This document shows, in pieces, positions 1 to 64,000 of a stretch of 64,000 bases of DNA. The notes under the pieces were generated by a model. It searched no databases and was not told the DNA's origin. It worked only from the letters and a program-made list of their open reading frames with translations. The stretch is from positions 112,475 to 176,474 of the forward strand of contig JANRJN010000018.1 in assembly GCA_033763945.1 (NCBI GenBank), written 5' to 3'. Within the stretch, counting starts at the first letter, position 1. Every line of letters starts with the position of its first letter. This stretch comes from Bacteroidota bacterium (GTDB taxonomy: Bacteria; Bacteroidota; Bacteroidia; B-17B0; Aurantibacillaceae). Made by a program: the position numbers and the translations under genes.

Positions 1-405
1 ACAACTAAAAATGCGAGTTTTAATTTTTCAATAAATGGTGTTTATCCAATAATATTAAATGTAACTAATGAATTTGGCTGTACAGCTTCTGTTACTCATA
101 CCATAAATGTTTTGCCGGAATTCACTTTTTATGCGCCAAATTCTTTCTCGCCAAATAACGATAATATAAATGATGTGTTTATTCCAATAGGTAGAGGATG
201 GGAAGCTTCAAGTTACAAATTAGCTATCTATGATCGTTGGGGTAAAAAAATGTTCGGCACTGAAGATGTTAACCAAGGTTGGGATGGAAAGGTAAACGCC
301 AGCGATAATTTTGTTGAAGAAGGAACCTATATTTACAAAGCGGAGGTTAATGACAGCTCTAAAAAATTGCACAGTTATGTTGGGCATATTACTGTAATAA
401 AGTAG
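1..405 (+). CDS. T9SS type B / gliding-motility-associated C-terminal domain protein, C-terminal fragment (5' end outside window)
   Basis: Frame 1 is open from base 1. The tail FYAPNSFSPNNDNINDVFIPIG...YDRWGKKMF...GWDGK...GTYIYKAEV matches the CHU_C/type B sorting domain pattern. The preceding VTNEFGCTASVTHTINV looks like the end of a PKD/Ig repeat. Confidence 0.75.
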   Translation, partial: TTKNASFNFSINGVYPIILNVTNEFGCTASVTHTINVLPEFTFYAPNSFSPNNDNINDVFIPIGRGWEASSYKLAIYDRWGKKMFGTEDVNQGWDGKVNASDNFVEEGTYIYKAEVNDSSKKLHSYVGHITVIK

Positions 406-484
406 TAAATAAAAGATTTTTAATCTTTCCCAATTTTTCAAAATCTTTGTAATCTTTCAAAATCAAAACGTAAATTTACATTCT

Positions 485-1252
485 ATGGATAAACGTGCGG
501 AATCGTTTTTACGCTTACTAAAAATAATGGATGAATTGCGAGAGCAATGTCCTTGGGATAAAAAACAAACCATTGAAAGTTTAAGACATTTAACCATTGA
601 GGAAACTTACGAGTTAAGCGACGCTATTTTAAAAAATGATTTAACAGAAATAAGAAAAGAATTAGGAGATATTTTATTGCACATTGTATTTTATGCTCGA
701 ATTGCAAGTGAAACAAAAACGTTTGATATTGCAGATGTAATGAATGGCTTGTGTGATAAACTTATTTTTCGTCACCCACATATTTATGGAAGTGTAAAGG
801 CAGAAACTGAAGAGCAGGTAAAACAAAATTGGGAACAATTAAAGCAAAAAGAAAAGGGAGGTAATACTTCTGTTTTAAGTGGTGTTCCTAATAGTATGCC
901 TGCCCTGTTGAAAGCATATCGTATACAGGAAAAAGCTCGCGCAGTTGGTTTTGACTGGGAAGATCCCTCTCAGGTGTTTGAAAAAGTAAAAGAGGAATTA
1001 AATGAGTTTGAAGTAGAAGTGAAAAATGAAAATAAAACATTGGCCGAAAAAGAGTTTGGTGATGTATTATTTTCGTTAATTAATTACGCTCGTTTTTTAA
1101 ATATTAATCCCGAGGATGCTTTAGAGCAAACCAATAAAAAATTTATCAAACGCTTCGGCTATATGGAAGAAAAAGTAAAAGCCCAAGGCAAGCAAATAGC
1201 TGATTGCAAGTTAGAAGAGCTGGATAAATATTGGAACGAAGCAAAAAATTAA
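485..1252 (+). CDS. mazG: Nucleoside triphosphate pyrophosphohydrolase MazG
   Basis: 255 aa with two MazG halves: CPWDKKQTIESLRHLTIEETYELSDAI...GDILLHIVFYARIA and EELNEFEVEV...FGDVLFSLINYARF. Confidence 0.85.
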   Translation: MDKRAESFLRLLKIMDELREQCPWDKKQTIESLRHLTIEETYELSDAILKNDLTEIRKELGDILLHIVFYARIASETKTFDIADVMNGLCDKLIFRHPHIYGSVKAETEEQVKQNWEQLKQKEKGGNTSVLSGVPNSMPALLKAYRIQEKARAVGFDWEDPSQVFEKVKEELNEFEVEVKNENKTLAEKEFGDVLFSLINYARFLNINPEDALEQTNKKFIKRFGYMEEKVKAQGKQIADCKLEELDKYWNEAKN

Positions 1253-1387
1253 TACTAATCAGCTATAGATTTCATAAATTTCACAGATTCATTTAAAATA
1301 ACAAAATAATAACAATTTTTTGAAAAGAGAAAACAATATTAATCTGTGTTATCTGCGCAATCTGTGGCATTTTAAAAAAATAAAAAC

Positions 1388-2041
1388 TTGAAATTATTCT
1401 TAAAAAATAACGCATTAATTCTATCTATTTATTTTGCTGTAATATTTACAGCTATTTATTTTTTATTGAATTACGATAAAACAACTATTCATATCTATTT
1501 AAATCAAATGGTAGGTAATAAATGGTTAGATACTTTTTTCTATTACATAACCTATTTTGGTGATGGAAGAGTAGCACCTTTTTTAATCATTCTAATATTT
1601 TTGTACAATATTCGATTAGGTATTTGCGCTACATTTTCTGTAATTATTGCAACATCTTTCTCTTCCGTATTAAAACACTATTTTTTTGACGAAGTATTTC
1701 GCCCGGGTTTTGTTTTTGAATGGTTTAATCATACACCAATAAAATACGTTAAAAATCAATTTTTGCATATAGGTAACAGCTTTCCAAGCGGACATTCAAC
1801 TCAGGTATTTGCCATTTTTATGTGTTTAGTTTTTGGCGTAAAGAATAACTTTTTCAAATTCATTTTTCTTTCAATCGCTTTATTAACTGCGTTTAGTAGA
1901 ACGTATCTGTCGCAACATTGGTTGGTTGATGTAACAGTGGGCAGTATTATTGGGAGCACTACTAGTTTCTTATTTTATTATTTATTAATTCTCAGAAATA
2001 AATTCATTAAACTAAATAAATCATTAATAAAAAACAGGTGA
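1388..2041 (+). CDS. PAP2-family lipid phosphatase (membrane)
   Basis: Multi-TM protein with PAP2 blocks SFPSGHS and SRTYLSQHWLVDV. The track start is TTG, so the exact start is uncertain. The stop overlaps the next start (GTGA at 2038-2041). Confidence 0.7.
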   Translation: MKLFLKNNALILSIYFAVIFTAIYFLLNYDKTTIHIYLNQMVGNKWLDTFFYYITYFGDGRVAPFLIILIFLYNIRLGICATFSVIIATSFSSVLKHYFFDEVFRPGFVFEWFNHTPIKYVKNQFLHIGNSFPSGHSTQVFAIFMCLVFGVKNNFFKFIFLSIALLTAFSRTYLSQHWLVDVTVGSIIGSTTSFLFYYLLILRNKFIKLNKSLIKNR

Positions 2042-3777
2042 CACTTCCATTCAAAAATAATTTATTGGTTGGCGCTTTAATTGCTTTGATTGCGGGATTA
2101 ATTTTTATCCCTTTTATTGGTAATTGCCCTTTGTTTGATTGGGATGAAGTGAATTTTGCAGAATGTGCTCGCGAAATGGTTATTTCAAAAAAATATGCAG
2201 AGGTGCAATTAAACTACCAACCTTTTTGGGAGAAACCCCCTTTATTTATTTGGATGCAAGCAGCATGCATGAATGTATTTGGCGTAAATGAATTTTCGGC
2301 ACGTTTACCTAACGCCCTTTGTAGTGTTTTTACTTTAATTACTTTATTTATTATTGGTAAAAAATTTTATTCTCAAAAATTCGGAATTATATGGAGTTTA
2401 TTATATACTGCTACACTCTTACCGCACCTCTATTTTAAGTCGGGTTTAATTGATCCGTGGTTTAACTTATTTATTTTTATTTCGGTTTATAATTGTATTC
2501 AGTTTATAAATAACCCAAACGGGAAACTACAATTAGGTAATTCTTTTTTTGCTGGGGTATGTTTGGGTTTGGCTGTTTTAACAAAAGGCCCGGCAGCATT
2601 GGTTATAGTAGCCTTAATTTTTTTAGTGTATTTTATTTTAAGTAAATCGTTGGCTTTGTTTACAACAAAAGTATTATGGTTATTTATTTTTACAACTATA
2701 CTAGTAAGCGGAAGCTGGTTTTTGGTTGAATTTTTAAATGGAAATGAAAATATTATTAAAGAATTTATTGAATACCAAATACGGCTTCTCAAAACCGAGG
2801 ACGCAGGGCATGGAGGTCCTTTTATTTATCACTTTGTTGTATTATTAATTGGTTGTTTTCCTGCATCATTAATTTTTATTAGTTCTTATTTCAAAAAAAC
2901 AGCTTTAACCCCCTACCAATTATTAGTAAGGAAAATTATGCTTATTTTGTTTTGGGTAGTATTAATTTTATTTTCTATTGCTAAGACAAAAATTGTTCAT
3001 TATTCTTCCCTGTGTTATTTTCCCATTACGTTTATTTCAACAATTGGAATTGTCATGTTTTTTAAAGAATTAAAATTAAAGTCCTATTTAAAAATTATGT
3101 ATTGGATAATTACATCAATTATTACTGTATTATTTATTGCCGTTGGCTTTATTAATTTGTTTAAGAACAAGCTGATTAATTCCAATTTAATTGATGATAT
3201 TTTCGCAAAAGAAAATTTGAAAGCAGATGTACATTGGAGTGGTTTTGAATGGTTAGTTGGAGTTGTATTTTTGATTGGTGCAATTATTTTATTTATAGCC
3301 ATTCAAAAGCAAAAAGTGAAGTGGGTTAATTATAGTTTAATTTCATTTGTTTTGTTTATTTATTTTGCAATTATTCTTATCATTCCAAAAGTAGAGCAAT
3401 ACACCCAGCATGCGGCAGTTGAATTTTATCAAACTTGCGCAGCGAAAAAATGTTACGTTGAGACTCATCTTTTTAAAAGCTATGCTTATTTGTTTTACAG
3501 CAATCGTTTACCGTCCGATTATCAAAATCCTCAACAACTTAAAGATATTGAAGCTTTTTTGATAGAAGATGAAAAATTAGGCAACTCCCGTTACACAAGT
3601 TATTCTAAAGCAAATGGCAGTTGGATGAAAAATGGGCTTATTGATAGGCCGGTTTACATGGTTGCAAAAATTCAAGATGAAAAATCAATGTTTACTAATT
3701 TGGAATTTAAAAAATTGTATTCTAAAAACGGGTTTAGTTTTTTTGAGCGACTGCCAAAAGCAACTCAAGGGAAGTAG
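2038..3777 (+). CDS. ArnT/PMT-like (GT-C, family 39/83) lipid-carrier-dependent glycosyltransferase
   Basis: 579 aa with many TM segments. The N-terminal DEVNFAECAREM...EKPPLFIWM pattern is typical of ArnT-like enzymes. Confidence 0.7.
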   Translation: MTLPFKNNLLVGALIALIAGLIFIPFIGNCPLFDWDEVNFAECAREMVISKKYAEVQLNYQPFWEKPPLFIWMQAACMNVFGVNEFSARLPNALCSVFTLITLFIIGKKFYSQKFGIIWSLLYTATLLPHLYFKSGLIDPWFNLFIFISVYNCIQFINNPNGKLQLGNSFFAGVCLGLAVLTKGPAALVIVALIFLVYFILSKSLALFTTKVLWLFIFTTILVSGSWFLVEFLNGNENIIKEFIEYQIRLLKTEDAGHGGPFIYHFVVLLIGCFPASLIFISSYFKKTALTPYQLLVRKIMLILFWVVLILFSIAKTKIVHYSSLCYFPITFISTIGIVMFFKELKLKSYLKIMYWIITSIITVLFIAVGFINLFKNKLINSNLIDDIFAKENLKADVHWSGFEWLVGVVFLIGAIILFIAIQKQKVKWVNYSLISFVLFIYFAIILIIPKVEQYTQHAAVEFYQTCAAKKCYVETHLFKSYAYLFYSNRLPSDYQNPQQLKDIEAFLIEDEKLGNSRYTSYSKANGSWMKNGLIDRPVYMVAKIQDEKSMFTNLEFKKLYSKNGFSFFERLPKATQGK

Positions 3778-3875
3778 AATATAAAGTTTCTTTACAATTG
3801 TTACTTTTGTTAAAAAATCTAAAACAAATTTTTACTATATTTAAACATTGGTACATTTGTTGTATACCCAAAACT

Positions 3876-5006
3876 ATGATAAAAAAAACTTTAGTATTAG
3901 CCTTTACTTTTTTAGTTGTGTCTTTTTTTGGACAGAAGCAAATAAGCAAAACATTTAATTTTAAAATTGAAGGAACAATCAGAAATTTTACAGGTAAAAC
4001 TATTTATGTTCATCACAAATGGGATGATAAGGATATAACAGACTCAGCCAAAGTAGTAAATAATAAATTTCAATTTAATTTAAAAAGTGTTGATCCAAAC
4101 ATGTACTGGTTTACCACCACCAACGTGATTTCAGCACAGCCTAATTATATATTTTTTGTTGATGCTGGTACAATTAAAGCTAATTTAATAGGCGACTCAA
4201 TTGCTTATTCAACGGTTGATGGTGGCCAAACTCAAAAAGATTATATAGAGTACCGCCAATTAATAAATTCATTTGTTATGCAACAGCAACAAATGCAAGC
4301 AGATTACAATACTGCTAACCAAGCCGGTGACTTTGCTAAAATGAATGAGATTAAAGAGAAGTACTCAAGCTTAAATGCTTCATACATTGGCGGTCTTAAA
4401 AATTTTGTAAAAACTCACCCAAAAAGTGCCATAAGTGGTTACATCATTTATAATGACTTTAATAATCCAAGTGTACCAATGACTGATGTTATTGAGGCTT
4501 TAAGTTTCGTTGATAAAAGCATAGAAAATACTAAATTTATTAAGTTAGCGCAAGCTCGTGTTGATGCTGTAAAAGGAACGATGGTGGGGTATCCCGCAAA
4601 TAATTTTACTCAAAATACCCCTGAAGGCAAACCCATTAAGTTAAGTGATTACAAAGGAAAAAAAGTAGTATTGGTTGATTTTTGGGCTAGTTGGTGTGGG
4701 CCCTGTCGGATGGAAAATCCGAATGTAGTGGCGGCCTATAATAAGTATAAAGATAAGGGATTTACAGTGTTGGGAGTTTCTTTCGATTCAAGTAAAGAAA
4801 AGTGGGTAGAGGCTATTGCTAAAGATAATTTAACATGGGATCATGTAAGTGACCTAAAAGCTTGGGGAAATGAAGCTGGTAAATTGTATAACATCACAGG
4901 TATTCCTGCCAATGTATTGGTTGATAAGGAAGGTAAAATTATTGGTAAAAACCTACGAGGAGCTGAGTTAGATATGAAATTGGAAGAGTTTTTTAATAAA
5001 AAATAA
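3876..5006 (+). CDS. TlpA/ResA-like thiol:disulfide oxidoreductase (thioredoxin fold)
   Basis: CXXC motif in FWASWCGPC within a C-terminal thioredoxin-like domain. I moved the start from 3798 to the ATG at 3876, which gives the signal peptide MIKKTLVLAFTFLVVSFFG. Confidence 0.8.
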   Translation: MIKKTLVLAFTFLVVSFFGQKQISKTFNFKIEGTIRNFTGKTIYVHHKWDDKDITDSAKVVNNKFQFNLKSVDPNMYWFTTTNVISAQPNYIFFVDAGTIKANLIGDSIAYSTVDGGQTQKDYIEYRQLINSFVMQQQQMQADYNTANQAGDFAKMNEIKEKYSSLNASYIGGLKNFVKTHPKSAISGYIIYNDFNNPSVPMTDVIEALSFVDKSIENTKFIKLAQARVDAVKGTMVGYPANNFTQNTPEGKPIKLSDYKGKKVVLVDFWASWCGPCRMENPNVVAAYNKYKDKGFTVLGVSFDSSKEKWVEAIAKDNLTWDHVSDLKAWGNEAGKLYNITGIPANVLVDKEGKIIGKNLRGAELDMKLEEFFNKK

Positions 5007-5091
5007 ACCTTAATCTTAGTCAGTTATTCTGTATCTTATTAACTTTTCTCAACAAAAAAGTATTAAATTCGTCAAAATTTTAAAAACACAT

Positions 5092-7191
5092 ATGAACACA
5101 TCTAAATTTGTTGCAATCGCCTTTACATCTGCAATTTGTTTTACTGCCCAAGCGCAAGAACCTATCGTGATGAAAATTAACGAAAAACAAATTACCAAAG
5201 CAGAGTTTGAAGCAGTTTACAAAAAAAATAATGGTAAAGAGGTAAATAACTCTACTAAATCAGTGAATGAGTATGTTGATTTATTTTCTTTATTTAAAAG
5301 CAAAGTGTTTGAAGCTGAGAGTTTGGGTTTAGACACGTTAACTACATTTAAAACTGAGTTGGCAGGCTACCGTCGTCAATTAGCAGCACCATATTTAACC
5401 GATAAAAATACAAACGAAAATTTATTAACCGAAGCCTACGAGCGCATGAAATCAGAAGTTCGTGCAAGCCATATTTTATTTAGAGTTGATGAAACGGCTC
5501 TTCCTAAAGACACTTTGGAAGCTTGGACTCGCGCAAACATTACGCGCAACGCAGTATTAGGTAAATTACCTACAGCATCTGAAATTGCTAACTATGATAA
5601 ACTCCTAAAAAACACCCAAGAGGTTGCAAAAAATTTAAAAGGAAAGGACAGCAGTATTTACAAAGCAAAGATAAATGCTGTAAAAAACTTAGCAGAATAT
5701 TATAAAAACGCAACAGATAAGTTTCAAGATATTGCACCAAAAACAAGTGATGATCCAAGCGCATTAGATAATAAAGGCGATTTAAATTATTTCACAGCTA
5801 TGAACATGGTGTATCCTTTTGAAAATGCGGCTTATAACACTAAAGTTGGTGATGTAAGTCCGGTAATAAGATCAAAATTTGGATATCACATTTTAAAAGT
5901 ATACGATAAACGTCCTTACCGTGGAGAAGTTTCTGTTTCCCATATCATGGCCAAATTCTCTAAAGATGCAAGTGAACAAGATAAAGCAAATGCTAAAACT
6001 AAAATAGATGAAATCTATCAAAAATTAAAAGGAGGTGCTAACTTCGAAGAATTAGCACGTCAATTTAGTGATGATGGACAATCAAAAGATCGTGGCGGTC
6101 AATTACAACCATTTAAAAGTGGACGTTTACCTAAGTCATTTGAAGATGCAGCTTTTGATTTAAAAGCAAATGGAGATTACAGCCAGCCTGTTATGACCCA
6201 ATACGGATGGCACATTATTAAACGTAACGATTTAAAATTATTAGCACCTTTTAACGAAATAAAAAATGATATTAAAACACAAGTTAGTCGCGACAGTCGT
6301 TCTCAAGCAGGCCGTACAGCTCTAATTGAACGTGTTAAAAAAGAAAGCAGTTTTAAAGAAAATTTAAAAAATCGTGATGAATTGTGTAAGGCAATTGATA
6401 CAACCTACTTAAAAGCTACTTGGAAAGCTGATAAAATTGCTAAGTTAGGTAACAAAGAAATTTTCAATTTAGCTGGTAAATCATATACTCAAAACGATTT
6501 CGCAAAGTTTTTAGAAACACAAATGACCTTTAGAAGCCCTACCGATGTTAATGAATTAACAAAAGGGATGTACAAAACTTGGGTAGAAGAAAGTATAGTG
6601 AGTTATGAAGATACTCAATTAGAAAAAAAATACCCTGACTTCAGAAATTTATTACGCGAGTACCGCGATGGTATTTTATTGTTTGATTTAACAGATCAAA
6701 AAGTATGGAGTAAGGCCGTTAAAGATACCACCGGCTTGAAAGAATACTACGAAAAAAACAAAACGAATTTTATGTGGGATGAACGCGCCGATGTTACCAC
6801 TTACAAATGCATTGATGAGAAAGTAGCAAAGGAATTGCGTAAAATGCTTAAAGCAAATAAGGGTGAAAAAGAAATTACTGCTGCATTAAATAAAACATCT
6901 CAATTAAACGTTGCTGTTGAAAATATTACTTATTTAAAAGGTGAAAACAAAAACGTAGATGCCAATTGGAAACAAGGGGTTGTGGAAAAAGATATTAAAG
7001 ACGAGAAAGAAAATAAAGTATTGGTAATTGTTATAAATAAAATATCGCCTAAGTCTCCTAAAACATTGCCAGAGTGCAGAGGTTTAGTAACTGCCGATTA
7101 TCAAAATTACCTTGAAAAAGAATGGTTAGCTTATCTTAAAAATAAGTATAAAGTAACAACTTATAAAGAAGTATTGGATACTATTAAATAG
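5092..7191 (+). CDS. Periplasmic peptidylprolyl isomerase (parvulin type, SurA/PpiD-like)
   Basis: Signal peptide plus two parvulin cores (ASHILF...FGYHILKV and VSHIMAKF...YGWHIIKR). Confidence 0.8.
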   Translation: MNTSKFVAIAFTSAICFTAQAQEPIVMKINEKQITKAEFEAVYKKNNGKEVNNSTKSVNEYVDLFSLFKSKVFEAESLGLDTLTTFKTELAGYRRQLAAPYLTDKNTNENLLTEAYERMKSEVRASHILFRVDETALPKDTLEAWTRANITRNAVLGKLPTASEIANYDKLLKNTQEVAKNLKGKDSSIYKAKINAVKNLAEYYKNATDKFQDIAPKTSDDPSALDNKGDLNYFTAMNMVYPFENAAYNTKVGDVSPVIRSKFGYHILKVYDKRPYRGEVSVSHIMAKFSKDASEQDKANAKTKIDEIYQKLKGGANFEELARQFSDDGQSKDRGGQLQPFKSGRLPKSFEDAAFDLKANGDYSQPVMTQYGWHIIKRNDLKLLAPFNEIKNDIKTQVSRDSRSQAGRTALIERVKKESSFKENLKNRDELCKAIDTTYLKATWKADKIAKLGNKEIFNLAGKSYTQNDFAKFLETQMTFRSPTDVNELTKGMYKTWVEESIVSYEDTQLEKKYPDFRNLLREYRDGILLFDLTDQKVWSKAVKDTTGLKEYYEKNKTNFMWDERADVTTYKCIDEKVAKELRKMLKANKGEKEITAALNKTSQLNVAVENITYLKGENKNVDANWKQGVVEKDIKDEKENKVLVIVINKISPKSPKTLPECRGLVTADYQNYLEKEWLAYLKNKYKVTTYKEVLDTIK

Positions 7192-7254
7192 TAAAAAAGC
7201 AGAGTTTTACTCAAGTTTTTTTGTTTTAATCTAAACTCATATATTTATAATAGT

Positions 7255-8526
7255 ATGAGAACAAAATTAGTTTTACTTTCCGTTATTTTGTTAGCTTTAT
7301 TTTTCTCTTGTGGGGAAAAGAATGATGAGGATGCTTTTCGTAAGGCGGAAGAAAAAAGGATACAAGCGCAATTGAATAATCCAAAACTTGAGTTGTATAA
7401 AGCCATGAAAATTGCTTTACGCTCTACAGCAACGGTGGGTAAAAATCCTGAATTGGATAAAGCCCGACAAAGTATGTTTAATTTAGTTGGGAGTGTTTTT
7501 AAATCAAACGCATCCGACAAATCAGTTGAAATAAATCCATTAGAATTAATTGTTTTTGCTAAAGAAGTTTATGATAGTAAGGAAACGCTTCTGAAAACCG
7601 ACGAAGATTCGTTACCAACTTTATTAGGAAATATTTTTTATTTGTTTACAAATTCGCCTGAAATTAAATCTTCTTATTTTCCTTTTGCTTACAATAATAA
7701 TTCGGAGCATATGATTTTGTCATTACTCTGGCAAACAACTCCTTCTGCACCAAAAGATTTTGCCTTATACGAAATTTATAAATCTAACGAAAACAACATC
7801 AACGATGTAAGCATGAAATTAGTGTATCAATTGTGCAAGTCGTTTGTGTTTTACGAAAATACGTTCTATTATCACTCCTTTGATAAATGTAATGACTATT
7901 TGAAATACATGGAATCCAATAAGGACATGATTTCAAAAACCCCAATCATTAGTGTTGTCGATCAGAATATTGTTGCAAATGAACAAAACTATTATCAACT
8001 GCATGCCATGGGGCTTATTATGCGTGCTTTGAATGAAAGAGAAATGGATAAAGAGAAAGAATCATTAAACGATATGAAATTTTTTTTGGCAGATATGGAA
8101 AAAGGAGGTTTGGATAACGAATTAACATGGCTGGTAAGTGCATATGTGTATGTTAGTGAAGAAGAATATGAGAAGGCCTTACCTGCTTTAGAAAAACTCG
8201 AAAAAAGTAGTATAATAAGTGAGCCGGAAAAACAGGCGATGTCTGAATTAAAGGGGTATATCAAATCCAGAAAAAAAGGCAACGCATTAAATGTTATTAA
8301 CGATAAACTAGCTTTTGGAAAAATTACAGTTAACTTACTCTCAAATAGACTAAAGTCATCAAAACAATTATTAGACTTAGAAAAAAGTAAAGAAGGTAAA
8401 AAGTTAATTCAAGTTCAAGAAGAAATGAACTCTAAAATGAACTATTTGGAGGATACTAATAAATCTTTAAACGTAGATAGCTTAAGTGCGAAAGCAAAAA
8501 ATCTTCTTGATGGCGTACTAAAGTAA
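7255..8526 (+). CDS. Hypothetical lipoprotein
   Basis: Signal peptide with lipobox (LLALFFSCGEK); helical and Lys/Glu-rich; no family recognised. Confidence 0.5.
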   Translation: MRTKLVLLSVILLALFFSCGEKNDEDAFRKAEEKRIQAQLNNPKLELYKAMKIALRSTATVGKNPELDKARQSMFNLVGSVFKSNASDKSVEINPLELIVFAKEVYDSKETLLKTDEDSLPTLLGNIFYLFTNSPEIKSSYFPFAYNNNSEHMILSLLWQTTPSAPKDFALYEIYKSNENNINDVSMKLVYQLCKSFVFYENTFYYHSFDKCNDYLKYMESNKDMISKTPIISVVDQNIVANEQNYYQLHAMGLIMRALNEREMDKEKESLNDMKFFLADMEKGGLDNELTWLVSAYVYVSEEEYEKALPALEKLEKSSIISEPEKQAMSELKGYIKSRKKGNALNVINDKLAFGKITVNLLSNRLKSSKQLLDLEKSKEGKKLIQVQEEMNSKMNYLEDTNKSLNVDSLSAKAKNLLDGVLK

Positions 8527-9720
8527 TTATACTTTTAAGGCTTTTACTTTACTAAATACCAACAATGCCAAAAAAGAAAAGGCTATTGATAAATACCCCA
8601 AAATAGGATAATTGTGTAGTGTTTTATCTTCGCTTTGTATCATAATAAATCCACCAATTAAAGAAGCAATTGATACTGCAAATTGTTGAATAGACGAATT
8701 TAAAATTAAAAAAGCACCACGTATTTGGGGTTCAGCAGTCGAAGTAGTATGCGCCATTGAAATAACCATTCGTGATCCGCTAAACACAAAAAAGCTGGCA
8801 GTAAAACAAAACAATACTAATTTATTATGTGTTTCTAAATTGGGAATACCAATTAATGGAATTAAAGCAAGTATTGAAAGCCCAATTAAAACTTTTTGAC
8901 GCCCAATTTTATCACTTAACTTACCAATTAATGGAGAGAATACTGCAGTTAATAACCCCCCAATAATATAAACAAACGGCACAGTACTGGCATAATCAAA
9001 TTTTAAGTTAAAGGTAAAGTAATCCGTTAAAAACGGAATAATAAAAAAGTGAGAAGGCATTATTACCGCAGTTAATAGTAGCGCCCATCTACGATTTTTT
9101 TCACCCAAAACACTTTTTAAAACACCCATAAAGCTCTGTGGTTTGTATGTTGCCAAATGTCCTGTAAAGGAAGGTACAACAAACAACGCTCCAAAAAATA
9201 CAACCGCACATATACAACCTAAAACAATAAACGGTGTATACCAACTGTAATGTGCGGCCAAAAACAATCCACCAGGTACACCTAAAACACTTGCTAAAGC
9301 AAACCCCATCATTAAAATACCCATAGCTTGTCCTCTGTTTTTTGCAGGAATTGCATCACCTACAATCGATTGAATAATAGAACCCGAAACACCACCAAAT
9401 AAACCGGTTGCAAAACGGGCAATAACTAACATAATATAATTAGGAGCTAAACCACAACAAAAAGTACCAATCGTAAACCCGGCATAAATAAATATTAATA
9501 CCTTTTTTCTGTCGTATCTATCAACTTTATTAACGCAGATTAAAGACGATAAAAATGCCCCAAATCCGTATGCAAAAACTGCAATGCCAAATTGTTGAGG
9601 GTTTATTCCCCACATTTCCGTTAACTTGGGTTTAAGTGGCATTAAAATCATAAAATCTACAATTCCAGTAAATTGAACAAAAGCTAGAATTAACAAGAGT
9701 ACCACATCAGAACGCTTCAT
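8527..9720 (-). CDS. MFS transporter
   Basis: 397 aa with about 12 hydrophobic helices and an MFS-type TM2-TM3 loop (VDRYDRKKVL). Confidence 0.8.
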   Translation of the reverse strand: MKRSDVVLLLILAFVQFTGIVDFMILMPLKPKLTEMWGINPQQFGIAVFAYGFGAFLSSLICVNKVDRYDRKKVLIFIYAGFTIGTFCCGLAPNYIMLVIARFATGLFGGVSGSIIQSIVGDAIPAKNRGQAMGILMMGFALASVLGVPGGLFLAAHYSWYTPFIVLGCICAVVFFGALFVVPSFTGHLATYKPQSFMGVLKSVLGEKNRRWALLLTAVIMPSHFFIIPFLTDYFTFNLKFDYASTVPFVYIIGGLLTAVFSPLIGKLSDKIGRQKVLIGLSILALIPLIGIPNLETHNKLVLFCFTASFFVFSGSRMVISMAHTTSTAEPQIRGAFLILNSSIQQFAVSIASLIGGFIMIQSEDKTLHNYPILGYLSIAFSFLALLVFSKVKALKV

Positions 9721-9835
9721 AAGCTATTTTAAGAAATCGTAAAGGTATTTTTAATTTATTACACAAACGTTAAATTATTTTTGATAATAATAATTTAATT
9801 TTTAGTTTTGATTAAACCAATTAAAAAATAAAAAT

Positions 9836-10276
9836 ATGTTCGATTTAAAAACAGCTGTAACCAACATCGCCGAGCGTTGGAAGTACAAGTTAGATGAGAC
9901 TAGTCCTGGCATTTACAGAGTAGACGTTGCTATTAAACAAAAAGACGATAGCTGGCGTTATCAAAACGTTTGGGTTTGGGAGATTAAAGGACGTCATTTT
10001 GGTAAAGATGTAATTTATATGAATAGTCGTTGTGGAGAATATAATCCAAATTTAAATCACTATAAATTATTAAAAGAAAGTGGTTATGGTACCTTTGCAC
10101 AAGTTACTGTTACAACCGACAAACGTCCTGATGGAAGTCCTTGTGAAACTGTAATTGTTCAAGCTGTTCATCCAACAGAATTAATTAGCGAAGCTATTTT
10201 AAACGAAATGCTTTATGATGTTGGTTTTAATGCGGATATTATTGAAGCAACTTATTTTGGTGGAGATAAACACTAA
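9836..10276 (+). CDS. Hypothetical protein
   Basis: Clean 146-aa ORF followed by a terminator hairpin; no family recognised. Confidence 0.5.
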   Translation: MFDLKTAVTNIAERWKYKLDETSPGIYRVDVAIKQKDDSWRYQNVWVWEIKGRHFGKDVIYMNSRCGEYNPNLNHYKLLKESGYGTFAQVTVTTDKRPDGSPCETVIVQAVHPTELISEAILNEMLYDVGFNADIIEATYFGGDKH

Positions 10277-10299
10277 TTAATAATTAAAATAAATGAAAA

Positions 10300-10326
10300 A
10301 GCTGTTAGAAATAACAGCTTTTTTTA
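10300..10326 (+). terminator. Rho-independent terminator
   Basis: AGCTGTTA-gaaa-TAACAGCT forms an 8-bp stem, followed by a T-run at 10320-10326. Confidence 0.6.
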
Positions 10327-10330
10327 TTTC

Positions 10331-10441
10331 TGTCAGTTCGAGTAATTTCGGAGTGATAGCGAAGAAATTTATCGAGAACTAAAGAAGAAACACTTCTCGA
10401 TACGCTCTCACGCTGAGGCGTGATCGCTACTCGAAGTGACA
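10331..10441. repeat. Nested-palindrome intergenic repeat (same family as 61192-61748)
   Basis: TGTCAGTTCGAGTA...TTCTCGATACGC...TACTCGAAGTGACA. The outer arms are complementary, and the CGAGTA/TCGATAC cores match the other copies. Confidence 0.6.
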
Positions 10442-10449
10442 ATCTTGTT

Positions 10450-11055
10450 TTAAAGAACATTCAACTTTAAAAACGATTCACGGTTTAAAAAGCCTTCTAG
10501 TTTATCACCAATAACAACAGGGCCAACACCTTCAGGAGTACCAGTATAAATCAAATCGCCCACTTTTAAACTTACAAATTGCGACACGTAACTAATAACC
10601 TTGTCAAAACTGAAAATCAAATCTTTTGAATGGCCAACCTGTTTTGTAGCACCATTTAATTTTAATTCAAAGTTAATGTCGTTTAATTTCAATTTTTCAA
10701 CCGAAATAAATTTGCCAATAGGGGCGCTGTTATCAAAGGCCTTTGCTTTTTCCCAAGGCAAGCCTTTTTCTTTGCATTTAGCTTGGATGTCGCGGGCAGT
10801 AAAGTCTATGCCCAAACCAATTTCGTTATAATATTTATGAGCAAATTGTTCTTCAATGTGTTTACCTGCCTTACAAATTTTTAAAACCAATTCAATTTCA
10901 TGATGCAAATCTTTAGTAAAATTAGGCAAATAAAAATCTTCGTCTTTTAATAATGCAGTATCTGGTTTCATAAAAAAAACAGGTTCTGTCGGCAAATCTG
11001 CTTTCATTTCTTTAGCATGTTCGGCGTAATTACGGCCTATACAAATTATTTTCAT
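10450..11055 (-). CDS. Fumarylacetoacetate hydrolase (FAH) family protein
   Basis: MKIICIGRNYAEHAKEM...PVFFMKP...GDLIYTGTPEGVG is the typical FAH-family pattern. Confidence 0.8.
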   Translation of the reverse strand: MKIICIGRNYAEHAKEMKADLPTEPVFFMKPDTALLKDEDFYLPNFTKDLHHEIELVLKICKAGKHIEEQFAHKYYNEIGLGIDFTARDIQAKCKEKGLPWEKAKAFDNSAPIGKFISVEKLKLNDINFELKLNGATKQVGHSKDLIFSFDKVISYVSQFVSLKVGDLIYTGTPEGVGPVVIGDKLEGFLNRESFLKLNVL

Positions 11056-11155
11056 AAATTAAATTTTTAACCACAAAGTTCGTAAAGTTTTTTACACAAA
11101 GGGTACAAAGAAAAAATCATTTTAAATGTTAGTGATCAGTGTTATCTGCGTTCCA

Positions 11156-11722
11156 TTAATTTAAAAATTGTTCAATAGCTTTTGGTAAATAGTCAAATTC
11201 TAATTTCCTTATTTTTTGTGATAAAGTTTCAATAGTGTCATTCTCTGTAACATCACATTTTTCCTGTAAAATAATTTTCCCTTTGTCATAGTCTTCGTTT
11301 ACAAAATGAATAGTAATGCCACTTTCACTTTCTTTGTTTTCAATGACAGCTTTATGGACAAAATTTCCGTACATACCTTTTCCACCATATTTTGGAAGTA
11401 GTGAAGGATGTATATTAATTATTTTATCAGGAAAAGCTTTAATAAAAGCCTCGGGAATTTTTAATAAAAATCCGGCTAAAACAATTAAATCAATTTTTTC
11501 AACCTTTAAAAATTCTATTAATTGGTTGGTGTAATTTTCTAGGGCTTGTTTGCTTACAATTTGCACATTTTTTTTATACTTTTCGGCACGTGCAACAATG
11601 CCTGCATCATCTTTGTTAGTTATCACTAATTTTATTTTTACACGGGTATCGTTTGCAAAATAATTAAATAAATTCTCCGCATTGGTTCCTTCTCCACTGG
11701 CAAAAATGGCAACGTTAATCAT
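11156..11722 (-). CDS. purN: Phosphoribosylglycinamide formyltransferase
   Basis: 188 aa; VAIFASGEGTNAENL...INIHPSLLPKYGGKGMYG..VH...GITIHFVNEDYDKG. Confidence 0.9.
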   Translation of the reverse strand: MINVAIFASGEGTNAENLFNYFANDTRVKIKLVITNKDDAGIVARAEKYKKNVQIVSKQALENYTNQLIEFLKVEKIDLIVLAGFLLKIPEAFIKAFPDKIINIHPSLLPKYGGKGMYGNFVHKAVIENKESESGITIHFVNEDYDKGKIILQEKCDVTENDTIETLSQKIRKLEFDYLPKAIEQFLN

Positions 11723-11944
11723 AATACAAATGTATTTTTTATTTTTATCTTTGAAAATTAAATAAACTACATAGGTACATAGTTTACATAAATTTTTGTT
11801 TGAAGCAAAAGAAACACATACTTATTTGCCAAAGGTAAATAAAACTATGCTGAACTAATTTATAAGTACTTAGTACAAATAATATCTATGTCTCTATGTG
11901 GTTATTGTAGTTAGTTAATAATTTCATTTTTTTAAATTAAAATA

Positions 11945-12712
11945 TTGCAAATTAAAATTACATTTTTAGGAACAGGTACTTCAGCCGGTGTGCCAATTAT
12001 AGCCTGTAGTTGCTATGTGTGCAGTAGCTCAAATCCTTTCGATAAACGTTTAAGAAGTTCTGTTTTAATTGAAAACGATACTACACGAGTTACAATTGAC
12101 GCAGGACCAGATTTTAGACAACAACTGTTACGCGAACACGTAAAAACATTGGATGCCGTTGTGTTTACGCATGAGCACAAAGATCATATTGCCGGTTTAG
12201 ATGAAGTAAAAGCCTTTAATTTTTTGTACAATAGGCGTATGCCTGTTTATGCTACCAAAAGAGTGGAGGAGGCCTTACATCGTGAATTTGCTTACATCTT
12301 TTCAGATGAAAAATATCCTGGCATTCCTGAAATTGATGTCATTAATTTTAATAATGAACCTTTTAAAATTGGTGATATTACATTTGAACCAATAAACGTT
12401 TTGCATTATAAACTTCCTGTAAAAGGGTTTAAAGTAAATAATTTTGCCTATATCACAGATGCAAATTATATTTCGGAAACTGAAAAACAAAAATTAATAA
12501 ATTTAGACGTATTGGTTTTAAATGCGTTGCGCAACGAACCTCATGTTTCGCATTTTACATTTAACGAAGCACTCGAATTAATAAAAGAACTCAATCCAAA
12601 AAAAGCATATTTAACCCACATTTCTCATCAATTGGGTTTACACGATGAGGTAAGTTTAAAACTACCTTCAAATGTAGAATTGGCGGTTGATGGATTACAG
12701 CTTGTTGTTTAA
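11945..12712 (+). CDS. MBL-fold metallo-hydrolase (PhnP-like)
   Basis: FLGTGTSAGVP...C.C..C and the HxHxDH motif (THEHKDH). The track start is TTG. Confidence 0.75.
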   Translation: MQIKITFLGTGTSAGVPIIACSCYVCSSSNPFDKRLRSSVLIENDTTRVTIDAGPDFRQQLLREHVKTLDAVVFTHEHKDHIAGLDEVKAFNFLYNRRMPVYATKRVEEALHREFAYIFSDEKYPGIPEIDVINFNNEPFKIGDITFEPINVLHYKLPVKGFKVNNFAYITDANYISETEKQKLINLDVLVLNALRNEPHVSHFTFNEALELIKELNPKKAYLTHISHQLGLHDEVSLKLPSNVELAVDGLQLVV

Positions 12713-12729
12713 AAATTTTGTCACGTCGA

Positions 12730-12837
12730 GTAGAATTTGCGTCTCTTTTCAAATTCGTATCGAGACGTTCTTAAACAGTTCTCGATACAATTTTTGCAAA
12801 AGGCACCCAAAATTTACTCGAACTGACTTAAAATCTT
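12730..12837. repeat. Nested-palindrome intergenic repeat (same family)
   Basis: GTCACGTCGAGTAGAATTTGCGTCTCTTTTCAAATTCGTATCGAGA...TTCTCGATAC...TACTCGAACTGAC is near-identical to the first half of the 61.2 kb units. Confidence 0.65.
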
Positions 12838-12905
12838 AGTGTAACTTTGTGCACTTGGTGCCTTTGTGGTTATTTTTTCATTACTTTTAAAATCAAAATT
12901 AAACT

Positions 12906-13556
12906 ATGCAAAACGTTTTACCTTTCCTTAAAAAACTTCAAGCAAATAACAATAAAGACTGGTTTGAAGCTCACAGACCGCAATATGTTGTTGCGAAAGA
13001 AGAATTTGAAGCTTTTGTTCAAGAAATTATTGGAGGCATAAGAAAATTTGATCCTAAAATAGAAGATTTGCAGGCCAAGCAATGTATTTTTAGAATTAAT
13101 AAAGATGTACGTTTTAGTAAGGATAAATCACCATACAAAAACAACATGGGGGCAAGTATTAATCCGGGAGGAAAAAAATCGTTGGAGGCAGGTTATTACT
13201 TGCATGTGCAACCTGGCGCCAGTTTTTTAGCAGGGGGTGTTTATATGCCAATGCCTGATAAATTAGCCTCTGTAAGGCAGGAAATTGACTATAATCCTGA
13301 GCCTTTATTAAAAATTTTAAAATCATCATCCTTTAAAAAATATTTTAAAGGTTTAGACGAGGAAGATAAATTGAAAAATCCACCAAAAGGTTATGATAAA
13401 GAGCATGAACATGTGGAGCTTTTAAAAAACAAACATTTTGTGGTGAGTCATCAGCTATCGGACAAAGACTTAAGTGATGCAAAAATTAAAACTACCATTA
13501 TTTCGGGGTTTAAAGCCATGCACCCATTTTTAGAGTATTTGAGGAATGCGCAATAG
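12906..13556 (+). CDS. DUF2461 (TIGR02453) family protein
   Basis: LKKLQANNNKDWFEAHRPQY...FRINKDVRFSKDKSPYK is the hallmark pattern of this family. Confidence 0.75.
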   Translation: MQNVLPFLKKLQANNNKDWFEAHRPQYVVAKEEFEAFVQEIIGGIRKFDPKIEDLQAKQCIFRINKDVRFSKDKSPYKNNMGASINPGGKKSLEAGYYLHVQPGASFLAGGVYMPMPDKLASVRQEIDYNPEPLLKILKSSSFKKYFKGLDEEDKLKNPPKGYDKEHEHVELLKNKHFVVSHQLSDKDLSDAKIKTTIISGFKAMHPFLEYLRNAQ

Positions 13557-13661
13557 ATCAAATCATTCACAATTTTTCTAAATTTTTCAATCTTTCTTAA
13601 CCAAATAATTTAAGTCATTCCTGCAAAAAGTTGTACATTTGCCCCTTTAAATTAAAATTAA

Positions 13662-15551
13662 GTGGATAAAAAATCATTAATAGGTTTAGGACTAATTGCA
13701 GCAATTTTAGGGGTTTGGTTATTTGTTAGCGGACCTTCAAAAGAGCAAGTTGCTGCCCGTAAACGTCAGAAAGATTCTATAGAACTTGCACAACAAAAAA
13801 TTCAAGCGGAAGAGTTAGCAAAAATTGCTGCGGCTAAAAAAAATACCGATACTGTAAAACAGGTTTTGCCGGCAGCAGTAAATGACTCTATAAAAACCGC
13901 TTTGTTAAACGATAATTATAAAGATTTTACACCTTCTGTTAAGGGAAAAGAAGAATTTTTTACCATTGAAAACGAAAATATAAAAGCCACTATTTTAAAC
14001 CGTGGCGCTCAAATTGTAAAAGTAGAGTTAAAAAATTATCATCGTTCAGGTAAAACAGAACCTTTGATTTTATTTGATAACGATAGCACTAATTTTTCGT
14101 TATTATTAAATGCCTACGACCGTTCGCGTATTTTTAGAACTGATAGCTTTTATTTTAAATCGGCCACAAAAACGGCTAATAGCATTGTTTTAAAATTAGA
14201 AACGGCAAAGCCTGAAAGCTACATCGAGTTGTCTTATTCATTAAAACCAAAAGATTATATAGTAAATTCTGAAATCCGTTTTGTAGGGATGCAAAATATT
14301 ATTTCGCAAACCGAAGACCAATTACAATTGAGCTGGAAAATGTTGTACCCAAGTCAAGAGCAGTACATCAGTAAAGAAAAGGAGGCTGCAACGGTTTATT
14401 ACAAGCAAACTATAAATAGTCCCGATAACATAAATGTTTCTAAAGATGAAGAAAAAGAACTAAACGACGCAGATGTTAAGTGGATTTGCTTTAAACAACA
14501 ATTTTTTAATGCTACCATAATTGCAGACGATAAGTTTGAAAAAGGTGGAAGTTTTGTGAAATTAGGGCAACGACCAGATAATTTAACGATTGTGAAAGCA
14601 GCAGCAACTGAGTTAGGAGTGCCATACAAACATTTACCAAACGAAAAATTTGGATTTAAGTTTTATTTTGGGCCTAATCATTACAACACCTTAAAAGTCT
14701 ATGATTATGATTTGGAAAAAATAATTCCTACAGGTTGGAGTGTATTTAGTTTTATAAATAAATGGATGGTAATTCCATTATTTAATGGTTTAGGAGGTTT
14801 AAATATGGGGCTTGTGATTTTGATTTTAACCATTATTGTTAAAATATTATTATTGCCAATTGCATATAAAACCTATATGAGTGGTGCACGCATGCGTGTT
14901 TTAAAACCTGAAACGGATGCTTTGAATGCCAAATATGAAAAAAATCCCGATCCAATGAAAAAGCAACAGGAGCAAATGGCGTTGTATCGAAAGGCAGGCG
15001 TTAATCCTTTGAGTGGTTGTTTGCCAATGTTGTTACAGTTTCCTATTCTAATTGCTTTATTTGCCTTTTTACCTGCTGCGATTGAGCTACGTCAACAAAG
15101 TTTTTTATGGGCGGATGATTTAAGTACCTATGACACCATTTGGAATTTTGGACATGTGCCTTTTATCAGTTGGGCCTATGGCGATCACGTAAGTTTATTT
15201 GCTGCTTTAATGTTTGTAAGTACCATTATTTACACATACATGAACAGTAGTTTAATGCCTCAACAAAATAATCAAATGCCGGGAATGAAGTTTATGATGT
15301 ATTTTATGCCGGTTATATTTTTAGCTGTAATGAATAAGTATGCAGCGGGTTTAAGCTGGTATTATTTCTTAGCTAATATGTTCACCTTCTTGCAAAATTA
15401 TGCCATGAAATTTATTATTAAAGATAGTTCGATTAGAGCGACTTTGGAAGCTAACATGAAGAAACCAATGAAAAAAGGTGGTTTTGCGCAACGCTTAGAA
15501 GAAATGGCGAAACAACGTCAGCAACAAAGTAATACCGTTAAGAAAAAGTAA
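13662..15551 (+). CDS. yidC: Membrane protein insertase YidC
   Basis: 629 aa with a large periplasmic domain, then a conserved C-terminal core (LLLPIAYKTYMSGARMRVLKPE...YRKAGVNPLSGCLPMLLQFPILIALF). GTG start. Confidence 0.9.
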   Translation: MDKKSLIGLGLIAAILGVWLFVSGPSKEQVAARKRQKDSIELAQQKIQAEELAKIAAAKKNTDTVKQVLPAAVNDSIKTALLNDNYKDFTPSVKGKEEFFTIENENIKATILNRGAQIVKVELKNYHRSGKTEPLILFDNDSTNFSLLLNAYDRSRIFRTDSFYFKSATKTANSIVLKLETAKPESYIELSYSLKPKDYIVNSEIRFVGMQNIISQTEDQLQLSWKMLYPSQEQYISKEKEAATVYYKQTINSPDNINVSKDEEKELNDADVKWICFKQQFFNATIIADDKFEKGGSFVKLGQRPDNLTIVKAAATELGVPYKHLPNEKFGFKFYFGPNHYNTLKVYDYDLEKIIPTGWSVFSFINKWMVIPLFNGLGGLNMGLVILILTIIVKILLLPIAYKTYMSGARMRVLKPETDALNAKYEKNPDPMKKQQEQMALYRKAGVNPLSGCLPMLLQFPILIALFAFLPAAIELRQQSFLWADDLSTYDTIWNFGHVPFISWAYGDHVSLFAALMFVSTIIYTYMNSSLMPQQNNQMPGMKFMMYFMPVIFLAVMNKYAAGLSWYYFLANMFTFLQNYAMKFIIKDSSIRATLEANMKKPMKKGGFAQRLEEMAKQRQQQSNTVKKK

Positions 15552-15627
15552 TTAATAAGAAACTAAAAAATATAAAAAAAGCGATTCATTTAATTGAATT
15601 GTTTTTTTTTTTGAAATTTTATTAAAA

Positions 15628-17214
15628 TTAAAACGGAGGTTCGTTAAAATCTTCAATATCATTTTTCTTTATAATATCTGAATTTACATCATCTACACGG
15701 TCCCAATTTTTAGAGGTAACAGTTTTTGTTCCGTTCGAATTTAAAAAGTCTTCGTTTTGTTGCAACGGATTTGCCGTATTTTGACCATAGATAATATCTT
15801 GACCTTCGATATAATCTAAGTCGGCAAATTTAGCAAACTGGCCAATAAAGCGAAGTTTCACAGTCTCCAAAGCACCGTGACGATTTTTAGCAATAATTAC
15901 TTCCGCTCTGCCTTTGGTTGGTTCGTTATTTTCGTCTACTTCTAATCCATAGTATTCCGGACGATAGATAAACATTACCATGTCGGCATCCTGTTCAATA
16001 GCACCGGATTCACGTAAGTCGCTTAATTGTGGACGTTTGCTTCCTCCCGGCCTGTTTTCCACTTGACGACTTAATTGTGATAAGGCAATGATTGGTATTT
16101 CTAGTTCTTTGGCTAAACTTTTTAATCCACGCGAAATATTACTAATCTCTTGTTCGCGATTACCCTTTCCGTCAGGTCCGCCACTCATTAATTGTAAGTA
16201 GTCAATAATAATTAATTCTACTTTTTGATTTTCTTTTAAACGGCGAGCTTTGGCACGTAGTTCAAAAATAGAAAGTGCAGGTGTGTCGTCAATATATAAT
16301 GGAGCAACAGCTAATTTTTTTATACGTTCGTTCAATTGAACAAACTCATGATTTTCTAAATTACCTTTTAAAATTTTATCTTGTGGAATTTCGGTTTCGC
16401 TACTAATTAAACGTTTAACAAGTTGCAAGGAAGACATCTCTAAAGAAAAAATAGCAACTGGTTTATTAAATTCAACAGCTGCGTTTTTAGCCATACTTAC
16501 AACAAAAGCTGTTTTACCCATACCAGGACGCGCCGCCAAAATCAATAAATCTGATTTTTGCCAACCACCGGTAATCCTGTCCATAGCAGTAAAACCACTT
16601 GGCACACCTAATAATCCATCTTTTTGGTGTGCGGCAGCTTCAATCTCTTCAAGGGCTTTACCAATTAAAGTACTCATTTTATCGTGCTGTTTGCGAACGT
16701 TTGAGTCTAAAATTTCAAAAATATTTTTTGTGGTTTCGTCCAGTAATTCAAACACATCTGTACTATCCTCATAAGCCGTTTTAATGGTTTCGGTACTTAA
16801 ACGAATCAACTCGCGTTGTAAATATTTTTGAGCAACAATGCGGGCATGAAATTCGATATTTGCAGATGAGGCAATTCGGTTAGTAAGAGAAGAAACATAG
16901 TAGGCGCCACCAACAATTTCCAATTCTCCTGTACGTTTTAGTTCCTGTGTAACGGTTAAAATATCTACAGGTTCCGAACGGTTAAACAAAGCTACCATAG
17001 CCGAAAACACACGCCCATTTTGGTCTTTGTAAAAAGCCTCAGCACTTAAAATATCAATTACTGTGCTTAAAGCTTCACGTTCTAATAACATAGCTCCAAG
17101 CACGGCTTCTTCTAATTCAACAGCTTGTGGGGGTAATTTGCCAATTTCGTTAGGGTTATTTACACTTGGTTTTGTTAGAGATTTGCGGGTTTTATTTTGG
17201 TTGTCGTTAATCAT
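15628..17214 (-). CDS. dnaB: Replicative DNA helicase DnaB
   Basis: PPQAVELEEAVLGAML..., Walker A (ARPGMGKTAF), IIDYLQLM and LSQLSRQVENR motifs. Confidence 0.95.
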   Translation of the reverse strand: MINDNQNKTRKSLTKPSVNNPNEIGKLPPQAVELEEAVLGAMLLEREALSTVIDILSAEAFYKDQNGRVFSAMVALFNRSEPVDILTVTQELKRTGELEIVGGAYYVSSLTNRIASSANIEFHARIVAQKYLQRELIRLSTETIKTAYEDSTDVFELLDETTKNIFEILDSNVRKQHDKMSTLIGKALEEIEAAAHQKDGLLGVPSGFTAMDRITGGWQKSDLLILAARPGMGKTAFVVSMAKNAAVEFNKPVAIFSLEMSSLQLVKRLISSETEIPQDKILKGNLENHEFVQLNERIKKLAVAPLYIDDTPALSIFELRAKARRLKENQKVELIIIDYLQLMSGGPDGKGNREQEISNISRGLKSLAKELEIPIIALSQLSRQVENRPGGSKRPQLSDLRESGAIEQDADMVMFIYRPEYYGLEVDENNEPTKGRAEVIIAKNRHGALETVKLRFIGQFAKFADLDYIEGQDIIYGQNTANPLQQNEDFLNSNGTKTVTSKNWDRVDDVNSDIIKKNDIEDFNEPPF

Positions 17215-17538
17215 ATTTCAATTCACATAAATAATGCGGGAGGGCAAAAGTGCAACAAAAATGTTGTATCTTAAATTTACAAAAAATAAGTTTTATTAAT
17301 AAGTTGTTTATAACTATAATCAGTATGTCAAAGCCCAACAGAAAAGGGATTTAGAAGGGGCTGAGATTGTTCATAAATCAAAAAGTCAATTTTTAACAAT
17401 GCTTATGTTAGATTAATGTTAATTAATATGTTATTTCATTTTCAGTATATTAACTAAAAATGACATATTTAGTTTGTATAAAATGAATTAAACGGAGATA
17501 GAACTTTTTGTTCAAGAAATAAACGCTTTAATAAAATT

Positions 17539-19410
17539 ATGTTAGCTACATTAAATAGAATTAAACCACATAATTTGTTTTTGGTTGTTGCCTTAATTTT
17601 TGAGTTAGCGTATACTATTTTTACGCCTCCTCTGCAAGCACCTGATGAAATAAGCCATTTTTACAGAGCTTATCAAATTGCCGACGGGCACATTTTACCG
17701 GTTAGAACAGCTAATAGACTAGGAGGCGAAATCCCAGTTTGTTTTAATGAATTTGTTTTGCCATTTACATTTGCAACAAATAATATTAAATACACATTAC
17801 ATAAAAAGGAGATAATTGAATCACTTAAAGTAAAATTTAATGGAAAGGAAAAAGAGTTTAAAGATTTTCCAAGTACAACAACTTATTCACCTATTTCGTA
17901 TTTACCACAAATAATTGCTGTTTTTATATTAAAACAACTTAATTGCTCAGTGGCTTTGTTATACTATGGTGGAAGGCTTTTTAGCTTTATTTTTTGGCTG
18001 GTAATTATGTTTTATGTAATTAAAATTATACCAATTTACAAATGGATGTTTACAACAATTATTTTGTTGCCAATGAATTTGTACGTGACGAATGCTTATA
18101 GTGCCGATGGAATGAATAATTGTTTGTCTTTCCTGTTTTTTGCTTTAGTATTAAGACATATGTTTTCTGAAAAAAAACTGCAAAAACGCGATATCCTATT
18201 GCTTTTACTTGTCCTTACATCTTTAGCTTTATCGAAATTTGTTTACGTAAGTTTTATTACCTTACTATTTTTAATCCCGTCATACAAGTTTAAAAGTAAG
18301 ATATATCGTTTTGGAAGTATTGCATTAATTTTTGGCGTGTCTGTTTCCGTTTTTTTATTGTGGACCAGTATTTATATGAAGAATTACATTAGAATTTCTG
18401 AGTACGACCAAAATTACATTTATGGTATTGGATTATCCCCTTGTGCCGATCCGGTTGCTCAAAAAGCGTATATATTAAGTCATCCTACTTATTTTTTAAA
18501 AGTCATTTATCATTCTATTTTTAATCATCCTAATACATATTTAAAAGGGTACATTGGGGCTTTTGGTCAGTCCGATATTCTGTTGCCGTATTGGCTATAT
18601 GTCTTTACATACATAATAGTTATATTTTTTGGGCTTACAGAGTGTAATAAAATTGTTTTGACCAAACTTCAAAAAGGATTATTTTTTTGCTCGGCTTTTT
18701 CTGCTTTTTTGTTGATATTGTTATCTATTCATTTGATGTGGGATTGTGTCGGAGAAGGGGTAGTTGATTTGGTTCAAGGGAGATATTTAATACCAATTTT
18801 TCCATTATTATTTGTGCTGTTTAGTAATAAAAAATTGCAGTTGCACTATTTGCCAATAGTAATAATATTGCCTTTGGTATTGATATTGCACATCTTTTCA
18901 ATAAAAAGTATTATAAATCGTTTTTATAAAAGTTCATATTACGAAAAAACAGAGTTTTATTGCAACGCAGAAGAAAAGACTGCTACTAATTATTTTAAAA
19001 CTTCTAACGATAATGTTGTTTTGGAAAATGGTTTATCACAAACCTCAAACGACCATAGAAGTGGTAACTACGCATTGTTACTGACTCCAGAAAATCCTTT
19101 TGGGTTAACCTATAGGTTTAATAATTTAGGAAAAGGAGATTTAATTGAAATGGAAGTTTGGAAAAAGGGAGATGATGGAGAGATTGTTCTTTCTGGAAAA
19201 GCACCTAACTGTAAAGATTTATACGCATCAAAAAAACAGACGGTTTTAATTGATAAAAATGGTTGGGCTAAAATACACTGTGTGTTTACAATTGTAAATG
19301 ATTGTTCGAATTATAAAGCTACTTTGTATTTATGGAACCCAGGAAGGGAAAATGTTTATTTTGATGATTTTAAATTTTCTCTTAAAAAGTTTAAACCATA
19401 TAATTTATAG
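17539..19410 (+). CDS. Polytopic membrane protein, DUF2142-like (putative glycosyltransferase-like)
   Basis: N-terminal PLQAPDEISHFYRAYQIADG pattern, more than 10 TM helices and a soluble C-terminal beta-rich domain. Confidence 0.5.
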   Translation: MLATLNRIKPHNLFLVVALIFELAYTIFTPPLQAPDEISHFYRAYQIADGHILPVRTANRLGGEIPVCFNEFVLPFTFATNNIKYTLHKKEIIESLKVKFNGKEKEFKDFPSTTTYSPISYLPQIIAVFILKQLNCSVALLYYGGRLFSFIFWLVIMFYVIKIIPIYKWMFTTIILLPMNLYVTNAYSADGMNNCLSFLFFALVLRHMFSEKKLQKRDILLLLLVLTSLALSKFVYVSFITLLFLIPSYKFKSKIYRFGSIALIFGVSVSVFLLWTSIYMKNYIRISEYDQNYIYGIGLSPCADPVAQKAYILSHPTYFLKVIYHSIFNHPNTYLKGYIGAFGQSDILLPYWLYVFTYIIVIFFGLTECNKIVLTKLQKGLFFCSAFSAFLLILLSIHLMWDCVGEGVVDLVQGRYLIPIFPLLFVLFSNKKLQLHYLPIVIILPLVLILHIFSIKSIINRFYKSSYYEKTEFYCNAEEKTATNYFKTSNDNVVLENGLSQTSNDHRSGNYALLLTPENPFGLTYRFNNLGKGDLIEMEVWKKGDDGEIVLSGKAPNCKDLYASKKQTVLIDKNGWAKIHCVFTIVNDCSNYKATLYLWNPGRENVYFDDFKFSLKKFKPYNL

Positions 19411-19482
19411 TAAACAGTTAGTTATATGTTTTTTTCCTAGTGGAAACATTTTATACATTTGTACTTAATTAAAAAAAATATT

Positions 19483-20088
19483 ATGGTAAAAAAAATCTCT
19501 TTCCTAATTATTGCAATGGTTTTTATTGGTTCTTGTACAGGCAAGTTTAGCTTACAAAAACGTAAATACAACAAAGGGTTTTATTTCGCAAACACAAAGC
19601 GCCATTCAACAAAAGTTAAAAAAGAAACAATTCATAATACAGGTGTGGTGAATAATTTACCAACCAATAAAAATATAAATTTAGCTAGTAATAAAGATGA
19701 TGTTGAAAAAAGCCTTGCTTTAACGGAAGTAAACAGAAATATCACAAAGACGTCTAAGTTTAAAGAAGACGTTACAGAAAAGAAAAAGAACATAACAGCT
19801 TCGGCCGATAAGAAAAGCCTTGTTTTAACCAAAGTATTTAAGGACTTAAAAATAAAATCTCCTAAAAATAAACTTGGTATAGCCAAAAAGGGTGATAGCG
19901 ATGTAGATTTAATAATTTTAGTTATTCTTTGTTTATTTCCTTTTATTAATTTAATTGCGATTTACTTAAAAGACTCTAAAAGTGTAACTCTGAATTTTTG
20001 GATAACTCTAATTCTAGATTGCTTATTTTTCTTACCAGGAATTATCTTCGCTCTGTTAGTAGTGTTAGACGTTGTAAATCTGGCTTAG
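19483..20088 (+). CDS. Lipoprotein with C-terminal YqaE/Pmp3-like membrane domain
   Basis: The ATG at 19483 gives a lipobox (MVFIGSCTG). The C-terminus LCLFPFINLIAIYLKD...LFFLPGIIFALLVV resembles UPF0057/Pmp3. Confidence 0.5.
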   Translation: MVKKISFLIIAMVFIGSCTGKFSLQKRKYNKGFYFANTKRHSTKVKKETIHNTGVVNNLPTNKNINLASNKDDVEKSLALTEVNRNITKTSKFKEDVTEKKKNITASADKKSLVLTKVFKDLKIKSPKNKLGIAKKGDSDVDLIILVILCLFPFINLIAIYLKDSKSVTLNFWITLILDCLFFLPGIIFALLVVLDVVNLA

Positions 20089-20167
20089 TATAAATTGATA
20101 CTTTTTAACATTATTATCTAAAAATTTAGTTTATATTTACTGTATATTTTAAACAAAACAACCAAAC

Positions 20168-20389
20168 ATGAAAAAATTATTTTTAATGGCTGCTTTTGCT
20201 GGTTTATTATCTAGCACTGCAGTTGCTGTTACTAAAGGTGACGACAAAGACAAAAACAAAAAAGAATGTTGTAAAAAAGGCGAAGGTAAAGCTTGTGCTG
20301 GTGAGAAAAAAGAAGGTTGCACAAAAGACAAAAAAGCGTGTTGCAAAAAAGACGCTGAAACCAAAACGACAACTGAAGAGAAAAAATAA
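20168..20389 (+). CDS. Small secreted Lys/Cys-rich protein
   Basis: Signal peptide (MKKLFLMAAFAGLLSSTAVA), then KECCKKGEGKACAGEKKEGCTKDKKACCKK with seven Cys in about 35 aa. A terminator follows. Confidence 0.45.
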   Translation: MKKLFLMAAFAGLLSSTAVAVTKGDDKDKNKKECCKKGEGKACAGEKKEGCTKDKKACCKKDAETKTTTEEKK

Positions 20390-20412
20390 TCTTCCTTAAA
20401 AAATTATAAAAA

Positions 20413-20442
20413 AGCTATCTTAAATTTAAGGTAGCTTTTTTT
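20413..20442 (+). terminator. Rho-independent terminator
   Basis: AGCTATCTTA...TAAGGTAGCT forms a 10-bp stem with one G-T pair, followed by a T-run. Confidence 0.6.
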
Positions 20443-20536
20443 GTGTTTTAACATTAATCTATTTTCCATATCTTTATCCTTTAATTACTAATTAACAAAT
20501 AACCACGCAACCTTTACATAAAACGTGGATTAGAAT

Positions 20537-21160
20537 ATGAAGGAGTTTTTTTCGTTTTTTAAAACAAAAGCATTTTTTATTAATACTGGCATAATTATTT
20601 TATGCGTTTTTTTGCTGTTTTTTGGGGTAATAAAATGGTTGTCATCCTATACCAACCATGGTACTTTTGTTGAAGTACCGGATTTTAAAGCTCAAGAGGT
20701 TTCCAAATTAAACACTTTCATTAATGGTAAAGAAATTGAATACCAGATAATTGATAGTATTTATGACCCAAAAGAAAAGCCAGGGATTGTTATTCGTCAA
20801 GATCCTGAGCCTTTAACAAAAGTAAAACACAATAGAAAGGTATATCTTTACGTTACAGGTATGGTAGCGCCTACTGTATTAATGCCAAAATTAATCGATA
20901 GAAGTGAACGACAAGCTCGCTTAATTATCGAAACATATGGCTTAAAAGTTGGACGATTTACCGAAAAATCGGCTGATTGTAATGGATGCGTACTTTCTCA
21001 ATCCATAAACGGTAAGGAAGTTGCAGTTGGTGAAGCCGTAAAAAAAGGAAGTGTTGTAAATTTAGTAGTTGGAAAAAAAGATTATTATTACAATGCCTCC
21101 GGAGGTGCAATGGACAGTTCTTTAACCCAAGATCCTAATTTTGATAATGATGATAAATAA
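20537..21160 (+). CDS. PASTA domain-containing membrane-anchored protein
   Basis: N-terminal TM helix, then two PASTA-like repeats (VEVPDF...IVIRQDP...VYLYV and MPKLIDRSERQARLIIETYGLKVG...VNLVVG). Confidence 0.6.
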   Translation: MKEFFSFFKTKAFFINTGIIILCVFLLFFGVIKWLSSYTNHGTFVEVPDFKAQEVSKLNTFINGKEIEYQIIDSIYDPKEKPGIVIRQDPEPLTKVKHNRKVYLYVTGMVAPTVLMPKLIDRSERQARLIIETYGLKVGRFTEKSADCNGCVLSQSINGKEVAVGEAVKKGSVVNLVVGKKDYYYNASGGAMDSSLTQDPNFDNDDK

Positions 21161-21162
21161 AA

Positions 21163-23130
21163 ATGGTAAAAAAAATTAAACTTATTTTATTTTTGGTAAT
21201 TACGGCATCTTTCCTGAATGCTCAGGAAGGTTTGCGTCCAATGACCACTAACATAAATTACATTTATAAAGATTTAAAACAAAACTCTAAACTTGAAACT
21301 CAAGGCCAAATACAACTAACAGCAAAAACCACAGCTACAGCAAGTATTCAACTTCCTTTTATCGAAGATTTTTTTTATGGGCAATACAAAAATTATCCCG
21401 ACACTAGTCTTTGGCAAAGTAAAGACTCCTCAGTATACATAAACACTACCTATCCCATTGCCCCGCCAAGTATTGGCGTTGCAACCTTTGATGGCTTGAA
21501 TAAATTTGGTTATCCCTATCAACCTAATTTAATTAATATGACCTCTTCGCTGCCAGCCGATACCTTGACATCGAAAGCAATAAATTTATTAACCAAGGGT
21601 TCGCAAACCCTGCAAGTTTCTGACAGTGTTGCCTTGTCATTCTTTTATCAAGCTCGGGGAAATGGTGATAGCCCTGAAATAACAGATACTTTAATTGTAG
21701 ATTTTTATAATCCTGTTGCTTCAAAGTGGGTAAACAATGTTTGGTATCAACGTGGCAACTCTAGTTCCAATACTAATGATACTTTATTTAAACGTGCTTT
21801 TATCTGGATAGATAGTTCCTTTTATCTTAACGATGGCTTTAAATTTAGGTTTAGAAACAAGGCAACGGTTGCAGGTAATTTTGATCATTGGCATGTGGAT
21901 TATATTATGTTGGATAGGTTCAGGAGCAAGTTGGTTGATACAACTTATAATGACCTTACATTTGGTTATATACCAACACCTCTATTAAAAGATTATACTG
22001 AAATGCCTTGGTGGCAATATACCACTAATGATATGGCAGCAAAGAATACTGTTTTTATACGAAATAATGACGATTTCGCAATTTTTATGACTTATTCCAA
22101 TTCCGTTATTGCAGGAACCGTAACACCAACTAACATATATAATGGCGGTCAAACTAATTTGGGAGTATTTAAATATACAGGTTGGAACAATGCTTCCGTG
22201 CATTCTAATCCAACGTTCGGTTACACCATTTCTCCATTATCAGATAGTACTGATATAAAAGTTCAACATATTGTAGCTCGGGCGGGAGCCCCCAATGATT
22301 TTAGTAGTAGAAACGATACCGTTATTCAGCATCAATATTTTAAAAATTATTTTGCATACGACGATGGTACTTGTGAGCAAGGATACTATGTGTTAGGCCA
22401 AGGAGGGAAAATGGCTGTTAAGTTCAGTTTAAATTTTCAAGATACATTGCGTTCTGTTCGCATTTATTTTGATCCGGTAGGTTCTTTAAGTTCAGCCCAA
22501 ACGGATTATAAATTTAGAATTAATGTATGGGCAAATGGTGCTTTTGGTCCAGGTATTACGTTATACAGAGACAGTATTAAGTTGCCTAAATATTATAATA
22601 CGGCATTTAATACCTATGCCGATTATTCTTTAACTACCAAACAAGTGTTGAACCCTGGAACTTATTTTATTGGCATTCAACAACAAGTTGCAAGCGGTAT
22701 TACTGTTGGTTTTGATAGGAATTTAGATCATCATCAAAATCTGTATTACGATTCTGGAAGTGGCTGGACACAATCCGGGTATTATGGTTCATTAATGTTA
22801 CGCCCTGTTTTTGGCGCAAAAATTATACCCGCAGTTGGTATTAAAGAAAATGAAGTGAAAAATACAAATGAGTTCGCTGCTTTCCCTAATCCGGCAAACG
22901 AAATCATCAATTTAAAATTTGAAAAATTAAATCAAACCAGAAGTGTAAAAATAATAAATACACTGGGTCAAACTATTTACCAATCTTCAATTTCTAGCGT
23001 CACCCTGAGCGGAGTAGAAGGGTATCAATCGTCAATAAATGTAAGTCATTTACAAAACGGAATTTATTATTTAGTGGTGCAAACCGAAAATCAAAACCTG
23101 CAAACGCAAAAAATTATTATTCAGCATTAA
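21163..23130 (+). CDS. T9SS-secreted protein (type A C-terminal sorting domain)
   Basis: Signal peptide plus the C-terminal FPNPANEIINLKFE...IINTLGQTIYQS...LQNGIYYLVVQTENQ...QKIIIQH Por_Secre_tail pattern. Confidence 0.65.
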   Translation: MVKKIKLILFLVITASFLNAQEGLRPMTTNINYIYKDLKQNSKLETQGQIQLTAKTTATASIQLPFIEDFFYGQYKNYPDTSLWQSKDSSVYINTTYPIAPPSIGVATFDGLNKFGYPYQPNLINMTSSLPADTLTSKAINLLTKGSQTLQVSDSVALSFFYQARGNGDSPEITDTLIVDFYNPVASKWVNNVWYQRGNSSSNTNDTLFKRAFIWIDSSFYLNDGFKFRFRNKATVAGNFDHWHVDYIMLDRFRSKLVDTTYNDLTFGYIPTPLLKDYTEMPWWQYTTNDMAAKNTVFIRNNDDFAIFMTYSNSVIAGTVTPTNIYNGGQTNLGVFKYTGWNNASVHSNPTFGYTISPLSDSTDIKVQHIVARAGAPNDFSSRNDTVIQHQYFKNYFAYDDGTCEQGYYVLGQGGKMAVKFSLNFQDTLRSVRIYFDPVGSLSSAQTDYKFRINVWANGAFGPGITLYRDSIKLPKYYNTAFNTYADYSLTTKQVLNPGTYFIGIQQQVASGITVGFDRNLDHHQNLYYDSGSGWTQSGYYGSLMLRPVFGAKIIPAVGIKENEVKNTNEFAAFPNPANEIINLKFEKLNQTRSVKIINTLGQTIYQSSISSVTLSGVEGYQSSINVSHLQNGIYYLVVQTENQNLQTQKIIIQH

Positions 23131-24209
23131 TGGCAAATTTTGCAGACGAGGAAGAAGGGGAAGATTTTAATCTGGATGAAAGTCATAACCTATACGAACA
23201 TCACAATATTAAGGTAGATAAGGGGCAGGTAATGATGCGAATTGATAAATTCATATCTATTCGTATACCTAATACCACCCGAACAAAAATTCAAAATTCG
23301 TGTGAAGCAGGAAGTATTTTGGTGAATGGCAAGTCTGTAAAATCCAATTACCGCATAAAACCTTTTGATGAAATTTCTATAGTATTATCGGTGCCACCGC
23401 GAGATGTGGAAGTTGTACCTGAAAATATTCCTATTAACATTGTTTACGAAGATGAGTACATTGTTTTAGTAAATAAAGAACCCGGCATGGTTGTCCATCC
23501 CGGATATGGCAATTACAGAGGCACTTTGGTAAATGCACTTGCTTATCGCTTTCAAAACTTACCAAAAACTACTACAAAATTAAATAACGATTTATATTTA
23601 GAACGTCCAGGTTTGGTGCACCGTATCGATAAAAATACCTCTGGCATTATAATTATTGCTAAAACCGAAATGGCCATGATAAAATTAGCCAAAGAATTTT
23701 TTGACCGAACCATGCACCGTAAATATGTGGCTATTGTTTGGGGCGATTTGAAAGACGATACAGGCACCATTATCGGCAACGTTGGGCGTAACTTAAAAAA
23801 CCGTAAAGTAATGGATGTTTTTCCGCCGGATAGTGAACACGGAAAACATGCTGTAACACATTATAAGGTTTTGGAGCGTTTTGGTTATTTAACGTTTATT
23901 GAGTGTAAACTAGAAACAGGTCGTACTCATCAAATCAGAGTTCATTTTAAAAGCATCGGTCACCCCTTGTTTAACGATAATGAGTATGGTGGAGATATTG
24001 TTTTAAAGGGTATTAATAGTGCCAAGTATAAACAATTTATTCAAAATTGTTTTCAGTTAATGCCACGTCATGCCCTGCATGCCAAAGAATTAGGGATAAC
24101 TCATCCTAATACCGGTGAAAAATTATTTTTCGATAGCGATATTCCTAAAGATATGCAGGCCGTATTAGATAAATGGCGAAAGTTTTCAAAGGATAAATCT
24201 TTAGATTAA
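23130..24209 (+). CDS. rluD: RluA-family 23S rRNA pseudouridine synthase (RluD-like)
   Basis: S4-like N-terminus, catalytic LVHRIDKNTSGIIIIAK and GRTHQIRVH motifs. Confidence 0.85.
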   Translation: MANFADEEEGEDFNLDESHNLYEHHNIKVDKGQVMMRIDKFISIRIPNTTRTKIQNSCEAGSILVNGKSVKSNYRIKPFDEISIVLSVPPRDVEVVPENIPINIVYEDEYIVLVNKEPGMVVHPGYGNYRGTLVNALAYRFQNLPKTTTKLNNDLYLERPGLVHRIDKNTSGIIIIAKTEMAMIKLAKEFFDRTMHRKYVAIVWGDLKDDTGTIIGNVGRNLKNRKVMDVFPPDSEHGKHAVTHYKVLERFGYLTFIECKLETGRTHQIRVHFKSIGHPLFNDNEYGGDIVLKGINSAKYKQFIQNCFQLMPRHALHAKELGITHPNTGEKLFFDSDIPKDMQAVLDKWRKFSKDKSLD

Positions 24210-24353
24210 AACTTTTGAAATAGTTGTTTGATTGCGTTTATCAAGTAAACAATAACTAACAAGCAACACCTAAAATAGAATTAACAAAATTTACTAAAAA
24301 AATGTGTTGTGTGGCTTAGAAATTGCCGTATAATAAATTAAATTTGTATTACT

Positions 24354-26465
24354 ATGTCTACTTTAAAATCCATTTCATCTAAAATTACTAAAAAAGCGTT
24401 AATCGTTTTTAGTGTAGTTGTTTTATCCTCTTTTACATTCCTAAAATATTCATTTGATAAAAATGATGTCATTTTTGAATTAATGTTTGGCAGTCTTAAC
24501 CAAAACCATTACTCGCCGTTAAAGGTAGATGATGCTTTTAGCGAAAAGGTTTTTGACTTATACATTAAGCGAATAGATTACAGCAAAAAGTTTTTATTGC
24601 AATCCGATATTGATGAGTTAGCAAAATCGCGTAGAGATATTGATAACCAAATTTTAAACCAACGTCATGATTTTTATAAAAAATCCTTAGAGATTATAAC
24701 CCAACGCATAAAAGATAAAGAAAATTGGAGTAAAGAAATTTTATCAAAGCCCCTGGATTATAGCACCAATGAGGAGTATCAAACAGATGGTGAAAAGGCC
24801 ACTTATGCTAAATCGGAAGCAGAACTAAAAGCTGAGTGGAAAAAAATGATTACGTATCAGGTATTATCTCGAATTGATGATCAGTTAAATAGGCAAGAAA
24901 AAGCCATTGAAAAAAAGGACACTACCGTAAAAATTAAAATTTTCGATAGCATTGAAGTAGATGCCCGTCGTAAAACTTTAAAAGCGAACGAAGATTGGTT
25001 TAAACGTCTTTCTAAAATTTCTTCACGTGAGCGTTTCTCACAATTTGCAAATGCAGTTACCGGTGTTTATGATCCACACACCGAATATTTTGCGCCAAAA
25101 GAAAAGAAAAAATTCGATCAAAGTATGAGCGGACAGTTTGAAGGTATTGGGGCGCGTTTGCAATCTGTAGATGGTCTATTAAAAATAAGCGAAGTAATTC
25201 CGGGCAGTCCAAGTGCTAAACAAGGGGAGTTAAAGGCAGGTGATTTTATTTTAGCAGTGGCGCAAGGTACCGCAAGTTTTGTAGATATTACCAATATGGA
25301 TATGGAAGATGCCATTGATTTGATTAAAGGCAAAAAAGGTACCCAAGTTCGATTAAATGTAAAAAAACCCGATAATAGTTTAAAAGAAATTACCATTGAA
25401 AGAGATGTAATTGAAATTGAAGAAACCTTTGCAAAAAGTGCAGTATTAGACAATAAAAATAAAACAGGTTATATTTATTTGCCATCGTTTTACACTAATT
25501 TTTCTCGTTTAAACCCTAACGATGCACGTTATTGCTCAAAAGATATTCGTAAGGAAATTGAAAAATTAAAAAAGCAAAATATTAAAGGTTTAATTCTTGA
25601 TTTACGAGATAATGGCGGTGGTTCTTTACAAGAGGTGGTGGAGATGGCTGGTTTATTTTTTCCTAAGGGGCCTGTAGTTCAGGTACGTGGTAAAAGTGAT
25701 TCCCGCAATGTAATGGAAGATAAAAACCCGGATGTAGCTTGGGATGGTCCATTAGTAGTTATGATTAATCATAGCAGTGCTAGCGCCAGTGAAATTTTAG
25801 CCGCAGCCATTCAAGATTATAAACGCGGTGTAATTGTAGGCACACCAAGCTTTGGAAAAGGCACAGTGCAAAGTTTTGTTGAATTGGATTATTATTTGTT
25901 ACCTCAGTTTGATACAATTAAGCCGGTTGGTTCTATAAAAATTACCCAACAAAAATTTTACCGCATCAATGGTGGCGCCACCCAATTAAAAGGTGTTACA
26001 CCCGATGTTTTACTGCCAGACCCATACGAGTTTATTGATTTGGGCGAAAAAGAAATGGATAACCCAATGCCTTGGGACGAAATTAGTAAAGCCAATTACG
26101 AGGAATTTAAAACCATCAATTATCCTTTAGTTATAAAAAATAGTCAGCAACGTATTAAAAAAAGTACTCAGTTTGCTCTTGTAGATGCTCAAGCAAAAGA
26201 TGTTAAATCAAGAAAAGACGATACAAAGTATAGTTTAAATCTTGAAAAATTTAGAGCAGAACAAAAACAATTCCGCGAGCAAAATAAAAAATACGAAGAT
26301 TTAAGAAAAGAGATTAAAGGCTTTAATGCAAGTTTGTTAGATGAGGATATTGCCAAATTTGGCTCAGATACCAGTCGTGCAGGCCGTGAAACCAGATGGG
26401 CAAAAAATATAGCAAAAGATATTTACATTCATGAAGCCAACAATGTGCTTAATGATTTAAAATAG
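24354..26465 (+). CDS. Carboxy-terminal processing (tail-specific) peptidase, family S41
   Basis: PDZ region (GIGARLQ...ISEVIPGSPSAKQGELKAGDFILAV), then LDLRDNGGG and SASASEILAAAIQDYKRGVIVGTPSFGKGTVQ. Confidence 0.85.
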   Translation: MSTLKSISSKITKKALIVFSVVVLSSFTFLKYSFDKNDVIFELMFGSLNQNHYSPLKVDDAFSEKVFDLYIKRIDYSKKFLLQSDIDELAKSRRDIDNQILNQRHDFYKKSLEIITQRIKDKENWSKEILSKPLDYSTNEEYQTDGEKATYAKSEAELKAEWKKMITYQVLSRIDDQLNRQEKAIEKKDTTVKIKIFDSIEVDARRKTLKANEDWFKRLSKISSRERFSQFANAVTGVYDPHTEYFAPKEKKKFDQSMSGQFEGIGARLQSVDGLLKISEVIPGSPSAKQGELKAGDFILAVAQGTASFVDITNMDMEDAIDLIKGKKGTQVRLNVKKPDNSLKEITIERDVIEIEETFAKSAVLDNKNKTGYIYLPSFYTNFSRLNPNDARYCSKDIRKEIEKLKKQNIKGLILDLRDNGGGSLQEVVEMAGLFFPKGPVVQVRGKSDSRNVMEDKNPDVAWDGPLVVMINHSSASASEILAAAIQDYKRGVIVGTPSFGKGTVQSFVELDYYLLPQFDTIKPVGSIKITQQKFYRINGGATQLKGVTPDVLLPDPYEFIDLGEKEMDNPMPWDEISKANYEEFKTINYPLVIKNSQQRIKKSTQFALVDAQAKDVKSRKDDTKYSLNLEKFRAEQKQFREQNKKYEDLRKEIKGFNASLLDEDIAKFGSDTSRAGRETRWAKNIAKDIYIHEANNVLNDLK

Positions 26466-26543
26466 TATTTTGTTAATATTATAGTTTGTTAATCAAACTA
26501 ATAAACGAGTAACTTTACCTTAAACAATTTAAAACAAAAAATT

Positions 26544-27152
26544 ATGGCATTTGAATTACCAAAATTAAATTACGCTTTTAATGCGTTAGAACCACACATT
26601 GATGCTAAAACAATGGAAATACATCATGACAAGCATCACCAAGCTTATGTAACCAATTTAAACAATGCAATTGTAGGAACAGATGCTGAGAAATTAAGCA
26701 TTGAAGACATTTGCAAAAATATTTCAAAATACCCAATGCCAGTTCGTAACAATGGTGGCGGACATTTTAACCATACCTTGTTTTGGGAAATTATGGCACC
26801 CAATGCAGGTGGTGTTCCAACAAACGAAGTTGGTAAAGCTATTGAAGCAGAGTTAGGTGGCTTTGAAAAATTTAAAGCAGATTTTGCCGCCGCCGGAGCC
26901 ACTCGTTTTGGTAGCGGTTGGGCCTGGTTATGTGTTAAGTCTGATGGTAAATTGTGTGTATGTAGTACGCCTAATCAAGACAATCCATTAATGGATATTG
27001 CCGATTGTAAAGGCACACCAATTTTGGGAATGGATGTTTGGGAACATGCATATTATTTACATTATCAAAACCGTCGTCCGGATTATATCTCAGCATTTTT
27101 TAATGTTATTAATTGGACAAAAGTAAATGAACTGTATTTAAAAGCGAAGTAA
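26544..27152 (+). CDS. Fe/Mn superoxide dismutase
   Basis: [32 protein letters not shown]...DVWEHAYYL. Confidence 0.9.
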
Positions 27153-27227
27153 TCTATATAACTTCGAGTAGCGAAGCGTATTGAAAAGCCTCGCTATTTC
27201 TAATTAGTTATTACATAATAAAAATTA

Positions 27228-27257
27228 AGCCTGATAATTATTATCAGGCTTTTTTTA
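27228..27257 (+). terminator. Rho-independent terminator
   Basis: AGCCTGATAA-tta-TTATCAGGCT forms a 10-bp stem, followed by seven T. Confidence 0.7.
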
Positions 27258-27290
27258 TTCTAATTAGTTTCAAAATCACTAATTACCCAC

Positions 27291-27331
27291 CAAGTAGTTT
27301 TACTTGATTTTTAGCAGGGAAAGTTACTTGA
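27291..27331 (+). promoter_or_regulatory. TACTTG-type operator-like repeats upstream of the giant adhesin gene
   Basis: Palindrome CAAGTAgtttTACTTG (27291-27306) and two TTACTTGA copies at 27300 and 27324, 24 bp apart. The same half-site recurs at 34.1, 36.8, 37.6 and 41.9 kb. Confidence 0.35.
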
Positions 27332-27590
27332 TGATCACTAAGTAAATTTATTATTACTAAAAAGTAGTTTAGGTAAACTAAAAGTAAATTAAAAATAAAA
27401 CACTAATAACAATGTTTTAATAGCCATACAACCTTGCAACTATAAATTTGTCTGATTGTAGAAACTATGATAAAACTTATAAAATCTTTCAGTACAAACC
27501 AAACAATCAGAGAAACAGTACTTATTTCTGTTTTGCTTTTTCTTATCTCATTATCTGCTATATATATCAATAAAACACAAATTTATTAAA

Positions 27591-30500
27591 ATGGAACAAA
27601 AGTCACTTTACCTTAAAAATCAATTCTTAAAAGTATTTATAATCGTTTTCTCTGTTTTAACATTTGTAAATCAAGCAAGTAGTCAAACAACAATAGTAAA
27701 TTATGATTTTAATTCTGGTGCTAGTTATGCTGCTCTAACTCCAACCTTAGCTTCTGGTATCTCATGTTCAGCGAGTTCATCGGAAGCGTTTGCAACTTTT
27801 GTTGGAACTGCATCAGGTGGTGGTGCTTTTTCGAGCAATCCAACTGCTGGAAATGCGGTTGCAATGAATAATTCAAGTGGCACAAATACACGTTTCTTTC
27901 AGTTTAGCTTAACGGGCGCCTCTTTAGTAAATTACAAAACGTTTAAGATTTATTTTCAGGCTCAGCGATCAGGAACAGGAGCGCAAACCATAACGGTTCA
28001 ATACAGCTTAAATGGCGGATCATACACGGCTTTTACCACAAATACAATGGCACCTGGCAACGGCTCGTTCAACCAAGCTACAATAAACCTGCCGATTGCT
28101 GTCGATAATCCAACAACATCTCTGGCGTTTAGGCTTTTTGCAAGTGGAGCTTCTGGTACTGGTACATTAAGGATAGATAATTTCCAAGTGCAAGGAGCAA
28201 ACGCGCCACCTTCATCAACAGTATTAATTACCGCGCAAGACCCAAACACTCCAAGTTCTGTTAATTGGGCTTTAGGAAGCTCTGATAATCAATTTTATTG
28301 GGCGGCCATTACCCCATCTGTTACCGCAGCTACTTTAAATTCAGTTACCGCAAATATGACAGGTAGTTACCTAGCGGCTGATATTGGTACAAATGGATTT
28401 AAATTATATTATTCTTCAGATTTTACTTTTGTTCCGGGTGGTGATGTTCTTTTAGGGCAACAATCTTCATCCACAGGAAACGGAGAAACTATTTCGTGGA
28501 CAGGATTAACACAAAATTTTGCGGCAGGTTCAACCGGCTACATTTATGCAACGGCCGATATAACCTCAACAGCAACAGTTGGTAATACCTTGGCAGGAGG
28601 TTTTACTGGGGATGCAAATATTGTATTTTCTCCTACGGTTACTTATAGTACCAGTAACTCTTACGGAGCAACTACAAATAAAGTATTTGCCATGTTGCCA
28701 ACCAACCCTTCAACGTTTAGTGTAAGTTGTTCCTCGGAGGCGAATATTAAGGTAGCCATGAATGCCCCAACAAGTGGAACAGTATTAGTATTTGCAAATA
28801 CGGGGACAACGTTTACTGCCCCTACTGGTTCGGGCACAAGTTTTACGGGTGCTAATAATAATTTTGCATTAGCAACTAATTATGCGGCAGTTGGCGGACG
28901 TTTAGTATACAGTGGTGCTGGTAGTAACTTTACAGTTACAGGGTTAACCTCAGGACAAACTTATAGTTTAATTGCGTATTCATATAGCGGTTCTAATTGG
29001 AGTTCGGGTACGGCAGTTATAACTGGTACCGCTATTACTCAACCTGTAACCGCAACTGTTGTAACGCCTAATTCTGGGCAATTACAATTATCTTGGACAA
29101 ATCCTTCATCTACCGCTTGTAATAATAATGTAATTGTTATAGCTCGTCAAGGCTCTCCTGTTGAAACAGCCATTAGTAAAACCAACTTTGACGGATTATT
29201 AAGTGATGCGGATTTTACGGGTGCTAATACTACTTGGACTCTAAATTCAAATACGAATGATGTTTTTGATTTAACCTTTTCATTAATTGGTACAGATAAC
29301 ACTAACTTTTTAGTGTATAAAGGCACTGGAAATTCGGTAACAATAGATGGTTTAACAAACGGCACACCTTATTTTTTTAGAATTTTTACCGTAGATGGAG
29401 TTGGTTCTGCAGCTAAATGGAGTGCAGCTGTTGATGCAAACGGAACTCCTGATGCGCCTGGGTATTATTGGAATGGAGGCAGTATATCGAGTATTCCGGC
29501 TGCCGGAGGAACAGCAACATGGGGTTTGGCAAATGCATGGAGGCAGCCTGGTCCTTCTGGTTCTCAAGCCACATGGACAGATGGGAATGCTGCTATTTTT
29601 TCTGGCACTGCAGGTGTGGTAACATTAGATGCAAGTAGGAGCGCAACTGGCTATTCCTTTAATACTTCAAGTTATACTCTGCAAACAACATCAAGTACCG
29701 CCGTAAATCTTACTGGACCAATAAGTATAGCAACAAACTTAGGACTAGTTTTGGCGCCTAATTTCCCTTCTACCACCTTTGGAACCATTGGTGTGGGAAC
29801 TATAAATGGAAGCGGAACTGCGTCTGTGACGATTTATGGGAACCCTTCTTCGAGTATCGAAAATAACAGAATTAATTTAGCTTCGGCTAATTCCACTATA
29901 AATGTGCCTACAAATATTTTAACAACTTCAGGAATTGGCATGGCAGGTTACGTTTCAACTTCTGTTGGAGGAGTAATTAATGGAAATATTACCAATAATT
30001 CCGGCTTACGAACAATGATAGGTGCCACAAGCGGTAATGATTTAACTGTAAATGGAACGATCAGTGGTTCATCTGGTCTGCAAATTTCAGCCGGTGCCAG
30101 TGGCGGAGCCGGTAGAATAATATTTAATAGTAATAGTAATTATGCAGGGCAAACTGTTTTTAACGCAGCTAATTCAGGTACAATTGTGCTTGGAACAAAT
30201 AACGCTTTCCCTAACTTAACAAATCTTACGATGGCATTTTCTTCAAGTAATGGTGGGATTTTTGATTTAAACGGTTTTAATCAAACTATAGGTAATATTG
30301 CCAACAATTCAGGAGGAGGTTCTATAACAAATAATAATTCCACAAACAATAGTACACTTACCATCACACAATCTACCCTTGGAACCTTTGCTAGACCTAT
30401 AACAGATGGCTCTTTCAGAAAACTTGCCATTTCAAAAAGTGGTACAAGTACATTAACATTAAATGGAAATGGATATGCTTTTTCTGGTGGGTTGTATGCA

Positions 30501-33500
30501 AATGCTGGTGAATTAAAATTTAATCCAAGTTCTTCCGCCTATACTTTGAGTTCATGTCCTGTTATTTTAAACGGTGGAGCATTTGCAACTAGTGGAATTT
30601 CAGCAAGTAGTGTAGCTAGTTTTTCAACAATGGGGTTAACTAATAATTCCGAAATTAAATTAGAATCGGTTAACTCTCACACCTTAAGTTTTGCAACAAG
30701 TTCTACTGTTATCTGGACGGCATCTAGAACACTTACAATTACAGGTTGGCAGGGTACTTATTCAACTAGTGCAGGCTCGCCAGGTACTGTAGGTAGGATT
30801 TTTGTTGGAACTTCAACAGTTGGTTTAACAAGTACACAATTAGATCAAATACGTTTTTTTGATGGGACAAATTATTTTGGTGCTATTCTTTTATCTGATG
30901 GCGAATTAGTACCCCGTTGTTCAGCTTCTGTAACTGCAGTAAGCAGCAATACACCCTGCGAAAATTCAGCATTAAATTTAAATGTAACAACAACGGTTTT
31001 GCCTTCTACGCCATCCTTTTCATTATCCTATGTATGGGCGGGTCCAAACTCGTTTACAGCAGCTATACAAAATCCTACGATAGCCTCTTTGCCATTTTCC
31101 GGGGCAGGGATTTATACTGTTACTGCAAGTAATATGTGTTCTTCTACAACTTCAACATTAAATGTTACGGTTATTCAAAATCCCACAATTGTTCCAATTT
31201 CAAGCTTTTCGGTTTGCGGTGGTAAAAATGTAACGGCAATTAACTTTACTACTAATCCGGTTGGACAAAATACCTCATGGTTTAATACCAATACTGCAAT
31301 TGGTTTAAGCGCCAGTGGCAGTGGTAATTTGCCGTCGTTTACCTCTTCAGTTGTAACTACACCACAAGTAGGTGTTATTCAAGTAACACCATTTACAGGT
31401 GGTTGCATTGGTGCATCTATGAATTTTAATATTACAGTAAATGGTCCACAAGCTTCAACAATATGGACAGGCGCAGTATCATCGTCGTTTTTTGACCCTG
31501 ATAATTGGACTAATTGCGTGTGTGGAGCAACAACTGATGCAACAATTGCCGCTGTCACTTCGCCAAGTTTTAATCCAATAATTACATCTACTGCTAATGT
31601 AAATAGTTTAACAATCGATCCTAGCGCTTCATTAAGTATATCTACTAATCAAACTTTAAACGTTAATGGTAATTGGACAAATGATGGTTCTTTTGATGCA
31701 CAAAACGGTTTGGTTAATTTTATGGGAACTTCTGCCCAAATTATTAATGGCGCTTCAACTAATACTTTTAATGATTTAACGCTTAATAACACAAGTGGTT
31801 TAACCTTATCTTCAAATACAAATGTTAGAGGCACTTTATTGTTAACTAATGGAACTTTTAATACTAACAATCAATTAACCCTTTATGCAGATGCAACTGC
31901 TTCGGGTAGAATAGGACAAATAAGTTCGGGCGCTGATATTATTGGTAATGTTAACGTGCAACAATATGCACAACCTGGAGCAACTGGTTGGGCCTTTTTG
32001 GGTTCTCCGGTTTTATCTGGACTAACTATGAATGATTGGGAAGATAATTTCGCTATTACCTGTCCTGCCTGTACTTATTCAACCGTAGGAGGAGTGCCAT
32101 TTACATCCATCTATTCGTATGACGAAACTGTAGCTGCAACTTCTTATAGTGATGCTGCAAAGTACATTGCCATTAACGCATCTACAGATCCAATTAATCA
32201 TGGCGTTGGTTATTGGGTTTGGTTAGGAGACGGGAATACAAATGGCATTATGTTTGATACCCAAGGGCCTATTGCAAAAAGTAATTGCAGCAGTTGTGGT
32301 AGTTCAACGGTTTCTATTCCAATTACAAAATCTACCAATAATGGTGGTGGAAACGATGGATGGAATTTAATAAGTAATCCTTTACCTTCGCCAATAAGCT
32401 TTTCGTTATTAATAAATAACGACCCAAATGTTAACCCAACACTTTATGCTTACAACACCGATTTAAATAGCGGTAATGGTGCCATGGCCACGTATGTGCC
32501 TGCAACGGGTATTTCTGCTCCGTCTATTGGCTCGGGAGGTATTGGGGATGCAATACCAATGTGCCAAGGGTTTTATGTTGAAGCAACGAATAATACAACA
32601 TTGCTGGCTGGAGAAAATATTAAGATAGCGTCCAATCAATCATTTTTAAAATCTGCAGCTACTAATACATTGCCATTACTTCGATTATTTATGAATAGCA
32701 CTGCTGGTAAACATGATGAAATTGCACTTTGTTTTGTAAATGGTGCTACCGCAGGTTTTGATGCTGTGTATGACGCTCGTAAATTTATTTCGGATGCAAC
32801 TTACCCTTCTTTAGCAGCTATGAGTGGTACAAACCAATTAAATATTACCGCCTTGCCAAGTTTGTTAAATGTTCCAAATCAAAGTGTACCATTAAATGCT
32901 ATCTCTCCTAATACAAGTGTATTTACCTTTAGTTTGAGTCAAGAGAATTTTACGGATGGGATTTGTGTAGAGTTAATTGATAATTTAACCAATACTACTA
33001 CTAATATTTTAACAACACCATACACATGCACCTTGTATGATACAACAACTTTTAATCGTTTTACGCTAAACTTTAAAACGCAGCCATTACCTGGTATAGC
33101 CAATGTAAATCAGCCAAGTTGTGTATTACCTAATAGTGGTAGCATAGTAGCCTCGGGTAGTGCCGGTGCGCCTTGGAATTACGTTTGGAAAAACAGTAGC
33201 AACGTCATTGTAAAAACCTCGTTAAACGTAAGCGGCGCTGATAGCCTTGTGTCGTTAAATGGTGGTACTTATTTTGTTTCTGTAAATTCGGTAGGTACTT
33301 GTAATACGTTTACGCAATCATTGTCGGTAAACCCTGTGGTGTTGCCAACTTCGCAGTTTAACGCCAGTTCCGATACGGTATATTTATCAAGTGGGGCTTT
33401 TGTAAACTTTACCAATACTTCAAGCAACGCTACCAATTATTTTTGGAATTTTGGTGATGGTAATTCTTCTTCCATGATAAATCCTATTAATAGTTATTCA

Positions 33501-33869
33501 AATGTAGGTGTGTATCACGTAACCTTGCAATCTACCAGTTCAACTTTTTGCAGTGATAGTTCTTCACGCCAAATTGTTGTATTAGGCGCGCCGGTAGGTA
33601 TACATTCATTAAACATTGGTAATTTAATTAGCTTGCAAAACCATAATTTTAATGATTACAGTTTAAACTTTAAATTAAGTGAAAACGATAATGTAACATT
33701 AGTACTTACAGATATAAACGGAAAAATGGTATTAAATAAAACACAGAAAAATATTTCAGTAAATGAAATACCAGTTTCATTAAAGGATGTTGATGCTGGT
33801 GTTTATTTATTAACTGTAAAACTCGAGGCTAAACAAGAAACTAAAGTATTTAAGCTAATAAAATACTAA
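27591..33869 (+). CDS. Giant T9SS-secreted adhesin-like protein (2092 aa)
   Basis: Signal peptide and a Ser/Thr/Asn/Gly-rich beta-repeat body. It has autotransporter-associated beta-strand (PATR-like) repeats (KSGTSTLTLNGNGYAFSGGLYANAGELKFN), Ig-like repeats (YVWAGPNSFTA...GIYTVTASN) and a PKD domain (NYFWNFGDGNSS...GVYHVTLQ). The type A sorting tail is GVYLLTVKLEAKQETKVFKLIKY. Confidence 0.8.
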   Translation: MEQKSLYLKNQFLKVFIIVFSVLTFVNQASSQTTIVNYDFNSGASYAALTPTLASGISCSASSSEAFATFVGTASGGGAFSSNPTAGNAVAMNNSSGTNTRFFQFSLTGASLVNYKTFKIYFQAQRSGTGAQTITVQYSLNGGSYTAFTTNTMAPGNGSFNQATINLPIAVDNPTTSLAFRLFASGASGTGTLRIDNFQVQGANAPPSSTVLITAQDPNTPSSVNWALGSSDNQFYWAAITPSVTAATLNSVTANMTGSYLAADIGTNGFKLYYSSDFTFVPGGDVLLGQQSSSTGNGETISWTGLTQNFAAGSTGYIYATADITSTATVGNTLAGGFTGDANIVFSPTVTYSTSNSYGATTNKVFAMLPTNPSTFSVSCSSEANIKVAMNAPTSGTVLVFANTGTTFTAPTGSGTSFTGANNNFALATNYAAVGGRLVYSGAGSNFTVTGLTSGQTYSLIAYSYSGSNWSSGTAVITGTAITQPVTATVVTPNSGQLQLSWTNPSSTACNNNVIVIARQGSPVETAISKTNFDGLLSDADFTGANTTWTLNSNTNDVFDLTFSLIGTDNTNFLVYKGTGNSVTIDGLTNGTPYFFRIFTVDGVGSAAKWSAAVDANGTPDAPGYYWNGGSISSIPAAGGTATWGLANAWRQPGPSGSQATWTDGNAAIFSGTAGVVTLDASRSATGYSFNTSSYTLQTTSSTAVNLTGPISIATNLGLVLAPNFPSTTFGTIGVGTINGSGTASVTIYGNPSSSIENNRINLASANSTINVPTNILTTSGIGMAGYVSTSVGGVINGNITNNSGLRTMIGATSGNDLTVNGTISGSSGLQISAGASGGAGRIIFNSNSNYAGQTVFNAANSGTIVLGTNNAFPNLTNLTMAFSSSNGGIFDLNGFNQTIGNIANNSGGGSITNNNSTNNSTLTITQSTLGTFARPITDGSFRKLAISKSGTSTLTLNGNGYAFSGGLYANAGELKFNPSSSAYTLSSCPVILNGGAFATSGISASSVASFSTMGLTNNSEIKLESVNSHTLSFATSSTVIWTASRTLTITGWQGTYSTSAGSPGTVGRIFVGTSTVGLTSTQLDQIRFFDGTNYFGAILLSDGELVPRCSASVTAVSSNTPCENSALNLNVTTTVLPSTPSFSLSYVWAGPNSFTAAIQNPTIASLPFSGAGIYTVTASNMCSSTTSTLNVTVIQNPTIVPISSFSVCGGKNVTAINFTTNPVGQNTSWFNTNTAIGLSASGSGNLPSFTSSVVTTPQVGVIQVTPFTGGCIGASMNFNITVNGPQASTIWTGAVSSSFFDPDNWTNCVCGATTDATIAAVTSPSFNPIITSTANVNSLTIDPSASLSISTNQTLNVNGNWTNDGSFDAQNGLVNFMGTSAQIINGASTNTFNDLTLNNTSGLTLSSNTNVRGTLLLTNGTFNTNNQLTLYADATASGRIGQISSGADIIGNVNVQQYAQPGATGWAFLGSPVLSGLTMNDWEDNFAITCPACTYSTVGGVPFTSIYSYDETVAATSYSDAAKYIAINASTDPINHGVGYWVWLGDGNTNGIMFDTQGPIAKSNCSSCGSSTVSIPITKSTNNGGGNDGWNLISNPLPSPISFSLLINNDPNVNPTLYAYNTDLNSGNGAMATYVPATGISAPSIGSGGIGDAIPMCQGFYVEATNNTTLLAGENIKIASNQSFLKSAATNTLPLLRLFMNSTAGKHDEIALCFVNGATAGFDAVYDARKFISDATYPSLAAMSGTNQLNITALPSLLNVPNQSVPLNAISPNTSVFTFSLSQENFTDGICVELIDNLTNTTTNILTTPYTCTLYDTTTFNRFTLNFKTQPLPGIANVNQPSCVLPNSGSIVASGSAGAPWNYVWKNSSNVIVKTSLNVSGADSLVSLNGGTYFVSVNSVGTCNTFTQSLSVNPVVLPTSQFNASSDTVYLSSGAFVNFTNTSSNATNYFWNFGDGNSSSMINPINSYSNVGVYHVTLQSTSSTFCSDSSSRQIVVLGAPVGIHSLNIGNLISLQNHNFNDYSLNFKLSENDNVTLVLTDINGKMVLNKTQKNISVNEIPVSLKDVDAGVYLLTVKLEAKQETKVFKLIKY

Positions 33870-33884
33870 TATCATTTTCTTGTT

Positions 33885-34064
33885 TTACATTTTTATTTTT
33901 TGGTTCATCTCTAAATAAAGTATGAGAACAGAGTAGGTGTTGCCTATTTTACAAACCGCTTCTTGTAAATCTTTTTCTAAGCAATTTAGTTTTTTTGACC
34001 AATACGATATGCCTTCTTTGCTGGTATCAATTCTGCCATCTTTTAAGTAAGAATTAGTTTGCAT
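33885..34064 (-). CDS. Small DUF3606-like protein (59 aa, below the ORF-track cutoff)
   Basis: My translation of the minus strand is MQTNSYLKDGRIDTSKEGISYWSKKLNCLEKDLQEAVCKIGNTYSVLILYLEMNQKIKM. The segment I..YW.KKL.....L..AV...G resembles DUF3606. Confidence 0.45.
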   Translation of the reverse strand: MQTNSYLKDGRIDTSKEGISYWSKKLNCLEKDLQEAVCKIGNTYSVLILYLEMNQKIKM

Positions 34065-34099
34065 GAAACAAAAGTACGTAACATAAAAGCAAAGAAAAA

Positions 34100-34163
34100 T
34101 ACGTAAAACTACGTGAAAAAAAACAAGTAAATCTACTTGGTTTGACCAAGTAGGTGTACTTGG
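34100..34163 (+). promoter_or_regulatory. Operator-like repeat cluster upstream of the two-component operon
   Basis: CTACGTG (34109), CTACTTGG (34133) and GTACTTGG (34156) are phased 24 and 23 bp apart. A perfect inverted repeat CTACTTGG-tttga-CCAAGTAG lies at 34133-34153. Confidence 0.45.
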
Positions 34164-34314
34164 TTTTGTAAAGTATTTTTTTATTAAGCATCTGATTTTC
34201 AGTGGTATTTGTTGGATGTTGTTGTAAATTCATTTGCTTGACTAAATGAAAAAAGTGACTTTAATATTTAACATTTGTATATTTACCATATTAACCAATT
34301 AAAACAAAAAAACT

Positions 34315-34632
34315 ATGGCATTTACAGGTAATGAAGCAGAAGAGTTTCCGTTGGAAACTGCTGCAGAATGGACAAGAAACTACAGAGAGACAATGAAAGA
34401 AGGCGAACCCAAAGCGCATTTTTTCGGTAGAAACATTATTAACAGGATATTGGAACAACCGGGTTGCATGGGAATACGTATATATTATGCATTAGACGAC
34501 CAAGGTAAAAAACAATTGATTATGGTTGGCGCTGATGAAAATGAAAACGATCTTTTCAATGGTATAATCGCAGAAAAATCGTTTTGGTGTCCTCCTTTTT
34601 GCGATGGAAGCGGAAGCCCTTTAAATTCTTGA
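34315..34632 (+). CDS. Hypothetical protein (first gene of the sensor-regulator operon)
   Basis: 105-aa ORF whose stop abuts the next ORF; no family recognised. Confidence 0.5.
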   Translation: MAFTGNEAEEFPLETAAEWTRNYRETMKEGEPKAHFFGRNIINRILEQPGCMGIRIYYALDDQGKKQLIMVGADENENDLFNGIIAEKSFWCPPFCDGSGSPLNS

Positions 34633-34637
34633 TTTCT

Positions 34638-35282
34638 GTGAAAATACTTTTTGGAATATTAATTGCTCTTTCAGTACTCAGTCCTATCGTTCCAATTTTA
34701 TATTGCATTAAAAAACGTAGTGCCTTTAACAATCAGTTAAAGGCACTGTTTTTGTACATAGTTGTCGCAATAGTTGTTGATGTTTTTTCAGCAGTCTTTA
34801 ATTCATTTAAAATTAATAGATTGCCTTTGCAACTCTGTTTTGATATTTTTGAATTATTAATTATATCCTACTTATATTGGTTACAGTTTAATAATCGAGT
34901 TTTAAAATTTACAATTGTTAGTTTTGTAGGCATTTACCTCATTTCAATTGTTTATTTTTTTCTTACTCATCAAAATATTGAAAATATAATTAATTATGCT
35001 GATGTGATTGAAGCATCTATTATTATCATTTTATCTCTTATTTTCTTTTTTAAAGTATTGGCCGATTTAGAAATTCCTAAGCTTACCGCTTATCCATTTT
35101 TTTGGTTTAACTCCGCCTTTTTGTTGTATTTTGGCACGAGCTTCTTTTTATTTTTATTCAATAATAATTTAAGAAGCTTTAACGAAACAATAGTATTATT
35201 TTTAAACGCTATTCATTTGTTAATGAACATCTGTTTTAATACTATCCTATCTATTGGTCTATGCAAAGTCAAGAAAATATAG
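34638..35282 (+). CDS. Polytopic membrane protein (putative sensor input module)
   Basis: About six TM helices. The track ORF starts at 34584, but the in-frame GTG at 34638 lies just after the upstream stop. The 3' end overlaps the kinase ORF by 22 nt. Confidence 0.5.
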   Translation: MKILFGILIALSVLSPIVPILYCIKKRSAFNNQLKALFLYIVVAIVVDVFSAVFNSFKINRLPLQLCFDIFELLIISYLYWLQFNNRVLKFTIVSFVGIYLISIVYFFLTHQNIENIINYADVIEASIIIILSLIFFFKVLADLEIPKLTAYPFFWFNSAFLLYFGTSFFLFLFNNNLRSFNETIVLFLNAIHLLMNICFNTILSIGLCKVKKI

Positions 35283-36070
35283 CCATATTAATAGTTGTTG
35301 GTTGCTTGGCTATGTTAGTATTAGTTATCGCTATTATTATGTTTGTGGCTATTTACCAACGTAAAATTCTCCTAAAAGAAGCCAAAATAAAGTTAATTGA
35401 GAGCGAAAAACAAATTGATTTATTTAAAGCATCGGTGCAAGCCGAGGAGCAGCAAAAAGAAAAAATAGCAAATAATTTACACGACGAAATTAATCCTCTG
35501 CTAACCTTGCTAAAACAAAACTTAAGCAAACACCGTCTTCAAGCTCAAAAAAACACATTTGATCCCGACACCTTAAAGGCTGATTCCGAAATTATTGATA
35601 AAGCTATAGAAGGTATACGCACCACATGTATGGATTTAATTCCCTCTTTTTTATTTGAGTTTGGTTTTTTAAAAAGTATTGAAGATTACATTTATACACA
35701 TAAACAACACGAAAATTATTCGGTTGAAATTGAAAATAATACACAACCGCAGGATATAAATGTGTTTGATAAACAAACGCAATTGGCTATTTACAGAGTG
35801 TGTTTAGAGATATTAAATAATATTTTTAAACATTCGGCATGTAAACATTTTAAAATGAGTGTTCAAAAAAATGCTGAGGTTCTTATTTTAGAATTTTCTC
35901 ACGACGGTAAAGGTGTTACAAACGAAGATATTGAAATATACACCGAAAAATCGAAAGGCTTAGGTTTAAAATCGCTTAAAGCACGTGCCCTTATTTTAAA
36001 TGCAAAAATTGATTATCTTTTATCTCAAAATAATGCAAGTGTTAAACTAATTATTCCCTACACAGTATGA
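35261..36070 (+). CDS. Sensor histidine kinase (HisKA_3 / NarX-DesK type)
   Basis: One TM helix, a coiled coil, an H-box (NNLHDEINPLLTLLK) and an HATPase_c region (EILNNIFKHS...GLGLKSLKARA). Confidence 0.8.
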   Translation: MQSQENIAILIVVGCLAMLVLVIAIIMFVAIYQRKILLKEAKIKLIESEKQIDLFKASVQAEEQQKEKIANNLHDEINPLLTLLKQNLSKHRLQAQKNTFDPDTLKADSEIIDKAIEGIRTTCMDLIPSFLFEFGFLKSIEDYIYTHKQHENYSVEIENNTQPQDINVFDKQTQLAIYRVCLEILNNIFKHSACKHFKMSVQKNAEVLILEFSHDGKGVTNEDIEIYTEKSKGLGLKSLKARALILNAKIDYLLSQNNASVKLIIPYTV

Positions 36071-36717
36071 ACAAACAAATAAAAATTGGTATCGCCGACG
36101 ACCATTTGGTATTGCGTCAAGGATTTATTTCATTATTAAAAGAATTTGATGAAATGGAAGTTGTAATAGATGTAAGTAATGGAAAAGAATTGCTGGAGGA
36201 ATTAAAAAGAAATAAACCCGACATTATTTTGTTGGACATTGAAATGCCAGTAATGAACGGAAGAGAGGCATTAGAAAAAATTAAAATAAGGTATCCAAAA
36301 ATTAAAGTCATTATTATGAGTATGCATTTTAACGATGCTTACATTATTGAATTTATTAAAAACGGCGCTTGTGCTTTTTTACCAAAAAATTACGATATTG
36401 ATAAGATTGTAGATGCCATACATGCCGTAAAAGCCAACGGCTATTATTACGACAGTAAAGTGTCGGCCGCTATGGCAGAATTAATTAAGCGCAATCCAAT
36501 GCCTGAAGATGTTGTAACAGCTGCCAGCTTATTAACGCAACGCGAATTGGATATTATACGTTTAATGTGTCTTAAAAAAAGTACTACCGAAGTGGCTGAG
36601 GTACTCTACTTAAGTCCCAGAACAGTTGAGGGGCATCGCTTAAATATTTACAAAAAATTAAATATTAATAAGAATACAGACTTAATTGAATATGCCTTAT
36701 CAAACAAACTGGTTTGA
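36067..36717 (+). CDS. Response regulator, NarL/FixJ (LuxR-type HTH) family
   Basis: REC domain (IGIADDH...PDIILLDIEMPVMNG...IIMSMH) and a GerE/LuxR HTH (LTQRELDIIRLMCLKKSTTEVAEVLYLSPRTVEGHRLNIYKKL). ATGA overlap with the kinase gene. Confidence 0.9.
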   Translation: MNKQIKIGIADDHLVLRQGFISLLKEFDEMEVVIDVSNGKELLEELKRNKPDIILLDIEMPVMNGREALEKIKIRYPKIKVIIMSMHFNDAYIIEFIKNGACAFLPKNYDIDKIVDAIHAVKANGYYYDSKVSAAMAELIKRNPMPEDVVTAASLLTQRELDIIRLMCLKKSTTEVAEVLYLSPRTVEGHRLNIYKKLNINKNTDLIEYALSNKLV

Positions 36718-36755
36718 TTTATTTTTTTCTTTTGGTTTTAAGTAATCATAAATTT

Positions 36756-36810
36756 TTACGTGGTAAAAATCAAAAAAACTACTTGCTAAAAATCGAGTAG
36801 ATCTACGTAT
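36756..36810 (+). promoter_or_regulatory. Phased triple 8-mer operator/promoter element
   Basis: TTACGTGG (36756), CTACTTGC (36779) and CTACGTAT (36803) are spaced 23 and 24 bp. The sequence is about 85% identical to 37565-37612. The last repeat lies 112 nt before the ATG at 36915. Confidence 0.5.
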
Positions 36811-36914
36811 TTTTTAACTTAAATTTTATTTGTTTTTTTGATGTAGTTGTTTGGTAACAATTATATAACATTGTTTTCTGCAGCCATATGTTCTAAAAAT
36901 AAACAAAAATTAAA

Positions 36915-37475
36915 ATGGATACTATGGAAAATTGGAAAGATTACATTGATGATAAATTTGTTCCGAGGGAGCAATTTATATTTACATCCGAAAAATATTC
37001 AAACTCTTTAACCATTACAGATAAATACTCCCAAACTGTAATTCGTTTTTTTTGGCCGTCAAACAATTGGGCAACAATTGCCAATGTGCAGTTTTTTAAT
37101 TTAAAATCATCTATTGCGTCAGTCGAATTTAAGGAAATAACTTTTTCATTTAAAGACATTTCTGCCCTTGATAGGCATTTGCAACCCATATTTGAAAAAG
37201 ATTGGATAATTGAGCATACTTATTTTTTTGGTAAACTATGGAAATCTAAGACTATTTTAAATACACAACCACGTAAAACAAAAATCACCCAATACACTTC
37301 TGAGTTTAGTTTTGTAAGTCTATTACTGTTCTCTGTTTATGAACCTTTTGCAGGTTTAATTGGTCAAAAAAAGAGGCTCCGTATTCAGGCAATTAAAGCA
37401 GGTAATTGTATTAAAAAACAAGTTTTAAAAGAAGTTGTGCCAATGGAGTTTACCTCCGATTTAATTCACGCTTAA
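36915..37475 (+). CDS. Hypothetical protein
   Basis: 186-aa ORF behind its own copy of the triple-repeat element; no family recognised. Confidence 0.5.
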   Translation: MDTMENWKDYIDDKFVPREQFIFTSEKYSNSLTITDKYSQTVIRFFWPSNNWATIANVQFFNLKSSIASVEFKEITFSFKDISALDRHLQPIFEKDWIIEHTYFFGKLWKSKTILNTQPRKTKITQYTSEFSFVSLLLFSVYEPFAGLIGQKKRLRIQAIKAGNCIKKQVLKEVVPMEFTSDLIHA

Positions 37476-37557
37476 AAATTATTTGACATTAACTAGTTTA
37501 TCTAAATGCACTGAAGTAAAAAATTGTACCTAAGACTTAACGTTAATTTTACTTTTC

Positions 37558-37642
37558 CTACTTGCTTAAAAATCAAAAAACTACTTAGTAAAAATCAGGT
37601 AGCTCTACGTATTTACTTTTTTAAAACTAAAACTTATGTTTG
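37558..37642 (+). promoter_or_regulatory. Phased triple 8-mer element plus -7 box (TATGTTTG)
   Basis: CTACTTGC (37558), CTACTTAG (37581) and CTACGTAT (37605) are spaced 23 and 24 bp. TATGTTTG at 37635-37642 matches the Bacteroidota -7 consensus TAnnTTTG, exactly 30 nt after the third repeat. Confidence 0.5.
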
Positions 37643-37681
37643 AATCAGAAGTTTAAATACGAAAAATTAATTTTTAATAAC

Positions 37682-38164
37682 ATGGAAACACTTATTAAAC
37701 AAGAGAAAAAAACTAACTACGATCTTCATTCTTATTTTTTGCAGCAAGGTTTAAGTATTAGTGTTTTAAACGAATTATTAGATAGTAACACACACATGGT
37801 TAATATTAATAAACGTTTTTCAACTATTTTCGAAATGGTTTTGTATGGTTTGGTTGTAGCCACTTTTGCATTTGCCATTTATCTTCCCAACGAAATAATA
37901 ACAAATTTTCCATTAGGTAAAAGTTTTGGTTTTGATATTGGTTTTAAAAATGAGGCCTTGGCACAAACTCTATTTTTTGTAAAAGTAGCTTTCGTTATTT
38001 TAGCTTTTCCCATTTTAGCATTTGCTTTAGTATTACGACGTAGTCGCAAAAAAAGTGCAATTATCTATCAGGCTTATATCGAAACTGAACGGATGCATAC
38101 AGCTTTTTACAAAGCCATTGATGAATTTAAACTTCAAAAATTAGAAACTTCTTCTTACGAATAA
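37682..38164 (+). CDS. 2-TM membrane protein (paralog of 53484-53930)
   Basis: The start is moved to the ATG at 37682 because the TTG at 37640 sits inside the predicted -7 box. Two TM helices. Similar to the 53484 protein across its length, for example SYFLQQGLSIS vs TYFLKQGQSIS and LVLRRSRKKSAIIYQAY vs IVLMRNRKKNNLIHKVF. Confidence 0.55.
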   Translation: METLIKQEKKTNYDLHSYFLQQGLSISVLNELLDSNTHMVNINKRFSTIFEMVLYGLVVATFAFAIYLPNEIITNFPLGKSFGFDIGFKNEALAQTLFFVKVAFVILAFPILAFALVLRRSRKKSAIIYQAYIETERMHTAFYKAIDEFKLQKLETSSYE

Positions 38165-38179
38165 TTAAAAATAACTGTT

Positions 38180-38443
38180 ATGAAAAGCACTTTAAATGAT
38201 AAACAGCGGGATACATTAAACATGTTGCCGTATTTAAACAAACGGAAAGCTTCTTCTATATCGCATTATAAAATTGGCTTCGATTACATTATTGTGCGAT
38301 TTGCAGATGGACAAGAACTTAAATACAGTTACACGGGTAAAGCCGGAAAATACCATGTTGATAATATGAAAGGGCATGCGGCAAACGGTTTTGGATTAGC
38401 AGATTACATAATTAAAAACACAAAATTTTTACATGATGAATAG
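38180..38443 (+). CDS. Small protein, possibly KTSC-domain-like
   Basis: SSISHYKIGFDYIIVRFADGQELKYSYTG...GFGLADYIIKN resembles the KTSC pattern (sS.I..vgYd...L.V.F..G..Y.Y). This is a weak call made by eye. Confidence 0.35.
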   Translation: MKSTLNDKQRDTLNMLPYLNKRKASSISHYKIGFDYIIVRFADGQELKYSYTGKAGKYHVDNMKGHAANGFGLADYIIKNTKFLHDE

Positions 38444-38465
38444 AAGGATTAAATATTTTAAAAAT

Positions 38466-40004
38466 ATGAAAAAAATAGCAACTGCATTTATAGTTGTATT
38501 AATAATTAGCTTCATTGGTTGTAATAACAATAAAACTAAAGAAGACGAAACGAATAACACTTCGGTTTCATCTCCCTCTTGGCCGGGCTATCAACCAATA
38601 CCTTCCGGCTTCGATTATCCGGCAAACAGCACAACGCTTAACGCGGCGGTTGCTAATGCAAATATAGCTGTCATTCGTAACCATGCGTGGGCTTTGTTTG
38701 CCGGTATGATGCAGCCAGCCTCCAACAATGTAGGATGGCCGGTTTGGTACACTTGGCCTAATTCGGTAGATGCCATGCGCATAAAGCAAAAATTTTGTCA
38801 GGGTGATACAGGTACAATGCTGTTGATGCAAAAAATAAAAAACGTGTCCTTAATTCAACAAAATAAAATTCATATTACCGGAGGCGATACCATACTTGAT
38901 ACACTTCACACACCTTCCTATCCCATCCCACAACCCGTTATTAATCAGTTTAAAAATTTAAATGTATTTACCAATAATTACACCAACATTATTCCGGGTA
39001 AACATTTTTTATTTAATGGAGACATTATGATCCCTACAGAATCTATAAGCAACGATGGTTATAATTGGATTAACACCAACCGCTTTTATAATTCGGACGT
39101 AATGGATTCTTTGTTTAAAGTAAATAAGGGTAAAAATTTAAACGCCCCACCAACTTACATTATTACCAAGCATATGTATTGGCCGGTGCTTAAAGGACAA
39201 TTAAATTTAGTGCCGGTTTGGAACCGCTCCGCGTTTTCGCCAAGTTATGCTGGTTATGCCGGTTATGAAACATGGAAAAGTTTTGTGGCCATCGACCCTG
39301 GTCGCACATCGCAGGTCGTTCCTTCAAAACTCTCGTATTTATATGGCGTAAATAATTGGGAGAATAAGGCGCCTATTGGTCCCATAACTGTTAGTTTGCC
39401 AAGGGTATATAGCATTAATGATTTTTACCACCATCAAATTACACAAGACGATTGGAATGCATTTGATGCAAGCGACAAAGCCATATTAATGGCAGCCAGC
39501 TATTGGGCGTACAACAAACCTATTGGCGTTGGCGATTATTTAGTCACCATTGCTTCGCACATTAATACCAAAGAAATTTATAGCTGGACCATGCAAAGCG
39601 CTTGGTGGAGCGATAATCCGGATAGTGGCCCTTATTCTTTAAACCGTCCTAATTTACCTAATGCAAAAGGTCCTTGGAAACATTACGAATTGGTAGACGC
39701 CTACGGTGTGCCTGTAAACAATGCACAACAATTACCGGCAGCCAGTAATCCTTACATTGAGTTGGTAATACATCCTATACAAACCAATTGCAACAACTGC
39801 CACATGCGTGCAGGATATCCTACAGCACAAGTGCTAAGCAATGGTGCATCCTACCAAAACCCAACCTGTAAAGATTTGTTGCTAAAACTTACAGATAAAT
39901 CTTCTTGTTTATCGTATTACATGCGCACGGATTTTCAGTGGATATTACCAGACTACACGCACAAACAATTGTTGTGTAACGAAAAACCGACCGAAACGAA
40001 GTAG
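38466..40004 (+). CDS. Lipoprotein with a single C-terminal CXXCH motif
   Basis: The ATG at 38466 gives a lipobox (VLIISFIGCNNN). It is Trp/Tyr/Pro/Asn-rich, and NCNNCHMRAG near the C-terminus contains CNNCH. Confidence 0.5.
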   Translation: MKKIATAFIVVLIISFIGCNNNKTKEDETNNTSVSSPSWPGYQPIPSGFDYPANSTTLNAAVANANIAVIRNHAWALFAGMMQPASNNVGWPVWYTWPNSVDAMRIKQKFCQGDTGTMLLMQKIKNVSLIQQNKIHITGGDTILDTLHTPSYPIPQPVINQFKNLNVFTNNYTNIIPGKHFLFNGDIMIPTESISNDGYNWINTNRFYNSDVMDSLFKVNKGKNLNAPPTYIITKHMYWPVLKGQLNLVPVWNRSAFSPSYAGYAGYETWKSFVAIDPGRTSQVVPSKLSYLYGVNNWENKAPIGPITVSLPRVYSINDFYHHQITQDDWNAFDASDKAILMAASYWAYNKPIGVGDYLVTIASHINTKEIYSWTMQSAWWSDNPDSGPYSLNRPNLPNAKGPWKHYELVDAYGVPVNNAQQLPAASNPYIELVIHPIQTNCNNCHMRAGYPTAQVLSNGASYQNPTCKDLLLKLTDKSSCLSYYMRTDFQWILPDYTHKQLLCNEKPTETK

Positions 40005-40073
40005 GATTATACAAAACAGCAGATTAGTTACGGTAGCGAACGTTAAATAAAAAAATTAATTTTTAATTTTATT

Positions 40074-40568
40074 ATGGTAAAAAAATACAAGCTCTTTTTT
40101 TGTTTTACATTAATTTATTTTTCCGGTGTGTCTCAAAATGTGCAATTAGTGTACAATGGTACAAAAAAAGAAATACTGGATGCAGTAGCCGAAGCCAACA
40201 AATTATTATCAAATCCGGCATTTTATAAATCGGTAAATGCCATTCAAACCTTTGATAATACCAATTATTCAGGTGCCAAGATTGTAATGGAAATGAACGC
40301 TATTAAAACCATTCACGTAACAGAATATTACAAGAGGTTTAGCAAAACCAATGCAAAAACACAAACCGAAATACGCATCAACACGGCTCGCCTTAACCGA
40401 CATTTATCGTCTATTGTCAATACGTTAATTCACGAAACCATTCACGCTGTAGATTGGCTAAGCAACAGCAAATGGGATTACACACACAAAAGTCAAAAAG
40501 AAGAAATTCCGCCAATTTCAGCGCCTTACATGATTGGTGCCATTGCCGAAAAAATGATTTTACCTTAA
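40074..40568 (+). CDS. Small secreted HExxH-motif (zincin-like) protein
   Basis: Signal peptide (LFFCFTLIYFSGVSQ) and an HETIH motif in NTLIHETIHAVDW. The stop lies 3 nt before the lipase gene. Confidence 0.45.
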   Translation: MVKKYKLFFCFTLIYFSGVSQNVQLVYNGTKKEILDAVAEANKLLSNPAFYKSVNAIQTFDNTNYSGAKIVMEMNAIKTIHVTEYYKRFSKTNAKTQTEIRINTARLNRHLSSIVNTLIHETIHAVDWLSNSKWDYTHKSQKEEIPPISAPYMIGAIAEKMILP

Positions 40569-40571
40569 GAT

Positions 40572-41639
40572 ATGTTAGAGATGGAAGATAACACAAGCAC
40601 AACTTTACAAAGTAGCACAGTTACAATTAATTTGCAACAACTTACCTTGCCATGCCAATTGTTGAGCGCCAGTAGTTGTGCATATGATATTGAGAATAAA
40701 TCTGGCATCTACCCAAAACCTTTTTCTAACCCAAACTCGGCAAAGGCAATTGGTTGGCACGAAAATATACCCACAGTTGTTGTAGGAGGAATTGATAACG
40801 TTAATGCCGCATTGGTAGGAGTGATACAAAATTTAAACGTGCAAGGTAAGCCTACTTCTTCTATTGTTATTGCTTTTCAAGGTACTTTGGCCGCTAACAA
40901 TGTTAGAGGCATTATTGATTGGATGACAGATTTTTTTGCCAAGCCTGTTCCTTTTCTATTGGCTAAAGAAGGGGCAATGGTGCACGAAGGACTTTACTAT
41001 TCGGTAAATAGTATTTTGCCAAAGCTTAAACACGTGATAGATGATTTAAAACAAAAACATGCGGGTAACGATTTACCCATTTATATTACTGGTCATAGTA
41101 AAGGTGGCGGTATGGCAAGTATTTGCGCCGCTATGTTGGCAGCCGATTATAAGATAAAAGGTGTTTACACTTTTGCGTCGCCAATGATAGGCAATGCAGG
41201 CTTTGTAGCTAATTTTCCGACACAAATACCGGTCATCCGTTTCGAAAATTATTTAGACATTGTTCCCTTTTGTGCGCCCTCTGAGGCCTTTGTGCGTAGT
41301 TTATTAATTGCTGCGCTTAATTACCCGGAGTTTGCAGAGGATTTAAAAGTGTTTATAGACATCATTCAATTATCGGGAGATAAAAATGGTGCTTGGGGAT
41401 ATGTGCCTTTGGGGCAATTACATTACATTAAAAAAAATGGTACACTAGAAATCATTAGCTATCCGCCTTATGCCCCTAACGAAAGCGCTTTAGAAATTGC
41501 CTATACCCTGGCAAGCGGCGAAAGTGGTTTTAAGCGGGTAGCAGCTGCGCATGCCCATGGTTGCAGTAGTTTAGTAAACACTGTTTTTGTACCCGGTTAC
41601 CAGAACAGTGTTTGCAAAAACTCAGGTTTGTGTAAATAA
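40572..41639 (+). CDS. Class 3 lipase-like alpha/beta hydrolase (paralog 1)
   Basis: Nucleophile elbow ITGHSKGGGMA (GxSxG) with flanking VIAFQGT...DWMTDF, as in the Lipase_3 family. No signal peptide. Ends in GLCK. Confidence 0.7.
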   Translation: MLEMEDNTSTTLQSSTVTINLQQLTLPCQLLSASSCAYDIENKSGIYPKPFSNPNSAKAIGWHENIPTVVVGGIDNVNAALVGVIQNLNVQGKPTSSIVIAFQGTLAANNVRGIIDWMTDFFAKPVPFLLAKEGAMVHEGLYYSVNSILPKLKHVIDDLKQKHAGNDLPIYITGHSKGGGMASICAAMLAADYKIKGVYTFASPMIGNAGFVANFPTQIPVIRFENYLDIVPFCAPSEAFVRSLLIAALNYPEFAEDLKVFIDIIQLSGDKNGAWGYVPLGQLHYIKKNGTLEIISYPPYAPNESALEIAYTLASGESGFKRVAAAHAHGCSSLVNTVFVPGYQNSVCKNSGLCK

Positions 41640-41910
41640 AAAACATTAAACACAGAACAAAAAAATACAATTTGGCGTTTTGTATAAAAAGTAAATTCTA
41701 ATTACCTTCCGTTTTACTCGATATTTTGCAGAAAAACCAAGTAGAAATACCTACTCTTCATATTATGGTTTCGTTACAATTTTACTTGCAAAGTAAGTTT
41801 TAATTATACTGAATGCTGATCGTTTATAAAGAATTATTGCAAATAACCTTTAAGTACAGCGTTTGTAAATTTTATGTTAGGCTAATGTATGTTTAATAAT
41901 TTTTGTCTTT

Positions 41911-42002
41911 TACTTGCTCTACTTGGTTTTTGTAAGTAAAACTACTTGGTTAGATTGCGTAATTCTACGTGTTTTTATTTTTTAAACAATGTAGTATGTT
42001 TG
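41911..42002 (+). promoter_or_regulatory. Phased triple 8-mer element plus -7 box (TATGTTTG)
   Basis: TACTTGCT (41911), then CTACTTGG (41919), CTACTTGG (41942) and CTACGTGT (41965) at 23-bp spacing. TATGTTTG at 41995-42002 lies 30 nt after the third repeat, as at 37605/37635. The third repeat lies 112 nt before the ATG at 42077. Confidence 0.5.
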
Positions 42003-42076
42003 GCTATATAAGGTTAAAAGAAATAACACTTTAAAGAGCCATTTGTAAATTAAAAATAAAGTAACACTCATAATTT

Positions 42077-43099
42077 ATGCTAGCAAAAATAAATTTACCC
42101 TGCCAGTTATTAAATGCCTGTGCCTGCACTTACGATATTGTAGATAATACAAAAACTTACAATCCTGAATCTCTTTATGCAGATACAATTGGCTGGGGCT
42201 TAGGACCCGGAGCACCAACTGTAATTACGGGTCAAAACGAAAAGTATTATGATGCCGCTTTGGTTGGCATTGTTCAAAATTTACATGTGAATAATACAGT
42301 TGCTCCAGGCATTGTTATTGCTTTTCAGGGAACAATAAGTGTTACAACACCCGGAGGGTTAAAAGATTGGATGACAGATTTTGATGCTACGCCTGTTCCT
42401 TTCATAGAAGGCAAGACCGGCGATCTGGTGCACAAAGGCATTTACGATTCGGTAAAAAGTATACTATCACAAATATTACAAGCGCTTAGTACATTACAAA
42501 ATGCCAACAATTCATTACCAATTTTTGTAACCGGGCATAGTAAAGGGGGTGGTATGGCACCAATAGCAGCAGCTATTTTAATAAACAAATACAAGTATGT
42601 AATTCAAGAGGTGTATACGTTTGCCGCACCAATGATAGGCAATGCAAGTTTTGGGGCTAATTTTCCATTAAATAAGCCCGTACAACGTTTTGAAAATTAT
42701 ATTGACATCATTCCCTTTTTAATGCCTAACGATACTTTTATAAGTACGTTAAGAACTGCGGCAAATAATGCTACTCCTATCCATAAAGTTGAAATGGATT
42801 TGTTTATTGATTTTTTATTAACTGTGCGCAATAAATTTAGTGCCACAGGTTATGTGCCTTTGGGGAATTTAAATTTTATTAATGAGAACAGAACCATAAC
42901 GGTTACCTCATTTCCCCCTAACACACCTAACCCAAGTGCAATTGATTTGGCAAGTAAATTAGCAAGCGGTTTACCGGGCTTTGTAATTGTGGGCAATGCC
43001 CACAGTCATGCTTGTGGCAGTAAAGTAACAACAAATGGTATTAATTATTTTATGGGCTATATGGGCGGCGTTGCTAATCACATGGGCTTGTGTAAATAA
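42077..43099 (+). CDS. Class 3 lipase-like alpha/beta hydrolase (paralog 2)
   Basis: VTGHSKGGGMAP nucleophile elbow. Collinear with the 40572 protein (LPCQLL.A..C.YDI, VIAFQGT, DWMTDF, RFENY.DI.PF, GYVPLG, ending GLCK). Confidence 0.7.
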   Translation: MLAKINLPCQLLNACACTYDIVDNTKTYNPESLYADTIGWGLGPGAPTVITGQNEKYYDAALVGIVQNLHVNNTVAPGIVIAFQGTISVTTPGGLKDWMTDFDATPVPFIEGKTGDLVHKGIYDSVKSILSQILQALSTLQNANNSLPIFVTGHSKGGGMAPIAAAILINKYKYVIQEVYTFAAPMIGNASFGANFPLNKPVQRFENYIDIIPFLMPNDTFISTLRTAANNATPIHKVEMDLFIDFLLTVRNKFSATGYVPLGNLNFINENRTITVTSFPPNTPNPSAIDLASKLASGLPGFVIVGNAHSHACGSKVTTNGINYFMGYMGGVANHMGLCK

Positions 43100-43111
43100 A
43101 ATTTTATAAAA

Positions 43112-43129
43112 ACGGAGTTAACCGAAATC
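43112..43129 (+). promoter_or_regulatory. Cassette-leader motif, copy 1 (partial)
   Basis: ACGGAGTTAACCGAAATC lies 29 nt before the ATG at 43158. The 3' half (GAGTAGG) is degenerate. Confidence 0.35.
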
Positions 43130-43157
43130 AAATTAAGACATATATAAACTAAAACCT

Positions 43158-44210
43158 ATGACAACAGAACAAAAACAATTAAATTTAGAAGTACCTGCAA
43201 TTACTTTACCGGCCGATCAATATGCGCATCCCGGAGCACCTACCGAGTGGTGGTGGCATGTTGGTACCTTGGTTGCAGATAACGGACGTAAGTTTGGTTT
43301 TGAAATTAATGCAGCTATGATGTTTGGTGGAGCATTTATTCAAATTGAAATTACAGATGTACAAAATCAATGTAATTATCAAAATGTAAGTTTTTTGGGT
43401 GAGTGCCCAAGTAATTGGGCCGAGAGCGACCCAACAAAACCGTGGTACGTTAAATTATCAGGCGTGCAAGCAACAGTAAATATGCAGGCTATTGGTGGCA
43501 ATCCTTTAAATATGAATGTTACTGCTTCTTTTATTGATGCAACCACGGGTAGCCAATGCAGTTTTTATTTAAACTTAAATCAACAAGGAGCACCATTGTT
43601 GGTTTGGGGTACAGGTGTTGAACAGGTTAACCCAAGTGCGCCCACGCCTTTGCAACAAAATAATTACTATTACTCTTTAACCAATTTAGCAGCCAGCGGG
43701 CACATTACTATTGGCGGCAGTGCTTATACAATTACAGGAACTACTTGGATGGATCACGAGTATGGAGCCTTTCCGCAAGGCACACCAGGGCAACCGGTAA
43801 TTTGGATGTTGCAGGATATGCAATTAAGCCACGGCTTGCACCTAAGCAATTTTACAAAATTTGGTGTGAAACCTCAATTAAACGTACCGATAGAATCGTA
43901 TGCTACTATGCTTTATAATGGCGAAAGTACCTTTGTAGAAACCACTACAATACCTATGGGACCAACCTATGTAAGCAAAAAAGGTGTAACGTATTACATG
44001 ACGTATAAAATACTCTTAAAAAATTCATCCATAAGTTTTGTAGTAAACAGCTCTTACCCCAACCAGGTATTTGTAGACCCATCTGCAGCCGATGTATACG
44101 AAGGAGTAGCCACTGCCGAAATGCTTATGACTTTGCACCTAAGCCCGGTTAAACAAAAAGAAATTGTAATAGCCTCGGGCCCGGCGTGGATTGAACAAAA
44201 CTTAGGATAA
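43158..44210 (+). CDS. AttH/CrtC-like lipocalin-fold protein
   Basis: N-terminal LPADQYAHPGAPTEWWWHVGTLVADNGRKFGFEINA matches the AttH / hydroxyneurosporene-synthase-like signature (HP...EWWY..G.L...G..fGf). No signal peptide. Confidence 0.65.
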   Translation: MTTEQKQLNLEVPAITLPADQYAHPGAPTEWWWHVGTLVADNGRKFGFEINAAMMFGGAFIQIEITDVQNQCNYQNVSFLGECPSNWAESDPTKPWYVKLSGVQATVNMQAIGGNPLNMNVTASFIDATTGSQCSFYLNLNQQGAPLLVWGTGVEQVNPSAPTPLQQNNYYYSLTNLAASGHITIGGSAYTITGTTWMDHEYGAFPQGTPGQPVIWMLQDMQLSHGLHLSNFTKFGVKPQLNVPIESYATMLYNGESTFVETTTIPMGPTYVSKKGVTYYMTYKILLKNSSISFVVNSSYPNQVFVDPSAADVYEGVATAEMLMTLHLSPVKQKEIVIASGPAWIEQNLG

Positions 44211-44227
44211 AATAAATAATAAAACTT

Positions 44228-45916
44228 ATGAGAACAGAAATTATTTCTAACGGCTTTTTTAAAGCCAAAGCATACGCCGGCACATATGTAGTCGTTTTGG
44301 CGTGGGATGTTGATAATTCGGACAATTCACTTATCAAAGATCTTCTAGGTTTTGCAATCGAAAGGGCAGAAGTTGAGGGGGATGTTGAAATTGAAAAATA
44401 CCCGATGAAGGGCATTAAGCGATTTAAAGATAAGGATAAAGGTCTTGCGCCCGGCACACCCGTTTCTACTTTTGAACACCCCGTACAGACCTTTCAATGG
44501 TGCGATTATACGGCTAAAGAAAACAAAGAATATATATACACGATAACGCCACTGTATGGAACTCCAAAAAACCTAAAATCAAATAATGAAAATAAAATTT
44601 CACTAAAAGTTAAAACTGAAGCGGTTATTGGAGCTCAACACAATGGTACTATTAAGCATGACATTTTTTTTAACAGAGGTGTTATTGGTTCTCAGGCATA
44701 TGCAAGAGAATTTGGAAATGCTGAACCTAACCGCGAAGCCCCAGAATCAAGCGAAATGAAATGGTTGTCAAGGGGCTTATTTGAAGCGTTATCTGATTTT
44801 ATTGGGATGGCAAAAAATGAAAACTTCGGTTTAAGAGCTGCTTTTTATGAGTTTCATTATTTACCAATAGCAATGAGTTTTGCAAAATCTGTTGAAGCAG
44901 GTGCAGATGTTAAAATTGTTTACGATGCAGAAAGTTCTTACAAAGAAGAAAATAAAAAAACCATTGATAAAGCTGGCCTTAGCGAAGCGGGTATAACAAT
45001 TCCCAGAACTGTTTCTGAAGGAATCAGGCATAATAAATTTATTGTACTTCTCGAAAACGAAAAACCTATTGCTGTATGGACCGGTTCTACAAACATATCG
45101 GCAGGCGGCATTTTTGGACATTCTAATGTGGGCCACATAATATGGGATAAAGATATTGCAGAACAATATCACGACTATTGGAAAAGATTATCCGAAAATT
45201 TAACTTCAACTAAAATCAGACCGCTAAATAAAGAAGCAACTCCAACTCCGGCCAAGAAACCTAAAAAAAACAGTATTACACCTCTTTTTAGCCCTAGGGA
45301 TGGAAAAGAAGAAAATGAAACATTAGAATGGTACGCCAAACTAATGGATAGCGCTGAGAAAATTATGTGTATTACTTTAGCTTTTAATTTAGATGAGGCT
45401 TTTCAAAATGTTATTAAAAAAGAAAACGATGTTTTAAGATACATCGTTAAAGATGATAATTTGGGCGCCAATGAAGATATTGGCACAGACAAAGATGTGA
45501 TATTTGCCTCCGGTGGTTATTTCGGAAAAAATTCATTGTTTAATTTTTTGCAAGAAAGGGATAATCCATTAAATACCAACGATTATATACACAATAAGTT
45601 TATGCTTGTTGACCCATTGAGTAACGACCCCATTGTTGTTACAGGATCCGCCAATTTTAGCCGGCCATCCCAAAGAATAAACGATGAAAATATGGTTGTA
45701 ATAAGAGGAAATACCAGGGTTTCTGATATTTATTTTGGTGAATTTTTGAGAATATTTGATCATCATTACGCACGGTACATTAGCCGTAAACTACAGCAAG
45801 AAAACAAAAACGACCCAAATGCAGGTTACTTAAAGACAGACAATAGCTGGACAAAATTACATTTCGACACTAACAGTTATAAATATAAAAGAAAAAAATA
45901 CTTTATAAACTCCTGA
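44228..45916 (+). CDS. Phospholipase D-superfamily (HKD) protein
   Basis: Two HKD-type blocks: IRHNKFIVLL...WTGSTNISAGG and IHNKFMLVDP...VTGSANFSRPS. The roughly 130-aa N-terminal beta domain is unassigned. Confidence 0.8.
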   Translation: MRTEIISNGFFKAKAYAGTYVVVLAWDVDNSDNSLIKDLLGFAIERAEVEGDVEIEKYPMKGIKRFKDKDKGLAPGTPVSTFEHPVQTFQWCDYTAKENKEYIYTITPLYGTPKNLKSNNENKISLKVKTEAVIGAQHNGTIKHDIFFNRGVIGSQAYAREFGNAEPNREAPESSEMKWLSRGLFEALSDFIGMAKNENFGLRAAFYEFHYLPIAMSFAKSVEAGADVKIVYDAESSYKEENKKTIDKAGLSEAGITIPRTVSEGIRHNKFIVLLENEKPIAVWTGSTNISAGGIFGHSNVGHIIWDKDIAEQYHDYWKRLSENLTSTKIRPLNKEATPTPAKKPKKNSITPLFSPRDGKEENETLEWYAKLMDSAEKIMCITLAFNLDEAFQNVIKKENDVLRYIVKDDNLGANEDIGTDKDVIFASGGYFGKNSLFNFLQERDNPLNTNDYIHNKFMLVDPLSNDPIVVTGSANFSRPSQRINDENMVVIRGNTRVSDIYFGEFLRIFDHHYARYISRKLQQENKNDPNAGYLKTDNSWTKLHFDTNSYKYKRKKYFINS

Positions 45917-45923
45917 AAAAATA

Positions 45924-45942
45924 ACGGAGCTAACCGAAAATC
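45924..45942 (+). promoter_or_regulatory. Cassette-leader motif, copy 2 (partial)
   Basis: ACGGAGCTAACCGAAAATC lies 28 nt before the ATG at 45970. The 3' half (AATGAATACG) is degenerate. Confidence 0.4.
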
Positions 45943-45969
45943 TAATAATGAATACGTATAAAAAAACAA

Positions 45970-46452
45970 ATGGAACCAATTAAAGGAATTAAAGACGAGC
46001 TTTTAAGATTATTGGAAGAAGCAGAAGAAGAATATCTTAATTGGTATACTTCAAGAAGCACTTATAGTAAATGGCTTTGGCACATTTTACTAATATTGGC
46101 AATATTGCCTGGTTTTATAACAGGCGTAATAGCTGCATATGGTGAAAAAAGTATTTTTAATAGAGATTGGTTGGTTTGGTTACCAATAGGTGGTTCCTTT
46201 GCAGGAACTTTATTAACGCAATTCAAAATTTACGACGTCTGGAAAATTCGTGAGGATGGTCGTATTGCATTTGAAGGCTTTATAAATTTAATACGTGGTC
46301 GAATAAGTTTAGTTAATACGCCGGATGAACTTGGAAAAATTTATTTCGACTTACAACAAGGGATTAACGACATTGAAACGGATGCCCTTCAAAAATTCTT
46401 TATACTATCAAGCTCAGAATTTGTGGCAAAGTTTCAAAAAGTAACACCTTGA
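45970..46452 (+). CDS. 2-TM protein, SLATT/DUF4231-like
   Basis: N-terminal helix (EEEYLNWYTSRSTYSKW), two TM helices, then KIYDVWKIREDGRIAFEGFI. This is the W...R...E-type helix seen after TM2 in the DUF4231/SLATT family. Confidence 0.45.
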   Translation: MEPIKGIKDELLRLLEEAEEEYLNWYTSRSTYSKWLWHILLILAILPGFITGVIAAYGEKSIFNRDWLVWLPIGGSFAGTLLTQFKIYDVWKIREDGRIAFEGFINLIRGRISLVNTPDELGKIYFDLQQGINDIETDALQKFFILSSSEFVAKFQKVTP

Positions 46453-46465
46453 TTAATTTACAATA

Positions 46466-47635
46466 ATGAAAAAGAATAATTTATTAGCATTAGTTTTAGC
46501 TTGTTTGGTATTCCTAATACAGGGACAATCTCTGCAAATTGATAGGGATGACTTCGAAACGGTTTTCACAGAACATGAACAAAAAATATTTGGTGAAGTT
46601 CCATCGGATATAGAAGATATTAATAATAATCTTAAATCTTTAGAAAGGTTTAAAGGATACGAAAAAAATAATTTTAAAAATTTCCAAGAGACGATTTTGC
46701 TTTTATCTGAGCCGCCAAAATTAGATACTTTGTATATAAGAAACGAAATACGAGAAATTGAAAAGTTTGCCAAAAATTCAAGGCCTCAAAATTACTCAGA
46801 GATATTCTATCGCAATCAATCTTTGATAAGACACCTAACGTTTTCATCCCAATTTTATTGGCTCAGGGACGCTCTATTTTATTCTTACACTAAACAAAAA
46901 GAGAACAAACCAATAGAAATTTCATCATTTATTAGCGAAACAAGGTCAAAAGAAGAAAGAATTCGCGAAGAGTTTTTTAATGGTATTAATATACAAAACG
47001 TTGATTATGGTGATTATGGGTACAGATTTACGTCAGATACAATAGATAAACAAATAATTGAATCATTAATAAAGGATTTAGACAGGTTAAAAAAAGTAAA
47101 TTTTATACTACTTAATAAAGCTTACAAAGAATTATATGAGGCTTCAAAAATGTATCTCACCAACAAAAAAAGTGATATAGAATTAAGGCTCACAAAAATC
47201 GATCAGTTCATTAAGGAACATAAAAAAGTCAGGAAGGAAAGAAACCAGGATATTAATGAATGGGGAATTCAAAGAGGCCTGCCTTGGTATTGCGGAACTG
47301 TTGTTATTCTTTTTTTAGTTACTGTATTTAGTCGTAATGGTTTGCGTAGAAACAGATTTGATAACAAGAATAATGCAGATGCAGGTAATCAGGAGCATCT
47401 CTCAAAAGTCCTCCTTGAAGTTATTACTGTCCTGCTATTAACATTAACTATTCTTATTCTCGGCCTTACCAATATCTTAAAGGAGAATGTCCTTGGTACT
47501 TTAATCGGAGGTATTGCTGCGTATATTCTTAATCGATCAAGAAACATGCAAGATGAGCAAACAAAAATCACTAAGGCTAATCCAAACGGAATTGTAACTA
47601 AATTAAATACAGATAAAAGCAATGAAAACCTATAA
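46466..47635 (+). CDS. Hypothetical secreted/membrane protein
   Basis: Signal peptide, helical and coiled-coil middle, three C-terminal TM helices. Starts 13 nt after the SLATT-like gene. Confidence 0.5.
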   Translation: MKKNNLLALVLACLVFLIQGQSLQIDRDDFETVFTEHEQKIFGEVPSDIEDINNNLKSLERFKGYEKNNFKNFQETILLLSEPPKLDTLYIRNEIREIEKFAKNSRPQNYSEIFYRNQSLIRHLTFSSQFYWLRDALFYSYTKQKENKPIEISSFISETRSKEERIREEFFNGINIQNVDYGDYGYRFTSDTIDKQIIESLIKDLDRLKKVNFILLNKAYKELYEASKMYLTNKKSDIELRLTKIDQFIKEHKKVRKERNQDINEWGIQRGLPWYCGTVVILFLVTVFSRNGLRRNRFDNKNNADAGNQEHLSKVLLEVITVLLLTLTILILGLTNILKENVLGTLIGGIAAYILNRSRNMQDEQTKITKANPNGIVTKLNTDKSNENL

Positions 47636-47659
47636 ACTTTAAAAAATAATAAACTAAAA

Positions 47660-47692
47660 ACGGAGCTAACCGAAAATCCGATAAAGAGTAGG
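47660..47692 (+). promoter_or_regulatory. Cassette-leader motif, copy 3 (full)
   Basis: ACGGAGCTAACCGAAAATCCGATAAAGAGTAGG. CGGA/TCCG can pair around a 12-nt loop. GAGTAGG ends 14 nt before the ATG at 47707. Confidence 0.5.
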
Positions 47693-47706
47693 TGAAAAAA
47701 TAGCAA

Positions 47707-49149
47707 ATGAATCTTATAAAACAAATAACAACAATTCTATTATGTCTCTTTTTTATTAATAATTTCTCACAAGAAAAGGAAAGAAAAACCAGTTATATTG
47801 AGATTGATATAAAGAAACCGGAGACATGGGACAAAGGGGCTTGTGACAGCATAACTATTATTAATAAGGATAGAGGATTTAAGTCTATCATTAAAAACGA
47901 ATTTACAAAAGTAGTAAATGGTTCATCAGACCTTAATATTGGATCTTTTGCTTCCCTAGATGTAACGAAAGCAACGGGTGTTTTTAAATATACTTCGGCC
48001 GATAATAATGGAAATTTATATACACTTGGCGCTACTGGCGGTATAGATGAAGGTGTTTTTAATCTTTTCACCGATAAAAAACCTAATTCAAACATGGATA
48101 TTAATTTTACCGGACATTTTCTTAATGTTATTAAACAAATTGGATTTAGTGCTAAAGAATGTAACGAAGCTTTACTAGCAATAAGAAAAGAACGAAAAAG
48201 AATAAATGCCCTAATGATTGAAGCAAGAATAAAAGTTAAACTTGATTCTGCCTTAAATAAATTGGCTGTGGACTGTAGAAATGACCCATGTCCCACTATA
48301 CCTTATGATAGAAAAGGGCTGGCAGATACAAATTTTATAAAATTACTTCAGTGTGGAAAAAATGCTTGTGTCTCACAAGCTGATTCTCTTCGCTATGAAT
48401 ATAATCTTGCATTGCACGAACTTGCAAAACAAAAACTTGAATCCAAATTGGATAGTCTGCATAAGGTTTTGGAAAAAAAGGAAAAAGAACTAGCAAAACT
48501 TAATGTGAAAACTCTTAAAATGAGGTGGTTATCACTAGGTGGTTCTTATAAAAATAATAGTTTTAAACTGCTTAATGAGACTGATAGTGTTATTAAAACC
48601 CAATTAACAAAACAAATAGGCAACGTTTTTTCTTTAAATTTGGCGTATAATTTCTATCGTTGGCAGTCTTTAGGTTTTTCGACTTACTTTAATATAAATG
48701 CTTCCATTAAAGCTTCAGATAATTTTGATGATTTGAGTAAAAAAGATATTACTGATACATACAAATTAAACAACGGTAATGTAACTAGAGAATATAATAC
48801 TAAAACTACGGCATATTCTGGAATTTATAAATCATCTTTTCTAGCTTTGAACTTTGCCTCTAATTTATATCTTTTTTTATTTAAAAATAAAGCAGCCATA
48901 CATTTATGGGGGGATGTAAATTTTGACTCGAAAAATGAATTTGATCTAGATTTTGAAAGACCTATTTATGATGCGTCTATTGGACTTTTACTTTGTCCTA
49001 TTGATGCAAAAGATAAAAGTCAAAGAAGTATTCAAAATGTTGAACTTTTCATAAAACTTAAAGATGTTTTTAATGGTTTTCAAAATATAAATAATTATGA
49101 TAAAACTATAGTTGGTTTAAGATTTACAACTCCTATTAACTTTAAATAA
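47707..49149 (+). CDS. Hypothetical secreted protein (possible outer-membrane beta-barrel C-terminal half)
   Basis: Signal peptide, central coiled coil, and a C-terminal half with alternating-hydrophobic beta-strand pattern ending RFTTPINFK. Confidence 0.45.
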   Translation: MNLIKQITTILLCLFFINNFSQEKERKTSYIEIDIKKPETWDKGACDSITIINKDRGFKSIIKNEFTKVVNGSSDLNIGSFASLDVTKATGVFKYTSADNNGNLYTLGATGGIDEGVFNLFTDKKPNSNMDINFTGHFLNVIKQIGFSAKECNEALLAIRKERKRINALMIEARIKVKLDSALNKLAVDCRNDPCPTIPYDRKGLADTNFIKLLQCGKNACVSQADSLRYEYNLALHELAKQKLESKLDSLHKVLEKKEKELAKLNVKTLKMRWLSLGGSYKNNSFKLLNETDSVIKTQLTKQIGNVFSLNLAYNFYRWQSLGFSTYFNINASIKASDNFDDLSKKDITDTYKLNNGNVTREYNTKTTAYSGIYKSSFLALNFASNLYLFLFKNKAAIHLWGDVNFDSKNEFDLDFERPIYDASIGLLLCPIDAKDKSQRSIQNVELFIKLKDVFNGFQNINNYDKTIVGLRFTTPINFK

Positions 49150-49157
49150 AATAAATT

Positions 49158-49376
49158 ATGACAAAAGAAATAACAAATTCTACCAAACTCTTCCTCTCTA
49201 ATGAAAAGTACCAATTTATATGTAATACATGTGGCGACAAAGCAGAAGTGACCAATAACTGGACTATAGCTCAAAACGAAGCGTCCAGTCACAAAAAAAC
49301 AAACCCTAATCATGATGTAGATATAATAATACTACACGAAATTATTAGTCGAAATAATTTTAGAACAGAGGAATAA
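49158..49376 (+). CDS. Small hypothetical protein
   Basis: 72-aa ORF starting 8 nt after the previous stop. Contains CNTCGDK...H..H. No family recognised. Confidence 0.35.
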   Translation: MTKEITNSTKLFLSNEKYQFICNTCGDKAEVTNNWTIAQNEASSHKKTNPNHDVDIIILHEIISRNNFRTEE

Positions 49377-49603
49377 GGATAAAATATTTTGTTAATTTCT
49401 TACTGATTATTTGTTGACTATTGTTATAAATTTAGTTTTAGTTTATATAATATTATAAGGAATAAACAAACAAAAATTAATACCATGTAATAAATAAAAC
49501 AAATTTTATGAGAGAATTTTATTGAATCTCGCATTAAAAAGGAGTATAAAAGAATTCCCCTTTCCTCCCTAAAATCCCTATATTTTAAAAAAAAAATTTA
49601 AAT

Positions 49604-49636
49604 ACGGAGCATGCCAAAAATCCGATAAAGAGTAGG
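49604..49636 (+). promoter_or_regulatory. Cassette-leader motif, copy 4 (full)
   Basis: ACGGAGCATGCCAAAAATCCGATAAAGAGTAGG. CGGA/TCCG can pair around a 12-nt loop. GAGTAGG ends 16 nt before the ATG at 49653. Confidence 0.5.
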
Positions 49637-49652
49637 CACAAAAAAAACAGTT

Positions 49653-50300
49653 ATGTCATTAGTATCAAGAAAAGAATTTGAACGTTTGTACTCAGCAGAG
49701 TTATTGCCGGCATCCGGCGAAAATTATTCAATTGGCGATATTTGGGATTGGGAGGGACTTATTAACCAAAAGTTGGTGTTTAGGTTTGAGAGCGTTACCG
49801 ACGTAGTTATGAACGAGGAGTTAAAACAAAAACTTAAAAACATACCCCTGGTGCAGGGTAATTTACCGGAGGTTGACATGACCTCTGACATTAAAATTGA
49901 TGCCGGTGCCGCCATACCTGTTTTAAAAGACATTAATGTGGGCAATAATTTAGATGTGAAAAGCATTGTAAAATTTAGTTTTGGCAATGTAATGAGCAAA
50001 AATATTTTAGACTACCGCATGGATTTTAACAGAGAACTGGAAAAACTGAAAAACCAAAATTTTGACAAGTACAAAGAAAAAATACGCAATTACGAAGTAG
50101 TAATGCAGTATTGGTATGCGGGCAGTGTAAATTTGGTGGTAGACAAAACCGTGGGCGATACCGCCAATATAAAAGCAAAAATACAGGGCATGGGGCTGGA
50201 ATTTAAAAGCGATGTAACAACCGATAATAAAGAAACCATAAGCATAAAAACCTCTAAAGCACCGTTTGCAGCACAGTTTATGAAAGGCAGGGATTTGTAA
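49653..50300 (+). CDS. Hypothetical beta-rich cytoplasmic protein (speculatively gasdermin-like)
   Basis: 215 aa with no TM helix or signal peptide. Beta-strand-like segments flank one Lys/Glu-rich helix (NRELEKLKNQNFDKYKEKIRNYE). The CDS call is sound; the fold assignment is only a guess. Confidence 0.5.
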   Translation: MSLVSRKEFERLYSAELLPASGENYSIGDIWDWEGLINQKLVFRFESVTDVVMNEELKQKLKNIPLVQGNLPEVDMTSDIKIDAGAAIPVLKDINVGNNLDVKSIVKFSFGNVMSKNILDYRMDFNRELEKLKNQNFDKYKEKIRNYEVVMQYWYAGSVNLVVDKTVGDTANIKAKIQGMGLEFKSDVTTDNKETISIKTSKAPFAAQFMKGRDL

Positions 50301-50382
50301 CAAACAATTTTAAGTAAGTACAAACGCTTACAAACGGATATGTGGCGCCTAGCGACTAGTTAGCGGTCACCTTATAAAGACA

Positions 50383-51420
50383 ATGCAAGAAACGAACGAC
50401 ATATTAAACCTTAAAGTTTCCTTCCAAGAAAATACTTGGACAGATGTTTCTTTAATTGAGCCAACAATTAAAAACGTTTTAGATTCTCAGAAATCTGACA
50501 AATACAAACAGCAGGTAACAAATTTAAGAACCAACCTTGACAAAGGAAATACAGACTATTATAACGAGAATAAAAAGCGTTTACCGGCAGTTACGTTTAG
50601 TGCAACTTTTAATTCAAGCAGGACAAGGGAAAACGTAAAATATTACAATAGTCTCATTGTTCTGGACATTGACAAACTTAATCCTGAACAAATTGAAATC
50701 TGCTACAAGCAGCTTCTTCAAGACGATTTTGTTTTTTCTTTTTGGCGTTCACCATCAAATAAAGGCTTTAAGGGACTTGTTCAGTTAGAATTTATAGACA
50801 TTTCTGACGAAATAGACCTTGACACAAAACACAAAAGTGCCTTTAAGAAATTATCAAACTATTTTCAGAATACATACAATTTAGAACTTGACAAAAGCGG
50901 AAGCGACATTAGTCGCTTGTGTTTTCTTTCTTACGACACTGAACTCGTAAGAAAAGAAACATCTAAAAAGTTTCAAGTTTCAAATGATGACATCAAGGCA
51001 ATTGCACCGAAAACAAATAACGGAAGGACAAGAAAAATTAAGTTTGTGAGCAACAGAGATGCTTTATTCAATCCATTAGAAAGAAACAACCAATATGATA
51101 GAAAATTGATGACGGATATTATTCGTTATTTAACAAATAAAAACTTGTCAATTACTTTTTCTTATTCTGAATGGTGTAGAGTTGCTATGGCGATAGCTAA
51201 TACATTCACTTACGATATTGGGCTAAATTATTTTACAAAATTGAGTAAATTGGACGGAGCAAAATTCAATGAAATTCATTGCACGAATTTTTTAATTAAT
51301 TGCTACGAAACAAAAAATGGTAATGTAACTTTTGCAAGTATAATTCACTTAGTAAATCAAAAAGGATATAAAACAAAACAACAAAAAATAAAGGAAGGGG
51401 TTCTGAAGGTGGAGAGTTAA
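50383..51420 (+). CDS. AEP primase-polymerase-like protein (VirE_N/BT4734-like N-domain plus PriCT-like C-domain)
   Basis: LPAVTFSATF...SLIVLDIDKL (DxD), FWRSPSNKGFKGLVQLE (sPSGkG-like) and SDISRLCFLSYDTELV, then a C-terminal helical YSEWCRVAMAIAN region. No helicase or P-loop domain. Confidence 0.65.
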   Translation: MQETNDILNLKVSFQENTWTDVSLIEPTIKNVLDSQKSDKYKQQVTNLRTNLDKGNTDYYNENKKRLPAVTFSATFNSSRTRENVKYYNSLIVLDIDKLNPEQIEICYKQLLQDDFVFSFWRSPSNKGFKGLVQLEFIDISDEIDLDTKHKSAFKKLSNYFQNTYNLELDKSGSDISRLCFLSYDTELVRKETSKKFQVSNDDIKAIAPKTNNGRTRKIKFVSNRDALFNPLERNNQYDRKLMTDIIRYLTNKNLSITFSYSEWCRVAMAIANTFTYDIGLNYFTKLSKLDGAKFNEIHCTNFLINCYETKNGNVTFASIIHLVNQKGYKTKQQKIKEGVLKVES

Positions 51421-51496
51421 ATCTTCGCAAGTATCACTGTCATCAACGGTTAAGCACAACCCGACAGCTTAAAAAGTGCACGACATTATATGTCAG

Positions 51497-51504
51497 TATC
51501 TTTG
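51497..51504 (+). promoter_or_regulatory. Candidate -7 promoter box for the RT gene
   Basis: TATCTTTG matches TAnnTTTG and ends 5 nt before the first ATG (51510). This would favour the ATG at 51552 as the real start. Confidence 0.3.
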
Positions 51505-51509
51505 TCAAT

Positions 51510-53339
51510 ATGCGAGCAATCGCTTTACAGGAACCCTTTCCTTTTTTTATTATGAGAACATTTGAAAGTTATTTTAGCGAAAATGAAATCTTGAAATTAG
51601 TTTGCAAGGTTCGTGTTAAACTTGCTAAGAACAAGTCCAAGAAGCATTTATTGCATTTGTTAACTTCAAACCCTGCTTTCAATTATCACGTTAAATTCAA
51701 CTCTGAACCCGAAAACGATTTTGAACAAAATCAAAAAGAACTTTCGGAGTTTTTATTGTCAATTTTGCCCCCAAGAAAAAAATGGTTGAAATTGGGCGAA
51801 GATTCAAGAAGAAAGCCCAACAGTAAAAATGAATTTCTTACTTCAAACGACAAAAATTATTATAGCCTATTAAAAACGATAAAAGCAGAAAGTAAAAAAG
51901 CTGTTAAAGCTAATTGGTATATCAACTTACAGAAATTTATAAACGACATTATTGTTGTTTCTAAAGGCAATGAATACGAAGTTTCAAAACCAATCATTTT
52001 CCCAAAACTAAAAGATAAAATAAAACAAGAAGGGAAAAATGAATGTAGACCTATTTGCATTTACAGTTTGAAAGACCGTATTATTTTAAGCCTGACAAAT
52101 AAATTTTTGACAAGAGTTTTTGATGAGCAATTTCAAGATAGTTCTTATGCGTTTAGAGCAAAGAGAAATTCACAAGGGAACATTATCTCGCATCACGATT
52201 GTATTGTCGGCATTGGAAATTATAGAAACGCAAATGCAAACAGCAAATTATTTGTAGCAGAATGTGATATGAAAAAATTTTATGACACAGTAAATCATAA
52301 AATTGCTTGGCATTTGTTTCAATCTTTGTCAGAAACAGCAAAAGCAACTTACGCAGAACTCAATTTTGAATCGCCAATCAAAATATTTAATAGTTACTTA
52401 AACAGCTTTGCTTTTAACATTGATATTCCAAAAGAAACAGACACTGCATATTGGACATCATATAAAATTCCAAATGGTTTTTTTGGTTGGATTGACGAAG
52501 CAACTATAAATATTCACTATACTGATATTTGTGTCGAAAGAATAGGAATTCCACAAGGCGGAGCACTTTCGGGGCTAATTGCAAACATCTATCTAAATCA
52601 AGCCGACATAGAATTGAAAAAAATCGATGTGTTTTATCAGCGTTTTTGTGATGATATGATAATTATTGCCAAAGATTTTTACACTTGCGATACAGCAAAA
52701 AATGCTTATGAAGTTGAGTTGAAAAAATTAAAATTGTTTCCTCACAAATTCAAAAGCACCAACGAATTAAAAGAGACAACTATTGGAAAAACAAAACTAT
52801 CAAAGTTTTGGGAAGGAAAATCAAAAGGACCTTACAAATGGGGAAAAGTTGAAGACAATGCTTTCCCTTGGATTGGTTTTGTTGGCTATGAAATGGATTA
52901 TTTAGGAAACATTCGTGTTCGCAAAAAATCATTGTTAAAAGAACTTGCTAAACAAAAAACGATAATTCGTGAAATCAAGAATGCTGTAAAAGAAGGAATG
53001 CGAAAACCTAAAGGGACAGCGACTGAATCTGCAATAAACAGACTTATTGGAATGTCAGTTGGCAGAATTGGGCTTGACAATTTTGACGAAGTATCAACTG
53101 ATATGTGTTGGAAAAACGGGTTTAGAGAATTGACAGTAAACAAGCATTCAAAAGGACAAATAAAGCAATTGGACAGAAATCGAAGTAAACACTATTACAA
53201 GTTACTCAAAGAATTAGAAGAACCGGAATTAGAGTTTGACGAAGACGAAGAGAATGAAAAAAGAAAATATGTAAAGTATGACAAACCTTTTAGTTACTAT
53301 CATCAAATCATTGAACGACAAAGAAAGGCGAACCGCTAA
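51510..53339 (+). CDS. Stand-alone reverse transcriptase (unclassified; alternative start 51552)
   Basis: RT motifs in order: RPICIYSLKDRIILSLTNKFL (1/2), CDMKKFYDTVNH (A), GIPQGGALSGLIANIYLN (B), YQRFCDDMIIIA (C, xxDD at about 52644-52655), LKLFPHKFK (D) and FPWIGFVGYEMD (E). It has a roughly 170-aa N-terminal and a roughly 140-aa C-terminal extension. Confidence 0.85.
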   Translation: MRAIALQEPFPFFIMRTFESYFSENEILKLVCKVRVKLAKNKSKKHLLHLLTSNPAFNYHVKFNSEPENDFEQNQKELSEFLLSILPPRKKWLKLGEDSRRKPNSKNEFLTSNDKNYYSLLKTIKAESKKAVKANWYINLQKFINDIIVVSKGNEYEVSKPIIFPKLKDKIKQEGKNECRPICIYSLKDRIILSLTNKFLTRVFDEQFQDSSYAFRAKRNSQGNIISHHDCIVGIGNYRNANANSKLFVAECDMKKFYDTVNHKIAWHLFQSLSETAKATYAELNFESPIKIFNSYLNSFAFNIDIPKETDTAYWTSYKIPNGFFGWIDEATINIHYTDICVERIGIPQGGALSGLIANIYLNQADIELKKIDVFYQRFCDDMIIIAKDFYTCDTAKNAYEVELKKLKLFPHKFKSTNELKETTIGKTKLSKFWEGKSKGPYKWGKVEDNAFPWIGFVGYEMDYLGNIRVRKKSLLKELAKQKTIIREIKNAVKEGMRKPKGTATESAINRLIGMSVGRIGLDNFDEVSTDMCWKNGFRELTVNKHSKGQIKQLDRNRSKHYYKLLKELEEPELEFDEDEENEKRKYVKYDKPFSYYHQIIERQRKANR

Positions 53340-53341
53340 CA

Positions 53342-53453
53342 GCACCTACAAGAAATTGGCGGTTCAGTGGTTAAATGAAGCATTGTGCTTCGTATCAAGT
53401 TCAGTACTGGCAGACAGTTTAGTGCTTCGAAATCGCCAATTTCTTGTAGCTGC
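53342..53453 (+). ncRNA. Candidate structured RNA/DNA element closed by a 16-bp perfect inverted repeat
   Basis: CTACAAGAAATTGGCG (53346-53361) is the exact reverse complement of CGCCAATTTCTTGTAG (53434-53449), and 3 more pairs follow one mismatch. The 72-nt interior holds the hairpin GAAGCA-ttg-TGCTTC (53377-53391) and two direct-repeat units (GTTCAGT...GTGCTTCG twice). It starts 3 nt after the RT stop. Confidence 0.45.
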
Positions 53454-53483
53454 AAACCGTTATTAAAAATTAACATAAGTAAT

Positions 53484-53930
53484 ATGGATTCAACTAACAA
53501 AGAACTTCCCCTTACTTCAAAAACTTATTTTTTAAAACAGGGGCAAAGCATAAGCAAGCTATATGCTTTAATAAATCATAACGTGTTAACACATCGCTTA
53601 AAAAAATGGTTTTCTGTATTAATAGAGCTAATTTTATATGTTTTGTTTTTATTGGGGGTTTCAATCAGTATTACTATTCCAACCAATATTAACTTATTTA
53701 TAGCAGGTAACGATGATACCAGTTTAACCGGTACTATTAACAATGAAGATTTTTATATTGTGATGTTATGTATCAAATTAGTTATTTTTCTCATTTCGTT
53801 ACCTATTTTGTTTTTTGCAATTGTTTTGATGCGTAACCGAAAAAAAAACAATTTAATACATAAAGTATTTTCAGAAGTAAAGGAAATGAAAGAAACATTT
53901 AATAAGGCATTAACAGATTTAAATTTATAA
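53484..53930 (+). CDS. 2-TM membrane protein (paralog of 37682-38164)
   Basis: The start is moved to the ATG at 53484 because the track ORF start at 53385 lies inside the inverted repeat. Two TM helices and a basic post-TM2 segment (MRNRKKNNLIHKVF). Confidence 0.55.
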   Translation: MDSTNKELPLTSKTYFLKQGQSISKLYALINHNVLTHRLKKWFSVLIELILYVLFLLGVSISITIPTNINLFIAGNDDTSLTGTINNEDFYIVMLCIKLVIFLISLPILFFAIVLMRNRKKNNLIHKVFSEVKEMKETFNKALTDLNL

Positions 53931-53991
53931 CTCATTAATTGGAGATAATGGCATTAGCCCTGCTGCAGAAGGTATTTTAATTAAGAACAAA

Positions 53992-54055
53992 ATGGAGTAA
54001 CCCAAAAAGCCATAAAATGAGTAGGGGGCGATAACCGAAAAGCCAAAAGAGTAGG
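53992..54055 (+). promoter_or_regulatory. Cassette-leader motif, copies 5a and 5b (tandem)
   Basis: ATGGAGTAACCCAAAAAGCCATAAAATGAGTAGG (53992-54025) and GGCGATAACCGAAAAGCCAAAAGAGTAGG (54027-54055). The stems TGG/CCA and GGC/GCC replace CGGA/TCCG. The ATG at 54074 lies 18 nt downstream. Confidence 0.5.
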
Positions 54056-54073
54056 ATTAAAACAAAAATTATT

Positions 54074-54544
54074 ATGGCTCATTTAAATTTAATTGCAACT
54101 GGAAAAAGTATCGAATTACAAATAGATGTTTACGATTGGACATCATTTGAAGTTAACGAACAATCTGTTCAACCTGGAGGGTCAATCACCGTTGACTCTT
54201 GCGCAACGTTTACCGGTGTGTATAAGGCCGGCACTCCTGCTTATCCGTGGACGTTTATGACGTTTATTAATTTTGGATTAAGTAATAGTCACGTTTGGGT
54301 GGCAGTTGTACAATTTACAAAAGTTGATGGCGGGTGCCAAGTAAGTGGAAATATTAATTATGCAAACGAAAGCAGCAATTTTAATATAAACCAATTAGTC
54401 GCCACACTTCAAGCAACCCAACCACAGACATCGGTTCCGTTTACTGTTAATACTGCAGGTACAACCACAAATCCGGCTGGTTCGCAAACTTTCAGTGCCA
54501 ATGGGCTTACCGGCTCTTTTGTTGCTAATGTTCAATCAAGGTAA
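54074..54544 (+). CDS. Hypothetical beta-rich protein
   Basis: 156 aa with no signal peptide and a Thr/Asn/Gln-rich C-terminus; no family recognised. Confidence 0.5.
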   Translation: MAHLNLIATGKSIELQIDVYDWTSFEVNEQSVQPGGSITVDSCATFTGVYKAGTPAYPWTFMTFINFGLSNSHVWVAVVQFTKVDGGCQVSGNINYANESSNFNINQLVATLQATQPQTSVPFTVNTAGTTTNPAGSQTFSANGLTGSFVANVQSR

Positions 54545-54651
54545 CAACCAACTACTTTTAATTTTAAACAACATCTACTATTTGTAGATAAAAACGAAAA
54601 GGAATAATTCCAAAAGTTTAAAAATAAAAATATGGCTTCAACAATCAAGTT

Positions 54652-54674
54652 CCGCAGGATTTGTAATCCTGCGG
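54652..54674 (+). terminator. Stem-loop (possible terminator)
   Basis: CCGCAGGAT-ttgta-ATCCTGCGG forms a perfect 9-bp stem, but no clear T-run follows. Confidence 0.35.
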
Positions 54675-54812
54675 GTACATGTCTTTAACCATAAGTCGCC
54701 ACCCAATTTTCAGTTTACAGCCTTATCCTTTTTCTTCTTCACAAAAAAATGTCGTCCTCTACCTTTCATGCGTAGTAAACAAATTATGCCGTAAATTAGT
54801 GTAAGATAAAAC

Positions 54813-55415
54813 ATGCACACTTTGGCTAAATTATTATTTCTGCTATTGTTTAGCCCTTTTGCCCTAAACGCTCAAATCGAGGAAACTATGCCCGGTAGCG
54901 GAGAGTTGAGCATGACCTTTCCCAGTATTTATTTTAAACACAATTCTACCGAGTATGCGGTAATGCCTTATAGTGTAGATTCTTGTTTTAAAAGTATTGC
55001 TCACCGTTTCGAAGCCAGCGTGAATAGTTTGGTTATTTGGCGCGACAGTATAGAAACGGAAGCCCTTACAGAAAAACGCATTAAAAAATTAAAAGTCGCT
55101 TTACGCAAATATAAATCCCTTAAGGAAATTAATATCCATTCGATGGGCAACGAACAAAAAATTTCGCGATACACAATTAACAAACCCGAGAACACAGAAC
55201 AAAAACACTATTTGTTAACCCTGAACAGTGTATTGGATGTTTCTAAAACTATCATTCCTGCCAAAAACAATAAACGAGAACTAAACCATTTAGAGCGTCC
55301 TCGTATAACCTGCTGGAGTTGTTGGATACACGGCTTTCATCTTAAAACCCGATGGAAGCTGCGTAAAGTTTTAAAACAAGCCAAACGAAACCGAAAGGCG
55401 CAGCAAGGGAAGTAA
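54813..55415 (+). CDS. Hypothetical secreted protein with basic C-terminal tail
   Basis: Signal peptide (LLFLLLFSPFALNAQ). FPSIYFKHNSTEY is faintly OmpA-C-like. The C-terminal 40 aa are Lys/Arg-rich. Confidence 0.45.
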   Translation: MHTLAKLLFLLLFSPFALNAQIEETMPGSGELSMTFPSIYFKHNSTEYAVMPYSVDSCFKSIAHRFEASVNSLVIWRDSIETEALTEKRIKKLKVALRKYKSLKEINIHSMGNEQKISRYTINKPENTEQKHYLLTLNSVLDVSKTIIPAKNNKRELNHLERPRITCWSCWIHGFHLKTRWKLRKVLKQAKRNRKAQQGK

Positions 55416-55599
55416 TTGGGTTTTTTGAGCGTTGGCCATGGCACTTCGTGGGACGCAGAGTTGATTTTAAAAAAGACGTCAAATATGTAATACCCAGTAA
55501 GAGATTACACGCTTCTTTTGTTAAAGAATTTAAAAAACACACATTTTATCTGTAACATATTTATGTTTTCGTCGTTATACTATCAAAAAGGGGGTAACT

Positions 55600-56970
55600 A
55601 TGAAAAAATATCATACTTTTCTAATCTTATTTTTTATTGCTTCAACACTCGTTGGGCAAAAAGTAAAAATTGAAGACTTACTTTTAATAAAGCCTATTTA
55701 TACCCAAAAACTTAATGCAGCCAACTTGACGAATAATACCGTGCAGTTAAAAATGGACTTTAATTCTCCGGTTATTTTAAATGCCTCTAGTGCCAATCCC
55801 CTAAAGAATTTAAGTATTTTAAAAGTGGAATTGTATTATACGGCATTTCAAGTTTCAGAACGATTTAGTCAACCAAAACTAAACAAAGAAAGGTTGGAAA
55901 ATTTAAAAAGTATTTTTCCCGAATTGTTTGATCAATCTTACACAACATGGGAGTTTAAGGCGCAAAACGATTGTAAAGAGGAGCAGACAGCCCGCAGTTA
56001 TTTTCATGGATTTGTTATAACATACATACCAAGGCCAACTGCAGAGGATACAAAAAAGGAAATAACCAAAATAAATGCCATTTTAAAATCCGATTCATTA
56101 GGTTTTGATTCTGTTTACAATGATTACTTTCCAAGAATAAAGAATAAAAAAATCAAAACAGGATTTTACATTCCTGTATCAAAGCGAAAAAGAGAAATGG
56201 GAATAGTTTACACTAAAAAAAGTGTTTTTAATAGAAAACCGCAATACGTTAATAAGGTTGATACTTTAGGACCAGGTAAAGAATATCATAAATTTGTTGA
56301 AGGTAAAGATGCTTTGGCATTTGTAAAACGAAATGTAAAGGACTCAACTGTTTTTAGTGTTTTAAGAAGACAGAATAAATGGAGAGAAGTGGCATTTGTG
56401 TGCGATGTTACAGGAAGCATGTCGCCATACACTACTCAGTTGTTGGTTTGGTATAAATTAAATTGTATGTCGAACACAATAAATTATTTTACTTTTTTTA
56501 ACGATGGCGATAATAAGGAGGATAGAAAAAAGAAAATTGGAAACACGGGTGGGATTTATAATGTAGAGGCAGTTCGTTACGACGATGTGGAAGCTGGCAT
56601 ACAAAAGGCAATGATGGCTGGAAGTGGTGGAGATGGACCTGAAAATAATTGCGAGGCTTTATTAGAAACAATTAAACACAAGCCTGATGCAAAAGAATAT
56701 GTAATGGTGGCTGATAATTTTGCGAATGTTAAAGATATTAAGTTGATGAGTGAAATTAATAAACCTATACATATTATTATTTGTGGTATGGGTAATGCTA
56801 TTGTAAATACCGATTATTTAGATTTAGCCAGAGCAACAAAAGGAAGCATACATAGTATTGAACAAGATATTGATAATTTGATGTCATTAAACGAAGGACA
56901 AACAATAACCTTTAACGGAATAAAATACATTTTACACAAAGGGAGATTTCACAAACTGACGGGTATGTAA
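55600..56970 (+). CDS. Secreted von Willebrand factor A (vWA)-like domain protein
   Basis: Signal peptide. MIDAS-like VAFVCDVTGSMSPY (DxTGS) with downstream GGDGPENNCEAL and VMVADN strands. Confidence 0.55.
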   Translation: MKKYHTFLILFFIASTLVGQKVKIEDLLLIKPIYTQKLNAANLTNNTVQLKMDFNSPVILNASSANPLKNLSILKVELYYTAFQVSERFSQPKLNKERLENLKSIFPELFDQSYTTWEFKAQNDCKEEQTARSYFHGFVITYIPRPTAEDTKKEITKINAILKSDSLGFDSVYNDYFPRIKNKKIKTGFYIPVSKRKREMGIVYTKKSVFNRKPQYVNKVDTLGPGKEYHKFVEGKDALAFVKRNVKDSTVFSVLRRQNKWREVAFVCDVTGSMSPYTTQLLVWYKLNCMSNTINYFTFFNDGDNKEDRKKKIGNTGGIYNVEAVRYDDVEAGIQKAMMAGSGGDGPENNCEALLETIKHKPDAKEYVMVADNFANVKDIKLMSEINKPIHIIICGMGNAIVNTDYLDLARATKGSIHSIEQDIDNLMSLNEGQTITFNGIKYILHKGRFHKLTGM

Positions 56971-57059
56971 TTTTCATTGTTTCTTTAACTGTCATTAAAA
57001 TTGCATTTTTTTACGGTTCTTTTCACAATTAATTGTATTATATTAGTTGTGTAAATTCC

Positions 57060-58598
57060 ATGCGCCAACAAAAAACATACCAACTATTATTTTGTGTAAT
57101 GTGTTTTTTTACGGTAAAAAGTTTTAGTCAAACTTCATCAAAAAAATTAGCAAACATTAATGCGTTTAACTCCATTTTAGGGAACTATTTTTACGTAGAT
57201 GCCAATTTAAGTATTTTACCTAGATGCACAAACAATGATATAAGTTTTGATACCTTATATGCACTTATAAAAAATAATTTTAACACCAATTTTAATTACA
57301 ATCTCGAGAGCAGGCAGGAACTTAAAAGCCCATCGTCCAACGTTATTACTTTAAATTTAAAGTTTGATAAAAACGGCTGTTGTATTAATGAAACCCGCCG
57401 CACCTTTAAAAAGGATAAAAATAAAACCTATTTTGTGTTTTCGCGCAAACAAATCGATTCTGTTTTTTGGCGTACAAAAAATTATTCTGCCATCACCAAT
57501 GGTGAACAATTTAATGAGTTATTGACTTTGGATGAGAATGGAAGAAATTTATCATTGTTGGCAGACCAAATTAATGATACAGTTAATAAATTAAACATTA
57601 GTAATATCGTTTTTTTTGTGCATGGCTACAATGTGCCTCATAGCCTGGCACAGCTACAGGGTAATCAATTAATTTCTACGCTTGCACAATTACATCCTGA
57701 TAAAAAATATTTATTTATACGTGTGTTTTGGGATGGGGGCGACCGTAAAAAATTTAGTGTTCGTTACAAGAAAAACAAAACCGGCGAATTAAAATTAAAA
57801 TGTTTTACCTATAAAAACACCATTAGTTTAACTAACGGCTTAAAGTTTGGTGAAAAACGCAAACAAGCAAGTGATTATGGTATTTCACTCAGACGCTTAC
57901 TAGTGCTGTTGCAACAATACGATGCTTTAAAAAGTAAGCAGTATTATATGGTAACGCATAGTCTTGGTGCTATTGTTGCTACCAGCAGTTTAATAAATAA
58001 TGTCAACGATTTGTATGTTAAAAAAAAGTGGTTTAGAAATTATATTTATAATAACAATTTTCAAACGGATTCTTTAAATCTTAATACCATTGAAAAACGT
58101 GTAAAGAAGAACAAATGGTTAACTTCAAACAAAACAATAAATAATAACAATAGCTTAAAAAATTATTTAAAAATTGCCGCCATAAAACACATTCATTTAC
58201 CCGACTTAAATGTAAAATTGTTTTTAAATGCACCAGCCATTGCAGGGGTAGATTTGTTTAAACATGCCGATTTAGAAAAAAATTACCATTACAACATCGG
58301 GCATAATATTTTTGATCCCATTTTAGCAAAACGTTTTTTGTTTCAAAATGTCATGTTATCGGGTTATTTTTCGCAGCTATTTGGAACAACATCACTTGGG
58401 CTGAATTACAATAACGAAGTGGGTATGACACAGTTTGTTTTAAGTAAAAAAGCTAAAAGCTTTAAACAAAAATATCCATCAAAGGAGGTTCATTTTAAAT
58501 TAAGTGCTTTTCAAACAAGCGATGTATTTGATCATGATTTGTTTACTTATTCAAAAAATCCATTATTTTTAAAAGCGTTTCAATCCTATTTTGAATAA
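57060..58598 (+). CDS. Alpha/beta hydrolase, DUF900-like
   Basis: The ATG at 57060 gives a signal peptide. IVFFVHGYNVPHS and YYMVTHSLGAIVA (GxSxG-type HSLG) match the DUF900 esterase-like pattern. Confidence 0.55.
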   Translation: MRQQKTYQLLFCVMCFFTVKSFSQTSSKKLANINAFNSILGNYFYVDANLSILPRCTNNDISFDTLYALIKNNFNTNFNYNLESRQELKSPSSNVITLNLKFDKNGCCINETRRTFKKDKNKTYFVFSRKQIDSVFWRTKNYSAITNGEQFNELLTLDENGRNLSLLADQINDTVNKLNISNIVFFVHGYNVPHSLAQLQGNQLISTLAQLHPDKKYLFIRVFWDGGDRKKFSVRYKKNKTGELKLKCFTYKNTISLTNGLKFGEKRKQASDYGISLRRLLVLLQQYDALKSKQYYMVTHSLGAIVATSSLINNVNDLYVKKKWFRNYIYNNNFQTDSLNLNTIEKRVKKNKWLTSNKTINNNNSLKNYLKIAAIKHIHLPDLNVKLFLNAPAIAGVDLFKHADLEKNYHYNIGHNIFDPILAKRFLFQNVMLSGYFSQLFGTTSLGLNYNNEVGMTQFVLSKKAKSFKQKYPSKEVHFKLSAFQTSDVFDHDLFTYSKNPLFLKAFQSYFE

Positions 58599-59583
58599 AC
58601 TGAAATACATAATTATTGTTTTTATGCTTCTTAAGGCTCGTTTATTTTATGGGCAAGCAAATTTATCCTATAGCGATAAACAAAATTTAACCGCTAATTT
58701 CGAAAAGGGTAAACCACAATTTGGTTTTGGATTAACTCTAAAAGTTGATTTGGTAAAAAGTACCTTTGCTTATTTTCGTTTAAGTCTTACAGGTGGTGCA
58801 GGTATGCCAATTGGCAGAGATATTGGTATAGAACGAAATAATTTTTGTTTATATTATTTTGCCGAGTTAGATATTTTTAGAGGCGGTATGGGAGCTCCTG
58901 CTATGTCAATCGACAATCAAAAAATATTATTTGAATTACACCAATCATTTCTAACGGCAGTAGGTAGCACATTAAATTATGAACGGTACAACTACACCCG
59001 TCCTGTAATGCATTTTGTATCAAATTCGTCGCATCCTCTTTACGACCCATTTAATAGTTCTTTTACTATTGGAACTACTTTTGTAAATGGTCTAAACATT
59101 AAACGTTCGCAACGAGTGGGTATTGCAAGCATTGGTTACCACGGTTTTCAGTTAACGTATTTAAATGACGGACCTCCTTTTACTTCTGACTGGTTGCCTT
59201 ATGGCGATGGTTTTGATAGGTGGTGGACAGGTAGTGGGCAAATAGGTATTTACAATGTCGATTATCCATTACTGCGAAGTATAGAAATTAAATACGATAA
59301 ATTTACGGGTTTACAACCCTATGCTTATGAATTATCTACTTCGCTTCACTTGAAACATATTCCATACAAATCAAAAGAAATTCAGTTAAGTAACAGACAA
59401 CGTATTGAAATAAGTGTGGCTACTGATAGAGGTATTGGTTTTAGTTATAATATTTATGATTTACCTTTGTTTGATATACAGCATTACATTCATCAAAGCA
59501 GTGGTTATAGTTTTCATAGTACACCATTAAAATGGAAAGGCTCTACCGGATTTTTTTATAACAATACGTTTTTAATACAGTAA
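58591..59583 (+). CDS. Hypothetical secreted protein
   Basis: Signal peptide. Overlaps the upstream gene by 8 nt. Gly/Tyr/Phe-rich beta pattern. No family recognised. Confidence 0.5.
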   Translation: MNKLKYIIIVFMLLKARLFYGQANLSYSDKQNLTANFEKGKPQFGFGLTLKVDLVKSTFAYFRLSLTGGAGMPIGRDIGIERNNFCLYYFAELDIFRGGMGAPAMSIDNQKILFELHQSFLTAVGSTLNYERYNYTRPVMHFVSNSSHPLYDPFNSSFTIGTTFVNGLNIKRSQRVGIASIGYHGFQLTYLNDGPPFTSDWLPYGDGFDRWWTGSGQIGIYNVDYPLLRSIEIKYDKFTGLQPYAYELSTSLHLKHIPYKSKEIQLSNRQRIEISVATDRGIGFSYNIYDLPLFDIQHYIHQSSGYSFHSTPLKWKGSTGFFYNNTFLIQ

Positions 59584-59585
59584 TC

Positions 59586-60680
59586 ATGAAAAATATAGTA
59601 ATACATATAATTATTTTTCTTTCTGTGGTTGCTGTAAAAGCTGGTAATCCCGATAAAATAGTAAAACTAAATCCTCAAGATTTATTTGTATTAATAGAAT
59701 ATAAACAGGTTCAATACGAGTATTTTGAAAACAACAGAGGCAAATTGCCTTCAGATATGAGTTTTTTGAATTATTACGTAGATATAAATGGTAAGGCAGA
59801 TTCGTCATCACTGATAGATGTAAACTATTTGTATTTAAATGGTTATAACGAGAACAAAACTGAAGGCGAAGTATATTATTTAGTAACAAAAAAAAATCGC
59901 CCAATGAGTAACCGTAACTCAAATATTAGAAATGCTTCTACGGTGGATCATTTTTACGACATTGGCTCAATAATAAATGTGGTAATGGGCTATTGGAAAA
60001 AAGGGAAGGATAACAGAGTATTTATAGCTTTTAGAGACCAAACAAAAATATGGAATATGCGAAATTTTAGAATTTTTGGTGGATTAATTATTAAACAAAA
60101 TATTTATATCACCACCACTATGAATACAAAGGATGATTACTTGTTTGATTATAATTTTAAACGGAACAAAGAGATTAAGGTAGAGTTGCCAATTCATTTA
60201 GACGATGTGTTTTATTCGGTAGATGTTGAAAATAAAGAGGACGCTAAATGTTTAAAAGAGATAACGCAAACCGAAAAAAATAAAGACAGTACATTTAAAG
60301 CAACTATTAAATACTGGCAATACGATAGTACTAATAAGAAAGATTTTAATGAAAGAGGGGTTTATTTAATGAATTATGATTCCTTAAATATTCAACTAAT
60401 TAGTAAACGAAAGCATGGTGCTAAAAAACGGTTTTTATTTGTGGCTTATAAAAATTGTACACCTCAATATTCAAGTATTTCTGTTAAACGTTATAAAAAT
60501 TATTTTAATGAGAATAATCAAAAAGAGTATTTATTTATACGGGTTATTGATCCTTACGATAATATAGCTGGCGATACTAAGAAAAAGGAGAAGTTAGTAG
60601 TGTTTAATGTACCTTATTCCGGAGAAAATTTAATTCCAAGAATTCTCAACTTCTTTAAAAAGAAAATAATAAATATGTAA
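59586..60680 (+). CDS. Hypothetical secreted protein
   Basis: Signal peptide. Starts 2 nt after the previous stop. No family recognised. Confidence 0.5.
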   Translation: MKNIVIHIIIFLSVVAVKAGNPDKIVKLNPQDLFVLIEYKQVQYEYFENNRGKLPSDMSFLNYYVDINGKADSSSLIDVNYLYLNGYNENKTEGEVYYLVTKKNRPMSNRNSNIRNASTVDHFYDIGSIINVVMGYWKKGKDNRVFIAFRDQTKIWNMRNFRIFGGLIIKQNIYITTTMNTKDDYLFDYNFKRNKEIKVELPIHLDDVFYSVDVENKEDAKCLKEITQTEKNKDSTFKATIKYWQYDSTNKKDFNERGVYLMNYDSLNIQLISKRKHGAKKRFLFVAYKNCTPQYSSISVKRYKNYFNENNQKEYLFIRVIDPYDNIAGDTKKKEKLVVFNVPYSGENLIPRILNFFKKKIINM

Positions 60681-60690
60681 ATTTACTGTA

Positions 60691-61191
60691 ATGGACTTTA
60701 AACTCAGACCTTGGAAAATTACAGACATTGATAGTTTGGTAGAAAACGCCAACAATCCTGAAATTTCAAAGTTTATGACCGATGCATTTCCTCATCCTTT
60801 TACGGCAGATGATGCGAAAAAATTTATTGAGTACGCCATGAGCCAGTATCCGGTTCATTTTTTTGCCATTGAAGTAAATGATTTTGCCGTTGGGGGCATT
60901 GGTGTTCATCCGCAATCAGACATTATGAAAAAAAATGCAGAATTAGGATATTGGTTAGGTCAAAATTATTGGGGGAAAGGAATTGTGTCAAGAGCCATAA
61001 ACGATATGGTGGTTTACGCTTTTAGAACTTTTGATGTGACGCGGGTATACGCTAGGCCGTATAGTACAAATTTAAAATCGCAACACCTGTTGGAAAAAAA
61101 TGGTTTTATTTTAGAGGCAAGAATAGAAAAGAACATTTTTAAAAACGGTGAGTTTTTGGATGAATTAATTTATGCCGTGCGAAAGCAATAA
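60691..61191 (+). CDS. GNAT family N-acetyltransferase (RimJ/RimL-like)
   Basis: LRPWKITDIDSLVENANNPEISKFM...GYWLGQNYWGKGI...N..S..LLEKNGF. Confidence 0.8.
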   Translation: MDFKLRPWKITDIDSLVENANNPEISKFMTDAFPHPFTADDAKKFIEYAMSQYPVHFFAIEVNDFAVGGIGVHPQSDIMKKNAELGYWLGQNYWGKGIVSRAINDMVVYAFRTFDVTRVYARPYSTNLKSQHLLEKNGFILEARIEKNIFKNGEFLDELIYAVRKQ

Positions 61192-61748
61192 CCCTGTCAT
61201 TTCGAGTAGGATTTGCGTCTCTTTTCAAATCCGTATCGAGAAATGAGATGCACTTCTCGATACGCTTCGCTACTCGAAGTGACAAGTAAATCTCGATACG
61301 CTACGCTACTCGAAGTGACAAGTACGTTTCGATACACTTCGCTACTCAAAGTGACAAGTAATGTTAGAAGGTGAAAATATACGGCTTGCTTTAAAAAATA
61401 ATTGCCCTGTCATTTCGAGTAGGATTTGCGTCTCTTTTCAAATCCGTATCGAGAAATGAGATGCACTTCTCGATACGCTCCGCTACTCGAAGTGACAAGT
61501 AAATCTCGATACGCTCCGCTACTCGAAGTGACAAATAATGTTAGAAGGTGAAAATATACGGCTTGCTTTAAAAAATAATAACCCTGTCATTTCGAGTAGG
61601 ATTTGCGCCTCTTTTCAAATCCGTATCGAGAAATGAGATGCACTTCTCGATACGCTCCGCTACTCAAAGTGACAAGTAAATCTCGATACACTTCGATACT
61701 CGAAGTGACAAGTACGTTTCGATACACTTCGCTACTCAAAGTGATAAG
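61192..61748. repeat. Tandem array of three composite nested-palindrome repeat units
   Basis: Units start at 61192, 61405 and 61582 with CCCTGTCATTTCGAGTAGGATTTGCG.CTCTTTTCAAATCCGTATCGAGAAATGAGATGCACTTCTCGATACGCT.CGCTACTCGAAGTGACAAGTA. Each is followed by 1-2 extra TCTCGATAC...CTACTCGAAGTGACA half-units. Confidence 0.85.
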
Positions 61749-61870
61749 GAAATTTAAAATTAAGGCCTATTCTTTTATATTAAATAAACAAGATTAAAAC
61801 TATTAATAAATTACTTTTTTTTTTCTTTACAAAAACCACAATTTTATTACTTTTAATGGTTTATTGAACT

Positions 61871-64000
61871 ATGAAAATTTCTTATAATTGGCTTAAAACC
61901 ATAATAAATACAGACCTTTCTGCTCAAGAAGCAGCAGATTATTTAACCGCGTCAGGTCTTGAAGTAGAAGGTGTTGAAACGTTTGAATCTTTAAAAGGAG
62001 GCTTAAAAGGCCTTGTAGTTGGTCAGGTTTTAGAATGCTCTAAACACCCCGATGCAGACAAATTGAGTTTAACAAAAGTAGATGTTGGTACCGGCGAACC
62101 TCTTCAAATTGTATGTGGTGCGCCAAACGTTGCTGCTAATCAAAAGGTAATTGTAGCTTTGGTGGGTTGCATGTTGTATCCTTCAACCGGCGAGCCTTTT
62201 GAAATTAAAAAATCTAAAATACGTGGTGCAGTAAGCGAAGGTATGCTTTGCGCAGAAGACGAAATTGGTTTGGGAGCAAGCCATGCAGGGATTATGGTGT
62301 TGCCTGAAAATACACCGGTAGGGTTACCAGCCGCAGATTATTTTAAAATTGAAAACGATACAATTTTAGAGATTGGTTTAACCCCCAATCGTAGCGATGC
62401 TGCGTCGCATTTAGGCGTAGCCCGTGACTTAGCCGCTATTATCAATTCTAGAAATACAGAAAATTCGCTTCAGATCTCTATCAATGGTATGAAGCCTTTA
62501 CCGGAAGCAACGAATTTGAACAAAGTGCAAGTAACAGTTCAAAATCCAGAAGCCTGTAAACGTTACTCCGGTATTGTAATTAGTGGTATTACGGTTAAAG
62601 CTAGTCCTGATTGGTTACAAAATCGCTTAAAAGCAATTGGTTTACGCCCCATAAACAACATTGTTGACATTACCAATTTTGTATTGCACGAAATGGGTCA
62701 GCCGCTTCACGCCTTTGATTTGGAAAAAATTCCAGGAAATAACATCATTGTTAGAACGGCGAATGAAGGTGAGAAATTTGTAACCTTAGATACTGTTGAA
62801 CGAACTTTAACTGCAAGTGATTTGGTAATTTGTAATGAACTTGGTCCAATGTGTTTGGCCGGGGTATTTGGAGGATTGGAGAGTGGAGTAGGAGAGGGTA
62901 CAACTTCCATCTTTTTAGAGAGTGCTTATTTTGATGCAGGCTTTGTGCGTAAAGCTTCTAAGCATCATGGATTAAAAACAGATGCGTCTTTTCGTTTTGA
63001 AAGAGGAACCGATCCAAACATTACGGTTGATGCGTTAACCCGCGCTGCAAATTTAATTTTTGAATTGGCAGGTGGTGTGTTAAGTATGGAAGTGTTGGAT
63101 ATTTATCCTGAAAAATTAGTGCCATATAAAGTTGCATTTTCTTATAATGACTGCGATGCTTTAATTGGTAAGGAAATTGAGAGAGCTACTATAAAATCAA
63201 TATTAACCAATTTAGGAATTGAAATTGAAAACGAGGGGAACGATGCGTTGCTGTTAAATGTTCCTCGTTACAAAACCGATGTTACCCGTCAGGCCGATGT
63301 GATTGAAGAAGTCATGCGCATTTATGGTTACAACAATGTGGAAGTGAGTAAAGAGATTTCGTACACTGCTTTTAACGAAGCAAAAAATGTGGATATCATC
63401 GTTGAAAATAAAGTAGCAACTGCTTTAGAAGGTTTTGGTTTTAACGAAATAATGAGTCTGTCATTAACCAAAGAAACTTATTACCCTCAGGTAAATACTA
63501 ATGTAAAAGTAGTAAATCCCTTAAGCAACGATTTAAATGTGTTGCGTGGCGATATGATTTACAGTGGCTTGGAAGCTATAGCATATAATAGCAATCGTAA
63601 AAATGCAGATTTAAAATTATTTGAAATTGGGAGAACTTATTCTCAAATTGAAAGTGAAACGTATAAATATGCCGAACAAAAGCACTTGACTGCATTTGTA
63701 ACCGGAAATGTCTTCTCAGAAAATCCTTTTGGATTAAATCAAAAGACCGATTTAAATTATTTAAAAACTGCAGTAATTAATGTGTTAAATAAATGCGGTG
63801 CTAATAATTTAAAAAGTACCGAAAGCACTTATGAAAATTTTGAATACGGTTTAACATATACTTTAAACAATAAAGTCATTGCGCAAATGGGTTGTGTAAA
63901 TAAAGCTACTTTGAAAAAGTTTGACATCAATCAACCTGTGTTTTATGCGGATGTTAATTGGGAAGTATTGGTAAAAGCATTTGCCAAACAAAACATACAG
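61871..64000 (+). CDS. pheT: Phenylalanine--tRNA ligase beta subunit, N-terminal part (3' end outside window)
   Basis: MKISYNWLKTIINTDLSAQEAADYLTASGLEVEGVE...VLECSKHPDADKLSLTKVDVG...IVCGAPNVAANQKV...IRGAVSEGMLCAEDEIG. The frame stays open to the window end. Confidence 0.9.
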   Translation, partial: MKISYNWLKTIINTDLSAQEAADYLTASGLEVEGVETFESLKGGLKGLVVGQVLECSKHPDADKLSLTKVDVGTGEPLQIVCGAPNVAANQKVIVALVGCMLYPSTGEPFEIKKSKIRGAVSEGMLCAEDEIGLGASHAGIMVLPENTPVGLPAADYFKIENDTILEIGLTPNRSDAASHLGVARDLAAIINSRNTENSLQISINGMKPLPEATNLNKVQVTVQNPEACKRYSGIVISGITVKASPDWLQNRLKAIGLRPINNIVDITNFVLHEMGQPLHAFDLEKIPGNNIIVRTANEGEKFVTLDTVERTLTASDLVICNELGPMCLAGVFGGLESGVGEGTTSIFLESAYFDAGFVRKASKHHGLKTDASFRFERGTDPNITVDALTRAANLIFELAGGVLSMEVLDIYPEKLVPYKVAFSYNDCDALIGKEIERATIKSILTNLGIEIENEGNDALLLNVPRYKTDVTRQADVIEEVMRIYGYNNVEVSKEISYTAFNEAKNVDIIVENKVATALEGFGFNEIMSLSLTKETYYPQVNTNVKVVNPLSNDLNVLRGDMIYSGLEAIAYNSNRKNADLKLFEIGRTYSQIESETYKYAEQKHLTAFVTGNVFSENPFGLNQKTDLNYLKTAVINVLNKCGANNLKSTESTYENFEYGLTYTLNNKVIAQMGCVNKATLKKFDINQPVFYADVNWEVLVKAFAKQNIQ

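Follow-up and report, generated by a model that had tools for sequence, protein, structure and literature searches.

The 64-kb stretch of DNA analyzed here (hereafter the window) has a G+C content of ~32%, and the sequence runs that contain it are of metagenomic DNA only. It carries an operon encoding a 105-aa cytoplasmic protein, a multi-pass membrane protein, a histidine kinase and a response regulator, with a gene for a small DUF3606 protein transcribed divergently (Table 1). Pfam and NCBIfam searches returned no match for either the 105-aa protein or the membrane protein. For the kinase, HATPase_c was identified along with partial matches to MctS, UhpB, NarX and LiaS, and HisKA_3 was called in its orthologues. 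The first-pass annotation of this DNA had placed a NarL/LuxR-type regulator just upstream of a set of repeats, and the product of 36067–36717 indeed contains REC and GerE domains (Pfam Response_reg, E=4e-25; GerE, E=2.8e-13). Residues D12, D57 and K107 are invariant among 11 aligned homologues, and full-length PDB matches include VraR, NarL, DesR and DevR, the nearest solved structure being VraR (5hev, E=2e-26). No named equivalog could be assigned, as the best match (MctR) scored 154 bits against a cut-off of 300 and the others, such as NarL and UvrY, also fell below their cut-offs. Given D12, D57, K107, the GerE helix-turn-helix (HTH) and solved relatives as near as VraR and NarL, the regulator looks functional.

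Table 1. Coordinates of the regulator module, the repeat arrays and the associated promoter elements in the window
Feature	Coordinates	Strand	Details
Partial fifth array	27290..27331	+	Palindrome CCAAGTAgtttTACTTGA (27290-27307) and half-site TACTTGA (27325-27331), 24 bp apart
DUF3606 gene, 59 aa	33885..34064	-	Pfam DUF3606, E=4e-6, 27 bits vs cut-off 24.3
DUF3606 -7 box	34069..34076	-	TACTTTTG; half-site TACGT (34105->34101) at standard offset
Regulator's own control-region array	34099..34163	.	Three full 7-4-7 palindromes: ATACGTAaaacTACGTGA (34099), ACAAGTAaatcTACTTGG (34123), CCAAGTAggtgTACTTGG (34146)
First operon gene, 105-aa cytoplasmic protein (MAFTGNEAE...)	34315..34632	+	Uncharacterized Bacteroidota family, orphan predicted fold
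Multi-pass membrane protein gene	34584..35282	+	~216 aa, start codon uncertain
Histidine kinase gene	35261..36070	+	One N-terminal transmembrane segment, HisKA_3-type core, HATPase_c
Response regulator gene	36067..36717	+	REC + GerE (LuxR/NarL/FixJ-type HTH); recognition helix RTVEGHRLNI
Set 1 array	36757..36810	+	Half-sites TACGTGG (36757), TACTTGC (36780); proximal palindrome TCGAGTAgatcTACGTAT (36793-36810)
Set 1 weak -7 box	36833..36840	+	TTTTTTTG; +30 register; missed in first pass
Set 2 array	37559..37612	+	Half-sites TACTTGC (37559), TACTTAG (37582); proximal palindrome TCAGGTAgctcTACGTAT (37595-37612)
Set 2 -7 box	37635..37642	+	TATGTTTG; predicted TSS ~37647
Lone palindrome	41737..41754	.	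CCAAGTAgaaaTACCTAC; ~260 nt upstream of set 3 TSS
Set 3 array	41920..41972	+	Half-site TACTTGG (41920); palindromes GTAAGTAaaacTACTTGG (41932-41949), TTGCGTAattcTACGTGT (41955-41972)
Set 3 -7 box	41995..42002	+	TATGTTTG; predicted TSS ~42007

Phased repeats and the proposed operator unit

The first-pass annotation had described three sets of an 8-mer, CTACKTGG, at 36756/36779/36803, 37558/37581/37605 and 41919/41942/41965. Our re-scan recovered every one of these positions, with the 23–24 bp spacing originally given (23/24, 23/24 and 23/23 in sets 1, 2 and 3), as well as the near-identity of 36764–36812 and 37565–37614 (43/51 aligned positions equal). The 8-mer itself did not hold as written, since only two of the nine sites (41919 and 41942) match it exactly; the remaining seven deviate by one or two mismatches (TTACGTGG, CTACTTGC twice, CTACTTAG, CTACGTAT twice and CTACGTGT), and the invariant part of all nine is TAC[GT]T only. 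Triples of TAC[GT]T phased by 22–25 bp occur at four plus-strand loci in the whole window, namely the three known sets and 34110/34134/34157, against a chance expectation of ~0.013–0.039 per strand. A position-weight-matrix scan yielded five clusters, every one inside 27–42 kb. All three original sets are present, but array loci number at least four to five, one of them in the divergent control region of the regulator itself.

As read from the sequence, the sites are inverted repeats of 18 bp rather than direct 8-mers. The 8-mers make up the right halves of these 7-4-7 palindromes, whose left halves had been overlooked; the consensus is aa-yCAAGTA-gtac-TACTTGr-tt, with a promoter-proximal variant, aaaaTCRnGTA-n4-TACGTAT. 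The distance between half-sites within a unit is constant at 11 bp while the distances between units vary, which identifies the 18-bp palindrome as the unit. At the distal sites of sets 1 and 2, a left half is not recognizable.

The control-region array, also missed in the first pass, separates the DUF3606 gene from the sensor/regulator operon and has spacings of 24 and 23 bp. TACGTA hexamers occur in the same area, one of which (34075–34080) overlaps the minus-strand -7 box. A triple array is found in the same control region at L001, L003, L004, L082, L083, L161, L162 and L164. The plus-strand promoter of the regulator operon has no recognizable -7 box at +30 in the window or its orthologues, so that it is the position of the array only that suggests autoregulation. 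The partial fifth array sits directly 3′ of a terminator-like hairpin (~27228–27255) and 260 nt upstream of a giant gene (27591–33869) whose product carries a type IX secretion system (T9SS) sorting tail; it has no -7 box at +30.

Promoter geometry

With respect to the core promoter, the TATGTTTG boxes at 37635 and 41995 sit exactly 30 nt after the third repeat, as first noted. The TAnnTTTG box is also present at 34076 on the minus strand, whereas set 1 has only the weak version in Table 1. This reads TTTTTTTA in the related locus L161, where the G is not conserved, and the set 1 promoter core is thus uncertain. Predicted targets are the gene at 36915/36924–37475 for set 1 (predicted TSS ~36845); an operon at 37682–41639 encoding a membrane protein, an 87-aa protein, a 523-aa lipoprotein, a SprT-like protein and a Lipase_3 protein for set 2; and, for set 3, which has an additional TACTTGC at 41911, the genes from 42077 onward (Lipase_3, CrtC-like, PLD-like and further genes). 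Of the targets, only the DUF3606 gene is conserved across genomes (tblastn matches in L001, L002, L004, L082, L083 and L161). Its start codon falls 4 nt past the -7 box in the window, L001, L002, L004 and L082, and a leaderless mRNA is predicted on this basis; this short distance also lends indirect support to the TSS predictions given below.

A proximal half-site lies 30 nt ahead of the -7 box in 16 promoters of eight lineages. When these were aligned on the box, TAC at -41 was present in 16/16 by construction, the left half ended in GTA at -46 in 15/16, and further TAC starts were found at -65/-64 in 10/16 and at -89 to -87 in 12/16. Among all boxes in the window and L001–L005, -29 was the commonest half-site-to-box offset (7/202 boxes); in control loci it accounted for 2/1287 boxes and was not the commonest (Fisher p=2e-5). 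The -7 box occupies -12 to -5 relative to the TSS (PMC9723704), the basis of our TSS predictions, and together with the 30-nt offset this would place the dimer centers of the three to four sites per promoter near -43.5, -67.5, -90.5 and sometimes -114 of the inferred TSS. The proximal palindrome spans -52 to -35 in all 16, and its center at -43.5 of the inferred TSS falls in the class II range of approximately -41.5 to -44.5. We found no consistent TTG around -36 to -30, and hence no -33 element (TTTG/TTG), in any of the 16 aligned promoters, as would be expected for activator-dependent promoters. A -33 motif was also not recovered genome-wide in F. johnsoniae (PMC7366714).

The array period is 23–24 bp at the targets and 23–26 bp in the regulator's own control region. 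As 23–24 bp corresponds to ~2.2 helical turns and not a whole number, dimers bound one after another would lie on different faces of the helix. The equal distances of 112 nt from third repeat to ATG (36803 to 36915 and 41965 to 42077) are both correct, but their equality is probably coincidental, as in L161 the first target gene begins at the codon equivalent to 36924 rather than 36915, and the set 3 promoter there precedes a different gene with a leader of ~120 nt.

Conservation and covariation

The module conserved in other genomes consists of a 104-aa protein, the membrane protein, a HisKA_3 kinase and the REC–GerE regulator, and arrays were found in 12 of 15 related metagenomic loci carrying it; the module-bearing loci L165, L167 and L168 have no array. 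Orthologous loci (182 kb) contain 19 phased palindrome pairs, against 0.82 expected (P ~1e-19), and six triples, as compared with nine pairs and no triples in 2.0 Mb of control loci around non-orthologous regulators. Leaving out the discovery window, 14 pairs were observed for 0.53 expected. The cargo behind the arrays varies by genome (lipases/PLD, CHASE3-PAS/SpoIIE, FRG/GmrSD, luciferase-like monooxygenase, amidase or HNH), and because it is unrelated between genomes, the element travels with the regulator and not with the cargo.

Between the window and the close relative L161, array-to-box blocks are 93–100% conserved while their flanks diverge; N4 spacers are altered (GATC to GTAC, GCTC to GTAC) with the half-sites kept. 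The lone palindrome at 41737–41754 is likewise within a conserved block with divergent flanks, and the homology stops at 42016, 9 nt past the predicted set 3 TSS. Moreover, half-site variants appear to follow changes in the recognition helix, with a single example per variant: RT[VI]EGHR[YL]NI pairs with AAGTA/TACTT, ESHRYNI with TTAAGTA..TACTTAA, EGHRYRI with GAGTA..TACTC and EGYRK with ACGTA..TACGC, while no array accompanies EVHRFNI, DFHR or DKHR.

Proposed model and alternatives

We consider it likely that the arrays are operator half-sites for the adjacent NarL/FixJ-family (REC–GerE) response regulator, acting in a class II-like manner. This reading is supported because the arrays accompany orthologues of the regulator, the 30-nt offset is kept before unrelated genes and the half-sites appear to vary with the recognition helix. 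The first-pass proposal, in which the promoters have one design in common, the last repeat covers the -33 region in class II fashion and the neighboring regulator is the likely binder, gains comparative support in the same way. In our model, the HisKA_3 kinase would phosphorylate the regulator, one dimer would bind each 18-bp unit, and dimers would load cooperatively along an array of three, sometimes four, units at 23–24 bp (up to 26). The proximal dimer would then take the place of the usual -33 element, none of which is seen there, and recruit RNA polymerase to the sigma-A -7 box. The predicted regulon in the window comprises the DUF3606 gene, the gene at 36915/36924 and the operons at 37682–41639 and from 42077; it probably includes the regulator's own operon and may extend to the giant secreted-protein gene.

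An alternative, which we regard as improbable, is that binding of the regulator to the arrays causes repression, or has effects in both directions, through promoter occlusion or looping with induction on release. The DUF3606/operon control region is filled by three full palindromes and TACGTA hexamers, one of them over a -7 box, the lone palindrome upstream of set 3 could serve looping, and NarL itself represses at some promoters (PMC4549865). Against this, the sites in the 16 promoters end at -35 and leave the -7 box and TSS uncovered, a -33 element is missing from them, a trait of activator-dependent promoters, and the rigid box offset suits contact between protein and polymerase better than simple occlusion. 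Slightly less probable again is binding by another protein, whether an unlinked global regulator, the DUF3606 protein or the 105-aa protein. The fold of the latter is an orphan and DUF3606 has no known function, which leaves room for such a role, but the regulator alone among the module products has a recognizable DNA-binding domain, and the 18-bp inverted repeat fits a GerE-type dimer. The apparent covariation with the recognition helix, and the absence of arrays around paralogous regulators (nine pairs and no triples in 2 Mb of Bacteroidota DNA), also speak for the regulator.

The resemblance between promoters could instead reflect duplication or mobility of a single promoter cassette that has no dedicated regulator, its phasing inherited and not selected. 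The similarity of sets 1 and 2, the L082 proximal site (TCAGGTAgtgcTACGTAT, which almost equals window set 2) and the end of L161 homology just after the set 3 TSS, like a cassette bordering a variable region, would fit copying of this kind. We nevertheless judge it very unlikely, as inter-site and N4 bases diverge between lineages while half-sites and distances persist, control-region arrays differ in sequence from target arrays but share their grammar, and half-site variants differ between genomes together with the regulator. That a short AT-rich word clustered by chance is hardly credible. The base composition of the window and the degeneracy of the exact 8-mer would favor it, but the triple expectation, the control-locus comparison and the pair count without the window all refute it, and the pattern returns at orthologous positions in other genomes.

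Window cargo is phospholipase-like (two Lipase_3, PLD and SprT-like), and that of relatives includes amidase, FRG/GmrSD, HNH or signaling proteins. More speculatively, and in our estimation doubtful as yet, the conserved five-gene core (DUF3606, the orphan-fold 104–105-aa protein, membrane protein, kinase and regulator) could be a Bacteroidota hub for sensing stress or antagonism, its portable regulator-dependent promoter cassette marking the entry to swappable cargo. On this reading the locus would act as an inducible island that exchanges its cargo while keeping a single operator grammar, and the regulator filament on DNA would be non-helical, at ~11.6 bp per monomer.

Comparison with known systems

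In terms of gene layout, the window module resembles the VraUTSR/LiaFSR modules for cell-envelope stress in Firmicutes. [quoted passage not shown] No similarity to LiaF/VraT or VraU could be detected for the membrane and small proteins of the window, no LiaF/VraT-family membrane protein was found in the module with Pfam or NCBIfam, and phylum, cargo and operator sequence all differ. As far as sequence comparison goes, the likeness is confined to gene layout.

LuxR/TraR-type class II activation likewise involves a GerE-HTH dimer on an 18–20 bp inverted repeat centered at approximately -42 and overlapping the upstream promoter element. LuxR/TraR proteins are ligand-binding one-component regulators acting at a single site, whereas here a response regulator, presumably phosphorylated, would act from an array.

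NarL/NarP of E. coli share with the present system a GerE-type HTH, a heptamer starting with TAC and centers near the inferred -43.5. The likeness to the NarL heptamer TACYYMT suggested in the first pass nonetheless ends at TACYY, positions 6–7 being G-G/R here and M-T in NarL. The NarL 7-2-7 site (TACCCCT-AA-AGGGGTA) has TAC outermost and a 2-bp spacer, while the arrays have the opposite orientation (GTA-N4-TAC, TAC inside), a 4-nt spacer and the half-site TACKTGr, and thus do not conform to the NarL operator. The base-contacting residues differ as well, with K-V-H in NarL and E-G-H at those positions in the window regulator. NarL 7-2-7 sites activate from -44.5 at napF and -42.5 at yeaR (PMC4549865; PMC4886647).

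Together with these NarL sites, the phased dimer arrays of Bordetella pertussis BvgA at Pfha and Pptx are the nearest analogues, BvgA being a NarL/FixJ-family regulator with inverted heptads in regular rows that end at the upstream promoter element. Three head-to-head dimers are placed at 22-bp intervals, the last one directly next to -35, and BvgA promoters carry three to six dimers, mixing strong and weak sites onto which the phosphorylated regulator loads cooperatively (PMC7250471). The BvgA period of 22 bp puts all dimers on one face, as opposed to 23–24 bp (up to 26) here; BvgA heptads abut (TAAGAAATTTCCTA), whereas the halves here are separated by a 4-nt spacer; and the strongest BvgA site at Pfha is the distal one, whereas the proximal site is best conserved in our arrays. 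The core promoters also differ (sigma-70 -35/-10 for BvgA, Bacteroidota sigma-A -33/-7 here), and while BvgA binding has been demonstrated, we infer binding in the present case. The arrays would thus be a new example of a known mode of gene activation, for which the regulator encoded next door is the most likely binder.

Putative Operator Arrays in the Window

The nine repeats that the first-pass annotation had placed ahead of three target units lie at the positions it gave, with spacings confirmed as 23/24, 23/24, and 23/23 bp in sets 1, 2, and 3 (the arrays preceding the first, second, and third unit, respectively). The consensus assigned to them, CTACKTGG, was over-stated, being exact only at 41919 and 41942, with one to two mismatches in the other seven; the invariant core of all nine is TAC[GT]T. 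Chains of three such cores at 22–25 bp occur at four plus-strand places in the whole 64-kb window, namely the three reported sets and 34110/34134/34157, and the minus strand carries a five-member chain at 34171...34076. As ∼0.013–0.039 such phased triples are expected per strand, these core statistics rule out chance. A position-weight-matrix scan of the window likewise returned clusters at only five places: the three sets, a fourth array in the divergent control region upstream of the sensor/regulator operon, and a partial array further upstream (see the table). The 49-nt likeness reported for sets 1 and 2 amounts to 43 identical positions out of 51 aligned.

Once the flanks are considered, each of the 8-mers proves to form the right-hand half of a 7-4-7 inverted repeat, most clearly in CCAAGTA-ggtg-TACTTGG at 34146–34163. 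The promoter-proximal (third) site of each set is a recognizable palindrome (TCGAGTAgatcTACGTAT, TCAGGTAgctcTACGTAT, and TTGCGTAattcTACGTGT), and at the distal positions of sets 1 and 2 only the right arm is present. Across nine loci (n = 46 sites), the consensus is aa-yCAAGTA-gtac-TACTTGr-tt. The distance between arms within a site is constant at 11 bp center to center, whereas the gap between sites varies from 12 to 15 bp, which argues that the 18-mer is the unit. Some 260 nt before the predicted set-3 start site is an isolated strong palindrome, CCAAGTAgaaaTACCTAC, within a conserved block directly 3′ of the lipase gene (position 12464 in L161, the locus of a close relative); it might act as an auxiliary site or in looping.

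Features of the array-bearing region (window numbering)
Feature	Position	Strand	Description
Partial array	27290–27331		One palindrome plus a half-site 24 bp further on; 3′ of a terminator-like hairpin, 5′ of the gene for a 2092-aa T9SS protein
DUF3606 gene	33885–34064	−	59 aa
Fourth array	34099–34163		Between two divergent units, the DUF3606 gene and the four-gene operon
105-aa protein gene	34315–34632		First operon gene (MAFTGNEAE...)
Membrane protein gene			Second operon gene; multi-pass
Kinase gene			Third operon gene; HisKA_3-type
Hairpin	34717–34749		14-bp stem then T-run, readable on both strands; inside the membrane-protein gene
Regulator gene	36067–36717	+	Fourth operon gene; REC-GerE
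Set 1	36756–36810		First unit 3′ of regulator; then 183/186-aa protein
29-nt block	36846–36874		Just 3′ of the weak set-1 box; TAGTTGTTTGGTAACAATTATATAACATT
Set 2	37558–37612		Second unit; then five-gene operon, last genes SprT-like and Lipase_3
Lipoprotein gene	38433–40004		523 aa, predicted; PG1828-like signal peptide
First Lipase_3 gene	40572–41639		
Isolated palindrome	41737–41754		
Set 3	41919–41972		Third unit; then second Lipase_3, CrtC-like gene, PLD-like gene, others
Second Lipase_3 gene	42077–43099		

The host genome is that of a low-G+C member of the Bacteroidota, with T9SS sorting tails and −7 boxes, and the sequencing runs found to contain the locus were of metagenomic DNA only, with no RNA runs among the matches. 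No known RNA families or tRNAs were found in the 27–43-kb region or the window, and defense-system models run on the cargo proteins gave weak PLD-domain matches only. A sigma-70 promoter/terminator scan (35 sites versus 38 expected) was uninformative for this phylum. The hairpin in the sensor operon may be an internal attenuator, or merely coding sequence. The two paralogous Lipase_3 genes on either side of the set-3 promoter have nucleotide segments that are 74–86% identical at an offset of ∼1448 bp. Only the first copy is common to the window and L161, where its orthologue is 48% identical in protein sequence to the window's second copy. The predicted 523-aa lipoprotein, whose CNNCH motif near the C terminus looks like a heme c-binding motif, is 94% identical to its L161 orthologue; most of its operon neighbors are at 72–84%, and the lipase is at 93%.

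Promoter Geometry and Predicted Start Sites

Counted from the third repeat, both TATGTTTG boxes were verified at exactly 30 nt (37605 to 37635 and 41965 to 41995), a register in which set 1 carries TTTTTTTG. More generally, the right arm of the last palindrome begins 30 nt before TAnnTTTG, the Bacteroidota sigma-A element, at 16 promoters from eight independent lineages. With these aligned on the box (n = 16), TAC starts at −41 in 16/16 (by construction), at −65/−64 in 10/16, at −89..−87 in 12/16, and at −112/−111 in 5/16, and GTA ends at −46 in 15/16. An offset of −29 is the commonest between half-site and box in the window and the related loci L001–L005 (7/202 boxes), as opposed to 2/1287 in controls, where it is not the commonest (Fisher p = 2e-5). 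A box at 16823 with the standard offset was taken as chance; it lies inside a coding ORF and has a single half-site.

In Flavobacterium psychrophilum, dRNA-seq places the sigma-A box at −12..−5 (PMC9723704). Start sites predicted on that basis, at ∼37647, ∼42007, and the A of the DUF3606 ATG (34064), would put the dimer centers at about −43.5, −67.5, and −90.5. The proximal site would then span −52..−35, where a −33 element would lie, and no TTG was seen at that place among the 16 box-aligned promoters. In the window, L001, L002, L004, and L082, the DUF3606 start codon follows the box at 4 nt, and in L163 at 5 nt, a short distance that is an independent hint in support of the start-site assignment. 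With L083 and L161, also at 4 nt, the arrangement holds for every genome examined; the codon is ATG, or GTG in L004 and L083. The arrangement predicts a leaderless DUF3606 mRNA transcribed from its start codon, a class comprising only ∼4–5% of mRNAs in the Bacteroidota studied (PMC9723704, PMC7366714). For the plus-strand operon promoter, no conserved −7 box was found in seven genomes. A sigma-54 promoter was considered for TTTGGCAC, which lies close to the L001 and L002 operon promoters, and was rejected by sequence inspection, the −12 TTGC element being absent.

The 112-nt distance from third repeat to ATG, to which attention had been drawn, is arithmetically right but probably meaningless, because in L161 the first target gene begins at the codon matching window position 36924 (MENWKDY...) and the set-3 promoter is followed by another gene, whose leader also differs. 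The leaders of sets 1 and 3 (36880–36914 and 42040–42076) also have AGCCATnTGT...TAAAAATAAA in common just 5′ of the start codon; this is probably fortuitous A-rich leader sequence, as it is not kept in L161.

Association of the Arrays with a Conserved Sensory Module

Orthologues of the regulator were found in seven metagenome-derived loci (57–70% identity), and eight further loci were reached via the 105-aa protein family. All of these loci keep the four-gene module. The DUF3606 gene is mostly divergent upstream of the module (downstream in one case), and the genes 3′ of the regulator are not conserved, encoding CHASE3-PAS, PAS-SpoIIE, FRG, GmrSD, luciferase-like monooxygenase, Amidase_2, and HNH proteins. 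The 105-aa family comprises ∼110 clusters, all of ∼104 aa, all annotated "hypothetical," and restricted to Bacteroidota. Its members have two nearly invariant C-terminal cysteines (CPPxC). The window's protein is without a Pfam or NCBIfam match; its fold is confidently predicted by AlphaFold (pLDDT 86.6), and the model has no counterpart in the PDB (best E = 0.24, TM < 0.3).

A triple palindrome array lies 5′ of the operon in L001, L003, L004, L082, L083, L161, L162, and L164, with related versions in L002 and L166, and more arrays precede the varied cargo genes in related loci. No array was found in the module-bearing loci L165, L167, and L168. The orthologous loci (182 kb) contain 19 phased palindrome pairs and 6 triples, compared with 9 pairs and 0 triples in 2.0 Mb of control loci around non-orthologous (paralogous) regulators, which were used in place of a scan of the source genome. 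The enrichment of pairs is significant at P ∼1e-19, or ∼1e-15 without the discovery window.

Variants were also seen. In L163, a run of approximately nine GAGTAG half-sites in one orientation lies 3′ of the regulator gene (12440–12560), its last member a full palindrome set 31 nt before TATGTTTG instead of 30, a variant grammar. In L004, three tandem copies of a ∼125-bp repeat (…ccatataagacatgtaaggac…cttatatgccttatatggtat…) directly 3′ of the regulator gene (10690–11110) occupy the place of the target arrays in other genomes. A phased pair also lies just 3′ of the regulator gene in the Labilibaculum loci L008 and L010 (CGTAATTACG, 39 nt to the box); with a regulator 38–39% identical and a different geometry and recognition helix, these loci were treated as a separate system.

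Proposed Mechanism and Alternatives

The best-supported reading, and one that we consider probable, is that phosphorylated dimers of the regulator would load cooperatively on the array and that the proximal dimer would activate, in class II fashion, a promoter lacking a −33 element. The array 5′ of the operon may confer autoregulation. The sequences themselves establish the motif with its statistics, geometry, conservation, and link to the module; which protein binds, the sign of regulation, the start sites, and autoregulation are inferred. An unexplained feature is the period of 23–24 bp (∼11.6 bp per monomer), at which dimers do not stay on the same face of B-DNA.

The bound regulator might instead repress, or act in both directions, which we regard as improbable. 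A little less weight still goes to the arrays being bound by another protein. On this point, the half-sites appear to change in step with the regulator's recognition helix across lineages: RT[VI]EGHR[YL]NI goes with AAGTA/TACTT (nine loci), ESHRYNI with TTAAGTA..TACTTAA, EGHRYRI with GAGTA..TACTC, and EGYRK with ACGTA..TACGC, and helices EVHRFNI, DFHR, and DKHR are found without an array. With one example per variant, this covariation is suggestive only.

A cassette inherited without function is very unlikely in our estimation. Between the window and L161, the array and the sequence up to a little beyond the box are 93–100% identical, and the upstream flank and leader diverge; two N4 spacers have changed (GATC to GTAC and GCTC to GTAC) with the arms kept. 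Chance, in view of the phased triples, deserves virtually no credence, and activation by cooperatively loaded regulator dimers is the reading that we favor.

Nucleotide homology with L161, the closest relative, is unbroken over 31195–42016 and ends at 42016 (L161 12742), only 9 nt beyond the start site predicted for set 3. The promoter cassette could conceivably mark the entry to a swappable cargo region, a suggestion we hold to be rather doubtful. The genes 3′ of the conserved set-3 promoter are Lipase_3, CrtC-like, and PLD genes in the window; in L161, they encode a secreted-looking protein of 146 aa, among others. The 29-nt block 3′ of the set-1 box is 100% identical in L161, unlike the 4 nt that precede it and the leader that follows. 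The sequence TTGTTTGG(C/T)A(C)AAT is present also 3′ of the operon array in L002, and the block may be a second promoter element or a leader element.

Significance and Relation to Known Systems

To our knowledge, very little has been established about activator action at the unusual −33/−7 promoters of Bacteroidota. The present case offers a precise, conserved activator grammar for a NarL-family regulator in uncultured lineages, in which an 18-bp palindrome would be centered at −43.5 with further dimers every 23–24 bp, and it provides a testable regulon with predicted start sites. It also draws attention to an uncharacterized four-gene sensory module, and the compact promoter cassette might find use in Flavobacteriia/Bacteroidia as an inducible part. 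Neither the module nor its operator was covered by the searchable literature, and nothing was found there on what DUF3606 does or on any NarL-type operator from Flavobacteria/Bacteroidetes.

The regulator is a genuine member of the NarL/FixJ family that belongs to no named equivalog, and its nearest solved relative is VraR. The four-gene arrangement recalls vraUTSR/liaFSR in layout only, since the accessory proteins of the module show no detectable homology to those of these systems. The likeness of the half-site to the NarL heptamer, raised in the first-pass annotation, proved superficial, because TAC lies inside with a 4-bp spacer here and outside with a 2-bp spacer in the NarL site TACCCCT-AA-AGGGGTA. 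Activating NarL 7-2-7 sites are centered at −44.5 and −42.5 (PMC4549865), which resembles the −43.5 predicted here. The closest architecture is that of BvgA-activated promoters, where three to six head-to-head dimers occupy inverted heptads, the last abutting −35 (PMC7250471), although BvgA has a period of 22 bp, no spacer, and another type of core promoter. The mechanism, if as proposed, would be a variation on known biology with no new principle, and as its kind is already known, the module and its operator are a new example of it.

Follow-up and report, generated by a model that had tools for sequence, protein, structure and literature searches.

A DUF805b RNA pseudoknot repeated upstream of start codons in a Bacteroidota accessory island

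The motif analysed here belongs to DUF805b RNA (Rfam RF02914, clan CL00115), a catalogued family of small mRNA pseudoknots reportedly described by Weinberg et al. 2017. The same clan holds DUF805 RNA (RF03081), whose 3′ half is a DUF805b-like unit and which differs in its length of 68 nt and in an extra upstream hairpin (GUGGAG..CCAC). The preQ1-I riboswitch, to our knowledge the smallest known aptamer, is an H-type pseudoknot of about 34 nt that immediately precedes the translation start; its P2 is short and its L3 rich in A. Leader pseudoknots also act at initiation in phage T4 gene 32, E. coli rpsO and ColIb-P9 repZ, where they modulate 30S access. Our literature search found no functional study of DUF805b RNA, and a CLIP paper on RbpB contains no relevant motif. 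RF02914 is among the families listed as pseudoknotted in Rfam 14.3 (PMC11539752, Table 4).

The recurrent motif in the window, the whole 64-kb stretch of DNA analysed, is DUF805b RNA. In an Rfam covariance-model search the copies at 47660-47694 and 49604-49638 score 37.5 and 37.6 bits, above the RF02914 gathering score of 35.6 bits, which is also passed by 14 of 14 sampled viral copies. The cmscan alignments display the family hallmark of a P1 hairpin, a loop with CCGAAAA and then an A-rich AGAGUAGG tail, and the context is that of Bacteroidota, the window having 33% GC and encoding T9SS Por_Secre_tail proteins. An earlier note on this DNA did not recognise the motif as a known riboswitch, leader or recombination site; the comparison with Rfam that it proposed places two copies in RF02914 above threshold, and the covariance model it also proposed, built here as R1, recovers copies in the window.

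The window copies have in common with RF02914 the consensus sequence, the P1 hairpin with a 12-nt loop, the tail, the pseudoknot, the Bacteroidota distribution and the placement upstream of ORFs. Nothing essential differs; here, several copies are grouped in one accessory island and two of them have decayed. The P2 pairing given below derives from our own covariation analysis. RF03081 has no match in the window at gathering threshold, and the window doublet, in contrast to that family, is made up of two complete units of the DUF805b type. The appropriate annotation for the motif is DUF805b RNA, not an island-specific boundary signal.

Copies in the accessory island

All copies lie on the + strand and are confined to 43-54 kb. 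They are listed below with their helices, and for copy 3 with its loops and the ORFs behind it.

43112-43144, +: copy 1, decayed, found by the short-pattern scan only; recognisable part ACGGAGTTAACCGAAAT
45924-45956, +: copy 2, decayed; R1 14.4 bits, E 0.065
47660-47694, +: copy 3, full DUF805b; Rfam 37.5 bits; R1 45.8 bits, E 1e-10
47661-47664 with 47677-47680, +: copy 3 P1, CGGA pairing with UCCG
47669-47671 with 47691-47693, +: copy 3 P2, ACC pairing with GGU
47665-47668, 47672-47676 and 47681-47690, +: copy 3 loops L1, L2 (GAAAA) and L3 (AUAAAGAGUA)
47707-49149, +: ORF behind copy 3, 480 aa, N-terminal signal-like segment, no Pfam hit
8 nt after ORF 47707-49149, +: 72-aa DUF7848-like ORF
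49604-49638, +: copy 4, full DUF805b; Rfam 37.6 bits; R1 44.7 bits
49605-49608 with 49621-49624, +: copy 4 P1
49613-49615 with 49635-49637, +: copy 4 P2, GCC pairing with GGC
53992-54026, +: copy 5a, diverged upstream unit of a tandem doublet; R1 14.9 bits, E 0.05
53992-53995 with 54010-54013, +: copy 5a P1, AUGG pairing with CCAU
54001-54003 with 54024-54026, +: copy 5a P2, CCC pairing with GGG; tail AUGAGUAGG
54025-54057, +: copy 5b, downstream unit of the doublet; Rfam 33.6 bits, under 35.6; R1 33.2 bits, E 4e-7
54027-54029 with 54042-54044, +: copy 5b P1, GGC pairing with GCC
54035-54036 with 54054-54055, +: copy 5b P2, CC pairing with GG; outer position A-A, unpaired

The motif is real and non-random. 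Its exact 33-mer occurs once in the window, at 47660-47692, even with three mismatches allowed, and shuffles give an expectation of 0. The earlier note had placed full copies at 47660-47692 and 49604-49636, a tandem pair at 53992-54055 and partial copies at 43112 and 45924. Both full copies are indeed full-length members, but the second is not identical to the 33-mer, from which it differs at four loop positions (GCATGCCAAAAA vs GCTAACCGAAAA); its L2 reads AAAAA instead of GAAAA. The tandem pair does comprise two units, although both are diverged. The site at 45924 keeps only its 5′ half, which is that of copy 3 (ACGGAGCTAACCGAAAATC); its P1 3′ arm and GAGUAGG tail are degenerate, the latter reading GAAUACG, so that the full pseudoknot cannot form. 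The site at 43112 falls under every threshold and is absent from the R1 report at E up to 10. The RF02914 score is not reached at 53992, 45924 or 43112, and a full-model R1 scan of both strands found no further copies in the window. Four island copies carry the same P1 stem, so the leader has been duplicated locally, and these four are local duplicates of a portable leader.

The ATGs behind copies 1, 2, 3, 4 and 5b lie where they had been reported, at 43158, 45970, 47707, 49653 and 54074. In-frame stops upstream of all five extend to the full set a non-coding assignment previously checked for copies 3 and 4. The GG-to-ATG spacing is 14 nt and A-rich at copy 3, 16 nt at copy 4 and 18 nt at copy 5b, values among the shortest in the family. 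The tight packing described behind motif-bearing genes is likewise borne out, with junctions of 17, 13 and 8 nt. Copies 1-3 sit in 53-71-nt gaps between co-directional genes, and these gaps contain no -7 box and no terminator. A near-consensus -7 box (TATATTTT), read from the sequence by eye, lies ~25 nt upstream of copy 4.

Fold of the RNA

Covariation in two independent sets supports an H-type pseudoknot formed by the P1 hairpin and a crossing 3-bp helix, P2, in which the loop NCC pairs with GGN′ after GAGUA. From 5′ to 3′ the element comprises P1, of 3-6 freely covarying bp; L1, of ~4 nt with G first; the NCC strand of P2; L2, GAAAA; the second strand of P1; L3, rich in A and with G-AGUA at its end; and the GGN′ strand of P2. 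Between it and the AUG lie about 14-29 nt that are poor in G and rich in A. Paired cells make up 98.6% in a set of 71 viral and window copies, compared with at most 54% in slid controls, and all three P1 pairs covary; in an independent 101 genomic copies the figure is 96.9%. The outer P2 pair of the 71 copies is GC in 40, UA in 14, GU in 7, CG in 4, AU in 3, UG in 1 and other in 2; among the genomic copies it is GC in 45, UA in 21, AU and CG in 8 each, and GU in 5. Inner P2 pairs are compensated in the rare variants GCU/AGC, GAU/AUC and GUC/GAC, and there are wobble variants too. Within the window P2 reads ACC/GGU in copy 3, GCC/GGC in copy 4 and CCC/GGG in copy 5a. A fourth P2 pair is without support (31 of 80 paired).

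The stem changes CGGA/UCCG, UGG/CCA and GGC/GCC, which the earlier note had taken as a hint of an RNA hairpin, are thus compensatory family-wide; to that hairpin the crossing helix is added, making a pseudoknot, and the GAGUAGG tail it had called conserved belongs to a strand-specific non-coding RNA element. The G-U pairs and the strand specificity indicate that the structure forms in RNA, not DNA. Covariation, not folding energy, is the evidence for it, because the P1 hairpin alone is unremarkable (-3.7 kcal/mol, z ~0).

The unpaired nucleotides are nearly invariant in both the 71-copy and the 101-copy sets. In the sarcin-ricin/loop-E (bulged-G) module, 5′-AGUA-3′ stands opposite 5′-GAA-3′ and flanks a Watson-Crick helix in the right polarity. 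An AGUA-GG and CC-GAA pattern is present in nearly all copies, with AAA replacing GAA in copy 4. A module of this type, stacked on P2, may be formed by two invariant stretches, the GAA that directly follows CC and the AGUA that directly precedes GG; if present, it would offer a typical recognition surface.

Start codons, promoters and downstream genes

The placement just upstream of start codons, first noted for the window, is a preference of the family: a same-strand ATG-ORF begins 8-40 nt downstream of 81% of copies, compared with 18% of random positions (among the matches listed). The GG-to-ATG distance is mostly 17-29 nt, with a mode of 20-25, and the element is strictly sense-strand specific. 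It is placed relative to the start codon, not the promoter. The motif lacks both sigma-A boxes (-33 TTTG and -7 TAnnTTTG). An exact -7 box (TAnnTTTG) ends 9-32 nt upstream of P1 in 21 of 66 distinct viral copies (32%, vs 2.7% by chance), and in viral contigs the motif starts a few to ~25 nt from the predicted transcript start; a consensus promoter lies within 40 nt of 4 of 104 genomic copies, about the chance level. Since standard Bacteroidota promoters often lie upstream of it, the motif itself is not a promoter.

Judged by its composition, the stretch between motif and ATG is very well suited to initiation in Bacteroidia. It contains 1-5% G, and A occurs at -12, -13, -6 and -3 with frequencies of 0.80, 0.68, 0.65 and 0.68, compared with 0.51, 0.49, 0.43 and 0.50 in rough control ORFs; A at these positions is a positive initiation determinant in F. 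johnsoniae (PMC6847099). Neither an alternative pairing nor an expression platform can be seen, and there is no terminator or sequestering helix, the initiation region lying outside the fold. Inspection revealed no convincing complementarity of AAAGAGUAGG or of an AGGAGG-like P1 arm to the 16S 3′ tail, and P1 covaries away from GGAGG. The likeness to lambda boxB or ops is superficial only (GAAAA, GUAG).

The family scan found the motif in at least 120 viral contigs and at least 120 genomes, the latter almost all Bacteroidota; the 240 pattern-scan loci listed come down to about 176 copies that are distinct and possess a P1 stem. The motif is not island-specific and occurs in all classes of Bacteroidota and in their phages. 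The 129 downstream proteins form 118 clusters with no shared Pfam theme (among the matches listed), and include the products of phage early genes, rhodopsins, outer-membrane proteins, bacteriocin-like peptides and products of defence-island genes. An enrichment of secreted or membrane proteins downstream is not convincing (43% vs 38% in controls). The earlier proposal that the motif divides the island into cassettes is descriptive only, the element being a phylum-wide leader before more than 100 unrelated gene families. A megablast of the large viral-contig leader L002 against phage records gave no match. The complete, 38-kb Flavobacterium phage lillamy9-1 has one copy only, before a ParB-like early gene, while its capsid and other abundant-protein genes are not preceded by the motif.

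Possible roles

We consider DUF805b to be, probably, a leader element that acts in cis and governs how the ORF directly downstream is translated, via a trans partner. An H-type pseudoknot of ~35 nt, transcribed within the mRNA leader or an intercistronic region, would act in cis on translation initiation of the next ORF; once folded, it would flank on the 5′ side the stretch (about -20 to +20) that has to be free of structure for Bacteroidia ribosomes. Given that the helices have little stability of their own and that the unpaired nucleotides hardly vary, a conserved trans partner would be required for it to fold or act, whether the 30S subunit/bS1, an RNA-binding protein or a small ligand. 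The single copy before an early gene in lillamy9-1 argues against a generic enhancer of strong expression and for selective regulation. In the window, three functional-looking copies would lead genes 47707, 49653 and 54074, with two decayed ones before 43158 and 45970, all presumably arising by local duplication of one leader. The T4 gene 32, rpsO and repZ pseudoknots similarly lie directly 5′ of an unstructured initiation region, but they are gene-specific operators with a known protein or antisense partner, whereas DUF805b occurs throughout the phylum in front of unrelated genes.

Initiation in Bacteroidota proceeds without Shine-Dalgarno pairing, and the ways in which their mRNAs adjust it are understood only in part. 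A conserved pseudoknot bordering the initiation window on its 5′ side could plausibly supply some of what is missing, and might be of use as an expression part in engineered gut Bacteroides and Flavobacteria. More tentatively, it could serve Shine-Dalgarno-free translation control throughout the phylum, either as a 30S/bS1 docking site (a mini-IRES or enhancer analogue) used by phages and mobile islands or as a new minimal riboswitch for a global signal. If true, either would explain why genomes and phages alike show no variation in the unpaired nucleotides.

A small-molecule aptamer of the preQ1-I size class, in which a ligand stabilises the P1/P2 pseudoknot and shifts initiation at the edge of the landing zone, seems unlikely. 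The resemblance to preQ1-I extends to size, H-type topology (P1 of 3-6 bp, P2 of 3 bp), A-rich L3 and the site 5′ of the start, and such a role would suit the near-invariant unpaired nucleotides with weak intrinsic stability, the recurrence of tandem doublets and the selective control implied by one copy per phage genome. In contrast, the downstream genes share no common pathway and include none related to queuosine, there is no sequence or covariance-model similarity to preQ1-I, and no Rfam riboswitch, preQ1-I included, matches at E up to 10 (42-56 kb for preQ1-I). Moreover, the initiation region lies beyond the fold, and Bacteroidota offer no Shine-Dalgarno to sequester.

Less likely again is an mRNA stabiliser or processing signal that blocks 5′-end-dependent decay or sets cleavage sites splitting the island polycistron into stable units, which would be an RNA-level version of the cassettes. 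The short distance to predicted transcript starts in viral contigs, and the promoterless, terminator-free gaps around copies 1-3, would fit such a signal. What stays constant, however, is how far the motif lies from the ATG, not from the 5′ end, genomic promoters are near only about as often as by chance, and a simple block to decay needs no phylum-wide invariant loop nucleotides.

A DNA-level cassette boundary (an alternative-sigma promoter, a regulator operator or an attC-like recombination site) is highly improbable: the motif does recur where two-gene units begin, and its AAC-N17-GTA spacing, read from the sequence, loosely recalls ECF-type promoters, but the compensatory changes affect both of the crossing helices, with G-U pairs among them that would be A-C mismatches on the other strand, sense-strand specificity is strict, and an ECF-type or other promoter is ruled out by this covariation, by the standard -7 boxes upstream and by 2-4 nt of length variation within the would-be spacer. 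Nothing suggests a recombination or boundary function, and no integrase or recombinase is found among the genes scanned with Pfam at 38.4-59.6 kb. Integron attC sites, imperfect palindromes measuring about 57-141 bp, lie at the 3′ ends of cassettes and have an integrase nearby; the element, at 33-35 nt, lies at gene 5′ ends and covaries as RNA. An association with the AttH gene family is rejected, since AttH-like homologues in other Bacteroidota lack the motif: it is absent from AttH/CrtC homologues at two loci (L246 and L247) and precedes a different gene at a third (L245).

ToxI-like elements of type III toxin-antitoxin systems consist of pseudoknot repeats, each about 36 nt long, arrayed in tandem ahead of their cognate endoribonuclease toxin; DUF805b copies are mostly single, with mutually unrelated downstream proteins. 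Doublets are rare, numbering four among the 240 listed loci (L139, L179, L220 and L221) besides that in the window, and have the same layout. The RF03081 model matches L122, L128, L131, L135, L143, L173, L179 and L222, and at genomic loci RF03081 precedes rhodopsin and other genes.

Identity and copies of the motif

Searching the window against Rfam 15 with the curated thresholds gave just two matches, both to the cis-regulatory family RF02914, "DUF805b RNA" (clan CL00115; gathering score 35.6):

47660–47694, + strand, RF02914 match, 37.5 bits
49604–49638, + strand, RF02914 match, 37.6 bits

At a permissive threshold, 54025–54057 scores 33.6 bits against the same family. Both matches exceed the gathering score, so the motif is one of the candidate RNAs catalogued by Weinberg et al., 2017 (PMC5737381), in a survey whose main text does not discuss DUF805b RNA. 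A full-text literature search found no functional study of this RNA. The earlier note had correctly observed a recurrent motif of ∼30 nt, but the motif was already described, and the remaining interest lies solely in the function of the family. A related two-hairpin form is listed in Rfam as RF03081, DUF805.

Reading of the sequence resolves five sites in a graded series, every copy on the + strand:

47660, + strand, full-length copy
49604, + strand, full-length copy with four loop positions changed
53992–54026 and 54025–54057, + strand, tandem doublet of diverged units
45924, + strand, decayed copy, only the 5′ half kept
43112, + strand, decayed copy, only the 5′ half kept

The 33-mer said to occur in full at two sites has its sole exact occurrence at 47660–47692, the copy at 49604 differing at four loop positions; even at 3 mismatches the window holds 1 match, against 0 expected from shuffles. 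The start codons assigned to the motif-led genes, the in-frame stops upstream of them and the junctions of 17, 13, and 8 nt behind motif-bearing genes were all as described. Our own covariance model, scanned over the whole window on both strands with filters off, gave scores of 45.8, 44.7, 33.2, 14.9, and 14.4 bits and no sites beyond those known, leaving the 43112 copy unreported.

The four copies from 43112 to 49604 have in common both the hairpin stem P1 (CGGA/UCCG) and the 5′ flank, where unrelated family members vary freely, which argues that they are local duplicates, two of them decayed. Comparable local duplications are seen at four of the other loci searched (L009, L035, L121, and L204). 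The doublet at 53992–54057 is laid out as in L139, L179, L220, and L221, in each of which unit 2 starts immediately 3′ of unit 1's GG. As family members, the copies in the window are unexceptional.

Architecture of the RNA

A structure specified by hand was scored on two alignments, A1 (71 distinct viral and window copies) and the independent, model-derived A3 (101 genomic copies). The hairpin proposed in the earlier note, P1, is borne out by covariation at all three scored pairs, with a closing pair that is GC in 33 copies, AU in 29, CG in 5, and UA in 3. A further covarying pair joins the nucleotide preceding the loop CC to the one following the tail GG; it is the outer pair of a 3-bp crossing helix, P2 (NCC/GGN′). 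This pair is GC 40, UA 14, GU 7, CG 4, AU 3, UG 1, and unpaired 2 in A1, and GC 45, UA 21, AU 8, CG 8, GU 5, and unpaired 7 in A3. Overall pairing reaches 98.6% (A1) and 96.9% (A3), compared with at most 54% in slid registers. The search pattern fixed CC and GG; a descriptor scan with both left free returned 184 CC/GG copies, the compensated variants GCU/AGC (L017, L047), GAU/AUC (L039), and GUC/GAC (L184), and wobble variants too.

Covariation of P1 and P2, considered together with the compensated variants, indicates that the element is an H-type pseudoknot, ordered 5′–3′ as P1-5′, L1, NCC, GAAAA, P1-3′, an A-rich L3 ending in G-AGUA, and GGN′. This is a rediscovery, given that DUF805b is among the Rfam 14.3 families containing pseudoknots in Table 4 of a benchmarking paper (PMC11539752). 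P1 alone contributes only −3.7 kcal/mol, no better than shuffles, so the fold must gain stability from tertiary contacts or a partner. The consensus of the bulged-G module is AGUA opposite GAA beside a Watson-Crick pair, and we take the invariant CC-GAA and AGUA-GG to be a putative sarcin-ricin/loop-E-type module stacked on P2.

Distribution and proposed mode of action

The pattern CCGAAAA-N5-8-AAGAGTAGG was found in at least 120 stretches of IMG/VR viral contigs and at least 120 of a species-representative genome collection. Among the matches listed, almost all of the 80 named genome records are Bacteroidota (Flavobacteriia, Bacteroidia, Chitinophagia, Sphingobacteriia, Cytophagia, and Saprospiria), with a few Ignavibacteria or Kapaibacteria; a handful of matches from other phyla have no stem and look fortuitous. 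The viral copies that were sampled score above the Rfam threshold, and the cultured Flavobacterium phage lillamy9-1 (38 kb) has a single copy, located between gp040 and the ParB-like gp041 of the early/replication module.

In independent Bacteroidota phages, the motif repeatedly leads genes for a ParB-like nuclease domain (L008, L042/L067/L102, L085, and L249 at 12777–12817). A large set of related big viral contigs (L002, L011, L018, L022, and many of IMGVR_UViG_3300045988; about 60–180 kb), without a close counterpart among deposited phages, conserves the order TATCTTTG promoter box, ∼27 nt, pseudoknot, ∼22 nt, small-ORF ATG.

Among the matches listed, a same-strand ORF of ≥30 aa opens with an ATG 8–40 nt downstream of 81% of the stem-bearing copies, against 18% for randomly chosen positions in those loci. 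Of 66 distinct viral copies, 21 have an exact Bacteroidota −7 box (TAnnTTTG) whose end lies 9–32 nt upstream of P1 (chance rate 2.7%), which places the motif near the transcript 5′ end there; such boxes are rare in genomic copies (4/104). What stays constant is the spacing to the start codon, with GG and ATG 17–29 nt apart in most copies (mode 20–25). In this spacer G falls to 1–5%, and A frequencies at −12, −13, −6, and −3 are 0.80, 0.68, 0.65, and 0.68, compared with 0.51, 0.49, 0.43, and 0.50 in a rough set of control ORFs drawn from these loci. In F. johnsoniae, adenines at these positions have been shown to favour initiation, and the stretch from roughly −20 to +20 tends to remain single-stranded (PMC6847099). 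The pseudoknot thus adjoins, on the 5′ side, the zone where the ribosome lands, and the initiation region there is unusually good. The best-supported reading is a cis-acting leader pseudoknot that would modulate translation initiation of the adjacent ORF, with a putative conserved partner that may be the ribosome or bS1, a protein, or a ligand.

Rivals to this reading are a minimal riboswitch and a signal for mRNA stabilisation or processing. A pathway-specific riboswitch is weighed against by the downstream genes: 129 distinct proteins among the matches listed fall into 118 BLAST clusters, and neither these nor Pfam reveals pathway coherence. Pfam matches are scattered over 112 representatives, most having none, and include outer-membrane beta-barrels, bacteriorhodopsin, DUF805, DUF4234, RDD, aegerolysin, LipL32, methylases, and phage proteins; seven proteins are bacteriocin-like peptides with a GG leader. 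The downstream proteins show no clear enrichment for N-terminal hydrophobic segments (43% versus 38% in controls). That a phage genome carries only a single copy argues against a generic enhancer of high expression. Both helices contain G-U pairs, and the motif is an RNA, not a DNA, element and a leader, not a promoter; a DNA-level site is effectively excluded.

Motif-led ORFs of 45–65 aa in L133, L157, L162, L182, L204, and others encode bacteriocin-like peptides with MKNLKK...GG double-glycine leaders, and in L204 these ORFs are duplicated along with the leader. Microbial rhodopsin genes are motif-led in several Bacteroidota lineages (L128, L135, L201, L210, and L228), a striking recurrence for a rare gene; at L128 and L135 the motif takes the two-hairpin RF03081 form.

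The island and the reverse transcriptase

Annotation with Pfam and PADLOC gave the following island genes:

Two Lipase_3 genes
AttH/CrtC lipocalin and PLD
Two unknown pairs
DUF7634-like gene
BT4734-like/PriCT_2 primase-like gene, 5′ of the reverse transcriptase (RT)
51510–53339, UG39-class RT (PADLOC RT_UG39, near full-length match, E 7e-202)
Orphan gene

Neither −7 boxes nor terminator-like sites separate units 1–3, which are therefore probably transcribed together, the motif then being an intercistronic leader. The AttH-like gene has homologues in other Bacteroidota, and these are without the motif; at L245 the gene preceded by a DUF805-type copy is a different one. The leader is portable, untied to gene families. 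Nothing indicates the cassette-boundary role suggested for the motif, or one in recombination.

The RT follows the BT4734-like_N/PriCT_2 primase-like gene (region 50383–51420). An exact −7 box, TATCTTTG (51497–51504), leaves only 5 nt to the RT ATG, and this would imply a leaderless or very short-leadered transcript, or else that the true start lies elsewhere. Immediately 3′ of the RT stop codon, a 23-nt inverted repeat (53342–53364/53431–53453, 91% complementary) encloses ∼66 nt; the predicted fold of 53336–53470 (−46.6 kcal/mol, z −5.8), for which Rfam has no match, makes this a candidate RT-associated non-coding RNA.

The accessory region (40572–45916 and 57033–58598), in which no integrase was seen, is rich in lipase-/phospholipase-type genes, with a SprT-like gene nearby. 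The set comprises two Lipase_3 paralogues, a DUF900 alpha/beta hydrolase, and a PLDc_2 protein with weak similarity to DrmC/ZacB/PbeA.

Follow-up and report, generated by a model that had tools for sequence, protein, structure and literature searches.

A UG39 reverse transcriptase, its PrimPol partner and a candidate intergenic RNA in a putative integron-type cassette from Bacteroidota

UG39 is one of the UG/Abi groups of reverse transcriptases (RTs) that have been named but never studied. The group, formerly UG28b, was defined by its association with protein cluster 64, which has a VirE N-terminal and a PriCT-2 C-terminal domain (Mestre et al. 2022; PMC9226505); there, the UG39 pair consists of two genes, no RNA is reported and the association with defence is inconclusive. 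Since UG39 was split from UG28, DRT9 (UG28) is its nearest characterised lineage. DRT9 consists of an RT and an upstream ncRNA that serves as template, and carries out protein-primed poly-dA synthesis with priming from C-terminal tyrosines (PMC12483538), and the authors of the DRT10 study expect ncRNA templates in other Class 2 systems as well. Defence systems have also been described as integron cassettes (10.1101/2024.07.02.601686; 10.1101/2024.07.02.601719; PMC8618304). The window studied here, i.e. the whole stretch of 64,000 nucleotides of Bacteroidota DNA, holds a member of the known, mechanistically uncharacterised UG39 class, and what it adds to the published picture is a conserved, previously unreported candidate RNA between the genes and packaging as a cassette.

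The RT and its PrimPol partner

The open reading frames on which the first-pass annotation had built a five-part RT module (49653-50300, 50383-51420, 51510-53339 and 53484-53930, all on the + strand) are all present. Two of them encode the protein pair:

50383..51420, + strand: AEP-type primase-polymerase (PrimPol), 345 aa, with a VirE/BT4734-like N-terminal domain and PriCT-2
51552..53339, + strand: UG39 reverse transcriptase, 595 aa from the conserved start; the longest ORF runs from 51510

The RT, which had been taken as unclassified, matches the PADLOC profile RT_UG39 nearly end to end (7.1e-202, 670 bits, model positions 2-540 of 541) and comes with the canonical VirE/PriCT-2 partner of that group; the second-best PADLOC profile, Drt2, reaches 85 bits; Drt9 scores 78 and RT_UG17 67 bits. 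In Pfam, RVT_1 alone is found (residues 173-419), and the lack of any further known domain fused to it is a trait of Class 2, while NCBIfam returns RT families at sub-threshold scores only (retron_St85_RT, 26 bits against a cutoff of 235). By profile, the RT is therefore assigned to UG39, a Class 2 group within a defence-associated UG/Abi lineage. It does not group with the retrons, whose RT profiles score far below UG39 and whose RNAs in Rfam give no match, nor with DRT10 (UG17) and its SLATT partner, given the 67 bits on RT_UG17 and a neighbouring 2-TM protein without SLATT match. Membership of DRT9 (UG28), whose conserved ncRNA carries a poly-U template loop, is likewise contradicted by 78 against 670 bits and by an intergenic RNA of different sequence and structure. 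Among solved structures, searching by sequence yielded RT-core matches only and none for PrimPol.

The RT was originally given as a protein of 609 aa, and the corresponding ORF (51510-53339) does exist. However, homologues are roughly 591-597 aa long and invariably have the methionine that is M15 of this ORF (the ATG at 51552), so that the RT has 595 aa and 51510-51551 is non-coding. The FCDD box noted before is present, residues D253 and C380-D381-D382 are conserved, and the C-terminal tail with Y590 and K592-P-F-S-Y596 is invariant in 17 sequences. PrimPol matches the PADLOC profile RTasVirE-PriCT2 over its full length (3.9e-127, 422 bits) and the Pfam families BT4734-like_N (1.4e-26) and PriCT_2. 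As had been observed from the letters, it carries the motifs DID and SPSNKG, and Pfam detects no helicase domain; conservation across 48 homologues is 95% or higher at D95, D97, S123-P-S125, G128, K130, G131, H150 and D185.

For comparison, 55 related UG39 loci were assembled with 6-kb flanks (RT identities 33-85%; upstream flank present in about 51). Wherever this flank was available, PrimPol lies immediately 5' of the RT and is co-oriented with it, with the exception of three distant loci; even in a spirochaete plasmid locus with an RT of 37% identity, PrimPol is directly upstream. The earlier proposal that the primase-like gene belongs with the RT is borne out by nearly all of these roughly 51 flanked loci, and PrimPol and RT are a real functional pair, with PrimPol as the canonical UG39 partner.

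A mobile cassette and its boundaries

The pair is framed by two recombination-type boundaries, outside of which lie the remaining two genes of the supposed module:

49653-50300, + strand: 215-aa protein with a gasdermin-like predicted fold; the gene has a leader motif of its own
50359..50365, + strand: left cassette junction GTTAGCG, an R'-type core that remains from the recombination event on the upstream side; inferred crossover G50359/T50360
53334..53465, + strand: attC-like site of the cassette, 132 nt, which is the inverted-repeat element of the first-pass annotation
53334-53340: R'' of this site, CGCTAAC, containing the RT stop codon
53342-53364 and 53431-53453: stem arms, 23 nt, 91% complementary, 16 bp perfect
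53459-53465: R' of this site, GTTATTA, preceded by the spacer CAAACC; inferred crossover after G53459
53484-53930, + strand: 2-TM protein, 148 aa, an orphan

The 112-nt element with its 16-bp perfect inverted repeat, located 3 nt past the RT stop, was correctly described, and folded as RNA it reaches -48.2 kcal/mol (z = -5.76; 0 of 200 shuffles fold as well). Its distribution, however, does not fit an RNA specific to the RT, as only about 10 of 52 UG39 RTs are followed by it, and the covariance model R1 detects several + strand copies per locus between unrelated genes, where the site marks cassette boundaries. TAAC and AAACCGTTRRS termini are common to more than 15 copies, whose stems covary, with compensatory changes in 17 of 29 pairs. 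An attC site is an imperfect palindrome, about 57-141 nt long, that has conserved AAC (R'') and GTT (R') triplets at its ends and follows the cassette ORF in the same orientation, and the site has all of these features. The consensus structure of the stem shows two conserved 1x1 mismatches where canonical attC sites have bulged extrahelical bases, and the spacer is asymmetric, being 1 nt long 5' and 5 nt long (AAACC) 3'. At one locus of the comparative set (L003), an antisense group II intron splits the equivalent site; group II introns inserted in attC sites have been described (PMC3001079). Arrays of the site in other loci carry toxin-antitoxin and other typical cargo.

At the left junction, an exact GTTAGCGGTCACCT is found 10 nt 5' of the PrimPol ATG, and this motif also precedes PrimPol in about 12 other loci. 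When reverse-complemented, the junction 7-mer is identical to R'' at the RT stop, and this 7/7 agreement, including the variable seventh base, holds in the window as well as in L006, L013, L024, L028 and L003 (intron removed) and also in two other cassettes, one of them with GTTATGG. Nucleotide homology to six loci starts at 50359/50360, and homology to L028 and L011 stops at 53461-53463. These limits, 50359 and about 53462, delineate a PrimPol-RT cassette of 3.1 kb with both flanking genes outside. Thus, 50360-53459 is very probably a single 3.1-kb mobile cassette consisting of PrimPol, the 131-nt candidate RNA described below and the RT, with the repeat as its attC-like site and with unrelated genes on either side. 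A base-composition profile showed no distinct cassette signature.

Searching the window exhaustively from 27 to 64 kb with R1, with all filters disabled, yielded no further copy, so that the window holds no array, and no tyrosine recombinase or integron integrase was present among the window ORFs scanned, nor IntI in the 6-kb flanks of the other loci. Since the window has a single site and no integrase, an integron-type integrase acting on a secondary GTT site probably brought in the cassette. The stretch 50301-50358 (59 nt between the stop of the 215-aa gene and GTTAGCG) has no convincing attC fold and was therefore read as the place of a secondary-site insertion. The site thus appears to work like an attC cassette site, either as an integrase-less CALIN or as a lone off-target cassette, and we do not term the region an integron. 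The one recombinase seen, in L003, is Xer-like; it was rejected as an integron integrase, because its match to TIGR02249 stays below the cutoff (182 against 265 bits) and comes in two pieces and because it adjoins an IS91 Y2 transposase.

The flanking genes are unrelated neighbours. Homologues of the 215-aa, the 2-TM and a 156-aa protein occur in 0 of 55 UG39 loci, and the 215-aa and 2-TM genes lie outside the cassette junctions, so that neither can be upheld as a part of the system. The 215-aa homologues have other neighbours and different downstream genes, and for the 2-TM protein 5.8 billion clusters contained a single relative, on a contig of 782 nt. The predicted fold of the 215-aa protein finds bacterial gasdermins as its top five PDB matches (E 1.5e-5, probability 1.0, TM about 0.5), which suggests a gasdermin-like protein. 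Bacterial gasdermins usually come with an activating protease next to them and a C-terminal inhibitory peptide that can be cleaved off; at 215 aa, however, the protein is short, the window has no adjacent protease, and a nearby Trypsin_2 gene occurs in one of three homologous loci. Other neighbours in the window are also defence-like, namely a PLD and a SLATT-like protein in addition to the gasdermin-like one.

A structured RNA element between PrimPol and RT

That the unit includes a structured RNA had been proposed before and still stands, but the conserved element is not the inverted repeat; it had gone unflagged in the gap between the two genes:

51421..51551, + strand: candidate UG39 ncRNA, 131 nt, between PrimPol and RT, with covariation (position 1 below = 51421)
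17-21/43-47: P1
28-31/38-41: P1b
34-37 with 56-59: probable pseudoknot
62-65/71-74: P3, tentative
73-80: near-invariant UCAGUAUC
92-95/100-103: P4
104-116: UUUACAGGAACCC, followed by a U-rich tail that reaches the RT ATG

The element was aligned across 26 loci, and a covariance model of it (R2) gave a single match per locus in 46 loci, all on the + strand and all in the PrimPol-RT gap, with none elsewhere in 708 kb. In the fitted alignment, all 17 pairs show compensatory changes, and pairing amounts to 87% as against at most 60% with the partners slid (0 of 500 shuffles); in a structure-blind alignment the corresponding values are 84% against at most 49%, with a score of 0.352 against 0.179 (again 0 of 500). 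P1 is paired to 95-98%. The pseudoknot is supported by a permutation test (0 of 2000) and is clear in part of the family only, and the compensatory changes of P3 are absent from the structure-blind alignment. R2 returned no RNA in the spirochaete plasmid locus and in L035-37, L045-46, L049 and L051-54; related variants are visible in L035-37 and in the Pedobacter group. No Rfam family matches 51421-51551, and the element is not found in the searched literature either. Covariation and position make this candidate element the likely cognate RNA of the UG39 RT.

Alternative readings, possible function and comparison with known systems

Could the intergenic element instead be a cis-regulatory promoter with a structured 5' leader for RT expression? 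It abuts the RT start, the U-rich tract at its end is possibly a plain translation-initiation region, and the near-invariant block reads TATCTTTG in many loci, which we take to resemble the Bacteroidota TAnnTTTG -7 box; with this likeness and the U-rich tail, part of the conservation could be regulatory. Across divergent subfamilies, however, the invariant part is YCAGUAU and not TTTG. Because TTTG is lost while CAGTAT is kept in several of them (L004, L008, L009, L039, L031, L033 and the Pedobacter group), the interpretation of the invariant CAGTATCTTTG block as a -7 promoter box was ranked below that as RNA. Moreover, the strongly covarying helices (P1) are located far 5' of any plausible transcription start, and all characterised Class 2 relatives have a template ncRNA encoded directly 5' of the RT, which renders a regulatory leader unlikely and a cognate RNA the preferred interpretation. 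Similarly, one may ask whether the palindrome is a REP/MITE-like element, a shared terminator or an IS91-type rolling-circle end rather than attC, since IntI is absent from all DNA examined (the window ORFs scanned and the 6-kb flanks), the extrahelical bulged bases of canonical attC are not evident and an IS91 Y2 transposase is located 0.7 kb upstream of the L003 array. Yet IS91 was found at that locus only, and the copies of the site are strictly co-oriented at ORF 3' ends, with the stop codon within ...TAAC and with AAC/GTT termini conserved while the stems covary. Consecutive sites are reverse-complementary in that the R' of one matches the R'' of the next, even for the rare GTTATGG, and the PrimPol-RT cassette is consistent at its two ends, where L014 has an AAT/ATT variant in mirrored form. 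Together with a HigB-HTH toxin-antitoxin pair as cargo and the antisense intron insertion in L003, which fits attC-specific introns, this makes any such origin improbable and favours an attC-like site.

The first-pass annotation had envisaged a new five-part RT defence system with the repeat RNA as template or scaffold, the 2-TM protein as effector and the 215-aa protein as a further component. The five elements are indeed close together and in the same orientation, the repeat folds far better than shuffles, the 2-TM protein has a weak match to the PADLOC '2TM effector' (E 4e-4), and ncRNAs and membrane effectors are known from other DRT and retron systems. However, every gene from about 17.5 to 61 kb is on the + strand, so that co-orientation, correct as an observation, says nothing about a unit. 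With an orphan 2-TM protein, with both flanking proteins missing from the UG39 loci, with homology ending exactly at the cassette junctions and with a repeat that elsewhere sits beside unrelated genes, this arrangement has hardly any probability left. Three observations had been named at the outset as speaking against it, i.e. an RT of a known class with its canonical partners, homologous RTs without these neighbours and a repeat that is not conserved or not transcribed, and all three apply, the last in that the repeat is not an RNA specific to the RT. It is also conceivable that PrimPol, RNA and RT are a selfish module for replication or maintenance of a mobile element, for instance by copying the excised single-stranded cassette: the combination of a primase-polymerase with another polymerase is typical of replication, some UG39 members move as cassettes, and the UG39 defence-island score is inconclusive (PMC9226505). 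Against this stand about 40 of 52 UG39 loci that are without the site and not organised as cassettes, the occurrence of UG39 in 0 of 50,697 phage records and at one plasmid locus only, the antiphage activity of all three nearest characterised relatives (DRT2, DRT9 and DRT10) and the defence-like neighbours in the window, and we regard a selfish module as very improbable.

A tentative proposal, possible but short of an even chance, is that UG39 is a tripartite PrimPol-ncRNA-RT immune system that spreads in Bacteroidota in integron-type cassettes, with the RT copying a segment of the ncRNA, PrimPol priming or making the second strand and a defined double-stranded DNA acting as effector without a membrane or nuclease partner, which would be a mechanism new among DRTs. 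By analogy to DRT2, DRT9 and DRT10, the RT would bind the adjacent ncRNA as both scaffold and template and produce repetitive or defined cDNA after phage infection, with priming possibly, as in DRT9, from the C-terminal tyrosines Y590/Y596. With its intact catalytic residues, PrimPol might then prime or synthesise the complementary strand or otherwise process the cDNA, and the effector would be the DNA product rather than a membrane protein.

Overall, the minimal conserved unit consists of PrimPol, a 131-nt structured RNA and the RT, with no effector gene accompanying it, and the covariance model and exact RNA coordinates make UG39 directly testable. An RT-based system in an attC-bounded cassette would extend the idea of integrons as a 'defence biobank' to RT systems and, since integrons have been little studied in Bacteroidota, to that phylum. 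The locus also teaches caution, in that a strong hairpin right behind an RT gene can be a recombination site and not the RNA of the RT.

Compared with UG39 as published (PMC9226505), the locus has the same RT profile from end to end, the same stand-alone PrimPol directly upstream and no domain fused to the RT; in contrast to two genes without RNA, it has a conserved intergenic element, and part of the family resides in attC-bounded cassettes. With DRT9 (PMC12483538) it shares a structured ncRNA directly 5' of the RT, conserved C-terminal tyrosines and U-rich RNA tracts, whereas DRT9 has no PrimPol, the RNA here is shorter and without Rfam match, and the RT scores 78 bits on Drt9 as against 670 on UG39. 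DRT7 (UG10) also combines an RT and AEP-type primase chemistry within one system, but belongs to Class 1, has a fused PrimS-type domain and performs untemplated or protein-templated synthesis, whereas here a separate VirE/BT4734-type PrimPol, a Class 2 RT and an RNA are found. DRT10 (UG17; RT, ncRNA and SLATT effector) is similar in combining a Class 2 RT with a cognate ncRNA, and its SLATT partner resembles the 2-TM effector once suspected here; the 2-TM protein of the window, however, neither matches SLATT nor is conserved alongside the RT, which reaches 67 bits on UG17. Integron cassettes and CALINs share with the cassette a roughly 130-nt palindrome that is bounded by AAC...GTT and sits at ORF 3' ends, the G|TT crossover, R'/R'' complementarity, toxin-antitoxin cargo and an antisense group II intron in one site, but differ in that here neither IntI nor attI was seen, mismatches replace bulges, the spacer is asymmetric and the hosts belong to Bacteroidota. 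An off-target insertion fits the single copy in the window, and the cargo, a two-gene RT system of 3.1 kb, is not mentioned in the integron-defence preprint examined.

The UG39 reverse transcriptase and its conserved partner

The reverse transcriptase (RT) locus in the window belongs to UG39, a class of UG/Abi RTs that is known but experimentally uncharacterized. The first-pass annotation had proposed it as a candidate for an undescribed five-part RT defence system, and its four open reading frames (ORFs) and inverted repeat are all present where it had placed them. With the intergenic element and the corrected RT start, the locus reads:

49653-50300, + strand, 215-aa protein
50383-51420, + strand, primase-polymerase-like protein (PrimPol)
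51421-51551, + strand, candidate intergenic RNA
51552-53339, + strand, RT, from the conserved start codon
53334-53465, inverted repeat/attC-like site
53484-53930, + strand, 2-TM protein

The motifs read by eye, i.e. FCDD in the RT as well as DxD and SPSNKG, without a helicase, in the second protein, were also confirmed, and Pfam resolves the latter protein into BT4734-like_N and PriCT_2. The RT ORF itself stands, but its start does not lie at 51510, since the conserved start is ATG 51552. Nor is this RT ‘unclassified’, as it matches the PADLOC profile RT_UG39 over its full length (7e-202, 670 bits, versus 85 bits for Drt2 as the next best profile), with the primase-like protein matching RTasVirE-PriCT2, again full length (4e-127, 422 bits). 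Catalytic residues are intact in both enzymes across 34-48 homologues, and the C-terminal tail of the RT (Y590...KPFSY596) is invariant. UG39 has been defined by its association with a VirE plus PriCT-2 protein and assigned to Class 2, with an inconclusive defence prediction and no RNA reported (Mestre et al., PMC9226505); it does not occur in any further relevant paper in the literature searched.

Neighbouring genes were compared in 55 genomic loci with RT relatives at 31-94% identity, mostly from Bacteroidota, with some from Proteobacteria, Ignavibacteria and others. In nearly all loci with an upstream flank, PrimPol is encoded directly 5' of the RT—on the same strand in every case except locus L051—and it is missing only beside the three most distant RTs (31-34% identity); the pair is also found on a spirochaete plasmid (RT identity 37%). 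Co-occurrence thus holds for the primase-like gene, whereas the 2-TM gene never accompanies the RT and matches to R1, a covariance model of the inverted repeat, follow only a minority of UG39 RTs. None of the 55 loci encodes a homologue of the 215-aa or 2-TM protein, or of the 156-aa, 72-aa, 480-aa and 200-aa proteins also encoded in the window, and a five-part system is accordingly not borne out. Co-orientation is uninformative on linkage, because the + strand carries every gene between window positions of approximately 17.5 and 61 kb. The RT family occurs in none of 50,697 phage records and on one plasmid, a near-absence that fits a host-side system.

On the Thiospirochaeta perfilievii plasmid pSpe (locus L061, 3839-5598), a UG39-like RT, preceded by genes for an ATP-binding protein and a PrimPol of the BT4734 family, is annotated as two CDS, labelled ‘hypothetical protein’ and ‘reverse transcriptase domain-containing protein’, which suggests a frameshift or a mis-called start.

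The candidate RNA element between PrimPol and RT

In almost every locus, PrimPol and RT are separated by 100-150 nt that are strongly conserved, with visibly covarying stems. This appears to be a new conserved structured RNA; it matches no Rfam family. R2, a covariance model of this element built on 26 sequences, finds exactly one match per locus in 46 loci, always on the + strand between PrimPol and RT, including at least nine strong matches in non-seed loci, and no match elsewhere in the search space of 708 kb.

Covariation in the intergenic RNA (model-fitted alignment; structure-blind MAFFT alignment)
Pairs with compensatory changes: 17/17; 10/17
Cells forming a standard pair: 87%; 84%
Standard pairs with partners slid: <=60%; <=49%
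Covariation score, observed/shuffled: 0.438/0.165; 0.352/0.179
Shuffles reaching the observed score: 0/500; 0/500

The structure-blind alignment gives good support to helices P1 (95% paired), P1b (85%) and P4 (89%), and no independent support to helix P3. A pseudoknot joining the P1b loop to the segment 3' of CUUAAAA outperforms each of 2000 cross-pairings, but only some members of the family show it clearly.

The main alternative is that the intergenic element is a cis-regulatory leader or promoter of the RT gene. We rank this reading lower, because subfamilies share YCAGUAU as their invariant block, not a TTTG promoter box, and because the distal helices covary.

Some loci vary within the near-invariant core of this RNA: L009 (5892-6036) carries a tandem duplication, CAGTATCAGTATCAATAGTC, and L008 and L039 have CAGTATCAATAGTC in place of CAGTATCTTTGTC. 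This variation falls precisely where one would look for a template or an RT-binding core. According to a recent paper, the RNA templates of most UG systems are still uncharacterized. The closest RT relative (94% identical; locus L001, 29-153, Algoriphagus alkaliphilus) lies on a 1980-nt contig with no room for PrimPol and keeps the 3' half of the RNA, the 5' half being unrelated sequence; the system may be truncated, or the assembly may break here.

The attC-like site and the extent of the predicted mobile unit

The inverted repeat (arms 53342-53364 and 53431-53453; 16 bp perfect) had been taken for an RNA element belonging to the RT; in fact, it recurs beside unrelated genes and marks a cassette boundary. 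Folded as RNA, it has z = -5.76 (0/200 shuffles equally stable), and R1, built from five copies, has compensatory changes in 17 of 29 stem pairs. Several copies, all in one orientation and each at the 3' end of an unrelated gene, are present in L003 (OY760498.1; four), L014 and L006 (three each) and L028 (two). Every copy opens with ...YTAAC, enclosing the stop codon of the preceding gene, and closes with AAACC-GTTRRS, with a covarying stem in between. Between consecutive sites, the terminal core motifs R' and the following R'' are exact reverse complements twice in L006 and also in L003, there with the unusual GTTATGG.

The same complementarity is found at the left junction in the window, where an exact GTTAGCGGTCACCT lies 10 nt 5' of the PrimPol ATG, GTTAGCG being the reverse complement of CGCTAAC at the RT stop. 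Left junction and R'' also agree in L006, L013, L024, L028 and, after removal of an intron, L003; the single freely varying base matches in all six cassettes, and in L014 a change of AAC>AAT has its counterpart in GTT>ATT. Six loci share nucleotide homology with the window from 50359/50360 onwards, and in L028 and L011 this homology stops at 53461-53463. Junction complementarity and homology breakpoints together delimit a predicted mobile unit, 50360-53459, which takes in PrimPol, RT and the site and excludes the two flanking genes.

Two further features lie in L003:

7806-9718, minus strand, antisense group II intron in an attC-like site
2050-4025, transposase/recombinase upstream of the array

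The intron, which encodes an RVT_1+GIIM protein and matches RF02001 at 118 bits and also RF00029, separates the RT from its attC-like site, and its excision in silico restores CCGCTA/ACACGGG. Insertion of this kind has been reported for attC-specific group IIC introns (PMC3001079). Array cargo, i.e. a Gp49/HigB-HTH toxin-antitoxin pair, a thioredoxin-family gene, an AAA ATPase and RNase T, is typical of cassettes. In Bacteroidota, integrons, integrase-less attC clusters and off-target cassette insertions are documented (PMC8618304). 5' of the L003 array are an IS91-type Y2 transposase and a tyrosine recombinase, which was rejected as an integron integrase, being Xer-like and IS91-linked. Because the window and the available locus flanks yielded no integron integrase, the site is present only once in the window and the canonical bulged extrahelical bases of attC are not evident in the repeat structure, the element is said to work like an attC cassette site and the region is not called an integron. 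That part of the UG39 family is packaged as attC-bounded cassettes appears to be new.

Island context and a possible mode of action

The structure predicted for the 215-aa protein is confident (pLDDT 88.5, pTM 0.85), and bacterial gasdermins take all of the first five places among its PDB matches (7n52, 7n50; E 1.5e-5, TM ~0.5). Typical bacterial gasdermins are longer than this protein, and no protease gene adjoins its gene in the window. Its family comprises 15 clusters, with members that have other neighbours and no RT. Among homologues, a patatin gene precedes in L056 and L060, and a Trypsin_2 protease is encoded two genes downstream in L060. For the 2-TM protein, a search of 5.8 billion clusters gave a single relative. 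At 44228-46452, a 562-aa PLD-family protein (PLDc_2; weak DrmC/ZacB-like PADLOC matches) precedes a 160-aa membrane protein that has two helices and weakly matches SLATT_1 (E 2e-4), and the two may form a separate nuclease-plus-membrane defence pair. With the gasdermin-like protein and this pair, the context is therefore defence-like, but made up of separate units.

The accessory island starts with tandem paralogous class-3 lipase genes (Lipase_3/Mbeg1-like; 40572-41639 and 42077-43099). It also contains DUF805b-type Rfam motifs (gathering score 35.6 bits):

47660-47694, 37.5 bits
49604-49638, 37.6 bits
54025-54057, 33.6 bits

Each consists of a short hairpin and then AAAGAGUAGG, located 13-16 nt 5' of a start codon, and they precede unrelated genes (the 480-aa, 215-aa and 156-aa ORFs), which looks like a common 5' leader within the island; PrimPol and the 2-TM gene have none. 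Neither strand of the last 2.8 kb (61200-64000) contains a complete ORF of >=80 aa, and Rfam gives no match there at gathering threshold; the ORF listing covered those lying wholly within the window, so that a long gene may begin in this stretch.

What is established as a unit is the constant PrimPol-RNA-RT arrangement. With the intergenic element read as an RNA that serves the enzyme, the RT would take it as scaffold and template; PrimPol would provide priming or second-strand synthesis, and the effector would be the DNA product, not a membrane protein. The model for such use of the RNA is DRT2, DRT9 and DRT10, in which the template RNA is encoded directly 5' of the RT, with priming in DRT9 from C-terminal tyrosines.
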